Source: Rhabdochlamydiaceae bacterium (lineage in GTDB: Bacteria > Chlamydiota > Chlamydiia > Chlamydiales > Rhabdochlamydiaceae). Taken from it: a stretch of 56,692 nt of DNA. The notes beneath the pieces are model-generated. The model was not told the DNA's origin and did not search any database. It worked only from the letters and a program-made list of their open reading frames with translations. This document shows positions 1-56,692 of this stretch, one piece after another. The stretch is from positions 1-56,692 of the forward strand of contig DAHXNQ010000091.1 in the NCBI GenBank assembly GCA_027365315.1. The letters run 5' to 3'. Both the position numbers and the translations under genes were made by a program. How positions within the stretch are numbered: position 1 is the stretch's first letter; every line of letters starts with the position of its first letter.

Positions 1-341
1 TTAAGTGTGAGTTTGATATGCCCGAAGGCTTGCCAGCCGCTGTAGTGCTTCGCGAGGTATTGGCCTAGATAGTAGCGATCCCACTGGTGATCTTTGTCGA
101 AAGAGGTGGGCATCTGTGGTGGGACGTAGCTGCGTGTGAGACGCAGTGGCTCTGCGCCATTGACGACGAGGTCTGTGCGCTGGAGGGCTAATTGACCACT
201 GAGAGGACTGACCAGGCCACCGATCAACTGCTCCTCATGGCTGAAGAGGGTGACGAGCTGTTCAGGTGTGGAGGGGAGGAGATCCTCTTTTTCTTCGGCA
301 TGCAGGGGAAGGAGAAGAAGAAGTGCGAGGAGGAAGCGCAT
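1..341 (-). CDS. 5' part (113 codons) of a secreted protein that runs off the left edge
   Basis: My own minus-strand translation from the ATG at 341..339 gives MRFLLALLLLLPLHAEEKEDLL... (signal-peptide-like), then ...VSPLSGQLALQRTDLVVNGAEPLRLTRSY... The frame is open to base 1, and the ORF is absent from the track because it has no stop in the window. The motif weakly recalls the N-terminal region of YD/RHS-type proteins (from memory). Confidence 0.5.
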   Translation of the reverse strand, partial: MRFLLALLLLLPLHAEEKEDLLPSTPEQLVTLFSHEEQLIGGLVSPLSGQLALQRTDLVVNGAEPLRLTRSYVPPQMPTSFDKDHQWDRYYLGQYLAKHYSGWQAFGHIKLTL

Positions 342-519
342 GAGAAGAATTCAGCAAAAGATTGAGTTCTAGAGCGTATGGCTATCTGGAATTTTTTAGC
401 AACAAACGTGGGTCAGATCCTATTTTCGTCTGCTGAATCGTTGCGGCGAGTACCAATCGGGTTTCAAAAAAGAGAGCGGCTCTTCTACAATCCACCTGGG
501 AGACATTTACATATACCCA

Positions 520-1518
520 ATGTACAGAGTACAAGATCTCTACAACAAACATGGCGCTTCACTTGGTCTGGAACTGGTGGCTGGCAGGAATGGCCTGAAG
601 AAGGCGGTGCGGCTGTCGGAGGCGCACCGCCCTGGGCTGGCCTTAAGCGGGTTTTTAAAGGGATTTGTCAAACAACGCTTCCTGGTATTTGGCAATGTAG
701 AGCAGGCTTACCTCAAAGATTTGGAGGGGCAGGCGCGGAAGGAGCGACTCGAGAGTCTTTTGACAGCCAGTACGCCTGCTGTGGTGGTGGCGGGCAAGTA
801 CCGCCCTCTTCCTGAGCTAATCAATCTGTGCGAAGGGCTGCGTATTCCTCTCTTTCGCTCGCAGAAGAAGACGACCGAGCTGCTAAGCCGTTTGACGCTG
901 ATTCTGCTGGAGGAATTTTCCCCCACGCTGTCGCTTCATGGGACCCTAGTGGAGGTGTTTGGCGTCGGGGTGGTGATCCAGGGCTACTCATCGATTGGCA
1001 AGAGTGAAGCGGCTCTTAGTCTGATCGAGCGAGGTCACCGCCTGATTTCGGACGATGTGGTGCGCATCCGTGTGCGGGAGGGCTCTTATCTGGAGGGCTC
1101 GGGGCCCGAGCTGACGCGCCACCTTCTCGAGATCCGCGGTATTGGCATCATCAATGTGGCCCACCTTTATGGAGCGGTCTGCGTGCGCGAGGCCAAGAGG
1201 GTCGATCTGATTGTCAATCTAGAGGAGTGGGATGAGGCGCGATTTTACGATCGCATTGGACTAGATGAGGCCTGTGTCGATTTTCTGGAGATCTCAGTGC
1301 CCTTCTATGCGCTGCCTGTGAAGCCGGGACGAGATGTGGCGCTGCTGATCGAGACGATCACCCTGAATCATCGGCTGAAGGAGATGGGTTACCATTCGGC
1401 CAAAGAGTTTAGTGCAAAACTGCTCGAGACGATCTCTCGTAAATCCTCTCGTCCACTCCCCACAGGGAGAGAGGGAGAAACTGAAATTCGTAATCTTTTA
1501 AAGGGCGAACAAGAGTGA
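520..1518 (+). CDS. hprK: HPr kinase/phosphorylase
   Basis: P-loop GYSSIGKSEAALSLIERGHRLISDDVV and LEIRGIGIINV are typical of HprK. The gene sits directly upstream of HPr. Confidence 0.9.
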   Translation: MYRVQDLYNKHGASLGLELVAGRNGLKKAVRLSEAHRPGLALSGFLKGFVKQRFLVFGNVEQAYLKDLEGQARKERLESLLTASTPAVVVAGKYRPLPELINLCEGLRIPLFRSQKKTTELLSRLTLILLEEFSPTLSLHGTLVEVFGVGVVIQGYSSIGKSEAALSLIERGHRLISDDVVRIRVREGSYLEGSGPELTRHLLEIRGIGIINVAHLYGAVCVREAKRVDLIVNLEEWDEARFYDRIGLDEACVDFLEISVPFYALPVKPGRDVALLIETITLNHRLKEMGYHSAKEFSAKLLETISRKSSRPLPTGREGETEIRNLLKGEQE

Positions 1519-1784
1519 AGGTATCGCGAAAGCTTAAGGTGAGGAATGCTCTGGGTCTGCACGCCAGGCCAGCCGCTGCAATTGTGAGGCTGCTGCAGCG
1601 GACCAAATCCGCAGTGGCGTTTCAGTATAGGGGCGAGACGGTTAACGCTCGCAGCATCATGAGTCTTCTAATGCTGGCTGCACCCAAAAATGCGCAGATC
1701 GAGGTGACGGTATCGGGTGACGATGCGGAACAGGTACTGCTGCTGCTTGCAGAGGAGTTCGAACAGGGGTTTGGAGAGCCATAA
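1515..1784 (+). CDS. ptsH: Phosphocarrier protein HPr
   Basis: 89 aa. KLKVRNALGLHARPAA contains the active-site His context. The GTG start overlaps the hprK stop (GTGA). Confidence 0.9.
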   Translation: MKVSRKLKVRNALGLHARPAAAIVRLLQRTKSAVAFQYRGETVNARSIMSLLMLAAPKNAQIEVTVSGDDAEQVLLLLAEEFEQGFGEP

Positions 1785-1788
1785 GGCA

Positions 1789-3501
1789 GTGAGCTGGCGC
1801 GAGGAGATTGTCCTGGTAGGAGCATCGGTGAGCGAAGGCATCGCTATTGGTGCTCCTCATTTCTTTGGCGTCCCTCAGGAGGAGTCGGTGCCGGAGTTCT
1901 CTATCTCCGCGCGCGAGGTAGAAGGAGAGATTGCCCGCTACCGCGAAGCGCTCGACTGCTCGAAGCGCGATTTAGCGGCGCTGAAGAGCGGCTTCCAAAA
2001 AGAGGGGGTCGAAGAGGGCGCTACCATCCTAGGAGCCTATCTCGATATCTTAGAAGATCCCTGGATCACTATCGAGATGGAGGAGAAGATCCGCGAGACG
2101 CTGCGTAACATCGAGGCGCTGCTCTCCTCCGAGATCAACCGCTACCGCGAGCGCTTCTCTACCGACACCGAGCTCTTCCAGAGTCGCCTAGCCGATGTGG
2201 TCGATCTCTCTAAAACAATCCTGGGTCATCTGCGCGAGACCCCACCTGCTAGACCGCGGGAGGGGATGCTGCGCAACGCCATACTCTTTGCGGAAGAGCT
2301 CTCGCCTTCTCGCATGATGGCCATTTCGACTACCCGCGTGATGGCGCTTGTCACCTCGCAGGGTGGGAGCAGCTCGCACGCTGCACTGATTGCGCGCGCC
2401 AAGGGGATTCCCTATGTTTCGGGCATCGATACCGGCGCCTACACTCTTGCCGAGGTGGCCTGTGTGGTGGTGGATGGCGGCGCAGGCTTGGTGATTCTGA
2501 ACCCCACAGACGAAACGCTGGCCCGCTATGCGCAGAAGGCGATTTTAGCTAGAAGCCGCGTGCGGATTCCTAAGCGCGAGACCACAGCTCCCGCCTTCAC
2601 GCGCGATGGCAGGCAAGTGGTCGTGCGCGCCAACATCGGCAGCGCAGAAGAGATGGATCTGGCGCTGCGCTGTGGTGCTGCAGGAATTGGCCTCTTTCGC
2701 TCGGAGTATCCAGTGCTCTCCCACCCCGCTTTGCTGCTCAATGAAGAAGAACAGTATCGGATCTATCAGATGGCACTAACAAAAGCGCGAGGTTTAATGG
2801 TCACTATCCGCGCCTTTGATCTAGGCGGTGATAAACAGATCTCCTCGGGCTGGAATCTGGGTAGCTCGCGGGGCACCGCTCTGCTGCTCGAGCAGCGTGA
2901 GATGTTTCGCATCCAGCTGCGCGCTCTTCTGCGCGCCAGCAGAGAAGGTCCGCTGCAGATCCTCTTTCCGCTGATCCACTCTCCACAGGAGATGGCGGCG
3001 GCACAGAGGCTGCTCTTCGAAGAGGCGGCTACTCTAGGTATTTTGTCACCCCCCATGGGAGCGATGATCGAATTGCCAGAGGCAGCGCTTCTTGCTAGCG
3101 AGCTGATTCTGCAGTCCGATTTTGTCTCGGTGGGTACCAACGATTTAGTGCCCGAACTTCTCGGCTCTCCCCGGCATGCCCTAGAGGGTGAGCTACACAA
3201 GATAGCCTGCCACCCTCGTGTGCTCTCCACCTTGCAGAATATCGCTGAAGAGGCGCTGCTGCAGCAAAAGTCTGTTACGCTTTGTGGAGAGTTGGCCTCC
3301 GATTCTCACTTCATTCCGGTGCTGATTGGCCTTGGCTATACCAACCTCTCTTGTCCTCCCAGAGCAGTGCCGCGCGTCAAAGAGCAGCTGCGAAAATCGG
3401 AGTGGGCGCCGCTGCGCCATCTGGTCGATCAGATGCTCGCCTGTAGCAGCACCGAAGCGGCCTACAACCATCTCAGCCGTTTTTTACAAACAACTTCTTA
3501 G
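1789..3501 (+). CDS. ptsI: PEP-protein phosphotransferase (PTS enzyme I)
   Basis: The phospho-His region GGSSSHAALIARAKGIPYV and the C-terminal PEP-utilising motifs (GTNDL, LCGELA) are present. The track start at 1717 overlaps ptsH, so I prefer the GTG at 1789, just after the ptsH stop. The exact start is uncertain. Confidence 0.85.
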   Translation: MSWREEIVLVGASVSEGIAIGAPHFFGVPQEESVPEFSISAREVEGEIARYREALDCSKRDLAALKSGFQKEGVEEGATILGAYLDILEDPWITIEMEEKIRETLRNIEALLSSEINRYRERFSTDTELFQSRLADVVDLSKTILGHLRETPPARPREGMLRNAILFAEELSPSRMMAISTTRVMALVTSQGGSSSHAALIARAKGIPYVSGIDTGAYTLAEVACVVVDGGAGLVILNPTDETLARYAQKAILARSRVRIPKRETTAPAFTRDGRQVVVRANIGSAEEMDLALRCGAAGIGLFRSEYPVLSHPALLLNEEEQYRIYQMALTKARGLMVTIRAFDLGGDKQISSGWNLGSSRGTALLLEQREMFRIQLRALLRASREGPLQILFPLIHSPQEMAAAQRLLFEEAATLGILSPPMGAMIELPEAALLASELILQSDFVSVGTNDLVPELLGSPRHALEGELHKIACHPRVLSTLQNIAEEALLQQKSVTLCGELASDSHFIPVLIGLGYTNLSCPPRAVPRVKEQLRKSEWAPLRHLVDQMLACSSTEAAYNHLSRFLQTTS

Positions 3502-3580
3502 CTGCAAAATGCCCTCAGGCGTACCCTTGCAGCCATAAAAATAGCCTAGTAGTTCATAAAAGGCTGTTTTGAGGTGATGT

Positions 3581-4375
3581 ATGATTACAGCAGGGGCAGT
3601 CGCAGGAGTGGTGGGAATTGCAGCAGCGAGTGCAGCCACCGCGGTAGCGAAAGATGCGGCAGAGATGATAGCAAAAGATGCAGTAGCAGCTGGCTATTTT
3701 GTGATCAAGAGTGTGGGGAAATGCACCCATAGTAAGTGTAGCGATAAGCCGCTCTGCAAGCACCCCCGTGAGGTCCAAGGCTGGTTGCAACCAGAAACTC
3801 GGCTACTGCGAGAGGCATCCACTCTCTTCATAACGAGGATAGATAAGCAAAAGGAGAAGGCGGTCTCTGAAAGACGCGCCAATTCAACCCATCTAAAGAG
3901 TTTAGCGGGCTGTGAATTCATCTACTTAGATGGAAGCGGAGAGATGAAGAAAATTCAATTCGTTACCGAGCAACAATTTAAGAAAATTGCTGCGTCTCAG
4001 GTAGCCTCTGCAGCAGCTGCTAAACAGCATGAGAAGAAGCATACGCATCATCCACATACGAAGCATCAAGCAGCCCATACAAGGAAAGAAGAGAACAAAA
4101 TTCCTGAGCCCCCTTCTACAGAAGAGGTGGAGAAAAGCCTCGATCTTTCTGCAAAACCTACCACAGAGAAAGAGGAGCTCGCTGTACCGGCCGATTCTGC
4201 CGAGAAATTAGGTGAGAAGAGTGAAGGAAGCGCTCCTCAGGCCGTCGCTACGGAGACTCCAGCTTTGCCAACAGAGGGGATCTTGAAGAGATTTATTTCG
4301 TTCTGGCTGCTGTTTGGCTGGTTCTCTTGGTTGGTGAGTCTGATCCGCCCAGCCAAACCATCTGTTACAGCATAG
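3581..4375 (+). CDS. Hypothetical membrane-anchored protein
   Basis: Ala/Gly-rich hydrophobic N-terminus, charged His/Lys/Glu/Pro-rich middle, and a C-terminal hydrophobic segment FISFWLLFGWFSWLVSLI. GAGGTG lies upstream of the ATG. I recognise no family. Confidence 0.5.
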   Translation: MITAGAVAGVVGIAAASAATAVAKDAAEMIAKDAVAAGYFVIKSVGKCTHSKCSDKPLCKHPREVQGWLQPETRLLREASTLFITRIDKQKEKAVSERRANSTHLKSLAGCEFIYLDGSGEMKKIQFVTEQQFKKIAASQVASAAAAKQHEKKHTHHPHTKHQAAHTRKEENKIPEPPSTEEVEKSLDLSAKPTTEKEELAVPADSAEKLGEKSEGSAPQAVATETPALPTEGILKRFISFWLLFGWFSWLVSLIRPAKPSVTA

Positions 4376-4388
4376 TTTGATCTCTTTG

Positions 4389-4408
4389 GAGCGAGCGAAA
4401 GCTCGCTC
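4389..4408. terminator. Perfect 8-bp hairpin with GAAA loop between convergent genes
   Basis: GAGCGAGC-GAAA-GCTCGCTC lies between the stop at 4375 (+) and the stop at 4420 (-). There is no strong U-tract, so its function as a bidirectional terminator is inferred. Confidence 0.45.
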
Positions 4409-4419
4409 AGAGGTGCACC

Positions 4420-4713
4420 TTAGCCTAGAAGATTGCTAGGGGAGATATCTTTTTGGGCATCGCGCACCTTGCCGGCAGCCTCCTGGAAGGCGGCGAAGAT
4501 GAGATCCTGCAGCCCCTCGACATCGGTGGGGTCGACGCAGTCGGGGCGGATGGTGATCGATTGGAGCTCTTTGTCGCCATTCAGTACCAGCCGCACCAGG
4601 CCGCCGCCACTTTCGCCCACAAACTGCGCCTGCGCCATCTCATCTTTGATCTTGGAGTACTGCTGCTCGAGCATGCGAGCCTGCTTCTTCATTTTGGAAA
4701 ATCCACTACCCAT
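4420..4713 (-). CDS. ybaB: YbaB/EbfC nucleoid-associated protein
   Basis: 97 aa. MKKQARMLEQQYSKIKDEM...GGGLVRLVLNGDKELQSITI matches the family. It overlaps the dnaX stop, which is the classic dnaX-ybaB arrangement. Confidence 0.9.
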   Translation of the reverse strand: MGSGFSKMKKQARMLEQQYSKIKDEMAQAQFVGESGGGLVRLVLNGDKELQSITIRPDCVDPTDVEGLQDLIFAAFQEAAGKVRDAQKDISPSNLLG

Positions 4714-6100
4714 GTTTGATCACTCCGTCGAAGGTTACTGCTGCAAATTGTACCATGCTCTCGAGTCGCGCTCTATCTCTTTTGGAGTCGCCGGTAGTAG
4801 GGGCTGCCGCCTCGGCTGGCTGAGGCGGGAGGGTGGCAGTGATGGGTGGTGCTGGGGGTGGTGGCATAGCCGGCTCCATAGGAGCCTTGACTGGCGCCGC
4901 TGCCTCAGGGCTCTTGAGCTGCTGCTCTAGCTGCTCCAACCGCTCGATCAGCACCGGCAGCGCAAGCTGGCTTCTGGTTTTGAGGATCTGCAGCAGCAGC
5001 GCCTCCACCATCAGCGAGCGCAAAGAGAGGCGAGGGGGGTGCTGCAGGAAACGGGTGATCAGCTCGACAATTGTCAGTAGCTGCGACACGGTGTAGTGGG
5101 TGGCCGAGCTTCGGTAGAGTGCGCGGGTGGCAGGGTCAAGAATCCAGCTGGGCGCTCCCACAAGATGGCAGGCCAAAAGGGCGCGGTAGTGCTGCAAGAG
5201 CGCCTCGGGAAATCCGCTGAGGTCGGTGCCGCTGTTCTCCATCTGCTCGACTAGCTCCAGCGCTGCCGAAAGCGATCCGGTCTGATAGGCTGTATCGAGT
5301 TGCTGGAGCAGCTCCTGTGGGGGTAGACCCAGCGCTTTCCGTATTGCCTCTGCATTCAGGGGGCCTGAGCCCTCGGAGAGGGTGCAGACCATCTGGTCGA
5401 GCAGCGACTCTCCGTCGCGCAGCGAGCCGTCGGCAAGCTGCGCCAGAAGGGCGAGGGCGCTCTCCTCGATGCAGCAGCTCACTTCCTGTGAGATCTCTTT
5501 GGCAATCAGCTTCAGCTTGGCCAGTATCGCCTCGGCAGGAAGCCTGCGCAGGTCGAACCTCTGGCAGCGGCTGGTGATGGTGGGGAGCATCTTGTGAGGC
5601 TCGGTGGTGGCGAAAAAAAATTTAGCATGCTGAGGCGGCTCCTCCAGCGTCTTCAAAAGGGCGTTAAACGCCTCCTTGGTCAGCATGTGTACCTCGTCGA
5701 TGAGGTAGATTTTGTAGGGGCCGCGAGCGGGGACATAGCCCACCGTTTCGTTGATCTGCCTGATGTCGTCGATACCGCGGTGCGAGGCACCATCGATCTC
5801 GAGTAGATCGAGGGCATGTCCCGCCGCAATTTCAAGACAGGAGCTGCAGCTGCCGCAGGGCTCTGATTCGCTGTTGCGTGCCTGGCAGTTGAGCGCCTTG
5901 GCTAGCAGACGAGCTAGCGTCGTTTTGCCCACACCCCTGCTGCCGCAGAAGAGATAGGCGGGAGCGATACGACCCATTTTTAGAGCGTTTTTGAGGGTGG
6001 TGACAATCGGTTCTTGTCCTACCACCTCGGAAAAAAGCTTTGGACGGTAGATTCTAGATATATTTTTGTACACTCTACAACCCCTGTTCTCTTCTAGCAC
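4706..6100 (-). CDS. dnaX: DNA polymerase III subunit gamma/tau
   Basis: YRPKLFSEVVGQEPIV, the Walker A GSRGVGKTT, the zinc module CGSCSSC and IYLIDEVHML are present. An alternative GTG start at 6076 is possible. Confidence 0.9.
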   Translation of the reverse strand: MLEENRGCRVYKNISRIYRPKLFSEVVGQEPIVTTLKNALKMGRIAPAYLFCGSRGVGKTTLARLLAKALNCQARNSESEPCGSCSSCLEIAAGHALDLLEIDGASHRGIDDIRQINETVGYVPARGPYKIYLIDEVHMLTKEAFNALLKTLEEPPQHAKFFFATTEPHKMLPTITSRCQRFDLRRLPAEAILAKLKLIAKEISQEVSCCIEESALALLAQLADGSLRDGESLLDQMVCTLSEGSGPLNAEAIRKALGLPPQELLQQLDTAYQTGSLSAALELVEQMENSGTDLSGFPEALLQHYRALLACHLVGAPSWILDPATRALYRSSATHYTVSQLLTIVELITRFLQHPPRLSLRSLMVEALLLQILKTRSQLALPVLIERLEQLEQQLKSPEAAAPVKAPMEPAMPPPPAPPITATLPPQPAEAAAPTTGDSKRDRARLESMVQFAAVTFDGVIKHG

Positions 6101-6160
6101 ACCCTACTGGAGTGTAGCAGTGGTTGCAATTCCTCAAAATGACAGCTATCTTCTGAGGAG

Positions 6161-8257
6161 ATGTTTCGCTCTCCGTTACGGCAGGAGAGGCGCGAGCGGC
6201 TCGGAAGAGCGCTTCTTCTGCTATTTGCGCTCGTCTGCCTTACCTGCCTGCTGCACCAGCGGGCTGTCCGCATTGAAATCCCCGAAGTGGGAAGCATAGC
6301 TCCCCGCTACGTCATCGCACAGGTTGATTTTTCCTTCCCCGACGAAGAGGCGACCGATATCTTACGGCGCGAGGCGGTCAAGGATGTAGGGGTGATCTAT
6401 CAGCTGGATCAGGCGCAGCTGCGCGCGGTAGAGCGTCAGCAGCTCCAGCAGCTGATCAGTGATGGATCGTGGCGAAAGCGTCTTCCCGAGGCCACCTTTG
6501 AAGATCTGCAGCACGAGGTGGGGCAGATCACCCTCCTTCTCTCTCGCGCGCGCTGGACCGACAACCGCACCCTGCGCCGCATCGCCCAGTTTGACAAGTC
6601 AAGTGATTGGATTTTTTTACTAGGCCCTCCCGAGTCGCTTCCCTCCTCTCTCTGGGAGGGGCGCCCCTCTCTCGATCGCTATCTCATCGAGGCTTACAGC
6701 AATATTAATTGGAAATTTTTGGAGGATGGCGCCGTCTCCAGATGGGTGCGTAGACGTGTCGAGCATCAGGTGCCCGAAATCACCACTGGCGTCCATGCAG
6801 GTAGCACGCTGATTGGGCAGGGGGAGCACATTGCTCCGCGCCATGTAGCTATGCTGAAGGCGATGCGCGAGGCGATGCATCACCAGCGCGGCGGTATGGA
6901 TTTTGGCTCACTCTTCGGTAGCTTCTGCCTCGCCTGCCTCTTCATTGGACTGGCCCTTCTTTCGATCAAGGCCTACTTCTCGCTGCTGGTCTCTTCATTG
7001 CGCACCTGGAGCCTTCTCACCACCATAGCCCTGGGCACCATCGCCGTCGCTAAGATAGCCGAGCATCTACTGGTACGCGGTCCAGGACCTTTTCTAGACC
7101 TTGTCACCTATCCCATCCTGGTGCCCTTTGCGGCATTGCTGATTTCGCTGCTTCTCAATGCCCATCTAGCCTTCTTCTTCGCCACGCTGCTCTCGCTCTT
7201 CCTGGCTGTCTCGCTGGGTAGCAACGAGGAGCACTTCCTGGTGGTCAACCTAGTTAGCGCCTTCGCTACCATTCTCTTTTCGCGCGGTCTGCATAAAAGA
7301 AAAGAGATATTCTATGTCTGCTTCAAGGCGTGGTTCAGCGCTGTGCTGGTGATTCTCTCCTTTTCGCTGCTCGAGGGCTGTTTCTGGTCTGTCACTACTC
7401 TTGTCGACCTGTCGGTAGCAGGACTGATGCTGATCGTCACCGCTGTGGTGGTGATTGCGGTATTGCCACTGCTAGAGGGGCTCTTTGAGGTGCTGACCGA
7501 CCTCAGCCTGATGGAGTTTATGGATCCGCAGGTGGATCTACTGCGCCGCCTCAACCTCGAGGCGCCCGGCACCTACCAGCACTGCCTGGTGGTGGGCAAC
7601 CTCGCCGAAGCGGCCGCCACCGCCATCGATGCCAAGGGGCTGCTCTGTCGGGTGGGCACCCTCTACCACGACATCGGCAAGCTGGCCTGTCCCCACTACT
7701 TCACCGAAAACCAGCTGGGAGGCTTCGACATCCACCAGCTGCTCACCCCGCTCGAATCGTGCCAGGTGATCATCTCCCATGTGACAGAAGGGGAGAGGCT
7801 GGCGCGCAAGCACAAGCTACCCCAAGCGATCATCGACATCATCCGCGAGCATCACGGCACCACCATCGTCTTCAGCTTCTACCAGAAGCTGCTGCGCAAA
7901 GTGGGCAAAGAGTATGACCTAGTCGACCCAGCGCTCTTCCGCTACAAAGGGCCCAAGCCCCGCTCGCGCGAATCTGCCATTGTGATGATTGCCGACACAG
8001 TCGAAGCTGCCTCCCGCAGCCTTGGCGAGGTAGACGAAGAGGAGCTCACCGCCATGATCGACCGCCTCGTCCAAGAGAAGGCAGACGATGGGCAGTTTGA
8101 CGAATGCCCCCTCACCTTCGAAGAGCTAGGCGCCGTCAAGCGCGCCATCGCCAAAACCCTCGTCGTCACCCGCCACGTGCGTGTCCGCTACGAAAAGCCG
8201 CTACTCGACCCCACTCTCGTCATCGAAACTCGCCCCTATCCAGCAGCCCGCAAATAG
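6161..8257 (+). CDS. 7TM-receptor HD-domain phosphohydrolase (PgpH/YqfF-like)
   Basis: An N-terminal extracytoplasmic region is followed by about 7 hydrophobic helices and then a C-terminal HD domain (YHDIGKL, REHHGT). Confidence 0.85.
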   Translation: MFRSPLRQERRERLGRALLLLFALVCLTCLLHQRAVRIEIPEVGSIAPRYVIAQVDFSFPDEEATDILRREAVKDVGVIYQLDQAQLRAVERQQLQQLISDGSWRKRLPEATFEDLQHEVGQITLLLSRARWTDNRTLRRIAQFDKSSDWIFLLGPPESLPSSLWEGRPSLDRYLIEAYSNINWKFLEDGAVSRWVRRRVEHQVPEITTGVHAGSTLIGQGEHIAPRHVAMLKAMREAMHHQRGGMDFGSLFGSFCLACLFIGLALLSIKAYFSLLVSSLRTWSLLTTIALGTIAVAKIAEHLLVRGPGPFLDLVTYPILVPFAALLISLLLNAHLAFFFATLLSLFLAVSLGSNEEHFLVVNLVSAFATILFSRGLHKRKEIFYVCFKAWFSAVLVILSFSLLEGCFWSVTTLVDLSVAGLMLIVTAVVVIAVLPLLEGLFEVLTDLSLMEFMDPQVDLLRRLNLEAPGTYQHCLVVGNLAEAAATAIDAKGLLCRVGTLYHDIGKLACPHYFTENQLGGFDIHQLLTPLESCQVIISHVTEGERLARKHKLPQAIIDIIREHHGTTIVFSFYQKLLRKVGKEYDLVDPALFRYKGPKPRSRESAIVMIADTVEAASRSLGEVDEEELTAMIDRLVQEKADDGQFDECPLTFEELGAVKRAIAKTLVVTRHVRVRYEKPLLDPTLVIETRPYPAARK

Positions 8258-8303
8258 CAGATAAAATTGATCTAGTGAGGTAGTTGCAAAACTCCAGCTC
8301 TAG

Positions 8304-8699
8304 TTAGACACAATTTGCAAAAAAGGCAGCAACTGTCTCTTTTTTTGCCTTTCCTTCGGCAACTAGCCTGACCATTTTCTCCAATTCAGTTTCTGCAAAA
8401 TCAATCGAGCAATGATTCAGTTCTAGGAACATCAGTGCCGAAACTGCGGCGACTCTTTTGTTGCCATCTAGGAATGGATGATTTTGACAAAGGTGGAATA
8501 GATAGGCAGAGGCCTTATCGGACATTGTTTTGTGGAGATATTGTCCTTCGAAGGTGCTGTGGGGTTGAGCGATTGCGGAAAGGAGCAGGGTGTGGTCGCG
8601 TATTCCTCTTATGCCACCGTATCGATTCAGTTGGTCCGAATGGATTTCTAAGACATCATCAAATGTCAAAAAGTATAATTCCATTAACCTACTCAGCAA
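8304..8699 (-). CDS. doc: Doc/Fic-family toxin (death-on-curing)
   Basis: The Fic motif HPFLDGNKRV is present. The protein is 131 aa and overlaps the upstream small antitoxin gene by 11 nt. Confidence 0.85.
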   Translation of the reverse strand: MLSRLMELYFLTFDDVLEIHSDQLNRYGGIRGIRDHTLLLSAIAQPHSTFEGQYLHKTMSDKASAYLFHLCQNHPFLDGNKRVAAVSALMFLELNHCSIDFAETELEKMVRLVAEGKAKKETVAAFFANCV

Positions 8700-8925
8700 G
8701 ACGTTTCAGCGCACGACCAAACTTCTTATTGACCTTCTCAAGAGAGGATGCGAACTGTTCTCTTTGCTGTTCGCTTTTTACGGGGGTGATGACGATAGAG
8801 GAGCCATCGGGTGTCGAGATCTGGAGTAGGGTGTCGCTATCGATTCCTAGCAGCTCGAGGATAGGGCGTTCGATGATCAGTGCGTAACTATTGCCATGCT
8901 TGGTAAGACGTTTTCGAATTGTCAC
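8689..8925 (-). CDS. AbrB/SpoVT-type (Phd-like) antitoxin
   Basis: 78 aa. RLTKHGNSYALIIERPILELLGI is a swapped-hairpin (AbrB/MazE) signature. It lies immediately upstream of doc. Confidence 0.75.
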   Translation of the reverse strand: MTIRKRLTKHGNSYALIIERPILELLGIDSDTLLQISTPDGSSIVITPVKSEQQREQFASSLEKVNKKFGRALKRLAE

Positions 8926-8951
8926 CTAAGTTCTCCCATTGTGGATTCAAT

Positions 8952-8961
8952 TGTATATACA
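8952..8961. promoter_or_regulatory. Candidate operator palindrome upstream of the phd/doc pair
   Basis: The perfect palindrome TGTATATACA lies 27 nt upstream of the antitoxin start, in an AT-rich spacer. Confidence 0.3.
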
Positions 8962-9114
8962 TCGTAGCATTATTCCATTGGCAGAGTCAATTGATTAGTT
9001 ACACTTACATTGAGTATCAATAAGTTGCAGAAATGGGAAGGGATGAGCGCAATCGGGTTGCACCCGATCCACAATTCAACAAATCGAAAAGGGCTTATTA
9101 ATCAGGAGTTTTTT

Positions 9115-9411
9115 ATGTCGATCGCCCTTCTCTCCCTGGCAGCAAGCCAACCACTCACCATCGAGAACGATTCCAGTCAGGATCGATGGGCTACCGCGCG
9201 AAAAGTAGCCGTCCTAGTCCTCAAGGTAGGGATGGTGGTAGCGTCGGTGGCAGTTGTTGAAACTGCCCTCACGGCGATGGTAGTGATTGTCGCTCTCAAG
9301 TCGGGTGCCCTTGCAGCAGTAGGAGCCGCAGCTGCTGTGGTCGCTCTAGTCGCCCTGGCAGTGATCATCGCGCTGTTGCAGGTTTTGTATAAAAAATATT
9401 GCAGACAGTGA
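9115..9411 (+). CDS. Small membrane protein with a long bilobed hydrophobic domain (Inc-like)
   Basis: I chose the ATG at 9115 (AGGAG 7 nt upstream) rather than the TTG at 9010. Two adjacent hydrophobic stretches are VAVLVLKVGMVVASVAVVETALTAMVVIVAL and ALAAVGAAAAVVALVALAVIIALL. Confidence 0.45.
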   Translation: MSIALLSLAASQPLTIENDSSQDRWATARKVAVLVLKVGMVVASVAVVETALTAMVVIVALKSGALAAVGAAAAVVALVALAVIIALLQVLYKKYCRQ

Positions 9412-9464
9412 TGCACTTGTGCGCTTCGCGCTCAAGAGTCATAACCTTTCATGAAATTTGCATG

Positions 9465-10235
9465 TTAGATGCGGGCTTTGATGGAGCTATAGAGCGCGCT
9501 CATCACCCAGCGGCGCGGGAGTAACTGGGCTAGGCGGATGAAGAGGGCGTAGCGAGCATCGAAGAGGTCGACTCCCTTTTTCTCTTGGATCTGCTTCCAG
9601 ATGCGCTCGGCGGCGTAGGAGGAGGCAATTTTGTGGCCATGCTTGCGCGGATTTTGCTTGGTGGTGGCGCGAGAGGAGAAGTTGGTGGCCACCTGTCCGG
9701 GACAGGAGACCAGCACGCGGATGCCAAGGGGCGAGAGCTCGAGATCGAGCGCTTGGCCTAGCGACAGTAGGTGGCTTTTGGCGGCGGCGTAGAGAGCTAG
9801 TCCGGGGCAGGGAAGAAAGGCGAGTGCCGAGGCAACAAGCAGAATGGTACCAGGACGCTTAGCGTCGGTCAGGGCTCTTGCGGCAGCGAGCAGCTGCTCG
9901 GTAGGGGCGATTAGATCGACATCGAGCTGCTCGCGCTGCTGCTGCGAAGAGAGGTTGATGCTGTCGCCGTAGAAGCCGAGGCCTGCATTAAGCACTAAAA
10001 GGTCGGGCAGATCCTTCTGGATGCGGCGCACTACAAGCGCTCTTCCTTCGGGAGTGGCGAGGTCTGCGCTGAAGGTTTGCACCGTAGTGAGGCGCGAGAG
10101 CTCGCGCTGAAGCAGCTCCAGTTTTTCGTTATTGCGTCCAGTTAACAGCAGAGGAATACCTGCCGAGGCGAGTCGCTTGGCAAGCGCCTCTCCTATGCCA
10201 GAGGTGGCTCCAGTGATCAGGGCAAGCGTTGTCAT
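9465..10235 (-). CDS. Short-chain dehydrogenase/reductase (SDR)
   Basis: The TGATSGIGEA cofactor motif and the catalytic YAAAK are present. Confidence 0.85.
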   Translation of the reverse strand: MTTLALITGATSGIGEALAKRLASAGIPLLLTGRNNEKLELLQRELSRLTTVQTFSADLATPEGRALVVRRIQKDLPDLLVLNAGLGFYGDSINLSSQQQREQLDVDLIAPTEQLLAAARALTDAKRPGTILLVASALAFLPCPGLALYAAAKSHLLSLGQALDLELSPLGIRVLVSCPGQVATNFSSRATTKQNPRKHGHKIASSYAAERIWKQIQEKKGVDLFDARYALFIRLAQLLPRRWVMSALYSSIKARI

Positions 10236-10256
10236 GCGCTGAATGGTAGCAGATTT

Positions 10257-10676
10257 CTAATCTAGGTGAGAGAGAATCTCTTCCGCACTGATGAGAGGGG
10301 CATCTTCGTGGTCGATTCCCTCACACCTGCGCGCTGTCTCCTGCCATTCATGTTCGGAGGTGAGGTTCTCTTTCCACCAGGGGAAGGTGCGGCACTGGGT
10401 GGGCCTGGCAGAATAGATGGCGCAGCGATTCTCTTTCAGGAAGACGCAGTCATAGTTCTTTCGATCTTCCAGTAGCGCCATGCGATTTCCGACGCGGCGT
10501 GTGTAGCGTTTCAGGAACTCCTCGTAGCCGATCTGAAGGTGGCTGGCCATCGCTTGCGCCTCTTCTTCGCTAATCCAGACATAGCCGGGGCTGCCGGTGC
10601 AGCAGCCTCCACATCCGGTGCAGCCGAATCGTAGACCTTCATGAAACCAGGGCTTTTTCTCTTCACTCATCGCCAA
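10257..10676 (-). CDS. YkgJ-family Cys-cluster (Zn/Fe-chelating) protein
   Basis: The CTGCGGCCTG motif near the N-terminus and a later C..C pattern fit the family. The gene overlaps the upstream gene's stop. Confidence 0.75.
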   Translation of the reverse strand: MAMSEEKKPWFHEGLRFGCTGCGGCCTGSPGYVWISEEEAQAMASHLQIGYEEFLKRYTRRVGNRMALLEDRKNYDCVFLKENRCAIYSARPTQCRTFPWWKENLTSEHEWQETARRCEGIDHEDAPLISAEEILSHLD

Positions 10677-11533
10677 CTGTACTCCACGGTTTCAACGCCG
10701 CTCCAGAGTCCCTCTTTCCAGGCGTGCGGAGAGATGGTGCAGCTGCTTTCCGTCAGGTCGATCAGATTCCAGCGACCCCATTTGCAGAGGCTGACGCAGC
10801 CGCTATCCACCACGATCGGCAGGCGATCGGGACGCAGATCGGCAATCGAGTGGCGGTGGGTATGTCCATGCAGATAGAGCTTTACCTGCGGGAAGCGCTG
10901 GAGCAGCAGTCGCAATTCACTATCGCGCCGCAGCTTCTTGAAGCGATGATCGAGGCAGAAGAGGGGAAAGTGGTTCAGCAGGATCACGCTATCCGTGCTG
11001 GGAATCTGGAGCAGCGTGCGCTCCAGCTCTCGTTCGATTGCTTCGCTAAAAGAGCCTTCGGAAGAGATCCAAGAGGTAGCGAGCGCCGTATCCATGGCGA
11101 CCAGCCAGAGACCGGGCCGCAGCTGACGCGGGGCGACCCGTCTGCGCTTCAGTGCATCGGAGGTCTCTTCGGGAAAGTAGCGGTAGATGCGCCCCTGCCA
11201 GTAAGCGAGGTGGGTGTAGTGGTCGTGGTTGCCCGGCACCAGCGCCACCTCGATACCGCGCTCTTTTATCTGCTGGATGAGCTCTCTCGCCATGCGGAAT
11301 TCGACCATCCGACCGGTGGTGGTGAGATCTCCGGCAATCAGCACCAGATTCACCCCCAGCTGACTGAAGAATTCGGGCAGAGCTTCTAGCCGTCCTGTGT
11401 CCAGTTCGTTACGCCTGACCAGCCAGGAGTTGAGATTGCCCAACCACCTCTTGCAGCAGAACTGGAATGGGTTATGGCTTTTTTTCCAAAAATGGAGGTC
11501 GGAGAGATGGGCGATGCGAAGTTTTAAAGACAT
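10667..11533 (-). CDS. Calcineurin-like metallophosphoesterase (possible LpxG-type, unverified)
   Basis: The motifs HLSDLHF, AGDLTTTG, GNHDH and HGHTH are present. The LpxG idea rests only on family membership in a chlamydia-like context. Confidence 0.8.
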   Translation of the reverse strand: MSLKLRIAHLSDLHFWKKSHNPFQFCCKRWLGNLNSWLVRRNELDTGRLEALPEFFSQLGVNLVLIAGDLTTTGRMVEFRMARELIQQIKERGIEVALVPGNHDHYTHLAYWQGRIYRYFPEETSDALKRRRVAPRQLRPGLWLVAMDTALATSWISSEGSFSEAIERELERTLLQIPSTDSVILLNHFPLFCLDHRFKKLRRDSELRLLLQRFPQVKLYLHGHTHRHSIADLRPDRLPIVVDSGCVSLCKWGRWNLIDLTESSCTISPHAWKEGLWSGVETVEYSWR

Positions 11534-11593
11534 GGGTTAATTCTACCCTGTCTCACTATTGTTGCGCAAAAGGAGCGACCGGTTCAAACTGGC

Positions 11594-11698
11594 TCTGAAC
11601 ACCAGGGGTGCCGAAGAGATTTGGCTGAGAGTGAAGGGGGCAGTTTCTCTTCACAACCCTTAGAACCTGATCAGGTTAAAGCCTGCGTAGGAAGAGTG
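11594..11698 (+). promoter_or_regulatory. TPP (THI-box) riboswitch
   Basis: The conserved blocks GGGGUGC, GGCUGAGA, ACCCUUAGAACCUGAUCAGGUUAAAGCCUGCGUAGGAAG appear in the canonical order. A variable P3 hairpin (GUGAAG...CUUCAC) is present. The element ends at the GGAAGAG/AUG of the downstream gene. Confidence 0.85.
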
Positions 11699-12958
11699 AT
11701 GAAAAAAATATTTTCCACACGACTGCCAGTCGGTGCCCGGCGTATTCTCTCCGGCAACCTCATCGAACATTACGATAACGCCCTCTTTGGTCTGTTAACT
11801 CCATTTTTGGCACCCCTGCTCTTTCCCCATGAAGAGCCGATCATAGCGCTGATTTTGGGCTATGCGCTGATGCCGCTGAGTATGGTGGCCAAGCCCTTGG
11901 GGGCGCTCTTTTTTGGTCGGTGGAGTAGCCATCGCGGTCTGCTTTCGATGCTCAAGGCGACGCTGCTCTGGATGGGCTTCTCCTCCATACTGATGGGACT
12001 CTGCCCTACCTACAGCCAGGTGGGCTATCTGGCTCCTCTGCTGATTTTGTTAGCGCGCCTGCTCCAAAACTTCTGCTCGACGAGCGAGGTGATCGGTGGA
12101 GGTCTTTATCTGATGGGGCGCACCGAAATTCCCGCCCGCGGTTTGTTGAATGGTCTTTATGGCGCCTCCACCATGGCGGGGATCTGGCTCGCTTCGGTGG
12201 CAGTGGCCGCGCTTGCTCTGCAAGATGCTGTCGAGAGCAGCTGGCGCTGGCTCTTTCTGGCGGGAGGCTCGGTGGCTCTCTTTGGCTGGTGGCTGCGGGG
12301 CGAGAATCTGCATGCAGAGGATCACAAGAGCAGCTCCCTCTCTTCGCTTACGGTGCTGCGCAGCCAGATTGGTCCCCTCCTACGCAAGATCCTGGTGGCA
12401 GGTCTGAGTTACTGCTGCTATGTGGTCCCGTTTGCTCTGTCGCAGGGGATGGCTCCCTTTGTGGCGCCTGTCTCCAAGGCGCAGATGGCCGAGCAGACAC
12501 CGGTATTGATGCTGTTTGACTTTCTGATTCTGTTTGTGGTGGCGCTTTTTTCCTCTCACATCCCTCCGCGCAAGATGATGATTGGCGTCAGTGGCGCGCT
12601 GGCCCTCCTCTTTGTACCCCTATTTGCCGCCATGGAGGGGGCCTCTTTACTCCAGCTCATGCTGATCCGCGGCCTACTGGTGGTGTTGGGGGTGCTCTTC
12701 TGCATGCCCATCCGCGCCTGGTCGCTCACCCTGGGCCGAGATGAGGGGCGGCCTACCCTGCTCTTTGTTGGCTATGCGCTGGGTGTCCAGCTGTTTGGCG
12801 CCTCCAGCGCCTCCCTCTCTCTATCGTTTCTGCACCTCACCGGGTGGGCCGGCGCCGCCGGTATCTATCCCGCGCTGCTGGCGCTGACTGTCTGCGCCTG
12901 TCTGCTCTATGAAAAGAAGAGTTCACGCGTTAAGCTTGCTCCTTTTCCTAGTTCGTGA
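11699..12958 (+). CDS. MFS transporter, metabolite:H+ symporter (MHS)-like
   Basis: GNLIEHYDNALFGLL resembles the MHS signature G..iE.YDf. About 12 hydrophobic helices are present. I moved the start to the ATG at 11699 because the track start at 11621 lies inside the riboswitch. Confidence 0.85.
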   Translation: MKKIFSTRLPVGARRILSGNLIEHYDNALFGLLTPFLAPLLFPHEEPIIALILGYALMPLSMVAKPLGALFFGRWSSHRGLLSMLKATLLWMGFSSILMGLCPTYSQVGYLAPLLILLARLLQNFCSTSEVIGGGLYLMGRTEIPARGLLNGLYGASTMAGIWLASVAVAALALQDAVESSWRWLFLAGGSVALFGWWLRGENLHAEDHKSSSLSSLTVLRSQIGPLLRKILVAGLSYCCYVVPFALSQGMAPFVAPVSKAQMAEQTPVLMLFDFLILFVVALFSSHIPPRKMMIGVSGALALLFVPLFAAMEGASLLQLMLIRGLLVVLGVLFCMPIRAWSLTLGRDEGRPTLLFVGYALGVQLFGASSASLSLSFLHLTGWAGAAGIYPALLALTVCACLLYEKKSSRVKLAPFPSS

Positions 12959-12984
12959 GATCATGGCGACCTCAAGAGGTGTTT

Positions 12985-14328
12985 ATGGATCTCAATTTTG
13001 TTGCCATCGTAGTTCTAGGATCTGTTGCTGCATTAGTCGCAGCTCTCGCCAAGCTCTACCGCAGATGTGCTTCCAACAAAATTCTTGTTGTCTATGGGCG
13101 CATGGGCGGGCGCAAAACGGTGCAGTGCTACCACGGTGGAGGTACCATCGTCTGGCCTCTGATTCAGGGCTGCGCTTTCCTCGATCTAACGCCTCGCAAC
13201 ATCCACATCCCTCTGAAGGGGGCGCTCTCTCAGCAGAACATCCGCGTCAATGTACCCAGCACCTTCACCATCGCTGTAGGCATCACGCCCGACATCATGA
13301 ACAACGCCGCCGTCCGCCTGCTCGATCTCGATCATCGCGGCATCGAATCGATGGCGACCGAGATCATTGTGGGACAGCTGCGCCTCACCATCGCCTCGCT
13401 GCGCATCGAGGAGATCAACCAAGACAGAGAGAGATTCCTCGAGTGGGTAAAGAAAAACATCGAGCCCGAGCTGCACAAGATTGGCCTAACGCTTCTGAAC
13501 GTCAACATCACCGATATCACCGACGAATCGGAGTACATCGAGAGCATCGGGAAGAAGGCCTCTGCCACCGCAGTCAACCAGGCTAAGGTGGATGTGGCTG
13601 AGCAGGAGAAGCAGGGGGAGATCGGTAAGGCGCTTGCCGAGCGCGACCGCCGCGTTTCGGTAGCCGCCTTCAACGCCGAAGCTGTGAAGGGAGAGAACGA
13701 CTCTAAAGCTCACATCGCCCTCACCAATGCCTCCCTAGCTGAGAAACAGGCCGAAGCGACTCGCCGTAGTCAGGTGGCAGGACAGCAGGCCGAAGTGGAG
13801 ATTCAAAAAGCGCGCGCCCTCGCCGAGATGCAGCGCCTCGAGGCCGAAGAGGTGGTGCCCCAAGAGATCAACAAGAAGAAGATTCAGATCGATGCCGAAG
13901 CCGAAGCGCAGCGCAATGTCCTGATTGCGCGCGGTGAAGCGGAAGCCATCCTCGCTGTCCGCCAAGCCGAAGCAGAGGGTATCCAAAAACTGCTCGACGC
14001 CAAAGCCAAGGGCTACAAGCAGCTTGTCGAAGCTTGTGGAGACGATGCCAAAAGCGCCTCCACCATGCTCCTTATCGAGAAGCTGGAAGAGATTGTCAAA
14101 CTGCAGGTCGAGGCGATCAAGAACATCAAGATCGATAAGATCACCGTCTGGGACAGCGGCCAGCATGGCGAAGCGGGAGGCAAAGGCGGCTCGGCCACCT
14201 CTAACTTCATCAGCCAGTTTGTGAAGTCGCTACCTGCCTTGCACGACGTCGCCTCCATGGCCGGCCTGGAACTACCTCAATACCTCGGCCAGGTGACCCC
14301 CTCCTCCGACTCCGAAAGATTAAGCTAG
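12985..14328 (+). CDS. Flotillin/SPFH (band-7) family protein
   Basis: An N-terminal TM (FVAIVVLGSVAALVAALA) is followed by an SPFH domain and a long Ala/Glu/Gln-rich coiled coil (AEAEAQRNVLIARGEAEAILAVRQAEAEG). The start is set to the ATG at 12985. Confidence 0.85.
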   Translation: MDLNFVAIVVLGSVAALVAALAKLYRRCASNKILVVYGRMGGRKTVQCYHGGGTIVWPLIQGCAFLDLTPRNIHIPLKGALSQQNIRVNVPSTFTIAVGITPDIMNNAAVRLLDLDHRGIESMATEIIVGQLRLTIASLRIEEINQDRERFLEWVKKNIEPELHKIGLTLLNVNITDITDESEYIESIGKKASATAVNQAKVDVAEQEKQGEIGKALAERDRRVSVAAFNAEAVKGENDSKAHIALTNASLAEKQAEATRRSQVAGQQAEVEIQKARALAEMQRLEAEEVVPQEINKKKIQIDAEAEAQRNVLIARGEAEAILAVRQAEAEGIQKLLDAKAKGYKQLVEACGDDAKSASTMLLIEKLEEIVKLQVEAIKNIKIDKITVWDSGQHGEAGGKGGSATSNFISQFVKSLPALHDVASMAGLELPQYLGQVTPSSDSERLS

Positions 14329-14601
14329 GCTAATCTTTAGATGCTTTCCAAGGGCTCTTGCGGCCCTTGCGAATGTTCTTAATGTTGAGGGCGATTCAGG
14401 ATCCAGGACTCGTTCGATAGCGGAGCGACTTGTTTCCATACGCTCCGCTAGCTCTGCTTTGTCAATTTTCTGTTTTTGCATTTCTCGTTCTAACTGAAAG
14501 ACAAAAACTCGCTTGGCTGCAACTTCTTCGACCTCTTCGAGAATGCCCTCCTCCTGAAGAAAATCATCGAAGGAAGAGCCGATATGTTTTTTGTTTTTCA
14601 T
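14320..14601 (-). CDS. XRE-type HTH antitoxin (HigA-like)
   Basis: 93 aa. The HTH is IDKAELAERMETSRSAIERVL. It lies 4 nt downstream of the toxin gene. Confidence 0.8.
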   Translation of the reverse strand: MKNKKHIGSSFDDFLQEEGILEEVEEVAAKRVFVFQLEREMQKQKIDKAELAERMETSRSAIERVLDPESPSTLRTFARAARALGKHLKISLA

Positions 14602-14605
14602 ATAA

Positions 14606-14956
14606 TTACCCCAACATTTTAGCTCTGCGCAAGGCTAGTTCCAAATCCTGAGAGGGTGTTTTTTGACTCTTTTTCACAAAGCCATGCAACAACACCATTT
14701 CATGATCGAGCATCGTGAAGATGACCCGTGCAATGCCATCACGGAACGAGCTGCGTACTTCCCATAGGCCTTTCCCGAGATTGCGGACTAAAGGCATTCC
14801 TAGTGGCCATCCGATTTCCACTGTTTTAATATCTTCTCCGATGATTTTTCTCTGCTCTTTCGGAAGAGATTGCAACCATTCCCGAACTGGTTCTTTTCCA
14901 TTGTCCTGCTGCCAAAATCGCACGCTAACAATTTTCTTAGGGGGAGTTGCGCTCAC
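14606..14956 (-). CDS. RelE/HigB-superfamily toxin (Gp49-like)
   Basis: 116 aa. GKEPVREWLQSLPKEQRKIIGEDIKTVEIGWPLGMPLVRNLGKGLWEVR...ARVIFTMLDHEMVLLHGFVKKSQKTP is typical of phage Gp49-like killer proteins. Confidence 0.8.
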   Translation of the reverse strand: MSATPPKKIVSVRFWQQDNGKEPVREWLQSLPKEQRKIIGEDIKTVEIGWPLGMPLVRNLGKGLWEVRSSFRDGIARVIFTMLDHEMVLLHGFVKKSQKTPSQDLELALRRAKMLG

Positions 14957-14979
14957 ACTCGTCTCACTTCCGTTATCTT

Positions 14980-15005
14980 AGATTGTACCAAAAATGGTAC
15001 AATCT
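14980..15005. promoter_or_regulatory. Perfect 11-bp inverted repeat (operator/promoter) of the HigBA-like operon
   Basis: AGATTGTACCA-AAAA-TGGTACAATCT lies 24 nt upstream of the toxin start. It contains a TACAAT -10-like hexamer on both strands. Confidence 0.55.
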
Positions 15006-15078
15006 GGCAATGGAGGCGATTGAACGATCTTAGCGAGTGAAGGTGCAGGAGAGGCTACGGTCGACAAGCAATGGAAAT

Positions 15079-15567
15079 TCAAAACAGTATATGTCTGACA
15101 TCCATTAAGATAGTGGTATGGTGGTGGGCTGTATGGGCGTGAAAGAGGTAGCCCTCCACCGTGACCCGTTGGCTATCGCTTGCAGTGCAAGTTCCTTCCA
15201 TTCCCTCCGCGAGATTGAGGATGATCTCGGTGGAATCGGTGAGAGTAGACCACTCTTTAATCGGTTGTGAATCATCCAGCGGGTCTGCTACTGGCAGAGT
15301 TATAGCAAAGGGCACGGAAGCCTCTTCCAGCTGAAGTACCCAACAATAGTCCTCTCGATCGCCATTCCTTATAGAAGAATATTCGGGAGGGCCTGGGAAG
15401 CGTTTCAAGGTAACAAGACCTCTTAGTGTTACTAGCTTCTCCAAGCAGGTAGTCGATAGCTCACAATGCTCCTTTTGAGCTCTTAGGAAAAGGATGCAGC
15501 GCAATCCACATATTGCGCAGAAGATCGACGTAAATAATATAAAAATATATTTATTTTTTTTCATCAC
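15079..15567 (-). CDS. DUF4431-like secreted/membrane protein
   Basis: An N-terminal hydrophobic segment is present. FPGPPEYSSI...CWVLQL...VTVEGYLFHAHTAHHHTTILMDV matches my memory of the DUF4431 pattern (fPGpPnYes...G.Lf.a.TgHH). An A8 tract follows the ATG (plus-strand T8 at 15554..15561). Confidence 0.55.
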   Translation of the reverse strand: MMKKNKYIFILFTSIFCAICGLRCILFLRAQKEHCELSTTCLEKLVTLRGLVTLKRFPGPPEYSSIRNGDREDYCWVLQLEEASVPFAITLPVADPLDDSQPIKEWSTLTDSTEIILNLAEGMEGTCTASDSQRVTVEGYLFHAHTAHHHTTILMDVRHILF

Positions 15568-15569
15568 AA

Positions 15570-16274
15570 TTATCTAATTAATTCGAACGAGCTAGCTCTA
15601 AATTTAGGACGAAGATAAACGCAGCCTTTTTTCATGTGGACGAGCACCGCATGCAATCTTCCCTCCACTGCTAACTGGATAGCAGCTTCTTTTGAGAACC
15701 AAACAAGCTCATTACTATTCTTAACAAGATATTCGGTAATTACACCTCGTTTTTTATGTACGCCTGAGATGTATAACTTATCAATAAAGTCCTCGCGACC
15801 TACTTCCCAGCTTTCTACCTTCTCCATCGCTTTCCAAAACAACTCAAATTCTTCATCGGTTAGCGATTTTATTGTTCGTTCTGGGTCAAAGCCAGTAATT
15901 GCTACTATGGCATCGATGTATTTTTTATTGGTGCTGTCGTATCTTTTCACGGCAGCTCGTAGGGAAAGTGGAGAGTAGACTCCTCCCTTTAGCATGACAA
16001 CCAGAGCTTCATGACCCGTTGCATAATCTGGGTAGACAGCATATTCATTTTCGCTATCTCCGGCTCGACCTATCGAGCGACGGTTTTTACCCGTGCTATA
16101 GTTGCTGGCAAGCAAATTTCCTGGGTTATTACACCTCCATGCTCGTGATCCTCCACTGCGGATGGTCATGTTCCCCTGCTCATCAAAATATTGGACTGTA
16201 AACTTGCCTGCGGGATCCCCGTAGTTAGGTGGTCCCACCTGAGCTTTTATGAATGCCATACTAGCACCATCCAA
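15570..16274 (-). CDS. Hypothetical protein with an N-terminal 'WRxNNPGN' domain and a C-terminal DUF3892-like domain
   Basis: RAWRCNNPGNL...YAVYPDYATGHEALVVML recalls an uncharacterised phage/cell-wall-associated domain. The C-terminus GVITEYLVKNSNELVWFSKEAAIQLAVEGRLHAVLVH...VYLRP resembles DUF3892. Both assignments are from memory. Confidence 0.5.
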   Translation of the reverse strand: MDGASMAFIKAQVGPPNYGDPAGKFTVQYFDEQGNMTIRSGGSRAWRCNNPGNLLASNYSTGKNRRSIGRAGDSENEYAVYPDYATGHEALVVMLKGGVYSPLSLRAAVKRYDSTNKKYIDAIVAITGFDPERTIKSLTDEEFELFWKAMEKVESWEVGREDFIDKLYISGVHKKRGVITEYLVKNSNELVWFSKEAAIQLAVEGRLHAVLVHMKKGCVYLRPKFRASSFELIR

Positions 16275-16440
16275 TGACTTATAAGTACACCAGGCATCGA
16301 GTATACATATTGAGAGAGTACCTCGAGCTTTAAGTGGAAAGGCTAGCTAGACATGGTCGTTTATTTCTATGAGAAAAGTGCAATTTGCATCAGCACAAAC
16401 TCAGCAATATCGAGACCGGGGGACTGGCCTCGAGGGCAGG

Positions 16441-16510
16441 GCTGCGGAGACATGAAGAAGACCCGGTGGGTCTTCGTAATGCGGAGCAGGTGAGCGAATA
16501 GCGAACCGGC
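16441..16510. repeat. Dispersed 70-nt element, copy A (intergenic)
   Basis: GCTGCGGAGACATGAAGAAGACCCGGTGGGTCTTCGTAATGCGGAGCAGGTGAGCGAATAGCGAACCGGC has close copies at 44368..44437 and 44518..44587, and a deleted copy at 35562..35600. It contains the perfect hairpin GAAGACCC-GGT-GGGTCTTC. Confidence 0.75.
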
Positions 16511-16582
16511 CAACCACCGCACTCCAGGGAGCGCTAAAGCGCTCAAGTTAGAGAGTTGGCCGTTCAACAGAATTTTGGTCTG

Positions 16583-16987
16583 TTAACGGGTGAAGGCGCG
16601 GGAGAGTCTGCGGCTGAGGCGCTTCGCTCGCAGAATGCTCTGCTTCACGACGGTCTTAGCCCAACGCCGGCCTTCGGTCTGCACCACTTTGGGGGAGGCG
16701 TTTTGTCCCTCGATGTTTTTGCCAGGGGTGGTGCGCTTGGACTGTTTGCCACCGGCAAGGTGGCTTTTTTTTGTTTTGATCTGATGTTGTAGCTCGGCCA
16801 GCATGCTGCGGTCTTTGCGCGTTAGCTTCTTGGGGTGGAGGCGGATGCGCTTTTCTGGATCGGCAGTGTTGGAGCAGAGCGGCTCCTTCTCTTTGAAGAG
16901 CTGGTCGTTCTCGCGCAGTCCCTTACGCACCTCGCGGTGCACTTTGCGGGCTGAGTGCTCGTCCTTGCTGTAGCGGCCTCGGTTCAT
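16583..16987 (-). CDS. Highly basic (Arg/Lys-rich) hypothetical protein
   Basis: 134 aa with dense K/R throughout (…KKLTRKDRSMLAELQHQIKTKKSH…RAKRLSRRLSRAFTR). GGAGGTGG lies upstream of the ATG. I recognise no family. A nucleic-acid-binding role is inferred from composition only. Confidence 0.5.
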   Translation of the reverse strand: MNRGRYSKDEHSARKVHREVRKGLRENDQLFKEKEPLCSNTADPEKRIRLHPKKLTRKDRSMLAELQHQIKTKKSHLAGGKQSKRTTPGKNIEGQNASPKVVQTEGRRWAKTVVKQSILRAKRLSRRLSRAFTR

Positions 16988-17227
16988 ATTCCACCTCCTG
17001 TTAGAGGCGGTTGAAAACCCCAGCCCCTAGCAAAATCGCCCTTTTGCCGTCCCCTGTCGCTGTTCTTCCTCGCCTACCCTCTCGGGTATGGTCTCGTCAG
17101 AACGGCACGAGCCAGCAAGCTGGCTCTGACAACGGATGCCAAAATCATCGATTTTTCCAGGAGCTGGAGTTTTGCAACCCACCTCCTATAATTAATTGTA
17201 GGAGAATTAGAAGTTTTAAAAAACAAA

Positions 17228-18175
17228 TTATCTCTCTGCTGCCGCAGTAGCTGCGGCGTAGGCAGAGGCTACCGAGATGAATTTGTGCCACTTGCGCTGT
17301 CTGAGGCGCCAAGGTTTCCAGTTGGGCACCCAGATGGGAGGGGTGAGCACTCCTCCCGATAGCCAACCGGGGCGCCACATCCTCATGCGCTTGCGATTGT
17401 CGGCGATGATGAGATGGGGGATGTGTAGGTTGGAGGCGAGATGACCCAGGAAGGAGTCGTTGCCGATGAGGAAGGCCGACTCGCAGATAAAGGTGGCCAG
17501 CTCGGATAGAGAAGGGAAGGTGACAATAGCGATTTCATCTGGCACCAGTGGGCGCCAGCTGAGGAGTTCATCCTCGCGCAGCACTAGCACCGGTTGCCAA
17601 CCGCTAGCTAGCAGCTTCTCTGCCAGGAGGATAAACTTTTCGGCGGGCCAGTTTTTCAGGGGGCTGCCGCTGGTTGGGTGGATGACGATGCGTTTTTTGA
17701 AGGCGCGTGGTAAGGGGCTCTGTGGAAGGGTGAGGCCGTTGTCTTTGCTGACACCTCCTCTTCCCACCAGTGAGGCGACAGCGCGAGCGATGTTTTCCAC
17801 CATGCTGAGGGTGGGGCAGAAGATTCTATCGAGCGCATAGAGAGTGCCATGCTCTCTTTTTTTGTAGATGGGGTAGAAGATGGCTAAGGGGGGAATCTGT
17901 CCTTTGGCGCGTAGTTCGCGCAGGCGAGACATCAGGGCAGAGTTATCGTTCTGTGCCACGATGAGATCAAACGATGAGAGCAGTTCGGCCCAGTTGCCAC
18001 CGCGGGGAAGCGAGGCAAACCAATGGCCCGAAAACCAGTCGCTGAGTTCTTGGAATTTGGGTTGGAAGGTGACCACTTCGTAACCAGCTAGCTGTAACTG
18101 GTGCGAAGCCACCATCATCATCAAAGCGTCGCCAAGCCCCTGAGCGGGGATGACGGCAGCACGTTTTATCGCCAT
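17228..18175 (-). CDS. Glycosyltransferase family 9 (heptosyltransferase-like)
   Basis: AVIPAQGLGDALMM, IHPTSGSPLKNWPAEKF and FLIGNDSFLGHLA are GT9 hallmarks. The start is set to the ATG at 18175 (MAIKRAAV). Confidence 0.8.
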   Translation of the reverse strand: MAIKRAAVIPAQGLGDALMMMVASHQLQLAGYEVVTFQPKFQELSDWFSGHWFASLPRGGNWAELLSSFDLIVAQNDNSALMSRLRELRAKGQIPPLAIFYPIYKKREHGTLYALDRIFCPTLSMVENIARAVASLVGRGGVSKDNGLTLPQSPLPRAFKKRIVIHPTSGSPLKNWPAEKFILLAEKLLASGWQPVLVLREDELLSWRPLVPDEIAIVTFPSLSELATFICESAFLIGNDSFLGHLASNLHIPHLIIADNRKRMRMWRPGWLSGGVLTPPIWVPNWKPWRLRQRKWHKFISVASAYAAATAAAER

Positions 18176-18251
18176 GCGAACGAGAACCTTACAAGATAGA
18201 GCTTCCCCCCACATTTAAGGACGTGAGGGGAAGCTCTTGGTGCAAGTCAGG

Positions 18252-19865
18252 TTATCCTTTTCGCGGTTTTTTGGCTGCAGGCTGATCCTCTTCGGCCGCA
18301 TCTCCAATCAGCACTTCGGTCAGGAGAGTGGTGGCCGCTGCAGAGACAGCATATTTAAGGGCATTTTCAACAACTTCGCGAGGATCGACTATGCCGCTCT
18401 TCACCAGATCTTCCACCTTCTCGGTGAGGGCGTTGAAGCCGAAGGAGGGCTCCTGGAGCCGCACCTCTTCTAGCAAGACCGAGCTATCTTTGCCGGCGTT
18501 AGCTACGATCTGGCGGAAGGGGGCGTGGCAGGCGAGTCGCAGCGCGTCGGCGCCCAACTTCTCGCTTCCCTTGAGCTTCAGAGACTTCACAGCGTCGCTA
18601 GCGCGCAGGAGGGCGATGCCGCCACCTGTCACCACACCGCCGCGTGAGGCTGCTTTGGCCGAGTTGAGACTGTCCCCAAGCTTCTGCTTCTTCTCTTTCA
18701 CTTCTGGTTCGGTGCTGCCGCCGACGCGAATCACACCGACGCCGCCCAGCAGTTTGGCTCTGCGGGTCTCGAGATGTTCGCGGTCGTAGCTATTTTTGCT
18801 CTGCGCCATCTCGTGCGCCAGCTGCGCAGCACGCATCTGGATCGCTTCGGGCTCTCCGCCGCCGCCGATGAGGGTGCTCTTCTCTTTGTTGATCTGTAGA
18901 CGTTCCACACTACCGAGGGAGCTCATGTCGGTATCCTTCAGCAGGAGACCAGCCTTTTCGGAAATGAGAGTAGCGCCGGTGAGGATGGCGATATCCTGCA
19001 GCATCGCCTCGCGGCGATCGCCAAAACCAGGGGCCTTCACCGCTGCGATCTTGAGGGTGCCGCGTAGACGGTTGATCACCAGTGTCGAGAGAGCGTCGCC
19101 TTCGATGTCGTCGGCGATGATTAGAAGGGGAGTGCCTGTAGCGGCTACAGCTTGCAGAACCGGCAGAATCTCCTGGATGGAGGAGATCTTCTTGTCGGTC
19201 ACCAGAATCTTGCAGTTCTCTAACTCAACATTCATCGTGTCTGTATTGGTGCAGAAGTAGGCGCTGGCATAGCCGCGGTCAAACTGCATGCCCTGCACAA
19301 TGTCGATGGTGGTTTCGGTGGTTTTGCCCTCTTCGATGGTGATGACACCTTCTTTGCCCACCTTCTCGAATGCCTCGGCAATGAGGCTGCCCAGATCGGC
19401 GTTGCTCGATGCAGAGGCGATGCTGAGGATCTCCTCTTTGCCCTGTACAGGGTGGGAGGTTTCGGCCAGCTTAGCCAGCACTGTTTCCAGAGCAGCCTCC
19501 ATGCCGCGCTTCACCTCGATGGGGCTATGGCCAGCAGAGACCAGCTTCAGTCCCTGTCCCGCCAAAGAGCCGAGAAGTAGCAGGCTGGTGGTGGTGCCAT
19601 CACCACACTTCTCCTTCATCTTGCCCGACACCTCTTTAGCGATCATCACACCCATTTGGGCATACTGATCGGCTAGCTCCACCTCTTTGGCGATGCTGGC
19701 TCCGTCGCTGGTGATCGAGGGTGTTCCCCATGAGGCTTCCAGTCCAACGCCTCGTCCTTTGGGACCCAGCGTGACGGCCACCACCTGCGTGATCTCATCG
19801 AGTCCCTGGCGCAGTTTGGCGCGGGCCTCTTCGTCAAAAATCAGGTCCTTGGCTGCATCTGACAT
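18252..19865 (-). CDS. groEL: Chaperonin GroEL paralog (no groES partner, no GGM tail)
   Basis: 537 aa. VTLGPKGR and GDGTTT are present, and the C-terminus AAEEDQPAAKKPRKG replaces the GGM repeats. AGGAGG SD is present. Confidence 0.9.
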   Translation of the reverse strand: MSDAAKDLIFDEEARAKLRQGLDEITQVVAVTLGPKGRGVGLEASWGTPSITSDGASIAKEVELADQYAQMGVMIAKEVSGKMKEKCGDGTTTSLLLLGSLAGQGLKLVSAGHSPIEVKRGMEAALETVLAKLAETSHPVQGKEEILSIASASSNADLGSLIAEAFEKVGKEGVITIEEGKTTETTIDIVQGMQFDRGYASAYFCTNTDTMNVELENCKILVTDKKISSIQEILPVLQAVAATGTPLLIIADDIEGDALSTLVINRLRGTLKIAAVKAPGFGDRREAMLQDIAILTGATLISEKAGLLLKDTDMSSLGSVERLQINKEKSTLIGGGGEPEAIQMRAAQLAHEMAQSKNSYDREHLETRRAKLLGGVGVIRVGGSTEPEVKEKKQKLGDSLNSAKAASRGGVVTGGGIALLRASDAVKSLKLKGSEKLGADALRLACHAPFRQIVANAGKDSSVLLEEVRLQEPSFGFNALTEKVEDLVKSGIVDPREVVENALKYAVSAAATTLLTEVLIGDAAEEDQPAAKKPRKG

Positions 19866-19944
19866 AGCGCTATTCCTCCTAAGGAATCGAATGAATGGTA
19901 GAGGTGGATTTTAGCAAACGGCACCTTTGGTTGCCAGAAGTTCG

Positions 19945-20760
19945 CTATTCAATAAGTTTTTTGTATAGAGAGCTCTTTGATCGCTGCTGCAGCTGCGCCG
20001 CCGCCTTGATCGCCTCCATGTGGGCTAGTTGGAAGGTCGTCTCGAGATAGGCGACCAACTCGGCTCCTTCGTAGCGAGTCCATTCGTTCTCCTCGGCAGG
20101 GGGTGCGATCACAAGCACACACTCTCCCTTCACCTCGTCTCTCTGACTCAGCTGGCTAACCAGCTCGCTGGGGCTGCCACCCAACCACTCTTCAAAACTT
20201 TTTGTCAGCTCGCGCAGCAGCACCACCCGTCTCTCTGAAGCCAGCTCGGCTAGCTCCTTTAAGGTGGCGATTAGGCGGGTTGGGCTCTCGTAGACAATCG
20301 AGCTGCCGAGGTAAGAGAGCAGCTGCCATAGTGCTAAAGAACGTTCCTTACCGCTTTTGGGCAGAAAGCCGCAAAACTGAAATCTTTCTGTGGGGAGTCC
20401 TGAAAGACTGAGGGCTAAAATGGCAGCACTGGGACCGGGGATGCCGGTTACAGGAATGCCCTCGCGCCTGCAGCGCGCCACCAAAAGCTCGCCAGGGTCG
20501 CTGATGCAGGGAGTGCCAGCGTCGCTAACCAGGGCGATCTCTCTATCAGCCTTCAGGTCGGCGATCACCACATCCTCTGTGGAACGCTCGTTCCAGGAAT
20601 GAAAAGAGATCATTTTCTTTTTGATTCCTAGATGATGGAGCAGTGCACCGGTGCGGCGGGTATCTTCGCACAGCAGGTAGTCACAGCTGGAGAGCGCCTT
20701 GACCGCTCGCGGCGATAGGTCACCTAAATTTCCAATAGGAGTAGCAATCAGAGTTAACAT
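19945..20760 (-). CDS. rsmI: 16S rRNA (cytidine1402-2'-O)-methyltransferase
   Basis: LIATPIGNLGDLSPRA, LCEDTR and SDAGTPCISDPG are present. I chose the ATG at 20760 so the CDS does not overlap the tRNA. Confidence 0.85.
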   Translation of the reverse strand: MLTLIATPIGNLGDLSPRAVKALSSCDYLLCEDTRRTGALLHHLGIKKKMISFHSWNERSTEDVVIADLKADREIALVSDAGTPCISDPGELLVARCRREGIPVTGIPGPSAAILALSLSGLPTERFQFCGFLPKSGKERSLALWQLLSYLGSSIVYESPTRLIATLKELAELASERRVVLLRELTKSFEEWLGGSPSELVSQLSQRDEVKGECVLVIAPPAEENEWTRYEGAELVAYLETTFQLAHMEAIKAAAQLQQRSKSSLYKKLIE

Positions 20761-20766
20761 AAGAGA

Positions 20767-20838
20767 AGGTGGCACCCAGATTCGAACTGGGGAATGGAAG
20801 CTTTGCAGGCTTCTGCCTTACCACTTGGCCATGCCACC
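20767..20838 (-). tRNA. tRNA-Cys (GCA)
   Basis: I folded a 72-nt cloverleaf by hand. Acceptor GGTGGCA/TGCCACC, anticodon stem GAAGC/GCTTC with loop CTGCAAA, and T arm CCCAG-TTCGAAT-CTGGG. CCA is not encoded. Confidence 0.9.
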
Positions 20839-20894
20839 AGGGGAAGGATCAGAGAGGATTATCGGTGATTCCCGTCAATCAGGTCAACCCCTCC

Positions 20895-21374
20895 TTAAGG
20901 ACTGTCCCAACCTCGTTCGGAATAGATCTGGCCGCGTGCGATGCACCAGAGCGCTTCGGCCACATAGTCCACAGTATTGAGGGGCAGTCGATCTAGAGGA
21001 AAGAAGGTCAGTTCGGCACACTTGTCGGGCTCTTGGTTGACAATGGAGCCGCCATAGGTGGTGCACTCAAAGAAGAGATCCATATTCAGACGCGCTGTCT
21101 TGCGATGCATGATGTGGGCGAGACGTAGTTGTGAGGGAAGTAGCTCGATCCCTGCCTCCTCGTAGGCTTCGCGTATCATCCCGGCAGTGGCCGCTTCGCC
21201 ATTCTCTACATGACCGGAGACCAGGCCGTAATAGCCGTCGCAATAGGAGGTGTTTTGGCGCAGTCCTAGCAGCACTTGACTGTTGCGCCGCAGTACCAGA
21301 TAGGCGCAGATGTTGGTTCTTCCGCTATCTCGTTTGGCTATAGCAGGTGGGGAGAGATTGAGTGATGGTTCCAT
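20895..21374 (-). CDS. NUDIX hydrolase
   Basis: The Nudix box is GHVENGEAATAGMIREAYEEAGI. Confidence 0.85.
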   Translation of the reverse strand: MEPSLNLSPPAIAKRDSGRTNICAYLVLRRNSQVLLGLRQNTSYCDGYYGLVSGHVENGEAATAGMIREAYEEAGIELLPSQLRLAHIMHRKTARLNMDLFFECTTYGGSIVNQEPDKCAELTFFPLDRLPLNTVDYVAEALWCIARGQIYSERGWDSP

Positions 21375-21414
21375 GGTAGCGTCAGAATTATTGGTTCATG
21401 CATACATGTCCGTT

Positions 21415-22770
21415 ATGCGGACCGCTCACGAAATTGTACATCTGCTTGGCCTGCGCTGTCCAGACAACTGGGCGCAAAAGCAGCAGCCCATTCTGGGTTA
21501 TCGCGTCGACAGCCGACTGACGCAGCCCGGAGATCTTTTTTTTGCGCTTCCCGGCTGCAAAATGGATGGGCATCAGTTTCTCGCCGAGGCGGCGCGACAT
21601 GGCGCAGTTGCTGCTGTGGTGCGCAGCGACTATCGAGGATCCGATTTTGGCATGCTGCTGCTGCGGGTCGAGGATGTGCTGGCCTCGCTTCATCTGCTGG
21701 CCAAAAAAACGATAGAGAGCTCGTCCGCTTTTGTGGTGGGCATCACCGGATCGGTGGGCAAGACCACCACCAAGGAGATGTTGGCAGCGATTCTTTCGAC
21801 CCATTTTGTGGTAGGCAAAACTCCGGGCAACTGCAACTCGCAAACCTCGTTTCCACTGGCTCTACTCGAGCTGTCGGGAAGAGAGCAGATGCTGGTGCTG
21901 GAGATGGGGATGACAGAGGCGGGCGAGATTGCGCGTCTGGCGCAGATTGCACCGCCTCGCATGGCGCTGATCACGCGTATCGGCTTCGCTCATCTAGAAA
22001 ATTTCTCAGATGGTCTCGAAGGGGTGGCGCGCGCTAAAGCCGAGATCTTTGTTCGCGGTACCACCGAAGTGGCGCTGCTGGGGGGAGAGTGCTGGAACTA
22101 CTCCGCCATCCAAGAGAGCGTAGTGCCTGTTAAGAGGCATCTATCGCTCACGATGGCCGATGTAGACTATAGCTTCCGCCAGCTCTCTCCAAACCAGTTT
22201 CAGCTGGTCGAGGGGCGTACTCTTTCGCCGACATTCACCATCGATTTGCCGGCGCCCCACTTTTTGGAGAATGCTATTCTGGCGATTGCAGCTGCGCGCG
22301 AGCTTCATCTTTCGTGGGAGCATATCCAAGAGGGAATCAACCATTTTCCCCAGGGAGATCGCAGATTCGAGCTGACCGAGCACTTGGGCGCTATCTGGAT
22401 CAACGACTGCTACAACGCAAGCTACGATGCGATGATGGGAGCCCTTGCCGCATTGCAGATCAGAGAGCACCCAGGTAGAAAGATCGCCATTCTGGGCAAG
22501 ATGCCCGAGCTTGGCGTGGCGAGCCATTCTTGCCACCGCGCAGTAGGGGCGATGGCTGCCAATTTTGTGGACGAGCTGATTGCCTATGGCGAGGAGGCGC
22601 TGCCTCTCTGGGAGACCTTCTGCCAGCAGCAGGGTAGCGGCATCTTCTGCCGCGAGTGGGAGGAGCTGGTGCGCGAGACAAAAGAGAGAGTGCAGCCGGG
22701 CGACTTGGTGCTGCTGAAGGGGGCCAACTCGCTTGCCATGTGGCGACTGCTGACTGAGGCGCTCTCATGA
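21415..22770 (+). CDS. murF: UDP-MurNAc-tripeptide--D-alanyl-D-alanine ligase
   Basis: GITGSVGKTTTKEM and the Mur-ligase middle and C-terminal domains are present. The start is uncertain (ATG 21373, 21406 or 21415). The track start at 21310 overlaps the divergent NUDIX gene. Confidence 0.85.
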   Translation: MRTAHEIVHLLGLRCPDNWAQKQQPILGYRVDSRLTQPGDLFFALPGCKMDGHQFLAEAARHGAVAAVVRSDYRGSDFGMLLLRVEDVLASLHLLAKKTIESSSAFVVGITGSVGKTTTKEMLAAILSTHFVVGKTPGNCNSQTSFPLALLELSGREQMLVLEMGMTEAGEIARLAQIAPPRMALITRIGFAHLENFSDGLEGVARAKAEIFVRGTTEVALLGGECWNYSAIQESVVPVKRHLSLTMADVDYSFRQLSPNQFQLVEGRTLSPTFTIDLPAPHFLENAILAIAAARELHLSWEHIQEGINHFPQGDRRFELTEHLGAIWINDCYNASYDAMMGALAALQIREHPGRKIAILGKMPELGVASHSCHRAVGAMAANFVDELIAYGEEALPLWETFCQQQGSGIFCREWEELVRETKERVQPGDLVLLKGANSLAMWRLLTEALS

Positions 22771-23822
22771 GATGGTTATTTTCTGAACAGATGGCGCTTC
22801 CTCTTCTCGCCTGCATTAGCTTCTGTTCGTCAGCCCTTTTTGTGCTGCTTTTGGGGCCATTTTGCATCCGCTTTCTGCGCGCCAAAAAAATGGGACAGCC
22901 CATCAGACACGAAGAGAAGAGCCCACTGCTAGGTCAGCTCCACTCCATCAAGCAGGATACCCCCACCATGGGAGGCATTCTAATTTTAGCAGGGATGCTC
23001 TTTGCAGCTCTTCTCTGCATGGATCTCTCTTCACCAACTAGCTGGCTGCTTCTCTTTGTCACACTTTCTGTGGGTGCCATTGGCGCCTACGATGATGCCA
23101 TGAAGCTGATGCGTCGCCACAACTGCGGACTCTCTCCCAAGTTGAAGATGGGGCTGCTGCTGCTCATTGGAACCGTTGTCTTTACTGTGCTCTACTGGCC
23201 CTCCTCCTCGTTTGCCGTTTCAGCCGCTCGGTTCTATCTGCCCTGGAGCTTAGCGCCCCTTTTCACTCTGAAAGGGGTACTGTTGCTGCTGGTTCTTCCT
23301 TGGGTGCTCTTTGTCTTTTCGGGTAGTGCGAACGCGGTCAATCTCACCGATGGCTTAGACGGCCTTGCCGCCGCCAGCGTGGCTACCACAGCAGCGGTGC
23401 TTGCGCTCTTCGGTCTTTCAGTCGCCTTTTTGTTTCCGGGCGGTAGCGATGCGGCACTCTATCTGGCCGCCATGTCGGGTGCTGCAGCAGCCTTCCTCGT
23501 CTACAACCGCTACCCCGCTAAGCTCTTCATGGGAGACACAGGCTCTCTCACTCTAGGAGCAGTTCTGGCCACAGGCGCCCTCATCATGCGCTGCGAATTG
23601 CTCTTCGCCATTGCAGGTGCTCTTTTTGTCATCGAAACGCTTTCTGTGATGCTGCAGGTATGGTATTTCCGTCGCTCCGGAGGCAAACGAATTCTTCTCT
23701 GCGCGCCGCTGCACCACCACTTCGAATATATGGGCTGGAAGGAGACGAAGGTGGTGACGCGTCTATCGATCCTCTCCGGGATAGCGGCCCTTGCAGCAGT
23801 GGCCTGCTTCACCAGGAGGTGA
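22767..23822 (+). CDS. mraY: Phospho-N-acetylmuramoyl-pentapeptide transferase
   Basis: PTMGG, NAVNLTDGLDGLA, and a polytopic membrane protein ending HHHFE...GW. The start overlaps the murF stop. Confidence 0.9.
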   Translation: MRWLFSEQMALPLLACISFCSSALFVLLLGPFCIRFLRAKKMGQPIRHEEKSPLLGQLHSIKQDTPTMGGILILAGMLFAALLCMDLSSPTSWLLLFVTLSVGAIGAYDDAMKLMRRHNCGLSPKLKMGLLLLIGTVVFTVLYWPSSSFAVSAARFYLPWSLAPLFTLKGVLLLLVLPWVLFVFSGSANAVNLTDGLDGLAAASVATTAAVLALFGLSVAFLFPGGSDAALYLAAMSGAAAAFLVYNRYPAKLFMGDTGSLTLGAVLATGALIMRCELLFAIAGALFVIETLSVMLQVWYFRRSGGKRILLCAPLHHHFEYMGWKETKVVTRLSILSGIAALAAVACFTRR

Positions 23823-23824
23823 TC

Positions 23825-25114
23825 ATGTCTTCGATTCTGGTAATGGGAGTGGGAGCGAGTGGCGCTGCCGCTGCCAAGCTACTACGTCAGCGCGGCTATG
23901 GCGTCGCCCTATTTGACGATGGATGGGAACGGGGCGCCGGTCCCGACGCTACGGCACTACTGCAGATAGGCTGCCAGCAGCTCTTGCGACAAGAGGTGGA
24001 GGAGGGGAGATGGGAGACAGTTCTTCTCTCTCCCGGCGTGCCGCAGAGCCACCCTCTTGTCCGCCGCGCAGTCAATCGAGGTGCTACACTTCTTGGTGAA
24101 GCGCAGCTAGCGCTTGCTGGCTGCCAGCGGGTCTGCGTCGGCATCACCGGCACCAACGGCAAGACCACCGTCACAGCGCTTGTGGCGCATCTGCTATGCC
24201 ATGCAGGTCTGCGCGCCAAAGCGGTGGGTAATATTGGTCTGCCTCTTTGCGAGGCGATGCTTTCGCCTCATCTCGAAGAGATTCTAGTCATCGAGCTGAG
24301 CTCCTTTCAGCTGGAGCTGCTAGAAGAGCCGGTGCTGGCTGCCGCTGCGCTGCTGAACATCACACCCGACCATCTCGACCGCTACTCCTCGATGGAGGAG
24401 TATGCTCTGGCCAAGGCGCGCATTGCCAGATCGCTCAAACCAGCTGCACCGCTCTTCTGTTTCGAGGCAGTTCGAGAGCATTATGGGCATCTTCTTCCTG
24501 CAAATAGAGCTCACTACTACGGCTGGAACGCTCCTCATCAGATTGTGCCGGGCCGCTACAGCTTTGCAGGTCGCCCTGCCTACCGTCATGAAGAGGAGAA
24601 TATCATGGCTGCCTATCTACTCTGTCAGCAGCTCGGTCTCTCCGATCAGCTCTTTGCCAGCGGCCTAGCTAGCTTCAAGCTGCATCCACACCGCATGGAG
24701 CGGGTGGCGCTTCTTGCCGGCGTCGAATATATCGACGACAGCAAAGGAACCAACATCGATGCAGTCATCCGCGCCGTCACCAGTCTGCCCGGCCCTGTGG
24801 TATTGATTGCAGGTGGCCTCGACAAAGGGCTCTCCTTCACAGACTGGATCGAGCCGCTGACACCCAAGGTGAAGCGCATCATCCTGATGGGGCAGGCGGC
24901 CTCCAAGATGGCAGGTGAGCTACAGGGCCACTTCGCCATCGAACTAGCCTCCTCGATGGCCGATGCTGTCGAGCGCGCCAAACAGTGCACTCTTCCTGGC
25001 GATCAGGTACTGCTCTCGCCCGGCTGCGCCAGCTTCGACGCCTTCCGCGACTACGCCCACCGCGGCCGCACCTTCCAACAGTGCGTCCATTCTATGGGAT
25101 CGGTCAGTCTTTAA
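23825..25114 (+). CDS. murD: UDP-MurNAc-L-alanine--D-glutamate ligase
   Basis: VMGVGASGAAAAKLL and GITGTNGKTT are present. The start is set to the ATG at 23825, 2 nt after the mraY stop. Confidence 0.9.
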   Translation: MSSILVMGVGASGAAAAKLLRQRGYGVALFDDGWERGAGPDATALLQIGCQQLLRQEVEEGRWETVLLSPGVPQSHPLVRRAVNRGATLLGEAQLALAGCQRVCVGITGTNGKTTVTALVAHLLCHAGLRAKAVGNIGLPLCEAMLSPHLEEILVIELSSFQLELLEEPVLAAAALLNITPDHLDRYSSMEEYALAKARIARSLKPAAPLFCFEAVREHYGHLLPANRAHYYGWNAPHQIVPGRYSFAGRPAYRHEEENIMAAYLLCQQLGLSDQLFASGLASFKLHPHRMERVALLAGVEYIDDSKGTNIDAVIRAVTSLPGPVVLIAGGLDKGLSFTDWIEPLTPKVKRIILMGQAASKMAGELQGHFAIELASSMADAVERAKQCTLPGDQVLLSPGCASFDAFRDYAHRGRTFQQCVHSMGSVSL

Positions 25115-25222
25115 AAAAGGGGTCGAGAAGTTAAGGGTGGTTTGCTATAGAGCTAGTCGGCGCCGTGTCGATGTGCGGGGGCGCCTACCCTTTTAGGAGT
25201 CTTCCTCGGGACGGACAAACAG

Positions 25223-25999
25223 ATGAACCGTAAAGATACCATCCTCATCGCAGTGCTGCTGAATGCAGCTCTTCTGGTGGTGCTGTTTGCGACAGCGCTT
25301 AAGACCGATCCAGTTGAGGGGACCCTTGCCCTTGAGGCCAAACCAGAAGCTGCCAAAGTGGCGCCAGCTCCTGTGCGTCCCGCTCCAACAAAACCGGTTG
25401 CTGCAGTGCGGCCCGCGGCCAAGCCAGAACCGATGGCGGTGCAGCCGGCAGCGCCATCAAAAGAGATGGCCAAGGAAGCATCCAAAGAGGTGGTGGCAGC
25501 GGTAGTGAAAGAGACGCCTCAGCGCTCCGAAAGCAAGCCCACTCCAGAGCCCAAGAGTTCGCCACTGCTGCAAGAGCTCGCTCTACCTGCACGTCCTGTT
25601 GCAGCGCCTCCTCAGACCGCACCAGCAGCAGCCTCTTCTACCGCTGCCTTCATCGAGGTGCGGGTAAAGAAGGGAGATTCTCTTGAGAAAATTGCGAAGG
25701 CACATGGCTGCAAGGTGGATGAGCTGATGAAGATCAACCATCTCACCACAACCCGGCTGAATATCAACCAGCTGCTGAAGGTGCCCACCGGCCGCAAAAT
25801 CGAGGCCGAGAAGACAGCGCTGCCTGCACAGGTGCCCAGCAACCACCCAGAACATTATTACACCGTCAAGCCAGGGGACAGCCCCTGGACCATCGCTCAG
25901 AAGCATAACATCAATGTGGATGAGCTGCTGCGGCTGAACAACCTCGATCCAGAGAAGGCGCGTCAGCTGAAGCCAGGCGACCGCTTGCGCGTGAAGTGA
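25223..25999 (+). CDS. Membrane-anchored protein with two LysM domains (in the NlpD position)
   Basis: An N-terminal TM and a Pro/Ala-rich linker are followed by VKKGDSLEKIAKAHGCKVDELMKINHL and YTVKPGDSPWTIAQKHNINVDELLRLNNL. I see no HxxxD/HxH M23 motifs. Confidence 0.8.
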   Translation: MNRKDTILIAVLLNAALLVVLFATALKTDPVEGTLALEAKPEAAKVAPAPVRPAPTKPVAAVRPAAKPEPMAVQPAAPSKEMAKEASKEVVAAVVKETPQRSESKPTPEPKSSPLLQELALPARPVAAPPQTAPAAASSTAAFIEVRVKKGDSLEKIAKAHGCKVDELMKINHLTTTRLNINQLLKVPTGRKIEAEKTALPAQVPSNHPEHYYTVKPGDSPWTIAQKHNINVDELLRLNNLDPEKARQLKPGDRLRVK

Positions 26000-35348: not shown

Positions 35349-35576
35349 ATGACCAAAGCAAAGAGATCCTCCAAGCGAGAAAAATCCTCAAAAAACAAGC
35401 CGAGGCTTCGTCTTAAAAAGGGCATTAAGTTGTCTAAGCATGATCCATTCAAAGCTCTCGTGGATGAAAAGCTCATCGCTCAAGCTCTTTGGGAATGCTT
35501 GAAAGAGAATGACCTCGAGGGGGCGATAGAAATAACCAACGCTCATTTGAAAGCTCTAGCGGCTGCGGAAGCATGA
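35349..35576 (+). CDS. Small ORF, possibly a truncated 'addiction-module antidote' remnant
   Basis: 75 aa with a Lys/Ser-rich N-terminus. HDPFKALVDEKLIAQALWECLKENDLEGAIEITNAHLKAL resembles only the N-terminal part of HigA/TIGR02684-type antidotes (fd.aeyL.deE.i..yL..aLee.D). No HTH follows. Confidence 0.35.
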   Translation: MTKAKRSSKREKSSKNKPRLRLKKGIKLSKHDPFKALVDEKLIAQALWECLKENDLEGAIEITNAHLKALAAAEA

Positions 35577-35600
35577 AGAAGATCCGGTGAGCGAATAGCG
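35562..35600. repeat. Dispersed element, copy D (internally deleted)
   Basis: GCTGCGGAAGCATGAAGAAGATCCGGTGAGCGAATAGCG is copy A minus about 31 internal nt. It directly abuts the duplicated ftsQ 3' end. Confidence 0.55.
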
Positions 35601-35634
35601 CGTCATCGACCTGCACCTCGTCTATCTCGATTGA
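35600..35634 (+). repeat. Duplicated ftsQ 3' end (copy 2, includes a TGA)
   Basis: See 35296..35339. Confidence 0.6.
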
Positions 35635-35687
35635 TGAAAAATCTTTCCTAGCATAGTGTAGAAGCCACAAAAACTCTTTGGAGTGGC

Positions 35688-37433
35688 GTGATGCACTATC
35701 CCTGCATGTGGCTCTGGAGGCTATTTCTCCCGATCTTTCTCTGTTCTCTCTTTTTTGCTGCTCCAAGCCTGCCTGCACAGGAGATTCACTCTGTTCCTCA
35801 GCCTCTTGCTCGTCTGCATGGACTTCTTTCCGGCGTCTGGTGTCAGCCACTAGAAGGGGCCTCTTCTTACGAGCTCCTGCAATACAGCTGCGAGGAATTG
35901 GCCTCTATTTGCGAAGAACTTGCCGATCTAATCGAACAAGATAGAGAAGAGGATACACCTTATATTCGTCACACGACAGAGCTGCTTTTGGGACTTATGC
36001 AGAGGGCAGAGCCTTATCTCCCTGAGGAAGAGTGGGGGAAGTGGGCCTATGAAGTGGCTACGTTGCAGCTGCTTCTGCAGCTGCTAGACGAAGAAGAGCC
36101 TGTTTACGAGGAGAGTGGCTGGCACACCATTCCGTGCAAAAGTAAGGGCTTTTGGAAAGGGATTGGGAATGGACTTGCCTCTGTGAAGCACGAGGTGGTG
36201 AAAGTGGTACGCCATCTTGGAAGAGAAATCCGTGAACATCCCGTTCGCTCTCTTGTCATCGCCGGTGCTGCAGCGGGTCTTGGCTTTGGTATCTATACCT
36301 GCTGCAACTCTTCCTCGCATGCGGCTGATCCAGTCCCTCATGGCAATGCTTTGCCTCCGGAACAGTCGTCGCCACCGATCCCACGGCAAGAAGAGCGATC
36401 AGAGTCACCTCCTCCTAATGAACAGCGAGAGCTTCAGACTCTCGTATTTGATCTTGTCGCAGTAGATACGGTGCAAGATGTACCTTCCTCTCTCTCTGAT
36501 AGCGGTGCATATTTTCTTGATGAGACAAGTATAGAAGCGCGTTTTGCTGCCCATACGGAGGAACTCTACCGTGCAGGGGTAGAGGCGGTGAAGGGCATTG
36601 TGCATGGAGCGATTGACTTTCAGTGGCGGACCGTTCAGGACCTAGAGGCATTTGCCTTTCTCATTGGATCGGGAGAGGTGGAGGCCTCTTTCGATGAAAG
36701 AAGAATGATCATGGACTCTTTCTTGAGATCGCAGGTCTCACAGGAAGCCGCGGTTGAGGGTTGGGTTCAGGATGTGTTCAATATCGATCCTTCAGATCCA
36801 ACCTACCAACAGTTCCGTTCAGGCACAGAGAAGACGCTCGAGATCGGATCGATTGCTTTTGGGGTTTACGGGATAGGCAAGGGAATCATGAAGATTGGCA
36901 CCAGAATGGTGGTCGCAGAGCTAGGGGAGTTCCTCTATGCTGGTCGCAATGTAGGAGGCGAATTGGCCCTCGCAAAGGAGTGCGTTGCTGGGGCTCATCA
37001 ACTGGAGAAGGCGGCAGTTGCAGAGGTTCGTGCCGGTCGCATCGCTGCGAACGAACTGACTCCCGCAGCTCATCGATTGGAAAAATTGGCCGAGGCCGAG
37101 GCTTGTGCTGGCAGGGCTGTAAGAGATTGGCCCGTATCAACGGAAAAAATTCGATCTTATTTATCTGATGCTAAGTTATTAAGTGGAGATCAAATTATTC
37201 ATGACCTGGAGTCGATTGGTTTTAAAATCAAAGGCAAGAGTCCGGACGGTAGATTTATAGAATTTCAGGATGCGCTTGGCAATGTCAGAGTAAAAATGCA
37301 TCCTCCGGATCGAGTGACTGAATATAACCATTTGCACATATATGATCAGTTTGGGAACTCCCTCAACAAGGATTTAGAAGTAGTGGATCGATGTTCTCAA
37401 GAGGCGCATATTCTTTTTGGGGATTCTCCATGA
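35688..37433 (+). CDS. Secreted, polymorphic-toxin-like protein with a low-GC C-terminal module
   Basis: Signal-peptide-like N-terminus (WLWRLFLPIFLCSLFFAAPSLPAQ), internal TM (SLVIAGAAAGLGFGIYTCC), and a tandem AH(Q/R)LEK...AGR repeat. The last roughly 100 aa (LLSGDQIIHDLESIGFKIKGKSPDGRFIEFQDALGNVRVKMHPPDRVTEYNHLHIYDQFGN) are encoded by DNA that drops to about 28-40% GC. ATG at 35691, GTG at 35688. Confidence 0.6.
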   Translation: MMHYPCMWLWRLFLPIFLCSLFFAAPSLPAQEIHSVPQPLARLHGLLSGVWCQPLEGASSYELLQYSCEELASICEELADLIEQDREEDTPYIRHTTELLLGLMQRAEPYLPEEEWGKWAYEVATLQLLLQLLDEEEPVYEESGWHTIPCKSKGFWKGIGNGLASVKHEVVKVVRHLGREIREHPVRSLVIAGAAAGLGFGIYTCCNSSSHAADPVPHGNALPPEQSSPPIPRQEERSESPPPNEQRELQTLVFDLVAVDTVQDVPSSLSDSGAYFLDETSIEARFAAHTEELYRAGVEAVKGIVHGAIDFQWRTVQDLEAFAFLIGSGEVEASFDERRMIMDSFLRSQVSQEAAVEGWVQDVFNIDPSDPTYQQFRSGTEKTLEIGSIAFGVYGIGKGIMKIGTRMVVAELGEFLYAGRNVGGELALAKECVAGAHQLEKAAVAEVRAGRIAANELTPAAHRLEKLAEAEACAGRAVRDWPVSTEKIRSYLSDAKLLSGDQIIHDLESIGFKIKGKSPDGRFIEFQDALGNVRVKMHPPDRVTEYNHLHIYDQFGNSLNKDLEVVDRCSQEAHILFGDSP

Positions 37434-37804
37434 GGATATTGGATGCTGAGATGATGAAACACCTCTCTTTTCCAGATTGTTTGGTCGAAAAGATGGAATT
37501 ATCGCATGGCAAGAAGCACTTAGTTGTCATGGTGGATGGGGCTTGGTTGGATCTATCTGGAGGACAAGCTCTTGGAAGAGGCGTTTTGTATTTCTCTGAT
37601 TGGAGCGAACTGATGGTGCGGGCGTGGGATCATACTACAGAGACCTGGTCAACATTGGAGGGTGAGTCTATCGAGATTCTAAGAGAGTTATGCGAAGCAA
37701 AGTTTGATGACAAAACCGCTTGTTTACGTGGATTTGGCGAACGAAGTGGTAGATGGATCGAGTGGAAAATGGACGCAGTCATGGTGAGGTCAGAATTTTC
37801 CTGA
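37430..37804 (+). CDS. Candidate cognate immunity protein
   Basis: The ATG overlaps the toxin stop (ATGA at 37430..37433). It is a 124-aa cytosolic-looking protein (MRILDAEMMKHL...), and one 60-nt line (37441..37500) counts 40% GC. I recognise no family. Confidence 0.5.
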   Translation: MRILDAEMMKHLSFPDCLVEKMELSHGKKHLVVMVDGAWLDLSGGQALGRGVLYFSDWSELMVRAWDHTTETWSTLEGESIEILRELCEAKFDDKTACLRGFGERSGRWIEWKMDAVMVRSEFS

Positions 37805-37968
37805 CAATGGATCTCGCATGAGGATTACATCCTATTCCGCGTGGGAAGAGATGGGGTTTCATCTTGTTTATGCTGATATGCGATGGAAATGAGGGCTTTT
37901 CTGGTGGGGAAGGCGGCGGCTGATTATGCTGCTGAGTGCACTCGGAACTGAACTCCTAAGAGGGGAGT

Positions 37969-38256
37969 ATGAAAGAATTTGTTTTGTACATTGTGAAAAA
38001 CTTAGTAGAAAAACCTGCTAGCGCTGCTGTGACGATGCGCGAAGAGGGCGAAGTGCTCTATTTTGAGATCAGCGTCGATGCGGGCGATGCGGCGAGGGTG
38101 GTGGGGCGCAAAGGGCGCAACATCCAGTCTCTGCGCACGCTGGCTACAGCTGTGGCGGCCCGTTTTGGCAGAAAGGCGCGCCTGAATCTGGCCGATGAAC
38201 TGGCCACCGTCGAAAAGCGGGAAGGTGCAGCCGAAGAGATTGCAAATCCTGTGTAG
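37969..38256 (+). CDS. KH-domain RNA-binding protein (YlqC/UPF0109)
   Basis: 95 aa. VVGRKGRNIQSLRTLA contains the GxxG KH motif. Confidence 0.85.
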   Translation: MKEFVLYIVKNLVEKPASAAVTMREEGEVLYFEISVDAGDAARVVGRKGRNIQSLRTLATAVAARFGRKARLNLADELATVEKREGAAEEIANPV

Positions 38257-38309
38257 AACAATTTGCGCTCGATATCTAGACTGGCACCGTAAGAGAAGGA
38301 TGGATTGCG

Positions 38310-38675
38310 ATGACAGTAGAGCTTCGAATTGCCGAAGAGCAGCGTGGTGATGTGCTGCTTCTGCGTCTGGTGGGAAGACTGGATGTGATGCATGCACCTC
38401 TTTGCGATAAGGTGATCACCACCTCCGCTTCGAGGGGCGTGCGCTTTGTGGTGATCGACCTTTCGGGTGTGGAGTATCTCAGTAGCGCGGGGCTGCGTGT
38501 GCTGCTGGCCGGTTCGAAGGCTTTAGAGAGTCGCTCGGGGAAGCTACTGCTGGCTGGGCCTGCAGCGCCTGTATTGCAGGTACTGAAGATGTCCGGCTTC
38601 GACCGGATTCTTCCCATCTTCCTCACCGAGGATGAAGCGGTGGAGTCGTTGCGTGGCCGTGAGACAAAGCAGTAG
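38310..38675 (+). CDS. rsbV: STAS-domain anti-sigma-factor antagonist
   Basis: 121 aa. VVIDLSGVEYLSSAGLRVLL contains the phosphorylatable Ser context. Confidence 0.85.
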   Translation: MTVELRIAEEQRGDVLLLRLVGRLDVMHAPLCDKVITTSASRGVRFVVIDLSGVEYLSSAGLRVLLAGSKALESRSGKLLLAGPAAPVLQVLKMSGFDRILPIFLTEDEAVESLRGRETKQ

Positions 38676-38684
38676 GCGCTAAGG

Positions 38685-39713
38685 GTGATCCCAGGGATCG
38701 AAGTTGAAGATGAAGAGCTGGAGCGTCTGCTCCAGCACTTTACGCTGCCAGAGAGGCAATTTTTGCCCACCAACACCAAGAAGGCGAAGGTGCTGGTGCT
38801 GGCGGGTCCCACTGCAGTGGGCAAAAGTGCTCTCGCCATCCAGATTGCACGTCTGGTGGGCGGGCAGGTGGTCTCGGCAGATTCGATGCAGGTCTATCGC
38901 GGCATGGATATCGGTACTGCCAAGCCCTCTATGGCCGAGCGGGAGGAGATCCCGCACCATCTGATCGACATCCGCGATGTCTCCCAAAAATTTCATGTAG
39001 CCGAATTCTACGAAGAGGCCACCTCGGCGATTCGTCGGATCATCGATGAGGGGGCGGTGCCCATTGTGGCAGGCGGCACCGGCTTTTATCTCCATGCGCT
39101 GCTCTATGGCCCTCCATCGGGCCCCGCTAGCGACCCCGCTGTCCGCCGCGCCATCGAGGCCGAGATGGATGAGAAAGGGCCGCTTCCTCTTTTTGAGAGG
39201 CTGAAAGAGAAAGACCCTCTCTACGCCTCAAGCATCACCCGCAGCGACCGCCACAAGATTGTGCGGGCACTCGAGATCATGCAGCTGAGTGGCAAGAGGG
39301 TCTCCGACTTCTCCGCCTCGGCTGGTGGCTGCGCCGATAAATACAACTTCCGCTGCTGGTTTCTCCATCTGCCCAAGGAGCAGCTCTACTCGCGCATCGA
39401 GGCGCGCTGTGACAAGATGATCGATGCTGGCTTGATCGAAGAGGTGGAGCGTCTCAAAGAGCAGGGGCTCGAGCAGAACGAGACCGCCTCACAGGCGATT
39501 GGCTACCGGCAGGTGCTGGACTATCTCGCCTCCTCGCAGGACGAAGAGGCGCATCGGCATCTGGTACGCGAGTTCAAGCAGGCGTCGCGCCGCTATGCCA
39601 AAAGGCAGTTCACCTGGTTTCGCAAGGAGCCGCTCTTCCGCTGGCTCGACCTCAGCCGCTTCCAGCTGGAGTTGGCCACCGAGCTGATTCTGCAGGATCT
39701 CGAGCTTAGTTAA
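38685..39713 (+). CDS. miaA: tRNA dimethylallyltransferase
   Basis: LAGPTAVGKSALAIQIA, SADSMQVYRGMDIGTAKP and YAKRQFTWFR are present. Confidence 0.9.
   Translation: MIPGIEVEDEELERLLQHFTLPERQFLPTNTKKAKVLVLAGPTAVGKSALAIQIARLVGGQVVSADSMQVYRGMDIGTAKPSMAEREEIPHHLIDIRDVSQKFHVAEFYEEATSAIRRIIDEGAVPIVAGGTGFYLHALLYGPPSGPASDPAVRRAIEAEMDEKGPLPLFERLKEKDPLYASSITRSDRHKIVRALEIMQLSGKRVSDFSASAGGCADKYNFRCWFLHLPKEQLYSRIEARCDKMIDAGLIEEVERLKEQGLEQNETASQAIGYRQVLDYLASSQDEEAHRHLVREFKQASRRYAKRQFTWFRKEPLFRWLDLSRFQLELATELILQDLELS
39476..39713 (+). repeat. 238-bp direct repeat, copy 1 (the authentic miaA 3' end)
   Basis: It aligns base for base with 43615..43852, with roughly a dozen mismatches and no indels. Confidence 0.9.
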
Positions 39714-39856
39714 AAAATAAAATTAATTCCATCGTTTACTCTGTTCTCTTTGTCCGGTTTTGTAGTTGCAGCGACAGGGGTGCGGATATGATATAGATTT
39801 TCTTCTGTCTATGCTCTACAAATCAGGATGACATTTCTTGATTTGAGGAGCTCTTT

Positions 39857-42800
39857 ATGTCTGCTTCATTTGCCTCCCGGCGCACTGCCTTGGTGTGCGG
39901 TCTTATTTGCTTTGCGCTAGCGGAGAGGTCGAGCCCCTTGATGGCGGGGACGGCCTATACGGTGAATTCGGCGGCAGACACGAATACGGGAGTGGGAAGC
40001 GCGGGGACGCTCCGCTACTGCTTGACACAGGCGAATGCAACGGGTGGCGCTGGGAGCACGATCACCTTCGACAGCAACTATAACATCGTCCTCACTTCGA
40101 TACTTCCCCCCATAGGTTCCAATTTGGCGAGCATCACGGGTTTTGCTGGGGCCTCGGTGAGTGGGAACAATCTGTATCCTGTTTTCTTCGTCAACAGCTC
40201 CAATCCACTCACTCTCTCTACATTACTGATCCAAAATGGCAACTCGACGGGAGGCGCCGGGGGTACAGGTCAATTCGGCGGGGGCGGCGCTGCTGGTGCT
40301 GGTGGTGGCTTGCTGCTGCAGCCAGGAGCCAATGTGACGGTGAACAATATGGCCTTCAATCAATGCTCGTCCGTAGGCGGTGCAGGAGGAGATGGCACAG
40401 CCAACATCATCACTGGCGGTGGCGGCGGTGGAGGGATCTTCGGTGCTGCCGGGGGCCCAGGAGGCGTGGGCAACAGCTCTACGGGAGTTGGTGGCGGCGG
40501 TGGTGGTGGCGGGGGCGTAGGTCTCCTCGGAACGGGTGGCACCGGTAGCTATGGCGGTGGCGGTGGCGGCGGCTTCCAGAATGGTGGAGGCTCGGGCGAT
40601 GGATCACCTGGTGGTGGCGGTGGCGGCGGTGCAGGGAGCAGCGGAGCAGGAGTGGCCTCTTCAGGAGTGACGGGCGGTACAGGGGGAGCGGGAGGCAGCG
40701 GCGATACGGCGGGAGCGGGAGGAACCCAGGGACACTCTGGGGGCAGCTCGAGCAACACATCGGGAGGCTTGGGCTCCGCTGGAGGCGGCGGTGGTGGAGG
40801 TAACGGATCCCCACCGACAACGATCGCGGGAGCAGGAGGCGCGGGAGGAGAAGGAGGCGGTGGTGGCGGTGCTGGTGGAAGCACCTTCAATGGCGGCATG
40901 GGGGGCAATTCAAGCGGGAGCTTCGGTGGCGGGGGTGGCGGGGGCGGTGCTGGGGGCATCTCCGCTACCCATGTAGGCGGCGTGGGAGGTCAGGGGAGCT
41001 TTGGCGGGGGCGGCGGAGGCGGCGGTGCGGCGGCCACCTCCCCACCTCCTGGTAACCAGTCGGGTACAGGAGGTGCAGGTGGGTACCTGGCCGGCGGTGG
41101 AGCCGGAGGAGGCAACTCAGGGGGCGGCGGATTTGGCGGCGGCGGCGGCGGCGGGAGTCTCAAGGGCAATGCGGGCTCGTTTGGAGGCGACGGCTTCACC
41201 GGTGGAGGCGGTGGTGGAGGGCTCGGCGGTGCGATCTTTGTTCCAGCTAATGGGGTCCTCACTTTGGGCACCGGTGTGAGCTATACCAATAACAACGTGG
41301 TAGCGGGGGCAGGAGGCGGGGGCAATAATCCAGGCGACAAGGGAGATCCGGGGCAAACTTCGGGTCCCGATCTCTTCATACAGGGAGGCGCTACGCTCGT
41401 CTGCAACCCCAGCGATATGCTCACCTTCCCGCAACCGATTGGAGGAATCAAGGGCTCTGGCGGCTCTCTCACAATGAACGGCACGGGGACCCTTGTTCTC
41501 CCTCCGAACAGCACCTATGTGCTCTCCAATCAATTCACCAGCGGCACTGTGCAGATCTCCGATGACACTTCTTTAGGAGGCTCGAGCAATACCGTCGCCC
41601 TTTCTGGAACTGCCATCCTAGCGGTCACAGCAACAACCTCCACCAGTAGGAGCATTACGATCACGGGCTCGCCGCAGATCTCTGTCGCCTCAGGAGACAC
41701 CTATTCGATCAACAGCCCCATCTCGGGGAGCGGCGTATTGGGGATCGCTCAGGGAACCGTGCTCCTCAACGGCGCCAATACCTACGATGGAGGCACCTCC
41801 ATCGCCGTAGGCGCCACGCTCCAAGCTTCGACCCAAACACTTCCTACCACGGGGAACATCAATCCCGATAATGGAACACTTGTCCTACTCCAATCCACCT
41901 CGGGTACCTACGCCCAAAACATACTCGGATCGGGCGCACTGATCACAGAAGTTGCCCCTAGCGCCACCCTGACGTTGGGTGGTGTGATCTCACTAGCTAA
42001 TTGGTCACTTGCCCTCGCCGCCAACCAAACCTCAGCGGGGTCTGTGGTCATAAATAACAGCGCAACGTTCACCAACTCACCCACGATGGCAGCGGGAACA
42101 GCCCTGGGCGGAGATGGCTCTCTCTCGTTTAGTGGCACAATGCTCGTCAACGGGACGATCACTCCGAGCGCATACGGCGCCAATCTCTTCTCCACCCTCA
42201 CTCTAGGCGCCTGCACCTTTACGAGCGGCTCGCAGTTGGTGATCTATCTGGGCGGCGAGCTCACATCGGATGCGATCACCTCTTCGGGAGTGGTCGAATT
42301 TGAGTCGGGTTCGCAGATTGTCCTGCAGCCCACCTCAGCCTTCTCCTCAAAATTCCTGCCAGGCGAGACGTTCACTTACACAGTGGTGATGGCCGATGGA
42401 GGGACCATAGGCTCCACCCCCACTGTGAACTCATCCTTTATGCCGCTACAGTGCGCCGTTTCGATCTCCGATCCTCCGGGGCAATGGATCATTACTGTGT
42501 ATGCCAACAGCTTCTACAGCCTCACGGAACAGCCCATTGCCGGTGCCTTCGATGATTTGGCCGCAACCAATCCTCCCGGCTACGGTACCGTCCTCGTCGC
42601 CCTCAACAGCCTCACCACGATAAGCGCCCTCGAGCAAGCCTTCAATCAGATGAGCGCGGCGTGTGCCAGTTCTCTGGCCCTCGCGGAAGAGAACGTAGCC
42701 GAACGGGTGCGCGCCCTCTACACCGAGCATCTCCTCGAGCAACACCGCCTCACCTGCCCTAGCGAAGCGAGCCACCCCTGGAGCCTCTGGGTGACTCCCT

Positions 42801-43615
42801 TTGGGGAAAAGGTGCAGCAACGAAACGGCGGTCAATGCAGCGGCTACCGCGAATGGTTCTGGGGGGTTGCCTCCGGAGTGGATTATCGCAGCCACGATTT
42901 CCTCGTCGGTGGAGGCTTCACCTACGCCCACGGCCACCTCAACTGGGGACACCAAGGCACCGGCAACTTCAACACCTACTCAGGCACCCTTGCAGGGGTC
43001 TGGGCACCGGCTCACTTCTCTCTCGATGTGGCCTTCTCCTACGCCTACAACCCCGGTCACGGCAACCGAACGATCCAGATTGCTGCGCTGCAGTCCAAAG
43101 AGCACTACCGCGAAATCGGCAACTCCTACATGAGCCACCTGGGCTTCCTTTACGATTTCGATTTCCATCGCGATGACAACCTGACCTGGAGCCTCTGGCC
43201 GTTTTTGAACATAGACTATGTCTACCTGCACGAGACAGCCCACACCGGAAGTGGCGCCCAGGCGCTCGACCTCCACGTCGATAGCAAGGGCTACGACCTC
43301 TTCCGTCCCGAAGTAGGCCTCGGAGCGAGCCTCCTCAAGTGCGCTCGCACCTACGAGCTTCTCCTGGAAGTGTCGGCGAGCTATGCCCGCGAATCGCGCT
43401 TCATGGGCAAGCACACCACCGCCCACTTTGCTGCCGGCTCTACCGACTTCACCGTCTCGAGCTTCTCCCCCCAGAATAACCTCTTTTGTCCTACCGTTCG
43501 GTTCCTCGTCAGCACCCCTGGCAGCCGCTTCAGCGCTATCCTGGGCTATCACGGCGACTTCGGCTCGAACTTTACTGAAAACGAAGGTGAGCTAGAGCTC
43601 AAGGTGGCGTTCTAG
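39857..43615 (+). CDS. Polymorphic membrane protein (Pmp)-type autotransporter with an extreme Gly-rich passenger
   Basis: Signal peptide; FxxN motifs (ITFDSNYN, MAFNQC); the GGAI motif (LGGAIFVPANG); and a C-terminal beta-barrel-like domain with alternating aromatic residues, ending ...LELKVAF. GAGGAG SD is present. Confidence 0.85.
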   Translation: MSASFASRRTALVCGLICFALAERSSPLMAGTAYTVNSAADTNTGVGSAGTLRYCLTQANATGGAGSTITFDSNYNIVLTSILPPIGSNLASITGFAGASVSGNNLYPVFFVNSSNPLTLSTLLIQNGNSTGGAGGTGQFGGGGAAGAGGGLLLQPGANVTVNNMAFNQCSSVGGAGGDGTANIITGGGGGGGIFGAAGGPGGVGNSSTGVGGGGGGGGGVGLLGTGGTGSYGGGGGGGFQNGGGSGDGSPGGGGGGGAGSSGAGVASSGVTGGTGGAGGSGDTAGAGGTQGHSGGSSSNTSGGLGSAGGGGGGGNGSPPTTIAGAGGAGGEGGGGGGAGGSTFNGGMGGNSSGSFGGGGGGGGAGGISATHVGGVGGQGSFGGGGGGGGAAATSPPPGNQSGTGGAGGYLAGGGAGGGNSGGGGFGGGGGGGSLKGNAGSFGGDGFTGGGGGGGLGGAIFVPANGVLTLGTGVSYTNNNVVAGAGGGGNNPGDKGDPGQTSGPDLFIQGGATLVCNPSDMLTFPQPIGGIKGSGGSLTMNGTGTLVLPPNSTYVLSNQFTSGTVQISDDTSLGGSSNTVALSGTAILAVTATTSTSRSITITGSPQISVASGDTYSINSPISGSGVLGIAQGTVLLNGANTYDGGTSIAVGATLQASTQTLPTTGNINPDNGTLVLLQSTSGTYAQNILGSGALITEVAPSATLTLGGVISLANWSLALAANQTSAGSVVINNSATFTNSPTMAAGTALGGDGSLSFSGTMLVNGTITPSAYGANLFSTLTLGACTFTSGSQLVIYLGGELTSDAITSSGVVEFESGSQIVLQPTSAFSSKFLPGETFTYTVVMADGGTIGSTPTVNSSFMPLQCAVSISDPPGQWIITVYANSFYSLTEQPIAGAFDDLAATNPPGYGTVLVALNSLTTISALEQAFNQMSAACASSLALAEENVAERVRALYTEHLLEQHRLTCPSEASHPWSLWVTPFGEKVQQRNGGQCSGYREWFWGVASGVDYRSHDFLVGGGFTYAHGHLNWGHQGTGNFNTYSGTLAGVWAPAHFSLDVAFSYAYNPGHGNRTIQIAALQSKEHYREIGNSYMSHLGFLYDFDFHRDDNLTWSLWPFLNIDYVYLHETAHTGSGAQALDLHVDSKGYDLFRPEVGLGASLLKCARTYELLLEVSASYARESRFMGKHTTAHFAAGSTDFTVSSFSPQNNLFCPTVRFLVSTPGSRFSAILGYHGDFGSNFTENEGELELKVAF
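40238..41342 (+). repeat. Low-complexity GGN-rich coding tract inside pmp
   Basis: About 370 codons are dominated by Gly runs (e.g. GGGGGGGIFGAAGGPGG, VGGGGGGGGGVG, FGGGGGGGS) encoded by imperfect GGC/GGT/GGA/GGG repeats. Confidence 0.8.
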
Positions 43616-43852
43616 AACGAGACCGCCCCACAGGCAATTGGCTACCGGCAGGTGCTGGACTATCTCGCCTCTTCGCAGGACGAAGAGGCGCATCGGCACC
43701 TGGCACGCGAGCTCAAGCAGGCGTCGCGCCGCTATGCCAAAAGGCAGTTCACCTGGTTTCGCAAGGAGCCGCTCTTCCGCTGGCTCGACCTCAGCCGCTT
43801 CCAGATGGAGTTAGCCACCGAACTGATTCTGCAGGATCTTGAGCTTAGTTAG
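43615..43852 (+). pseudogene. Duplicated miaA 3' fragment (direct repeat copy 2)
   Basis: It encodes ...LDYLASSQDEEAHRHLARELKQASRRYAKRQFTWFRKEPLFRWLDLSRFQMELATELILQDLELS, matching the last 66-79 aa of MiaA. It has no upstream catalytic part. It starts at the last base of the pmp stop codon. Confidence 0.9.
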
Positions 43853-44648
43853 TCTCTCTTGTATAAAATTCTTTTGACAATAGTACAGCTTGGAAGAAGG
43901 GCTCCTCTTCGGTTGGTGTCTGGAATGTAAAGAGCATTTTGTTTTCGAAATAGGGCATTTTCTCCCAGAGAAGCAGAGCTTGAGCGGCTACGCCCCCTTG
44001 GGGATCGAGGAGAGCGAGCTCATATTCTTGCTCTGTGTGTTGGGTCAGCCTCAGAGAAGCTTTGATCTCTTGTTTTTTGGTGATCGAGCAGTGAGCGATG
44101 AGACCGCCATCCTGCTCCACCTCTTTTTTCATCTCGACTGTTCCCAAGAAGCTCATATTTGCCTTGAGTTGGATGAACTCATGCAGTCCGGTTTCAATAA
44201 TACTCTTTGTGTTGGCCGGTTGTGCAGGTTTGTCCGAGGGGGGATCTATGGGCTTTTGTTGGGGTAGCTCTTCGGTTGGTGGCGTGGGCTTGCTTGAAAA
44301 GGGGTCTGAAAGGGGTGGAAGGGGCGACTCTGTGGGTTTGGGTTCGGGCAGATTCTCTTTCTTTGAGGCTGCGGAGACATGGAGAAGAGCCGGTGGGTCT
44401 TCGGAATGCGGAGCAGGTGAGCGAAGAGCGAACCGGCTAGGGAAGAGCCAGGCGAGAAACTTGACTAGCTTCTCCTTGATTCCGGAGAGGATTCTCGAGA
44501 GGAGCGAAGAGTAAGGGGCTGCGGAAGCATGAAGAGGATCCAGTACATTTTCGTAATGTGGAGCTGGTGAGCGAAAAGCGAGCCGGCTGACTGCAGGCGT
44601 CGGGGTGCTGCTTGCGGCGCTTGGGGGAGAGACGGAGCTGATGGACAT
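43845..44648 (-). CDS. Hypothetical Pro/Ser-rich protein carrying two copies of the dispersed element
   Basis: 267 aa. It contains RLAFRSPAPHYENVLDPLHASAA and RFALRSPAPHSEDPPALLHVSAA 50 residues apart, a Pro-rich linker and a C-terminal globular part. I recognise no family. Confidence 0.5.
   Translation of the reverse strand: MSISSVSPPSAASSTPTPAVSRLAFRSPAPHYENVLDPLHASAAPYSSLLSRILSGIKEKLVKFLAWLFPSRFALRSPAPHSEDPPALLHVSAASKKENLPEPKPTESPLPPLSDPFSSKPTPPTEELPQQKPIDPPSDKPAQPANTKSIIETGLHEFIQLKANMSFLGTVEMKKEVEQDGGLIAHCSITKKQEIKASLRLTQHTEQEYELALLDPQGGVAAQALLLWEKMPYFENKMLFTFQTPTEEEPFFQAVLLSKEFYTRETN
44368..44437. repeat. Dispersed 70-nt element, copy B (intragenic)
   Basis: About 90% identical to copy A by eye. 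Confidence 0.75.
44518..44587. repeat. Dispersed 70-nt element, copy C (intragenic)
   Basis: It lies exactly 150 nt from copy B. The ends are conserved (GCTGCGGAAGCATGAAGA... ...GGTGAGCGAAAAGCGAGCCGGC) and the centre has diverged. Confidence 0.7.
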
Positions 44649-44733
44649 GGTGATGGTTTCCGTTCTTGAAGGAAATGGGGGCCAGTTTAACCGATCTTAT
44701 TTTTGCCCGGGCTGGTAAAATTTAAACCGCATA

Positions 44734-46653
44734 TTGGATTGGTTGATTGCTCTCTCTGATGCTGAAAAAGAGAGAGAGCTGCTATCCTCTGCAGCCTTAC
44801 GCCTCTATAGTGGCCGGGGCGTCTCAATTAGGATTCGATCGATGGAAAGTGAGCAAGATGTGCAGGGTAAGGAAGGAGAGGAGCATGCTGTCCCTTCCTC
44901 AGCGGAGACAGTGAAACCCAGAGAGATGAGCCCAGAGATCAGTCCGGAGGTGAAGAACGAGGAGAAAAAGGAAGAAGTTCTGCCTCCACAACTCTCCGAA
45001 GAGGAGGCGCGCGTTGCGATCCAGCAAGGATTTGAGGGGATGCGTGTTGCTTTGGCGAGAGTGCCCCATCCCGATTTTAAGAAATTCTGGGAGGTGCGCA
45101 CCGCTACTGTGCCGCTACTGAAGCTGATCACCGACTCGAAGGAGCGCAGTCTCTTTTGGGACGAGGTGGCGCGCTTGTCGCTGGAGGCAAAGCGCTCGAA
45201 AGAGCATCTGGAGCAGGCCTCAGCCTTTGCTGTCGAGCAGATTCGTCTAGCGGTCGATGCCATCGACAAGGATCTGCAGCGCTTCGACGAGTTGGTGGCC
45301 CTCATTCCTGAGGCGGCCGAGCTGAAGCAGTGTCAGTTTTTAAAGGAGCATGCCGAGTTCTATCTGAAGGCGCAGCGCGAACTGAAGCTGCTGACAGGTT
45401 TAGCAAGCAAGCTGCAGGGGCTGCGCAAAGAGGTTCTGGCAACAGAGATGCGCATGCGAGACAAGGTGAAGTTTCTCGAGCGCCTCAGCAAGCTGGGCGA
45501 TCTGCTCTTTCCTCGCAGAAAAGAGCTTCTGAAGAATGTTTCCGAAAGATTTTTAACCGATATAGGCGCCTTTGCCGAGAAATTTTTCCCTGCGGGGCAG
45601 ATGGCTCAGTCGGCCCATCTAGGAGCTGTGCGTGAGGGGATCCAGCAGCTGCAGCAGGTGGCGAAGATGTTGGCGCTAGCGCCTCAGGCTTTTGGCGAAA
45701 GCAGGACTCTCTTAAGCGGCTGCTGGGAGCAGCTGAAGAAACGCGAGAAGGAGCGCAAGGAGCAGGCGAACGCTGAAAAGAAACGTGAGGCGCAAGCCGG
45801 TGGAAAACGTCAGGAGGCGGAAGGTGGTGAAAAACGGGAATCTGGTGAGCGAAGAAAACGCGGGCCTGGCAGCGGACCCGATGGAAGGCGCCCCGAAAGA
45901 AAGAGTAAGGATCCGGTAGCTCCACTTGTGCTGAGCGACAAGGGCCAGCTGGTAGCGGGCAAGGTGCGCGCTTTCGCCGAAAAATGTGCTGCGGGCGCCT
46001 TTTTGGCCGAAGCGGCCATGGAGGCCTCAGAGGCTCTTCTGGACGAGATGAGGGAGATGCGTCTGCCCAGAGAAGAGGAGAAGCGTTTGCGCGGAGATCT
46101 GTTGGATGCGAGAAAGCCTCTTCAAGACCAGCTGCAGCAGAAGCAGCAGGCGCTTGTGGCTGCGCGCGAAGAGCAGGACCGCCGCATCGCTGAGAAAGGG
46201 GCCGAACTGAAGAGGCAGCTGCAGCAACTGATGGACGAGGCGGACAAGCTGGCCATTACAGAATTACAAGAGAGGCGCGATCAGATCGCGGATCAGATAC
46301 CTTCGCTATCTCTTTCGAAGCTGGAGCGTCAGCGCGCCGAGCAGCAGCTAGCGCGTATCCGCGAACGCATCGCCGACCGCAAAGAGGAAGAGCTGCTGGC
46401 AGCCGATCCCGCTTTGGCGCAGTCGATGCAACATCTCGAGCAGATGTGGGAAGAGAGGCAGGCGCGTCGTCTCCAGTCGAAGCAGCAGCTCGAGAGCTAT
46501 CGCAAGGCGATGGGCGGTTCGGGGCTCGATTTTGAAAAGGCGATGATCTACCAAGATCTCTGCGATGCCGAGCGCGCGCGTCTGGACAAGCTGACCGAAG
46601 AGATTGAGGAGATCGAAGAGAAGATCGCCGTTCTCTTGCCCGAACAGGACTAA
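44734..46653 (+). CDS. Large charged coiled-coil protein
   Basis: Glu/Lys/Arg/Gln/Leu-rich with heptad-like stretches throughout. The start is probably the ATG at 44842 (MESEQDV), since 44734 is TTG. I recognise no family. Confidence 0.55.
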   Translation: MDWLIALSDAEKERELLSSAALRLYSGRGVSIRIRSMESEQDVQGKEGEEHAVPSSAETVKPREMSPEISPEVKNEEKKEEVLPPQLSEEEARVAIQQGFEGMRVALARVPHPDFKKFWEVRTATVPLLKLITDSKERSLFWDEVARLSLEAKRSKEHLEQASAFAVEQIRLAVDAIDKDLQRFDELVALIPEAAELKQCQFLKEHAEFYLKAQRELKLLTGLASKLQGLRKEVLATEMRMRDKVKFLERLSKLGDLLFPRRKELLKNVSERFLTDIGAFAEKFFPAGQMAQSAHLGAVREGIQQLQQVAKMLALAPQAFGESRTLLSGCWEQLKKREKERKEQANAEKKREAQAGGKRQEAEGGEKRESGERRKRGPGSGPDGRRPERKSKDPVAPLVLSDKGQLVAGKVRAFAEKCAAGAFLAEAAMEASEALLDEMREMRLPREEEKRLRGDLLDARKPLQDQLQQKQQALVAAREEQDRRIAEKGAELKRQLQQLMDEADKLAITELQERRDQIADQIPSLSLSKLERQRAEQQLARIRERIADRKEEELLAADPALAQSMQHLEQMWEERQARRLQSKQQLESYRKAMGGSGLDFEKAMIYQDLCDAERARLDKLTEEIEEIEEKIAVLLPEQD

Positions 46654-46657
46654 GCGG

Positions 46658-47242
46658 ATGCAGGCGGCGCTGTTTGGTGGTAGCTTTGATCCGATCCATC
46701 TAGGACATCTAGCCCTCATCCGAGGGCTGACGGAGAGTGGACGATTTGAAAAAATTTTTATATGTCCAGCTGGGATTTCGCCTCACAAACTGGCGGCGCC
46801 GCCCGTAGCAACGGGGCCGCAAAGGGTCGAGATGGCTCGTTTAGCTTGTGAGGGGCTATCCATTTGTGAGGTGATCTCCGATGAGGTGGAGCGAGGTGGG
46901 CCCTCTTATACAATCGATACGGTGCGGGGGTTGCTGAAGAGGCTGCCGCCTGGCAGCAGCCTGCGCCTGGTGTTAAGTATTGCTTTGACCACTTCCTTTC
47001 CCTCCTGGAAAGAGGCTGAGGAGCTGGTGCGTCTGGCACCTCCGCTGTGGGTGCAGCATGGAGAGCTGACGCCCGATCTAAGTTCTTCATTCTATAAAGA
47101 TAAAAATTTTGAATTAATTCGCCTGGAGACGCCCGCCATTTCCAGCACAATGGTGCGGCAGATGCTGAAAGAAAAGTGCTCTTGCCTTCACCTACTACCG
47201 GCAAACGTGGTAGACTATATCCAGCATCAATCCTTATACTAA
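46658..47242 (+). CDS. nadD: Nicotinate-nucleotide adenylyltransferase
   Basis: LFGGSFDPIHLGH and ISSTMVR are present. The start is set to the ATG at 46658. Confidence 0.9.
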   Translation: MQAALFGGSFDPIHLGHLALIRGLTESGRFEKIFICPAGISPHKLAAPPVATGPQRVEMARLACEGLSICEVISDEVERGGPSYTIDTVRGLLKRLPPGSSLRLVLSIALTTSFPSWKEAEELVRLAPPLWVQHGELTPDLSSSFYKDKNFELIRLETPAISSTMVRQMLKEKCSCLHLLPANVVDYIQHQSLY

Positions 47243-47254
47243 CCAAAATAATTT

Positions 47255-47620
47255 ATGACCGATCCTGAAGCCCGCCTTCATGCCATCGCCCAGGCGATCT
47301 ACGACAAGAAGGGAAGCAATATCCTAGCACTCGATCTACGAGGTATCACCGGCCTCACAGACTATGTGATCATCGCCGAGGGCAATGTCGATCGCCATGT
47401 GGTGGCGATTGCCTCTCATGTCGAGCAGACGCTAGGAAAGATGGGAGAGTCTCCCGCCTACATGGAGGGGATGGAGAGTGGCGAATGGGTGGTGATCGAC
47501 TATATTGATGTGATGGTACACATTTTCATCCCCTCTCTGCGTGAGCGCTATCGGCTAGAGGAGCTCTGGAGGAAGGGGAAGATTGTTGATCTGAAGATCA
47601 ACCTGCAAGCAGAGGTGTAA
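47255..47620 (+). CDS. rsfS: Ribosome silencing factor
   Basis: DYVIIAEGNVDRHV and WVVIDYIDVMVHIF are present, and the gene follows nadD in the usual nadD-rsfS order. Confidence 0.9.
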   Translation: MTDPEARLHAIAQAIYDKKGSNILALDLRGITGLTDYVIIAEGNVDRHVVAIASHVEQTLGKMGESPAYMEGMESGEWVVIDYIDVMVHIFIPSLRERYRLEELWRKGKIVDLKINLQAEV

Positions 47621-47624
47621 GCTT

Positions 47625-48887
47625 ATGGCGAAAAAGCGGATTGTAGTCACAGGCATGGGGCTGGTCTCCTGCCATGGCAATGATGTAGAACAGTTCTATG
47701 ATCGGCTGTTGGCTGGCGAGAGCGGCGTCAAGCATATCGACCAGTTCCCCTGCGAGGACTATCCAACCCGAATCGCAGCTCCTATCTCCAATTTTGATGC
47801 GGGTGACTATCTCGACAAGAAGCAGGCGCGCAGAGTCGACCCCTTCATCGCTTTTGGTGTTGTAGCGGGCAAAAGAGCGCTCGAATCGAGCAAACTGCCC
47901 TATAGAGATCTGGCCTCGTCGGGGCTGAATCTTCAGCGCTGCGGCGTGCTGATTGGCTCGGGTATGGGCGGCATGACCACCTTTTCGGAGGGGGTAGAGA
48001 CCCTTATGACAAAGGGGTTCAAACGCATCACACCCTTCTTCATTCCCTACATCATCCCCAATATGGCAGGCGCTCTTCTAGCCATCGATATCGACTTCAT
48101 GGGGCCCAACTATTCGGTTTCGACCGCCTGCGCCACCTCTAACTACGCCATCCATCTTGCTGCGCGCCATATCCGCGATGGCGATGCCGATCTGATGCTC
48201 TGTGGAGGTGCCGAGGCATCTGTCACACCGATTGGACTGGCCGGTTTTGTACAGTGTAAAGCGCTCTCCGAACGCAATGACGAGCCTACGCGCGCTTCGC
48301 GCCCCTGGGATCAGGGTCGCGATGGCTTTGTACTGGGCGAGGGGTCGGGTGTACTGGTGCTTGAAAGCCTTGAGTATGCGCTGAAGCGCGGCGCTCCCAT
48401 CTACGCTGAATATCTAGGAGGGGGGCTCTCCTGCGATGCCTACCACATGACCGATCCGCGCGAGGATGGAAAAGGGGTGGCGCTCTGCATCGAGGCGGCG
48501 CTACAGGAAGCAGGTATTGCCAAAGAAGAGATTAACTACATCAACGCACACGCTACCTCCACGCTGGGGGGCGATATGCGCGAGATCGAAGGTCTGAAAA
48601 AGCTGTTTGGCTCCCATCTAGAAAAGGTGGCGATCAATGCCACCAAATCGATGATCGGCCACTGTCTGGGGGCGGCTGGCGCCATTGAGGCGATTGCTGT
48701 AATTCAGGCGATCAGACGCGGCGAGCTGCACCCCACTATCAACCAGGAGAATCCAGAGCCTGGTGTGGCGGGACTCGATCTGGTTCCTAACAAGTCGAAG
48801 AAGCTCCGTGTGAAGGCGGCGCTTTCTAACTCTTTTGGATTTGGCGGACACAACTCCTGCCTCATCTTTGCCCCCTACAATGGTTGA
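47625..48887 (+). CDS. fabF: 3-oxoacyl-ACP synthase II
   Basis: The active-site Cys (STACATS) and both His motifs (NAHATST, GHCLGAAG) are present, along with NSFGFGGHN. Confidence 0.9.
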   Translation: MAKKRIVVTGMGLVSCHGNDVEQFYDRLLAGESGVKHIDQFPCEDYPTRIAAPISNFDAGDYLDKKQARRVDPFIAFGVVAGKRALESSKLPYRDLASSGLNLQRCGVLIGSGMGGMTTFSEGVETLMTKGFKRITPFFIPYIIPNMAGALLAIDIDFMGPNYSVSTACATSNYAIHLAARHIRDGDADLMLCGGAEASVTPIGLAGFVQCKALSERNDEPTRASRPWDQGRDGFVLGEGSGVLVLESLEYALKRGAPIYAEYLGGGLSCDAYHMTDPREDGKGVALCIEAALQEAGIAKEEINYINAHATSTLGGDMREIEGLKKLFGSHLEKVAINATKSMIGHCLGAAGAIEAIAVIQAIRRGELHPTINQENPEPGVAGLDLVPNKSKKLRVKAALSNSFGFGGHNSCLIFAPYNG

Positions 48888-49315
48888 GAACTTTCGTGCC
48901 ATCTGAAATGACCTATGGAGTGGTACCCCTCAGGCGCACCGCGGCCGGAGTATGGGAAGTGCTGCTGCTGCTGCACAGCAAAGGCTCCTACTGGGGTTTT
49001 CCCAAAGGGCATTCCATTTCGCCCGAGGAAGAGCCGCGCGAGGCTGCAGCGAGAGAGCTTTTCGAAGAGACGGCTCTGACGCTAGAGCGCTTTCTCGATT
49101 TCGAGCCTCTTTGCGAAGAGTACGCCTTTTCTCGAGACAAAGTTCCTGTGGAGAAGAGTGTGGTGTTCTTTCCCGCTATTGTGGAAGGGGAGCCGGTGGT
49201 CGATGGCAAAGAGATCCTCAAGGCGAGGTGGCTACCGATCGACCAGGCAGTGGGCAAGCTCACCTTTGATGGAACTCGCGCACTGCTTCTCTCTTTAGTC
49301 CCTCATCTCCTTTAG
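48884..49315 (+). CDS. NUDIX hydrolase (Ap4A-hydrolase-like)
   Basis: The Nudix box is GFPKGHSISPEEEPREAAARELFEETAL. The start is either the TTG at 48884 (TTGA overlap with fabF) or the ATG at 48908. Confidence 0.8.
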   Translation: MRTFVPSEMTYGVVPLRRTAAGVWEVLLLLHSKGSYWGFPKGHSISPEEEPREAAARELFEETALTLERFLDFEPLCEEYAFSRDKVPVEKSVVFFPAIVEGEPVVDGKEILKARWLPIDQAVGKLTFDGTRALLLSLVPHLL

Positions 49316-49318
49316 GCC

Positions 49319-50125
49319 ATGTTTCGATTTCGCTCTCGACCTCGCTCGCTCACCTCGCTCATGGGTCGCCTGAGCGACCGTCTGAGTGCCTATCGCTCTC
49401 TTGGCTCCTCTCGCCCCACCATCGAGCTCTTTGTGCGCCACTGCAATCCCACCAAATCAGCTGCACAGAGGCAACGTTTTGACGCCTTCTCAAAGGAGCG
49501 CTGCTTTGAAAATCTGGTGGGAACGCTGGATCGCGAACAGGTGAATGTTACCCTGATGCTCGACACCTACCAACCCGCCACCGAACCCCACTTCATCACC
49601 CTGCAAGAGGTCTTTCCGGTAGTCGAGCTGTTTGAAGGAAGCGAGGCGGGCAGTTTCTTGCGCCTACTCGACCATCTGGAAGAGCGGCAGTTCCCTGACG
49701 AGACCATTCTCTACTTTCTGGACGATGACTATCTCCACCGTCCCGGCTGGATCGATGTGCTGCTGGAGGGATTTTCGCTACCCGGTGTGGACTATGTTAC
49801 CCTCTATGATCGGAGGGATCATTATCTCCATCCCGCTGAGCCCAGCAGCCGCCTGTTTCACACCAAGTCCTGCCACTGGCGCACCACTCCCTCTACAGCA
49901 GGCAGCTATGCTGTGAGGGCAGGCACACTGCGCCGTCACCTCGATCTGCACCGGCAGTTTTCTTTGGAGCGCACCCACACCGACCACAGCGCTAAATTTA
50001 CCGAGCTAGCGCGTGAGGGGGCCTTGCTTGTCTCCTCGATACCTGGCTGGTCTACCCATGCCGAGCCCGAGTACGCCTCGCCCTGCATCGACTGGAGCGC
50101 CCTGCTTCAAGAGCTGGCCCGTTAG
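49319..50125 (+). CDS. GT-A-fold glycosyltransferase-like protein
   Basis: ILYFLDDDYLHRPGW has a DxD-type motif, and VTLYDRRDHY follows. The family assignment is from memory only. Confidence 0.55.
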   Translation: MFRFRSRPRSLTSLMGRLSDRLSAYRSLGSSRPTIELFVRHCNPTKSAAQRQRFDAFSKERCFENLVGTLDREQVNVTLMLDTYQPATEPHFITLQEVFPVVELFEGSEAGSFLRLLDHLEERQFPDETILYFLDDDYLHRPGWIDVLLEGFSLPGVDYVTLYDRRDHYLHPAEPSSRLFHTKSCHWRTTPSTAGSYAVRAGTLRRHLDLHRQFSLERTHTDHSAKFTELAREGALLVSSIPGWSTHAEPEYASPCIDWSALLQELAR

Positions 50126-50318
50126 GCGAGCTTTCGAAGCGTTGAGCTTTTTCAGGCCGATTTGCGCAATATAGTGGACCCCAAAAACTGGACCAGGATT
50201 GGGGGCAAGGTCACACCCATAGAGGTCTTCAACGGGTGCCAAATGGAGGCTACCGTTGTTGCACTTCGGAGTTGAAAAGGCGATTCCATCTGTATACTGA
50301 ATGGACTTTTAATTAACC

Positions 50319-50594
50319 GTGTTAGGTCATCTAATGAGTACCACTCCTGTTCAGAGTCACTCCGCACCTATGGGGCATGTGACAGGCGCTTCGCAGCAAA
50401 GAGTTACACCGACTCTTCCTGTGGAAGAATCTTCGATCGCGCAGGCGATCCCCTCCTCATCGCTGCCTTTGGCGCTTTCGCCTCGTAGTCAGCAGCTACT
50501 GCGTCAGTTGCAAGAGGAGATCCCTCCCGCATCAACAGGGTCGGTAGAGGATCTGATTGCGCTGCGCATCGTCAACTCGTTTCCTGTTGGATAG
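50319..50594 (+). CDS. Hypothetical small protein
   Basis: 91-aa ORF, Ser/Pro/Gln-rich with no motif. Coding status is uncertain. Confidence 0.3.
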   Translation: MLGHLMSTTPVQSHSAPMGHVTGASQQRVTPTLPVEESSIAQAIPSSSLPLALSPRSQQLLRQLQEEIPPASTGSVEDLIALRIVNSFPVG

Positions 50595-50725
50595 AGCGAA
50601 AGCGATTTTCGCCCATCTCTATGCTAAGCACCCGCGTGATCGATTAGCGAGCGCTCTTCAAGAGCTTAGAGGATCTTAAACCAAGCGGCGGCTCTGCTAA
50701 GTTTCTCGAGGAGCTGGTTGCTATT

Positions 50726-51187
50726 GTGGGGCAGCATCTTCTCGAGTCACTCCTACAAGAAGTTAACTATGCGATCCACCTGGATGCCAGATGGCGTGTA
50801 TTGAGCGATAGGCGAGATCCGCACAATCTCAGCGATCTTGTGGCTGCCCTCGAGCTGGAGAGAGAGGAGTCCATACCATTTACAGAGAGAGAGCGGGAGA
50901 TTCTAACCCAAGGGGGAAGGATCTTAAAAGAGGGGCGCTATCCAGGTTCGATCGAGGCGGACTCCTCAACCCTTATGCAGCGCTACATAGAGATCGTAGC
51001 TGAGGGGGTGAGGCGCGATGCACTCTTTTTAGAGAGTGGCTCTCTACCCGGTAAGGCGAATATAGGGGCGCTCGAAGAGTGGCGCGGGCTCTATAGCGAT
51101 GCTCTCATCGGCGCTGTAGAGAAGATCATCACTGCACTCGAACGGATGGTTCAACAGCGCTTAGAGAGCTCTTCCCAGCGCAGGTAG
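50726..51187 (+). CDS. Hypothetical protein
   Basis: 153-aa ORF with a GTG start and no motif. Its 3' end overlaps the convergent ABC-F gene by 37 nt. Confidence 0.4.
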   Translation: MGQHLLESLLQEVNYAIHLDARWRVLSDRRDPHNLSDLVAALELEREESIPFTEREREILTQGGRILKEGRYPGSIEADSSTLMQRYIEIVAEGVRRDALFLESGSLPGKANIGALEEWRGLYSDALIGAVEKIITALERMVQQRLESSSQRR

Positions 51188-53001
51188 AGCCGTTCAAGCT
51201 GCACCTCGGCCAGGCCAATAGCGGTGCAAAGCTCCTGCAGGCGATCTGGCGAATCTGCCAGTTCAGGGCGTTCGAGCTCTCTATGCAGACTCTTCAGTTC
51301 AGCCTCGATTTTAGAGATAGCAGTTTCGATCTGGCTGTACTCCCGCTTCTCAGCATAGGAGAGCTTAGGGGAGGCTGGCGGTGGTGGGAGAGCCTCCACT
51401 GCAGGTTTAGGCGTGGCAGCCACCCTCTTGCGATGGGCCGCCTCCCACTGGCTATACTCAGCATAGAGCTCGGCGTGGTCCGGGTCTCCCAGCGCCAGGA
51501 AGCTGTTACAGATGCGATCCAGCATGCAGCGGTCGTGGGTGATCAGCACCACAGCTCCTGGAAATTCCATCAGGCTGCTTTCGAGAGTCTCGAGCGTGGG
51601 GATATCCAGGTCGTTGGTGGGCTCGTCGAGGAGCAGTAGATCAGCCGGCTCCAGCATCAGGTGAGCCACCACAATGCGCGCCCGTTCGCCGCCCGACAGC
51701 ACTCCGATCGGCAGATCGAGACGCTCGGGCGAAAAGAGAAATCTCTGGCACCAGCCATTCACATGAATTCGCTCGCCGCGGAAGTTAACATAGTCGCCGG
51801 TGGGGGAGAGCGCGTCGCGCAGCGAGATGTTTTCGGGTAGCTGCATCCGATGCTGATCGAAGTAGACCGCCTTCAATTCATCAGCTCTCTTCAGGGTGCC
51901 ATGGTCGGGCTGCAGTTCGCCCAGAAGCAGCTTGAGCAGAGTGGTCTTGCCCGAGCCGTTGGGTCCCATCAGCCCCATGCGGCTGCCGGGCGAAAGGGTG
52001 AAGTTGAGGCCCCGAAAGAGTGGACGATCGCCGATCGACTTGTCGAGGTTATGTGCCACAAGCAGCTTACGCGTCTCGCGCTCGGTGGCAGCAAACTCAA
52101 TTGATGCGCGCTGCACACGGTTGCGTCTTTTAATGAGAGCCAGCTCCTCTAGAGTCTCGTGGGCATCTTCTACGCGCGAGCGGGATTTGGTGGTGCGCGC
52201 CTTGGGCGATTCGCGCAGCCAGGCCAGTTCTTTCCGTGCTTTCGAGGCGATGCTTCTCTCTTGGGAGAGCTGCCCCTTTAGTAGCCCCTGCTTCTTCTCA
52301 AGAAAATGAGAATAGGAGCCATCTAGAGCCAGCATTCCCTTGGGATAGACGCGGTCCAGCTCGATGATGCGGCTGGTACTGCTTTCGAGAAAGAAACGGT
52401 CGTGGCTCACTAGCAGGTAGGTGGGAGCTTCCCTAACAAGAAACTTCTCCAGCCATATCACCCCATCCAGATCGAGATGGTTGGTAGGCTCGTCCAGCAG
52501 CAGCAGATCTGGTCTCTGGATCAACTCTTTGGCGATGGCCAGCCGTTTTTTCCATCCGCCCGACAGAGCCGCGGCCGACTTTTCCTTACCGGTGAAGCCC
52601 AGCTTGCTCAGCCAGGTGGCCACTAGTAGTTCCCGTTCGTAATCGGGTAGGGCGGAGTCGACCATCTCGATAAGAATCTGCTGCAGGGGTAGATCATCAA
52701 ACTGGCAGGTCTGCGGCACATAACCCACCTTCAGGCCGCGCTGCATCGAGAGCTCGCCCCTATCGGGGCGCTCCATGCCTGCTAAGATCTTCAGCAGAGT
52801 GCTTTTGCCCGAGCCGTTGGGTCCAATCAGCCCCACGCGGTCTCCCTCAAAGAGAGAGAGCGAGAGATCCTCAAAAAGAGATTGTCCTCCAAATCCTTTA
52901 CTAAGAGATTGGCAGCTGAGTAGTAGAGTCACGAGAGATACTTTAGCAGGAGTGAGATTATCTGCGGACGATTGAAAGCCCCAGGGCGTCGATCCGTCCA
53001 T
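51151..53001 (-). CDS. ABC-F family ATPase (Uup-like, two ABC domains plus a C-terminal coiled coil)
   Basis: Two Walker A motifs (GPNGSGKST, GPNGSGKTT), two LSGG signatures and no TM domain. An alternative GTG start at 52932 would remove the overlap with the upstream gene. Confidence 0.9.
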   Translation of the reverse strand: MDGSTPWGFQSSADNLTPAKVSLVTLLLSCQSLSKGFGGQSLFEDLSLSLFEGDRVGLIGPNGSGKSTLLKILAGMERPDRGELSMQRGLKVGYVPQTCQFDDLPLQQILIEMVDSALPDYERELLVATWLSKLGFTGKEKSAAALSGGWKKRLAIAKELIQRPDLLLLDEPTNHLDLDGVIWLEKFLVREAPTYLLVSHDRFFLESSTSRIIELDRVYPKGMLALDGSYSHFLEKKQGLLKGQLSQERSIASKARKELAWLRESPKARTTKSRSRVEDAHETLEELALIKRRNRVQRASIEFAATERETRKLLVAHNLDKSIGDRPLFRGLNFTLSPGSRMGLMGPNGSGKTTLLKLLLGELQPDHGTLKRADELKAVYFDQHRMQLPENISLRDALSPTGDYVNFRGERIHVNGWCQRFLFSPERLDLPIGVLSGGERARIVVAHLMLEPADLLLLDEPTNDLDIPTLETLESSLMEFPGAVVLITHDRCMLDRICNSFLALGDPDHAELYAEYSQWEAAHRKRVAATPKPAVEALPPPPASPKLSYAEKREYSQIETAISKIEAELKSLHRELERPELADSPDRLQELCTAIGLAEVQLERLYLRWEELSKRC

Positions 53002-53632
53002 GATGGTCGGCTATCGTGGTGATGAGGCTCGATTCAAGGCGGGGGTGGTTAGCCAGCAGCTGGTTAAAGCGATAGATCGCCTCGGCATTCTCATCTCCTT
53101 TGGTGGCGTCGCCGATCTCCTCGCCGCGGGGGATCAGATTATCGCTCAGGATGAGGCTGCCAGGGCGCGATAGCAGCAGAGCCTGCTCGAGATAGGCGGG
53201 ATAGTGCTTCTTATCGGCATCGATGAAGATGATATCGAAGGGGCTTTCATCCCTCTCGACCATCCGCCGCATCTCGGCAAGCGCCATCCCCTCTCTCACC
53301 TCCGCCCGATCTGTCAGCCCAGCCTCCTCCAGTTTTTGCCGCGCCAGCGCAGCATGGTGAGGGAATAGTTCTAGCGAGATCAACTTGGCCTCTTTTGTAA
53401 GTGCCCGCGCTAGCCAGATGGCGCTGTAGCCAGCAAGCGTTCCCACCTCCAGCACCTTTTTAGGCTGCATCATGATGACCAGAGAGTAGAGCAGCTTGCC
53501 CACATAGGCGGGGACATGGATATCTGGCATATGCAGCGCACGCGCCTCCTCCCTCAAACTGCTTAACACCCCATCCTCGGGCGCAAACAGCTCGCTGATG
53601 TACCTTTCGATCTTGCAGGCTCTTTCGCTCAT
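52958..53632 (-). CDS. Class I SAM-dependent O-methyltransferase (caffeoyl-CoA OMT-like)
   Basis: VLEVGTLAGYSAIWLA (SAM motif I) and FDIIFIDADK are present. The start is set to the ATG at 53632, which forms an ATGA overlap with the upstream kinase gene. Confidence 0.85.
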   Translation of the reverse strand: MSERACKIERYISELFAPEDGVLSSLREEARALHMPDIHVPAYVGKLLYSLVIMMQPKKVLEVGTLAGYSAIWLARALTKEAKLISLELFPHHAALARQKLEEAGLTDRAEVREGMALAEMRRMVERDESPFDIIFIDADKKHYPAYLEQALLLSRPGSLILSDNLIPRGEEIGDATKGDENAEAIYRFNQLLANHPRLESSLITTIADHHGRIDALGLSIVRR

Positions 53633-54600
53633 ATCTCTCCTAGCTGCCTCAGTCCAAGAAGCGCCTCGCGCAGCAGCGTAGCATCGCCAATATGGTGACA
53701 GTAGACCGTAACGAGGGCGCACGAGTGCAGCGCCCTGAGGCGCGCCAGCTGCCAGGTGGCGCTAGAGATCTCGCCATAGGCTCTGCGAAAAATTCCGTGT
53801 GCAGAGGGGGGCAAAAAGCTATGCACGATCGATAGGTCGAGCGCTGGATCGCCTATCTGTACATCGCCCCAATCGATGATGCCAGCCAGCCTGTGCTCGC
53901 GGTCCACCAGCAGATGGCGCATGTAGAGATCGCCATGCACGATGACGCTGCTGACAGGCAGAGGCAGCTGGGGGATCGAATCCAAGATTGGCTGCCACGG
54001 CTTCACACTTTCGATCAGTCGCAATACCAGCGCTTCAGCGAGGTTCTGCTCGATGCGCTCTTTCAGATTCTTCGCATTCAGTTTCAGCAGGGGATCAGTG
54101 GGTAGATTAGCCCGCTCTCCCTCTTCTAGTGGCAGTGCATGCAGCGCAGCCAGAAAGCGACCAAGCGGCTCTGCCATATCGATCCGCTCCGCCTCGGAGA
54201 GTCCCGCGCCGCATGCGGTGCAGCCAGGCAGCATGCGGTAGCCGGTAAAGGGCCACGGATAGTCCTCTGTCGGATGTCCCACATAGACCGGTCGAGGCAC
54301 CGGAAGAGGCAGACGATCTGCAATGCGCGGCAGTAGCAGCGTCTCCGCCTTGAGAAGAGCCACCGCGATCTGCCTGCGAGGAAAACGAAAGAGCCACTCC
54401 TCATCGACAAGATAGGCGCTATTGTCCCATCCATTGCCTAGCAGCCTGAGACGCGAGCAGGGCAATTCTGGAAACTGCCCCGCCAGCAGAGCGCGCACCT
54501 GCTCCTCGCCAATCACCCTCTCTGCTTCCCAAGCCTTTCCCACCTTCCCACCTATCTTTGACAACCATGGTGCCGGAAATTCCCATATCGATCGAGACAA
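53629..54600 (-). CDS. APH/choline-kinase-family phosphotransferase
   Basis: The catalytic loop VIVHGDLYMRHLLVD and IIDWGDVQIGDPALDL are present. Confidence 0.85.
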   Translation of the reverse strand: MSRSIWEFPAPWLSKIGGKVGKAWEAERVIGEEQVRALLAGQFPELPCSRLRLLGNGWDNSAYLVDEEWLFRFPRRQIAVALLKAETLLLPRIADRLPLPVPRPVYVGHPTEDYPWPFTGYRMLPGCTACGAGLSEAERIDMAEPLGRFLAALHALPLEEGERANLPTDPLLKLNAKNLKERIEQNLAEALVLRLIESVKPWQPILDSIPQLPLPVSSVIVHGDLYMRHLLVDREHRLAGIIDWGDVQIGDPALDLSIVHSFLPPSAHGIFRRAYGEISSATWQLARLRALHSCALVTVYCHHIGDATLLREALLGLRQLGEI

Positions 54601-54614
54601 GAGAGGTAAGACTT

Positions 54615-55529
54615 CTACTCTTGGGCGCTCGTGGTACGTCCATCTCCGATGTAGACGACTTTGTTAGAGAAATCTAAAAAGAGCATCTGTTTTTCTAGGA
54701 AATCTATCCCCAAGATGCCATCGATGTCATCCAGTTCATCCGAGATCTCAATGAGGTATAGGTTGATAGGGCCGAACTCCTTTCCACCTATGATCAACTG
54801 AGAGGAGACATAGTAGGGCAGCCCATGTTCATTTTTTAGGCAGGCAGCGCTATCGGGAATGAGCGATGAGCGGATGATATTCACAGTTGCCCCTGTATCG
54901 ATAACAAACTTCTTGATCCCAAGATCGGTGGATATGTGGAGTGTCACTCCTAAGGAGGTCGTAGTGAAGGGAACGCGAGTCAGTCGATCTACAGGATGGC
55001 CCCTTTTCTTCAGGTCGTCCAGGGTGCTACAGAGGACCAATTGAGAATGAGGGAAGTCCAGGAACAGATTTTTCCTCCTGAACAGCGCCCTTCCTATCGA
55101 TCCCGACCTCTTAAAAGGGAGATTGGATCGACCCTCCCATAAAGTCGTATTGAGTGTGAATTCGTCACTTTCGGTCTTGGCAAATACAGAGGGTAAAACT
55201 AGATCTCCGATCTGCATTTCGGGTATGAGGTAGCAGGGCGAAGTGTACTCATTTCCCAGCACATCGATCCACGAACGCTCTCCCCATGGAATTTTGCCTA
55301 TCTCCGAGAGTACGCTGCTTTGCAACGTCATTTGGAAAACGCTTCCTAGATCGATCCCGATAGGATAGGTCTTCCCGTCAAATGATACCTCGATGGTGGG
55401 GATGCGAAAGCTATCGTAAGTGATAGGTTGTACGAGATAGTCAGGCCGCGTAGAAGCGTACCACCAATAAGCAGCTGTTGAGACCGCGCATAAGAAGATC
55501 AGCAGAGTTAAAGAAGCAAGCCGTTTCAT
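54615..55529 (-). CDS. Membrane-anchored bilobal retropepsin-like aspartic protease
   Basis: An N-terminal TM is followed by two retropepsin-like lobes. Lobe 1 has YPIGIDLGS ... GSIGRALFRRKNLFLDF. Lobe 2 has the canonical FVIDTGATVNII ... IDGILGIDFLEKQMLFLDF. Confidence 0.7.
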   Translation of the reverse strand: MKRLASLTLLIFLCAVSTAAYWWYASTRPDYLVQPITYDSFRIPTIEVSFDGKTYPIGIDLGSVFQMTLQSSVLSEIGKIPWGERSWIDVLGNEYTSPCYLIPEMQIGDLVLPSVFAKTESDEFTLNTTLWEGRSNLPFKRSGSIGRALFRRKNLFLDFPHSQLVLCSTLDDLKKRGHPVDRLTRVPFTTTSLGVTLHISTDLGIKKFVIDTGATVNIIRSSLIPDSAACLKNEHGLPYYVSSQLIIGGKEFGPINLYLIEISDELDDIDGILGIDFLEKQMLFLDFSNKVVYIGDGRTTSAQE

Positions 55530-56395
55530 TCTCTCTCTCTGATGTAGACCAGTCCATTTTCGAAGTCGATATAGGTCACATGACGTCGTAGAAAGTCCAT
55601 TCCGAGGAATCCATCAATTTCATCTAATTTTGGAGTGATATAGACAAAGCGAAGTACTTGAGGTCCAAAATCCTTACCACCAATCACCAGCTGAGAGGTA
55701 GTGAGAGTGGGGGGTGGTTCGGACTGTTCAGCTGGCTGCCGAAGGCAAGAGAGATTAGCCGCTGTGGTAAGATCCAGTTTTTTGATTCCCAAGTCGGTCT
55801 TGCAGGATAGAATGATTCCCGTTCGTCCCAACTCAAAGGGGATCTTAGTCATCTCCTCTAGGCGATAGCCGAGGGACGGCAGAACTTTTTTGTCGTTGCA
55901 TGCAACAATAGCGGAGTTTTTGAAGTCTAGGAGAAGGTTCTGTTGCGATAGTAACGGCTGCCCCATTGACCCATATTGTTCGTCTAGAGATATTTTTTTC
56001 TCTAAAACTAAAATGTTTTTAAACTTAAGTTCGCCAACTTTCAGCTCTTTTATATAGAACGTGAGACATTCAGTCTCGTCTCCTTTTACATTTCTTAACG
56101 TAGTGGTTCCAGCTTCAGTTTTTTCCAGCTGAGTCAGCAATTGCTTGCTAAGCGCCAATGGATATTTGCTGCCGAAATTGATCTCAAGACGGCAGGGAAT
56201 TCCTTGGATGGCTGTTCGTGTGAATGGACTGCCATCAGCATCTAGCTCTACAAAGAGGTGGGAAACTTTAGGCGAGCGGGGGGTAAAGTAGCTGAACAAG
56301 CCAATCCCTCCACCCAGCACGAGGAGGAGAGCGCAGCATTTCCCGCGCCAGCCCCCCCAAAAGCGTCCGCTTCGCTCTGTCATGACGATTACCAT
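55526..56395 (-). CDS. Paralogous bilobal retropepsin-like protein with degenerate catalytic motifs
   Basis: The architecture matches 54615..55529 (…IDGFLGMDFLRRHVTYIDF). However, the catalytic positions read LEINFGS and KLDLTTAAN instead of D(T/S)G. ATGA overlap with the downstream paralog. Confidence 0.6.
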   Translation of the reverse strand: MVIVMTERSGRFWGGWRGKCCALLLVLGGGIGLFSYFTPRSPKVSHLFVELDADGSPFTRTAIQGIPCRLEINFGSKYPLALSKQLLTQLEKTEAGTTTLRNVKGDETECLTFYIKELKVGELKFKNILVLEKKISLDEQYGSMGQPLLSQQNLLLDFKNSAIVACNDKKVLPSLGYRLEEMTKIPFELGRTGIILSCKTDLGIKKLDLTTAANLSCLRQPAEQSEPPPTLTTSQLVIGGKDFGPQVLRFVYITPKLDEIDGFLGMDFLRRHVTYIDFENGLVYIRERE

Positions 56396-56692
56396 TTTGC
56401 GGAGAGTCCGCCCTCGATTTTGCCTGTGGTTTGACCATCTCTATCGCGAGATCCTTCCACAGTAAGTCCCGCAGAATAGGTTACACCACTCTCACTCCGT
56501 TCGTAGATACTCACACTTCCTGTTACAGTAGAAGTGCCTTCGAAGTCTTGTCCTCCTTTCACTTCAACCTGCCCATGAGTACTCAAGATGAGAAGGTGGC
56601 TATCTTGCCAACGCCCATGAGCCGACCAAGAATTGCTATCATCTAGATAGGGATGCTGTTCTGTAATAGAGGTGAGGATCCCCGCATATCCA
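56389..56692 (-). CDS. 3' end of a protein that runs off the right edge
   Basis: My own translation shows the frame open from base 56691 down to the stop at 56389: ...GYAGILTSITEQHPYLDDSNSWSAHGRWQDSHLLILSTHGQVEVKGG...GKIEGGLSAKW. It overlaps the next gene's start by 7 nt. Confidence 0.5.
   Translation of the reverse strand, partial: GYAGILTSITEQHPYLDDSNSWSAHGRWQDSHLLILSTHGQVEVKGGQDFEGTSTVTGSVSIYERSESGVTYSAGLTVEGSRDRDGQTTGKIEGGLSAKW

Follow-up and report, generated by a model that had tools for sequence, protein, structure and literature searches.

Gene organization and base composition of the locus

The locus lies in a window of 56,692 nucleotides, which is the whole stretch of DNA analyzed here, and consists of a gene for a putative polymorphic toxin followed by a gene for a small acidic protein (Table 1). 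Both open reading frames had been described in an earlier note made from the sequence alone, and both are present: the TGA stop codon of the toxin gene (37431-37433) overlaps the ATG start codon of the next gene (37430-37432), resulting in the sequence ATGA. An alternative start codon of the toxin gene, ATG at 35691, would yield 580 aa and is the one chosen by gene callers elsewhere. For the downstream gene an alignment of 12 homologs favored the start at 37430 over an upstream ATG at 37391. A scan for promoters and terminators did not yield more sites than were found in shuffled sequence.

Table 1. Features of the locus. Positions are those of the window; L001 is the homologous locus of a sister strain.
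Feature	Position	Strand	Remarks
Putative polymorphic toxin gene	35688..37433	+	581 aa from GTG 35688; one homolog (P0001/L001)
Predicted Sec-type signal peptide, residues 1-30 (..SLPA/QE)	35688..35777	+	hydropathy only
Acidic N-terminal domain, residues 31-185	35778..36242	+	no Pfam/NCBIfam/PDB match; dN/dS 0.06 vs L001
Gly/Ala-rich hydrophobic segment, residues 186-206, possible transmembrane helix	36243..36305	+	Kyte-Doolittle
Predicted pre-toxin adaptor domain, residues 296-405	36573..36902	+	shared with post-cleavage tips of Rhs toxins; dN/dS 0.10
Helical linker, two AHxLEKxAxAE repeats	36903..37133	+	internal repeat D1; similarity to L001 ends inside
Low-GC cassette (toxin tip and immunity gene), putatively horizontally replaced	37104..37817	+	no L001 similarity between flanks; G+C ~0.43
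Predicted PT7-family nuclease toxin domain, residues 483-581	37134..37430	+	PDB 8owu_B match, AF2 model, Foldseek
Conserved His codon, H538	37299-37301	+	
Conserved His codon, H548	37329-37331	+	
Conserved His codon, H550	37335-37337	+	
Conserved His codon, H574	37407-37409	+	
Candidate cognate immunity gene	37430..37804	+	124 aa, pI 5.05; ATGA overlap with toxin stop
Remnant of displaced L001-type immunity gene, 24 codons and stop (MRITSYSAWEEMGFHLVYADMRWK)	37818..37892	+	blastn, tblastn

Base composition breaks sharply within the toxin gene, as the earlier note had reported from hand counts of G+C (35/60, 17/60 and 24/60) that proved exact on recount. The G+C content is 0.528 in the body of the gene (35688-37103), 0.407 in its 3' end, termed the tip (37104-37430), 0.457 in the 124-aa gene and 0.557 in the whole window. 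At third codon positions the tip has a G+C content of 0.33, compared to 0.64-0.74 in murC, the gene at the FtsQ position, the STAS gene and miaA. Since the 726-bp cassette (G+C 0.434) falls into the lowest 0.85% of all segments of this length in the window, the composition break is not a matter of chance. No convincing repeats were detected at the cassette borders. Further low-GC toxin-antitoxin islands are present in the window, and its gene order resembles that of Chlamydia. Matches to the proteins it encodes were found in metagenome contigs only.

The body of the toxin and its adaptor

A signal peptide and an internal transmembrane segment had been suggested for the 581-aa protein. Hydropathy analysis located the N-terminal hydrophobic segment at residues 4-33, closing with the predicted cleavage site; the second segment (residues 184-208) reaches a Kyte-Doolittle maximum of 1.65 over 19 residues, a borderline value for a membrane helix. 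Should residues 186-206 act as a genuine stop-transfer helix behind a cleaved signal peptide, the toxic end of the protein would be retained in the cytoplasm. A Pro-rich linker is likewise part of the lineage-specific N-terminal portion of the protein.

Pfam, NCBIfam and PDB profile searches revealed no recognized trafficking domain in the 581-aa protein. A PDB profile search with the body returned no match, and neither Pfam nor NCBIfam produced a significant match for the toxin, its tip, the 124-aa protein or a 75-aa upstream open reading frame. A metagenome scan with the full body retrieved no relatives; the body is common to two proteins only, the window protein and L001. Comparison of the two yielded a dN/dS of 0.17 for the body, indicating purifying selection, and because of this value the 581-aa open reading frame is taken to be a functional gene. 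Conservation of the body, which the earlier note had assumed, is shown by the single available homolog.

Within the body, the adaptor is 41% identical to a segment just upstream of the toxin domain in L007, an Rhs protein from a Chlamydiae MAG, and 25-43% identical to segments of the metagenomic Rhs proteins L032-L036, which carry other tips after it. In the latter proteins the adaptor precedes no fewer than four further tips, DUF4258 among them, and the downstream open reading frame differs from tip to tip. Residues 296-581 are the equivalent of an entire Rhs tip as it exists after cleavage. Pfam matches to RHS_repeat or DUF6531, which would mark an Rhs shell, were not obtained with the 581-aa protein, and the self-cleavage motif ..GPNLYAY..(Y/F)GL found in L002, L006, L007, L011 and L012 has no counterpart in it.

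The tip is related to the PT7 nuclease

Comparison of the tip with PDB entries identified chain 8owu_B of PT7, the toxin of Bacillus cereus (PT7(Bc)), with an E value of 1.7e-10 for the single sequence (phmmer) and 8.7e-20 for the family profile, at 31-32% identity. The tip was modeled with AF2 at a pLDDT of 92, and a Foldseek search with this model, a check proposed in the earlier note, found 8owu_C (TM score 0.91 normalized to the target, rmsd 1.6 A) and no other match at E<=0.001. TM scores to PT7 are 0.84-0.91 when normalized to the target and 0.66 when normalized to the query. Sequence and predicted structure thus place the tip in the PT7 family. A fragment of 8owu_B likewise gave nothing significant against Pfam and NCBIfam. 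A HicA/dsRBD-like fold, which the tip had been said to recall loosely, was discarded: Pfam returned no match at E<=1, Foldseek matches were significant for PT7 only, and the topology of PT7 is unlike that of any known protein according to its authors (Nachmias et al., bioRxiv 10.1101/2021.10.19.465003).

PT7(Bc) is a Mg-dependent endo-DNase that is toxic to E. coli and yeast; mutation of D37 and H47 abolishes this toxicity, the immunity protein PIM7 occludes the active site, and in vitro the PT7 mutants were not blocked by PIM7 in the published assay (Nachmias et al., bioRxiv 10.1101/2021.10.19.465003). Wild type PT7 has in addition been reported to degrade rRNA (2026 preprint). In the family alignment H548, H550 and H574 are invariant and H538, D528, R534 and T544 nearly so; all are present in the tip, which retains every consensus position of the nuclease domain. 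Using our own offset of the 8owu_B numbering, the equivalent of H47 is the invariant H548, and the D37 position is occupied by H538, His being the majority residue in this subclade. By analogy, the tip is probably a nuclease that requires Mg and attacks DNA and perhaps rRNA. Among 39 family members none is as acidic as this tip: its net charge is -3 against a median of +5.5, and this low charge could weaken DNA binding.

A word-index search with the tip found no match; its relatives, 272 representatives, were retrieved by exhaustive HMMER searches. They are proteins of 100-2300 aa in which the domain is nearly always C-terminal, within a few residues of the end. Among 43 proteins inspected for scaffolds the domain was attached to RHS (8), PT-TG (5), LXG (2), haemagglutinin repeat (2), SpvB/TcdB (1) and PAAR-like (1) proteins, and such a diversity of scaffolds is characteristic of polymorphic toxin tips. 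In a genome scan with an alignment of seven tip sequences as query the locus was absent from every genome of the species set, and the tip has its nearest named relatives in Chlamydiota MAGs. Toxins of this type had been called unexpected in a chlamydia-like lineage; that view is contradicted by these relatives and by the many Rhs-borne toxin domains listed for chlamydiae by Zhang et al. 2012 (PMC3482391).

Exchange of the tip between two strains

L001 is the sole homolog of the 581-aa protein. It is syntenic and shares 81% amino acid identity over residues 1-472; past the AEAEA motif its C-terminus is unrelated and the gene that follows is another one, which shows that the tip was swapped. At the DNA level the two loci are 84% identical over 35602-37103 and 92% identical over 37871-38920 (92-93% across the right flank), with nothing alignable in between. 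Both protein and DNA alignments lose all similarity directly after the AEAEA codons, which places the left recombination breakpoint at ~37104-37109. A common body with unrelated C-termini, seen here with one full-body homolog, is characteristic of a polymorphic toxin; an invariant C-terminus, named in the earlier note as a finding that would speak against its proposal, is not what the two proteins display.

The gene downstream of the L001 toxin is intact and encodes 155 aa unlike the 124-aa protein of the window. A short piece of it persists in the window behind the 124-aa gene (Table 1), with 93% identity to L001 2016-2057 in blastn and 75% over residues 1-20 in tblastn, and on its 3' side 446 bp are deleted relative to L001. 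A comparable arrangement is seen in L012, where an orphan L001-type tip fragment and an immunity homolog lie downstream of the PT7 pair. Orphan or displaced remnants of this kind, at 37818-37892 and in L012, are a further hallmark of polymorphic toxin loci. Searches with the L001 tip returned CdiA-CT 5I4Q alone, at an E value (0.2) that is not significant, and for the L001 155-aa protein no match was found. Neither the tip and immunity gene nor the L001-type modules occur a second time in the window.

The candidate immunity gene

In 10 independent loci a gene for a homolog of the 124-aa protein follows a PT7-like toxin gene, at a distance of -4 to +4 nt from its stop codon. Loci with this pair include genes for Rhs proteins of Chlamydiota MAGs, of Pseudobacteriovorax and of a planctomycete, and comparison of these loci shows that the pairing is conserved. 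In L001 a different tip is accompanied by a different downstream gene, so that the gene lies downstream of the tip and co-varies with it, as is typical of immunity genes. This gene pairing suggests that the 124-aa protein binds and blocks the nuclease in the producer. Orphan immunity arrays exist as well, e.g., L005.

The 124-aa family has no match in Pfam, NCBIfam or the PDB, and a profile of 12 members did not retrieve any 8OWU chain, including that of PIM7, at E<=10. Pairing of the tip with a PIM7-family protein is thus not seen at the sequence level; the AF2 model of the 124-aa protein is poor (pLDDT 56), its Foldseek matches are non-significant, and it does not allow a useful comparison of folds.

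Interpretation of the locus

The tip swap, the variety of scaffolds, the ten paired loci and the PT7 match strongly support the initial proposal of a toxin with a swapped tip and a coupled immunity gene, and we put the probability of a polymorphic toxin-immunity module at about 85%. In the proposed mechanism, signal peptide, acidic domain, hydrophobic segment and Pro-rich linker would constitute a lineage-specific N-terminus, followed by an adaptor such as lies behind the self-cleavage site in chlamydial-type Rhs toxins. At the C-terminus, the PT7-family domain would act as a Mg-dependent nuclease cutting DNA and, going by the 2026 preprint, rRNA too, and the acidic protein translated from the overlapping ATGA would bind and block it in the producer. 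Tip and immunity gene (37104-37817) would have arrived as a single low-GC cassette that recombined just past the AEAEA linker. This cassette would have displaced an older tip/immunity pair still present in the sister strain, leaving the older immunity gene as a stump. The toxin is presumably exported, and its target may be competing bacteria of the same niche or a eukaryotic host.

We regard it as quite improbable that the protein is instead a host-directed effector, i.e., a PT7 nuclease delivered into a eukaryotic host such as an amoeba, with the 124-aa protein protecting the producer before export. The killing of yeast by PT7, the Chlamydia-like gene order of the window and the nearest tip relatives in Chlamydiota MAGs would fit such a role; however, the immunity gene stays tightly paired with the tip from phylum to phylum, free-living Sphingomonas-type bacteria and Pseudobacteriovorax among them, which is typical of inter-bacterial conflict. 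Neither a type III secretion signal nor an Inc-like bilobed hydrophobic domain was seen. In addition, orphan immunity arrays (L005) are sensible only if toxins are delivered by kin or competitors, and predicted host-directed toxins of amoeba symbionts are without associated immunity proteins (Zhang et al. 2012, PMC3482391). No better are the chances of a stranded Rhs tip, in which a cassette of adaptor, toxin and immunity gene was fused to a local membrane protein gene and now serves as a non-exported addiction module or is a relic. The whole body is under purifying selection (dN/dS 0.17, 0.06 in the N-terminal domain), the two strains differ by an in-frame exchange of the tip at an identical junction, as expected of a working polymorphic toxin, and the nuclease consensus positions are all retained. 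These observations have to be set against a complete post-cleavage Rhs tip that lacks its shell, a hydrophobic segment that could hold the C-terminal half in the cytoplasm, the unusually low net charge of the tip and the other low-GC toxin-antitoxin islands of the window. A coincidence of composition break and ATGA overlap in ordinary genes, with no functional module at all, has a negligible probability: nothing beyond the missing Pfam and NCBIfam matches speaks for it, and both homology and synteny already refute it.

Within the reading as a polymorphic toxin-immunity module, a more far-reaching version seems doubtful to us. The locus might represent a new Rhs-less delivery format in a chlamydia-like intracellular bacterium, in which a short Sec-exported, membrane-associated carrier keeps the adaptor, exchanges its nuclease tips and is paired with a previously unrecognized PT7 immunity fold. 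Inside a eukaryotic cell it could act on co-infecting symbionts or on the host, given the toxicity of PT7 to bacteria and yeast alike.

The locus does not alter what is generally understood about polymorphic toxins. It provides a clean natural case of two closely related strains that differ by a replaced tip and immunity gene, in which both breakpoints could be mapped and the older immunity gene is decaying, and a tightly linked candidate immunity family of ~125 aa absent from Pfam, NCBIfam and PDB. The PT7 family, listed from Firmicutes and Proteobacteria only (Nachmias et al., bioRxiv 10.1101/2021.10.19.465003), is extended to Chlamydiota MAGs, a planctomycete and Pseudobacteriovorax. Furthermore, the chlamydial Rhs pre-toxin adaptor can evidently function, or is at the least maintained by selection, on a carrier that has no Rhs shell, and this carrier poses the testable question of how the toxin leaves the cell.

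Comparison with known systems

With PT7/PIM7 of Bacillus cereus (8OWU) the locus shares a homologous, C-terminal toxin domain, the HxH...H histidine cluster including the mutated H47 position, and a small downstream protector gene. In contrast to PT7(Bc), the domain of the window has two additional N-terminal helices, a His at the D37 position and a net charge of -3, its carrier is not an LXG/type VII protein, and the downstream protein does not resemble the PIM7 chain in sequence. The Rhs toxins L006, L007 and L011 of environmental Chlamydiota resemble it in the PT7-like tip, the immunity family, a predicted Sec-type signal peptide and a low G+C content matching that of the cassette, and L007 in the adaptor as well; these proteins have ~1750 aa, whereas the window protein has 581. 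Contact-dependent inhibition by CdiA was considered and rejected, as Pfam detected neither a TPS domain nor haemagglutinin repeats and the junction is AEAEA and not VENN.

The MafB/MafI proteins of Neisseria are Sec-dependent short polymorphic toxins with a lineage-specific N-terminal domain, a variable tip, an adjoining immunity gene and displaced or orphan cassettes. This class was named 'T2SS (MafBN)' by Zhang et al. 2012 (PMC3482391). The window toxin does not resemble the N-terminal domain of MafB (Pfam gave no match), contains an internal hydrophobic segment and belongs to another lineage, but it shares the predicted signal peptide with a lineage-specific N-terminus, the variable tip, the immunity gene directly 3' of it and the displaced or orphan cassettes. 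The type of system is already known; the carrier protein and the immunity family are uncatalogued.

Structure of the toxin locus

Both reading frames claimed in an earlier note on this DNA, the toxin gene and the following gene, were found, together with the proposed ATGA overlap, in which the toxin TGA (37431-37433) overlaps the downstream ATG at 37430. An alignment of homologues favours this start, which yields 124 aa, over the upstream ATG at 37391. Three hand-counted G+C values (35/60, 17/60 and 24/60) proved exact on recount, and the 726-bp cassette has a G+C within the lowest 0.85% of equal-length windows. From the proposed signal peptide and internal transmembrane segment, hydropathy retained the N-terminal signal-like segment; residues 186-206 are Gly/Ala-rich and only marginally hydrophobic. 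Were they to act as a stop-transfer helix, the toxic end of the protein would be retained in the cytoplasm.

Features of the window and their base composition
Feature	Position (strand)	G+C	Description
Whole window		0.557	
Fic/Doc locus	8304-8925 (-)	low	Fic/Doc toxin (Pfam E 1.5e-17), overlapping MazE/AbrB-type antitoxin
TPP riboswitch	11594-11711 (+)		upstream of ORF at 11621
HigB-like locus	14320-14956 (-)	low	Gp49/HigB-like toxin (E 2.5e-23), HTH antitoxin
234-aa/162-aa genes	15079-16274 (-)	0.41, lowest patch of window	234-aa protein without family; 162-aa protein 2 nt downstream
GroEL paralogue	18252-19865 (-)		divergent (Pfam E only 1e-62), two genes upstream of murF
Three ORFs	27254-31932		no family match; between ftsW and murG
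Direct repeat, about 42 bp	35300-35346 and 35604-35641		85-94% identity
75-aa ORF	35349-35576	low	Lys-rich, between repeat copies
Toxin gene	35688-37433 (+)		581 aa
Body (residues 1-472)	35688-37103	0.528	
Tip (C-terminal toxin end)	37104-37430	0.407	third position 0.33
124-aa gene	37430-37804 (+)	0.457	candidate immunity gene
Stump	37818-37892		24 codons
murC, FtsQ-position gene, STAS gene, miaA			third position 0.64-0.74

Exchange of the tip

A search of 5.8 billion proteins yielded one homologue of the 581-aa protein, P0001 (572 aa), encoded on the 3.5-kb contig L001. Both proteins are 81% identical through residue 472, and similarity is lost past ..AEAEA(C/V)A. On the DNA level, window positions 35602-37103 match L001 183-1685 (84%), and positions 37871-38920, covering the KH-domain KhpA-type gene, the STAS gene and miaA, match L001 2504-3553 (92%); no alignable DNA was found between these two flanks. 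L001 carries a tip of its own kind followed by a 155-aa gene. Since the flanks match while tip and downstream gene differ, the exchanged unit is exactly the tip plus the downstream gene (~37104-37817). A C-terminus invariant across the family had been named as refutation; instead, the sole body homologue has an unrelated tip. The first 20 codons of the L001-type 155-aa gene are retained in the window as the stump, after which 446 bp are missing relative to L001; the earlier downstream gene was displaced first and mostly deleted afterwards. Purifying selection acts on the body, whose overall dN/dS of 0.17 compares with 0.06 in residues 31-185 and 0.10 in residues 296-405.

The tip belongs to the PT7 family

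Comparison of the tip with the PDB using phmmer gave a single match (E 1.7e-10), chain 8owu_B of the published toxin/immunity pair PT7/PIM7 (PDB 8OWU), and a profile from 39 tip-family sequences gave E 8.7e-20. The AF2 model made from this family alignment has a pLDDT of 92; the suggested Foldseek check returned 8owu_C and 8owu_B as the only significant matches (TM 0.91 target-normalised and 0.66 query-normalised, rmsd 1.6 A, 32% identity to PT7). H548, H550 and H574 are invariant in the family alignment, and H538, D528, R534 and T544 nearly so; all are present in the window tip, which keeps every position with a consensus of at least 70%. PT7 H47 and D37 correspond to H548 and H538, a mapping that depends on our own numbering offset for 8owu_B. 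The net charge of the window tip (-3) is the lowest among the 39 members (median +5.5).

PT7 is a non-specific endo-DNase that depends on Mg, and its topology resembles no known protein; it occurs fused to LXG, poisons both E. coli and yeast, and its catalytic pocket is occluded by PIM7 (bioRxiv 10.1101/2021.10.19.465003). Wild-type PT7 also degrades rRNA (2026 preprint).

In an exhaustive HMMER search, 272 representative clusters contained tip relatives at E<=1e-3, and 100 did so at E<=1e-10. The carriers are 100-2300 aa long and almost always end a few residues past the domain. Pfam domains in 43 carriers included RHS repeats (8), PT-TG (5), DUF6531 (3), LXG (2), haemagglutinin repeats (2), SpvB/TcdB (1) and PAAR-like (1); the window tip behaves like a polymorphic toxin domain. 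PKD-type domains occur in two of the 43. Three proteins of 1399-2117 aa (P0008, P0077, P0082) each match the tip query 8 to 13 times, spanning only positions 15-74 of its 107 residues (protein residues 489-548); these matches may be spurious or reflect a common small beta module.

The closest named relatives are tips from Chlamydiota MAGs (L006, L007, L008, L010, L011; 53-63% identity), followed by Pseudobacteriovorax, a planctomycete and Sphingomonas leidyi. Tips of named relatives have a G+C of 0.27-0.40, consistent with a low-GC donor of the window cassette.

The carrier contains an Rhs-type adaptor

Residues 296-405, a pre-toxin segment common to Rhs toxins (adaptor), are 41% identical to a segment of the L007 Rhs protein (Chlamydiae MAG) that lies directly upstream of the toxin domain, past the ..GPNLYAY..(Y/F)GL self-cleavage motif. 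Used as a metagenome query, the adaptor retrieved five further Rhs proteins (L032-L036). In these, at least four other tips come after it, and a different small ORF lies downstream of each; the L034 tip matches DUF4258. Neither RHS repeats nor the self-cleavage motif were detected in the 581-aa protein, which is in effect a whole Rhs "released tip" fused to a lineage-specific N-terminal part.

The last ~100 aa of the L032 and L033 proteins carry '..RQFRMD(F/L)(K/N)HP(A/K)PHKNPH(S/A)HLIEYE..', similar to the PT7 motif 'R.K.HP.D...DH.H.Y'. Judged by this motif, these tips may represent a remote branch of PT7, paired with a different 60-aa downstream protein.

The 124-aa protein is a candidate immunity protein

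Searches of Pfam, NCBIfam and the PDB with the 124-aa protein gave no match, and AF2 modelled it poorly (pLDDT 56). Homologues directly follow a PT7-like tip (-4 to +4 nt) in ten fetched genome and metagenome loci. One homologue, P0004, is encoded by a gene that overlaps the stop codon for an Rhs protein of 1374 aa, whose final 96 residues share 41% identity with the window tip. Because this pairing is conserved, we infer that the 124-aa protein is a candidate immunity protein. Eleven of 12 aligned family members have a pI of 4.5-5.2 (the remaining one 6.33). The 12-member profile did not match the 8OWU chains in the PDB, so this family is either distinct from PIM7 or diverged past recognition.

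A further, frameshifted homologue in L005 lies inside an array of small ORFs that looks like an orphan immunity array. L012 (6001-7392) contains a PT7-like tip/immunity pair followed by an orphan L001-type tip fragment and a homologue of the L001 155-aa protein, the same cassette-type order as in the window. L016 (6001-6689, the L008 contig) contains a decayed tip fragment fused to an immunity fragment, and also an L001-type tip fragment.

Genomic neighbourhood

The gene order is divergent GroEL, murF, mraY, murD, LysM protein, ftsW, three ORFs of unknown family, murG, murC, FtsQ-position gene, toxin locus, KhpA-type gene, STAS gene, miaA and autotransporter; neither ftsA nor ftsZ follows. This order presumably agrees with C. 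trachomatis CT755-CT766. According to a literature search, CT755 is groEL3 and CT765 RsbV2; groEL3 of Chlamydia has the same placement relative to murF as the GroEL paralogue. Outside this assembly, the window was found solely in metagenome contigs. A chlamydial origin of the window is likely; a G+C of 56% would be uncommon in Chlamydiota. The FtsQ-position protein (299 aa) has no Pfam match. Two proteins from the three ORFs splitting the cell-wall cluster (626 and 545 aa) are paralogues; their hydrophobic N-termini are nearly identical, and '(Y)(A/T)IWPWG' modules recur in both.

The direct repeat beside the toxin gene derives from the 3' end of the FtsQ-position gene. L001 retains the right-hand copy, and the sequence upstream of it is unrelated to the window. 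This arrangement suggests either an insertion hot spot or what is left of an integrated element. By its domains, the Fic/Doc pair is a predicted Phd-Doc-like toxin-antitoxin. The 162-aa protein combines a DUF4431 domain (E 4.3e-9) with a signal-like N-terminus, and together with the 234-aa protein may form an additional effector/immunity-like pair.

Comparison with known systems

The tip swap relative to L001, the PT7-family tip and the conserved pairing with the 124-aa gene bear out the polymorphic toxin/immunity reading. Judged from these comparisons, the locus is a genuine polymorphic toxin/immunity cassette, recently exchanged, whose predicted nuclease tip belongs to the PT7 family. The view that such toxins are unexpected in a chlamydia-like lineage did not hold: many chlamydial Rhs-borne toxin domains were catalogued by Zhang et al., 2012 (PMC3482391), and a polymorphic toxin system in chlamydiae is thus unsurprising. 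System type and toxin family are already known; what is new is membership: a candidate immunity family, a carrier without the Rhs shell and a wider phyletic range.

What the first reader, a model, noticed from the sequence alone, without database searches (positions are those of the whole stretch)
39476..43852. A pmp autotransporter cassette bracketed by a 238-bp direct duplication of the miaA 3' end
39476..39713 (the real miaA end) and 43615..43852 align without gaps at roughly 95% identity. The 3.9 kb between them contains only an AT-rich promoter region and the pmp gene. The second copy begins on the last base of the pmp TAG, so the barrel ends in its terminal Phe exactly at the junction. 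The second copy's end also supplies the stop region of the convergent gene 43845..44648. This resembles attL/attR-type or Campbell-type integration into the 3' end of a conserved gene, with the target end regenerated. No integrase is present in the window.
Basis: seen in the sequence. Interest (0 to 1): 0.65.

Follow-up and report, generated by a model that had tools for sequence, protein, structure and literature searches.

The report
Stray miaA fragment beside inserted autotransporter
In an uncultured chlamydial genome, about 5 kb of extra DNA carrying an outer-membrane autotransporter gene sits just after the tRNA-modification gene miaA, and the 238-base "repeat" is a decaying stray copy of the miaA end lying inside that insertion, not the footprint of a mobile element integrating into miaA.

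Summary
The repeat is real: 39475-39712 and 43614-43851 match without gaps at 228/238 (95.8%). The att/Campbell reading does not hold.

- **Empty site.** A relative with 82.7% identical miaA DNA (L085, GCA_027451245.1) has miaA followed directly by the homolog of the 44734 gene. It lacks the autotransporter, the second repeat copy and the 43845 ORF.
- **Insertion boundaries.** The extra DNA is about 5.0 kb (39744-44757). It starts 30 nt after the miaA stop codon and is flanked only by a 4-nt CTCT.
- **Position of the copies.** Copy 1 keeps both ancestral flanks. Copy 2 has novel DNA on both sides, so recombination through the repeat did not insert the gene.
- **Decay of copy 2.** With L085 as outgroup, copy 2 carries all four amino-acid changes, two at conserved MiaA positions. 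Copy 1 has only silent changes.
- **No mobility genes.** No recombinase, transposase or terminal inverted repeats were found.
- **Gene identity.** The gene is a classical autotransporter with a passenger stretch (residues 130-460) that is 52% glycine. It is not a canonical Pmp.
- **The 43845 ORF** is an ORFan that contains a dispersed DNA repeat.

Most likely history: an illegitimate insertion, then a secondary ectopic copy of the miaA end. Ordinary genome-plasticity scar; low interest.

The parts
38685..39713 (+). Intact miaA (tRNA dimethylallyltransferase), 342 aa
   Evidence: Pfam IPPT E = 9e-83. 57-62% identical to MiaA of Chlamydiota/Rhabdochlamydiaceae MAGs. 91.3% aa and 82.7% nt identical to L085.
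39475..39712 (+). Repeat copy 1 (R1): the functional, in-place 3' end of miaA
   Evidence: Contiguous with ancestral sequence on both sides. Its 3 derived changes relative to L085 are all at third codon positions.
39714..39743 (+). Ancestral 30 nt downstream of miaA, ending in TACTCTG; left edge of the insertion
   Evidence: Local alignment to the L085 post-stop sequence: 0 of 2000 shuffles reach the score.
39744..39856 (+). Novel AT-rich leader (GC 0.41) with a GAGGAG ribosome-binding site before the autotransporter ATG
   Evidence: No match in L085 or any related locus. Sequence read; GC.
39857..43615 (+). Autotransporter gene, 1252 aa: signal-like N-terminus, 52% Gly over residues 130-460, beta-barrel at 977-1205, terminal Phe
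   Evidence: PF03797 E = 3.4e-26. Translation; Gly content. Closest homolog P0123 is 58% identical over full length with the same architecture. GC3 0.66-0.70, like host genes.
43614..43851 (+). Repeat copy 2 (R2): ectopic miaA 3' fragment (codons 264-342), in frame with the autotransporter just after its TAG; a pseudogene
   Evidence: IPPT profile positions 209-243. 6 derived changes, including S269P, V294A, F297L and L328M. S269 is at least 90% conserved and F297 invariant in 26 chlamydial MiaA. Novel DNA on both sides.
43853..44757 (.). About 0.9 kb of ORFan DNA forming the right part of the insertion. It contains ORF 43845-44648 (-), 267 aa, whose stop codon lies in R2.
   Evidence: Absent from L085. 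No protein homolog and no Pfam hit at E <= 5. GC3 0.545 versus 0.64-0.74 for neighbours. No nucleotide or translated match in related loci.
44367..44438 (.). Copy of a ~70-nt dispersed DNA repeat inside the ORFan region
   Evidence: 94% identical to 16440-16510. Read in a different frame at the other sites, so it is a DNA-level repeat.
44517..44588 (.). Second copy of the dispersed repeat
   Evidence: 79% identical to 44367-44438 and 82% to 16439-16510.
44750..44753 (+). CTCT at the right edge of the insertion, matching CTCT at 39739-39742; both correspond to one CTCT in L085 (2087-2090)
   Evidence: Alignments. At 4 nt it could be a microhomology, a tiny target duplication, or chance.
44758..46653 (+). 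Conserved downstream gene (coiled-coil protein, no Pfam family; likely start ATG 44842), the ancestral neighbour of miaA. Its first 87 nt (44758-44844) are nearly identical to L085.
   Evidence: 82% nt identity to L085 2095-2588. 35% aa identity, E = 5e-75, to the gene after miaA in L004. Homologs also follow miaA in L005 and L006. 86 of 87 nt identical.

Best explanation
The window's lineage gained about 5.0 kb (39744-44757) in the short spacer between miaA and its conserved downstream neighbour, the 44734 gene. The extra DNA carries a leader, a complete Gly-rich autotransporter gene and about 0.9 kb of ORFan DNA. The 238-nt repeat is not the insertion's boundary. Copy 1 is the untouched, functional miaA end in its ancestral context. 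Copy 2 is an ectopic duplicate lodged exactly between the autotransporter's stop codon and the ORFan DNA, and it is now decaying as a pseudogene.

Shown: the empty site, the insertion boundaries, the flank relationships, the asymmetric decay of the two copies, and the absence of any recombinase.

Inferred: all four novel junctions are illegitimate joins sharing only 2-4 nt (CTCT at the outer edges, AG at autotransporter stop / miaA codon 264, TA at the miaA stop / ORFan DNA). The most economical history has two steps. (1) The leader-autotransporter-ORFan block was inserted non-homologously 30 nt after miaA. (2) A local copy-back followed: either the replication fork switched template about 4.1 kb backwards to miaA, copied to its stop codon and returned, or the 4139-bp unit was tandemly duplicated and the second leader-autotransporter copy was then deleted.

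Copy 2 probably has no function. The autotransporter is intact, has a ribosome-binding site and host-like codon composition, and is probably expressed as a surface protein.
For: - Empty site: L085 228-2076 matches window 37886-39728, and L085 2095-2588 matches window 44758-45260, with nothing between them.
- Conserved order: miaA -> 44734 homolog -> nadD -> fabF, with no autotransporter, in L005 and L006; in L004 the contig ends within the 44734 homolog.
- Flanks: the sequence after copy 1 is homologous to the L085 post-stop sequence (0/2000 shuffles). The sequence after copy 2 is not (1481/2000), and it is not homologous to the sequence after copy 1 either (309/2000).
- Direction of change, using L085 as outgroup: 6 changes derived in copy 2 (4 non-synonymous, 2 at conserved MiaA residues), 3 derived in copy 1 (all third position), 1 unresolved.
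- Timing: third-position divergence between the copies is about 8%, against 40% between the window and L085 miaA, so the duplication postdates that split.
- No recombinase or transposase domain in the window, no terminal inverted repeats at the insertion ends, and only one distant tRNA gene.
- Both junctions appear in other assemblies.
- Autotransporter GC3 is 0.66-0.70, like neighbouring genes.
Against: - The order and number of events cannot be reconstructed, because no genome with an intermediate state was found.
- The junction in the 89-92% identical relatives (L093, L096, L097) was not covered by their contigs.
- A 4-nt CTCT and 2-nt microhomologies are too short to distinguish from chance.
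- The only other locus carrying a close homolog (L003) also has an in-frame 3' gene fragment right after the stop codon. That hints at something less random than a one-off accident.
- No reads were available, so assembly correctness rests on contig agreement alone.
Confidence: 0.68

Rival explanations
1. Recombination between two diverged alleles of the locus (homology-facilitated illegitimate recombination). One strain had miaA-30 nt-leader-autotransporter. Another had miaA directly followed by the ORFan DNA and the 44734 gene. DNA of the second strain anchored by homology in the 44734 gene, and its other end joined illegitimately (AG) at the autotransporter stop codon, bringing its own miaA end (copy 2) with it.
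For: This explains why copy 2 is contiguous with the ORFan DNA and why the ORFan ORF ends inside copy 2. One event creates the copy-2 junction. The 86/87-nt near-identity to L085 at 44758-44844 could be a recombination patch at the anchor. Recombination of this kind and single crossovers do create 109-950 bp duplications of the homologous segment in experiments (PMC3240628).
Against: It needs two independent earlier insertions, one in each strain, at the same few nucleotides of the spacer (the left edge at L085 position 2091 and the right edge at about 2087-2094). No genome with either parental arrangement was found. All 4 amino-acid changes lie on the copy-2 branch, two at conserved sites. 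That fits decay after the event as well as or better than divergence between two functional alleles.
Confidence: 0.15
2. One reading: a circular cassette carrying a copy of the miaA 3' end integrated into miaA by site-specific (attL/attR) or Campbell-type recombination through the 238-nt segment, regenerating the gene end.
For: The layout resembles e14 in icd, where a 163-bp 3' end is duplicated and a pseudo-icd' fragment is left behind (PMC6379469). miaA remains intact. The copies are direct repeats bracketing the autotransporter.
Against: Copy 1 has both ancestral flanks and copy 2 has none. The empty site shows the extra DNA extending 30 nt to about 900 nt beyond the repeats. No integrase lies in the insert or the window. 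A circle carrying repeat + 30 nt + leader + autotransporter could only arise from a genome where the autotransporter was already inserted 30 nt after miaA. At best, therefore, this describes the secondary duplication and not the arrival of the gene.
Confidence: 0.06
3. The insertion is ancestral to the window and L085 lineages, and L085 lost it by a precise deletion between the CTCT copies.
For: Short direct repeats at both edges would permit slippage deletion.
Against: Three outgroup loci lack an autotransporter between miaA and the 44734 homolog. The two copies differ by only 4%, against 17% between the window and L085. Even so, the insertion would still be an insertion relative to deeper relatives.
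Confidence: 0.06
4. Assembly artefact: two strain variants of the miaA end were wrongly threaded through a repeat, or the autotransporter was misjoined.
For: The source is a metagenome. The longest identical run between the copies is 92 nt. The JGI assembly breaks in the Gly-rich tract, and its contig L001 departs from the window beyond 50283.
Against: The autotransporter/copy-2 join shares only AG, far too little for a k-mer assembler to invent. It is present in JGI contig L001, and the copy-1/leader/autotransporter join is present in L086. Copy 2 carries its own derived substitutions. The Logan contig ends inside the repeat, as expected for a true repeat. The homolog P0123 has the same full-length architecture.
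Confidence: 0.04

Closest known systems
e14 prophage integration into the 3' end of icd in E. coli (gene-end replacement, pseudo-icd')
   Same: A 3' gene end of similar size (163 bp there, 238 nt here) is present twice in direct orientation. One copy completes the gene and the other is a pseudogene fragment (PMC6379469).
   Different: In e14 the repeats are attL/attR at the element's boundaries. An integrase catalyses the exchange, and the displaced fragment stays joined to the original downstream flank. Here the functional copy keeps both ancestral flanks, the stray copy lies inside the inserted DNA, and no integrase exists.
Single-crossover (Campbell) integration and homology-facilitated illegitimate recombination of incoming DNA
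   Same: Recombinase-free routes that duplicate 0.1-1 kb of the homologous segment next to foreign DNA, with short or no homology at the illegitimate end (PMC3240628).
   Different: Those products have the duplicated segments at the borders between resident and incoming DNA. Here that is not the case for the insertion as a whole. It could only apply to the secondary event that created copy 2.
Tandem duplication by illegitimate recombination, or replication template switching (FoSTeS/MMBIR-type copy-back); from general knowledge, not tested here
   Same: Junctions have 2-4 nt of microhomology, a nearby segment (4.1 kb away) is copied in direct orientation, and no mobile-element genes are involved.
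   Different: The process itself cannot be observed from one sequence, and such events are mostly documented in eukaryotes and in experimental bacterial systems.
Chlamydial polymorphic membrane proteins (Pmp) and classical type Va autotransporters
   Same: A chlamydial outer-membrane protein with an N-terminal signal-like sequence, a long passenger and a C-terminal PF03797 beta-barrel ending in Phe.
   Different: No Chlam_PMP repeats or PMP middle domain, and almost no GGA[ILV]/FxxN motifs. Instead it has a passenger stretch that is 52% Gly, and its homologs carry PATR repeats (PF12951).

Membership tests
Site-specific integrative element targeting a gene 3' end (e14/icd type, attL/attR) | Integrase or recombinase encoded in the element | tested here: not met
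   The insert holds only the autotransporter and an ORFan ORF. Pfam/NCBIfam scans of 45 large ORFs of the window found no integrase, transposase or resolvase.
Site-specific integrative element targeting a gene 3' end (e14/icd type, attL/attR) | The direct repeats coincide with the boundaries of the inserted DNA (empty site = one repeat copy joining both flanks) | tested here: not met
   The empty site in L085 places the boundaries at 39743/39744 and about 44757/44758, 30 nt and about 900 nt outside the repeats.
Site-specific integrative element targeting a gene 3' end (e14/icd type, attL/attR) | The displaced original gene end remains joined to the original downstream flank | tested here: not met
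   The sequence after copy 2 is not homologous to the ancestral post-stop sequence (1481/2000 shuffles reach the score). The ancestral 30 nt follow copy 1 instead.
Site-specific integrative element targeting a gene 3' end (e14/icd type, attL/attR) | The target gene remains intact | tested here: met
   miaA is full length with conserved residues. This is trivially true here because copy 1 was never displaced.
Campbell-type single crossover of a circular DNA | Each copy of the homologous segment has one resident flank and one incoming flank | tested here: not met
   Copy 1 has two resident flanks and copy 2 has two novel flanks. It is possible only as a secondary re-integration or tandem duplication.
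Transposon / insertion sequence | Transposase, terminal inverted repeats and a target-site duplication | tested here: not met
   No transposase. No inverted repeat pairing the two ends. Only a 4-nt CTCT at both edges, which is inconclusive.
Illegitimate (microhomology-level) recombination product | Novel junctions with 0-5 nt shared, and no extended homology or recognition site | tested here: met
   AG at 43614-43615, TA at 43850-43851 and CTCT at 39739-39742 / 44750-44753. The 60 nt upstream of the two copies show no significant similarity (1238/5000 shuffles).
Chlamydial Pmp family | Chlam_PMP repeats (PF02415) with many GGA[ILV] and FxxN motifs in the passenger | tested here: not met
   No PF02415 hit at E <= 5. 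One GGA[ILV], and two FxxN motifs in the passenger.
Chlamydial Pmp family | PMP middle domain (PF07548) | tested here: not met
   No hit at E <= 5.
Classical (type Va) autotransporter | C-terminal autotransporter beta-barrel domain ending in an aromatic residue | tested here: met
   PF03797 E = 3.4e-26 over residues 977-1205; C-terminus ...LKVAF.
Classical (type Va) autotransporter | N-terminal Sec signal peptide | tested here: inconclusive
   The N-terminus MSASFASRRTALVCGLICFALAERSS looks like a signal peptide by eye. No predictor was run.
MiaA (tRNA dimethylallyltransferase) | Full-length IPPT domain with a P-loop | tested here: met
   IPPT profile 1-243 of 243 matched, with GPTAVGKS present, for 38685-39713. 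Copy 2 covers only profile positions 209-243.

The most novel reading that the evidence does not exclude
Gly-rich autotransporter genes of this chlamydial lineage may relocate by a recombinase-independent route that leaves an in-frame 3' fragment of a housekeeping gene directly after the barrel's stop codon. It has been seen twice. Here the fragment is miaA', starting on the stop codon. In L003 it is the C-terminal half of a DHDPS/DapA-family gene, in frame with the homolog, with its ATG 18 nt after the homolog's TGA stop (only an in-frame TAG and five codons between). L003 comes from the same sequencing run and has very similar tetranucleotide composition (r = 0.90-0.92), so it may belong to the same genome. 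The roughly 1-kb G-rich (GGN)n tract might stall forks and trigger the template switches.
Probability: 0.1. Interest if true: 0.6.

Novelty: new member of a known kind. Interest (0 to 1): 0.25.

Why it matters
The case shows that a long direct repeat of a gene end around a cargo gene is not enough to call an integrative element. Only the empty site and the flank relationships reveal that the repeat is a secondary scar. For chlamydial biology it documents recent gain of a surface autotransporter at a conserved housekeeping locus in a lineage without obvious mobile-element genes in the 56.7-kb window. It also shows that this locus and the neighbouring cell-division (dcw) cluster are interrupted by several lineage-specific ORFan blocks. 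Beyond that it is an ordinary example of genome plasticity.

Tried and rejected
- **Metagenome scan.** A 26-mer from the repeat core returned only an unrelated chlamydial miaA (L002; 53 nt at 92%), not the source contigs.
- **Genome scan.** The MiaA alignment search was swamped by universal MiaA motifs. Only 2 of 80 loci were chlamydial.
- **Homologs of the 43845 ORF.** None in either protein database, and no nucleotide or translated match in related loci.
- **Extension of the repeat upstream.** An apparent 11/15 match near the autotransporter's 3' end is not significant (1238/5000 shuffles).
- **Extension of the repeat downstream.** The shared ATAAAATT after both copies is not significant (309/2000).
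- **Terminal inverted repeats** at the insertion ends: none.
- **RNA families.** No Rfam hit in the ORFan region or the conserved 87 nt. Folding of the dispersed repeat and of the conserved segment is not better than shuffles.
- **Promoter/terminator scan** of the region: at chance level.
- **Other gene-end duplications in the window:** none by self-BLAST.
- **More distant homologs of the autotransporter** (28-31% identity; three of them, P0125, P0127 and P0129, were looked up) sit at unrelated loci with no gene fragments called beside them.
- **Closer relatives.** The 89-92% identical contigs L093, L096 and L097 stop short of the junction.
- **Non-synonymous versus synonymous changes on the two branches.** Suggestive only (Fisher p = 0.17).
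Full report
**1. The observation**

The window contains a gapless 238-nt direct repeat, 39475-39712 and 43614-43851. It has 10 mismatches (95.8% identity) and self-BLAST E = 3e-107.

- Copy 1 (R1) is the 3' end of an intact miaA, 38685-39713 (Pfam IPPT E = 9e-83).
- Between the copies lie 143 nt of spacer and one 1252-aa ORF, 39857-43615.
- Copy 2 (R2) begins on the AG of that ORF's TAG stop codon, so the protein ends ...LKVAF* at the junction.
- R2 is in the same reading frame as that ORF.
- R2 ends on the TA of its relic stop codon.
- The last 8 nt of R2 hold the stop codon of a minus-strand ORF, 43845-44648.

**2. Is it an assembly artefact?**

Other contigs reproduce the junctions.

- JGI contigs of metagenome 3300024473 cover window 28685-40533 (L086: miaA, R1, leader, start of the autotransporter).
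- They also cover 41241-50283 (L001: end of the autotransporter, R2, ORFan DNA, downstream genes).
- Each JGI contig has a single mismatch to the window, and they break only in the Gly-rich repeat tract.
- A Logan contig of run SRR7268657 (L095) is 100% identical to 30417-39527. It ends inside the 35-nt stretch that is identical in R1 and R2. A short-k graph does this at a true two-copy repeat (assembler behaviour is from general knowledge).

The autotransporter/R2 join shares only 2 nt, which no assembler would invent. R2 also has its own derived substitutions. I rate an artefact at about 4%. The caveat is that these assemblies probably share reads.

**3. What the genes are**

The organism is an uncultured member of the Chlamydiota.

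- The best MiaA matches (57-62% identity) are Chlamydiales, Chlamydiota and Rhabdochlamydiaceae MAGs.
- The window is a housekeeping region: hprK, ptsI, dnaX, a groEL-family gene, murE, mraY, murD, ftsW, murG, murC, miaA, nadD, fabF.
- No integrase, transposase or resolvase domain occurs in any large ORF, and the only tRNA gene is 19 kb away.

The cargo gene is a classical autotransporter.

- It has a PF03797 barrel at residues 977-1205 (E = 3.4e-26) and a terminal Phe.
- It has a signal-like N-terminus and a passenger that is 52% glycine over residues 130-460.
- It is not a canonical Pmp. No Chlam_PMP or PMP middle-domain hit appears at E <= 5. There is only one GGA[ILV] and two passenger FxxN motifs. 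Its homologs carry PATR repeats instead.

The 43845-44648 ORF is doubtful as a gene.

- It has no homolog in either protein database and no Pfam hit.
- Its GC3 is atypically low (0.545 against 0.64-0.74 for neighbours).
- Its N-terminal third is built from two copies of a ~70-nt DNA repeat. That repeat also lies in two intergenic regions of the window, where it is read in a different frame.

**4. The empty site**

The 90%-identity MiaA cluster holds one sequence from a different genome: contig DAIDJS010000135.1 of GCA_027451245.1 (L085). Its MiaA is 91.3% identical in protein and 82.7% in DNA.

- L085 228-2076 aligns with window 37886-39728. This covers the KH-domain gene, the STAS gene, miaA and 15 nt beyond.
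- L085 2095-2588 aligns with window 44758-45260, the 44734 gene.
- In L085, miaA's stop codon is followed by 15 nt and then the ORF homologous to the 44734 gene. There is no autotransporter, no second miaA end and no 43845 ORF.

Three more distant chlamydial loci (L004, L005, L006) have miaA followed by the 44734 homolog, again with no autotransporter between them. L005 and L006 continue with nadD and fabF; the L004 contig ends within the 44734 homolog. The extra DNA is therefore derived in the window's lineage.

**5. Where the insertion really starts and ends**

- The 30 nt after R1 (39714-39743, ending TACTCTG) are homologous to the L085 post-stop sequence (0/2000 shuffles).
- Homology resumes at about 44750-44758 (CTCT..GATGCTG; 0/2000 shuffles).
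- The inserted block is thus 39744-44757, a net gain of about 5.01 kb. It is bounded only by a 4-nt CTCT present once in L085.
- The sequence after R2 is not homologous to the ancestral spacer (1481/2000 shuffles) or to the sequence after R1 (309/2000).
- No inverted repeats pair the ends.

The key consequence is that R1 has both ancestral flanks and R2 has neither. Any recombination through the repeat (attL/attR or Campbell) must leave one ancestral flank on each copy. That model is excluded for the arrival of the autotransporter.

**6. Which copy is decaying, and when it arose**

L085 was used as outgroup.

| Branch | Derived changes among the 10 differences | Nature |
|---|---|---|
| R2 | 6 | S269P, V294A, F297L, L328M and two silent changes |
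| R1 | 3 | all at third codon positions |
| Unresolved | 1 | third codon position |

- S269 is at least 90% conserved and F297 invariant in 26 chlamydial MiaA sequences.
- R2 also has TAG where R1 and L085 have TAA. That G may simply belong to the junction.
- R2 is therefore a pseudogene fragment, and R1 is under purifying selection. The counts are small (Fisher p = 0.17).
- Third-position divergence between the copies is about 8%, against 40% between the window and L085 miaA. The duplication is much younger than that split.

**7. Most likely mechanism**

Four novel junctions exist, each with 2-4 nt of shared sequence:

- ancestral spacer to leader;
- autotransporter stop to miaA codon 264 (AG);
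- miaA stop to ORFan DNA (TA);
- ORFan DNA to ancestral spacer (CTCT).

The two outer junctions map to the same few nucleotides of the ancestral spacer. The leader-autotransporter-ORFan block therefore most simply entered as one piece by illegitimate recombination.

R2 then requires a second, local event. One option is a template switch 4.1 kb backwards to miaA, copying to its stop codon and then returning. The other is a tandem duplication of the 4139-bp unit, followed by deletion of the second leader-autotransporter copy. These steps are inferred, not shown.

The main rival (about 15%) is homology-facilitated illegitimate recombination between two diverged alleles. It would explain why R2 is contiguous with the ORFan DNA. 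It needs two independent earlier insertions at the same spot. Experimental systems do produce 109-950 bp duplications by such routes (PMC3240628).

The autotransporter's GC3 (0.66-0.70) matches host genes. Its source was therefore probably the same or a closely related genome.

**8. The closest homolog locus**

The only close homolog is P0123: 58% identity, full length, same Gly-rich architecture. It lies on Logan contig SRR7268657_19419 (L003) at an unrelated locus, downstream of an ogt-type methyltransferase gene on the opposite strand.

- A 137-aa ORF whose ATG lies 18 nt after the homolog's TGA stop, in the same frame, matches only the C-terminal half of DHDPS/DapA. It aligns to DapA residues 157-240 of 300, including the Schiff-base lysine motif.
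- No repeat flanks the gene within that 13.7-kb contig.
- L003 comes from the same run as L095, and its tetranucleotide profile correlates at 0.90-0.92 with the window, against 0.97 between the window's halves and 0.70 or less between the window and the other loci.
- It may therefore be a paralog in the same genome or an ortholog in a co-resident relative.

Two related autotransporter genes, each directly followed by an in-frame 3' gene fragment, is a coincidence worth noting. It is the basis of the novel case (probability about 0.1). Three more distant homologs that were looked up sit at other loci with no fragments beside them.

**9. Comparison with known systems**

The layout mimics e14 in icd, with its 163-bp duplicated gene end and pseudo-icd' fragment (PMC6379469). 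It fails three defining features: a recombinase, repeats at the element boundaries, and a displaced copy joined to the original downstream flank. It works like an illegitimate-recombination or duplication scar.

**10. Verdict**

This is a new instance of a known kind of event. Interest is low (0.25).

Noticed in passing
window 44758-44844: An 87-nt segment just upstream of the likely ATG (44842) of the 44734 gene is 86/87 identical to L085, although neighbouring genes are only about 82% identical. It begins exactly at the right edge of the insertion. It has no Rfam hit and folds no better than shuffles. It could be a conserved leader or promoter, or a recent recombination patch.
   Followed up: partly
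window 16440-16510, 44367-44438, 44517-44588, partial 35558-35588: A ~70-nt dispersed DNA repeat (up to 94% identical between copies) with a central 8-bp hairpin, GAAGACCC-GGT-GGGTCTTC. It is intergenic at two sites and lies inside the ORFan ORF at the other two, read in different frames. Folding z-scores are only -1.4 to -2, apart from one minus-strand copy at +0.3.
   Followed up: partly
L003 10450-10863 (Logan SRR7268657_19419): The closest homolog of the autotransporter is followed, in frame, by a 137-aa ORF (ATG 18 nt after the TGA stop) that matches only the C-terminal half of DHDPS/DapA. No full-length dapA lies on the 13.7-kb contig. The contig comes from the same run as a contig identical to the window.
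   Followed up: partly
window 27254-31932 and 35688-37804: Lineage-specific blocks of genes with no Pfam family interrupt the otherwise conserved cell-division (dcw) cluster. Three genes lie between ftsW and murG, which are adjacent in L004; two of the three are paralogs (28357-28835 versus 30316-30779, 78%). Two further genes with low GC3 (0.47) lie between the ftsQ-like gene and the KH-domain gene.
   Followed up: partly
window 50283/50284: The terminal 125 nt of JGI contig L001 do not match the window beyond 50283. The 89-90% identical relatives L096 and L097 also lose synteny with the window after 50124. This points to a strain-level rearrangement or a misjoin in one assembly.
   Followed up: partly
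window 11594-11711: A TPP riboswitch (Rfam RF00059, 75 bits) overlaps the start of the longest ORF call (11621) of an MFS-family transporter gene, so the real start codon probably lies further downstream.
   Followed up: no
window 40200-41350: The roughly 1-kb (GGN)n tract encoding the Gly-rich passenger has GC 0.70 and GC skew up to +0.39. It is where the JGI assembly breaks, so its exact length rests on the window assembly alone.
   Followed up: partly
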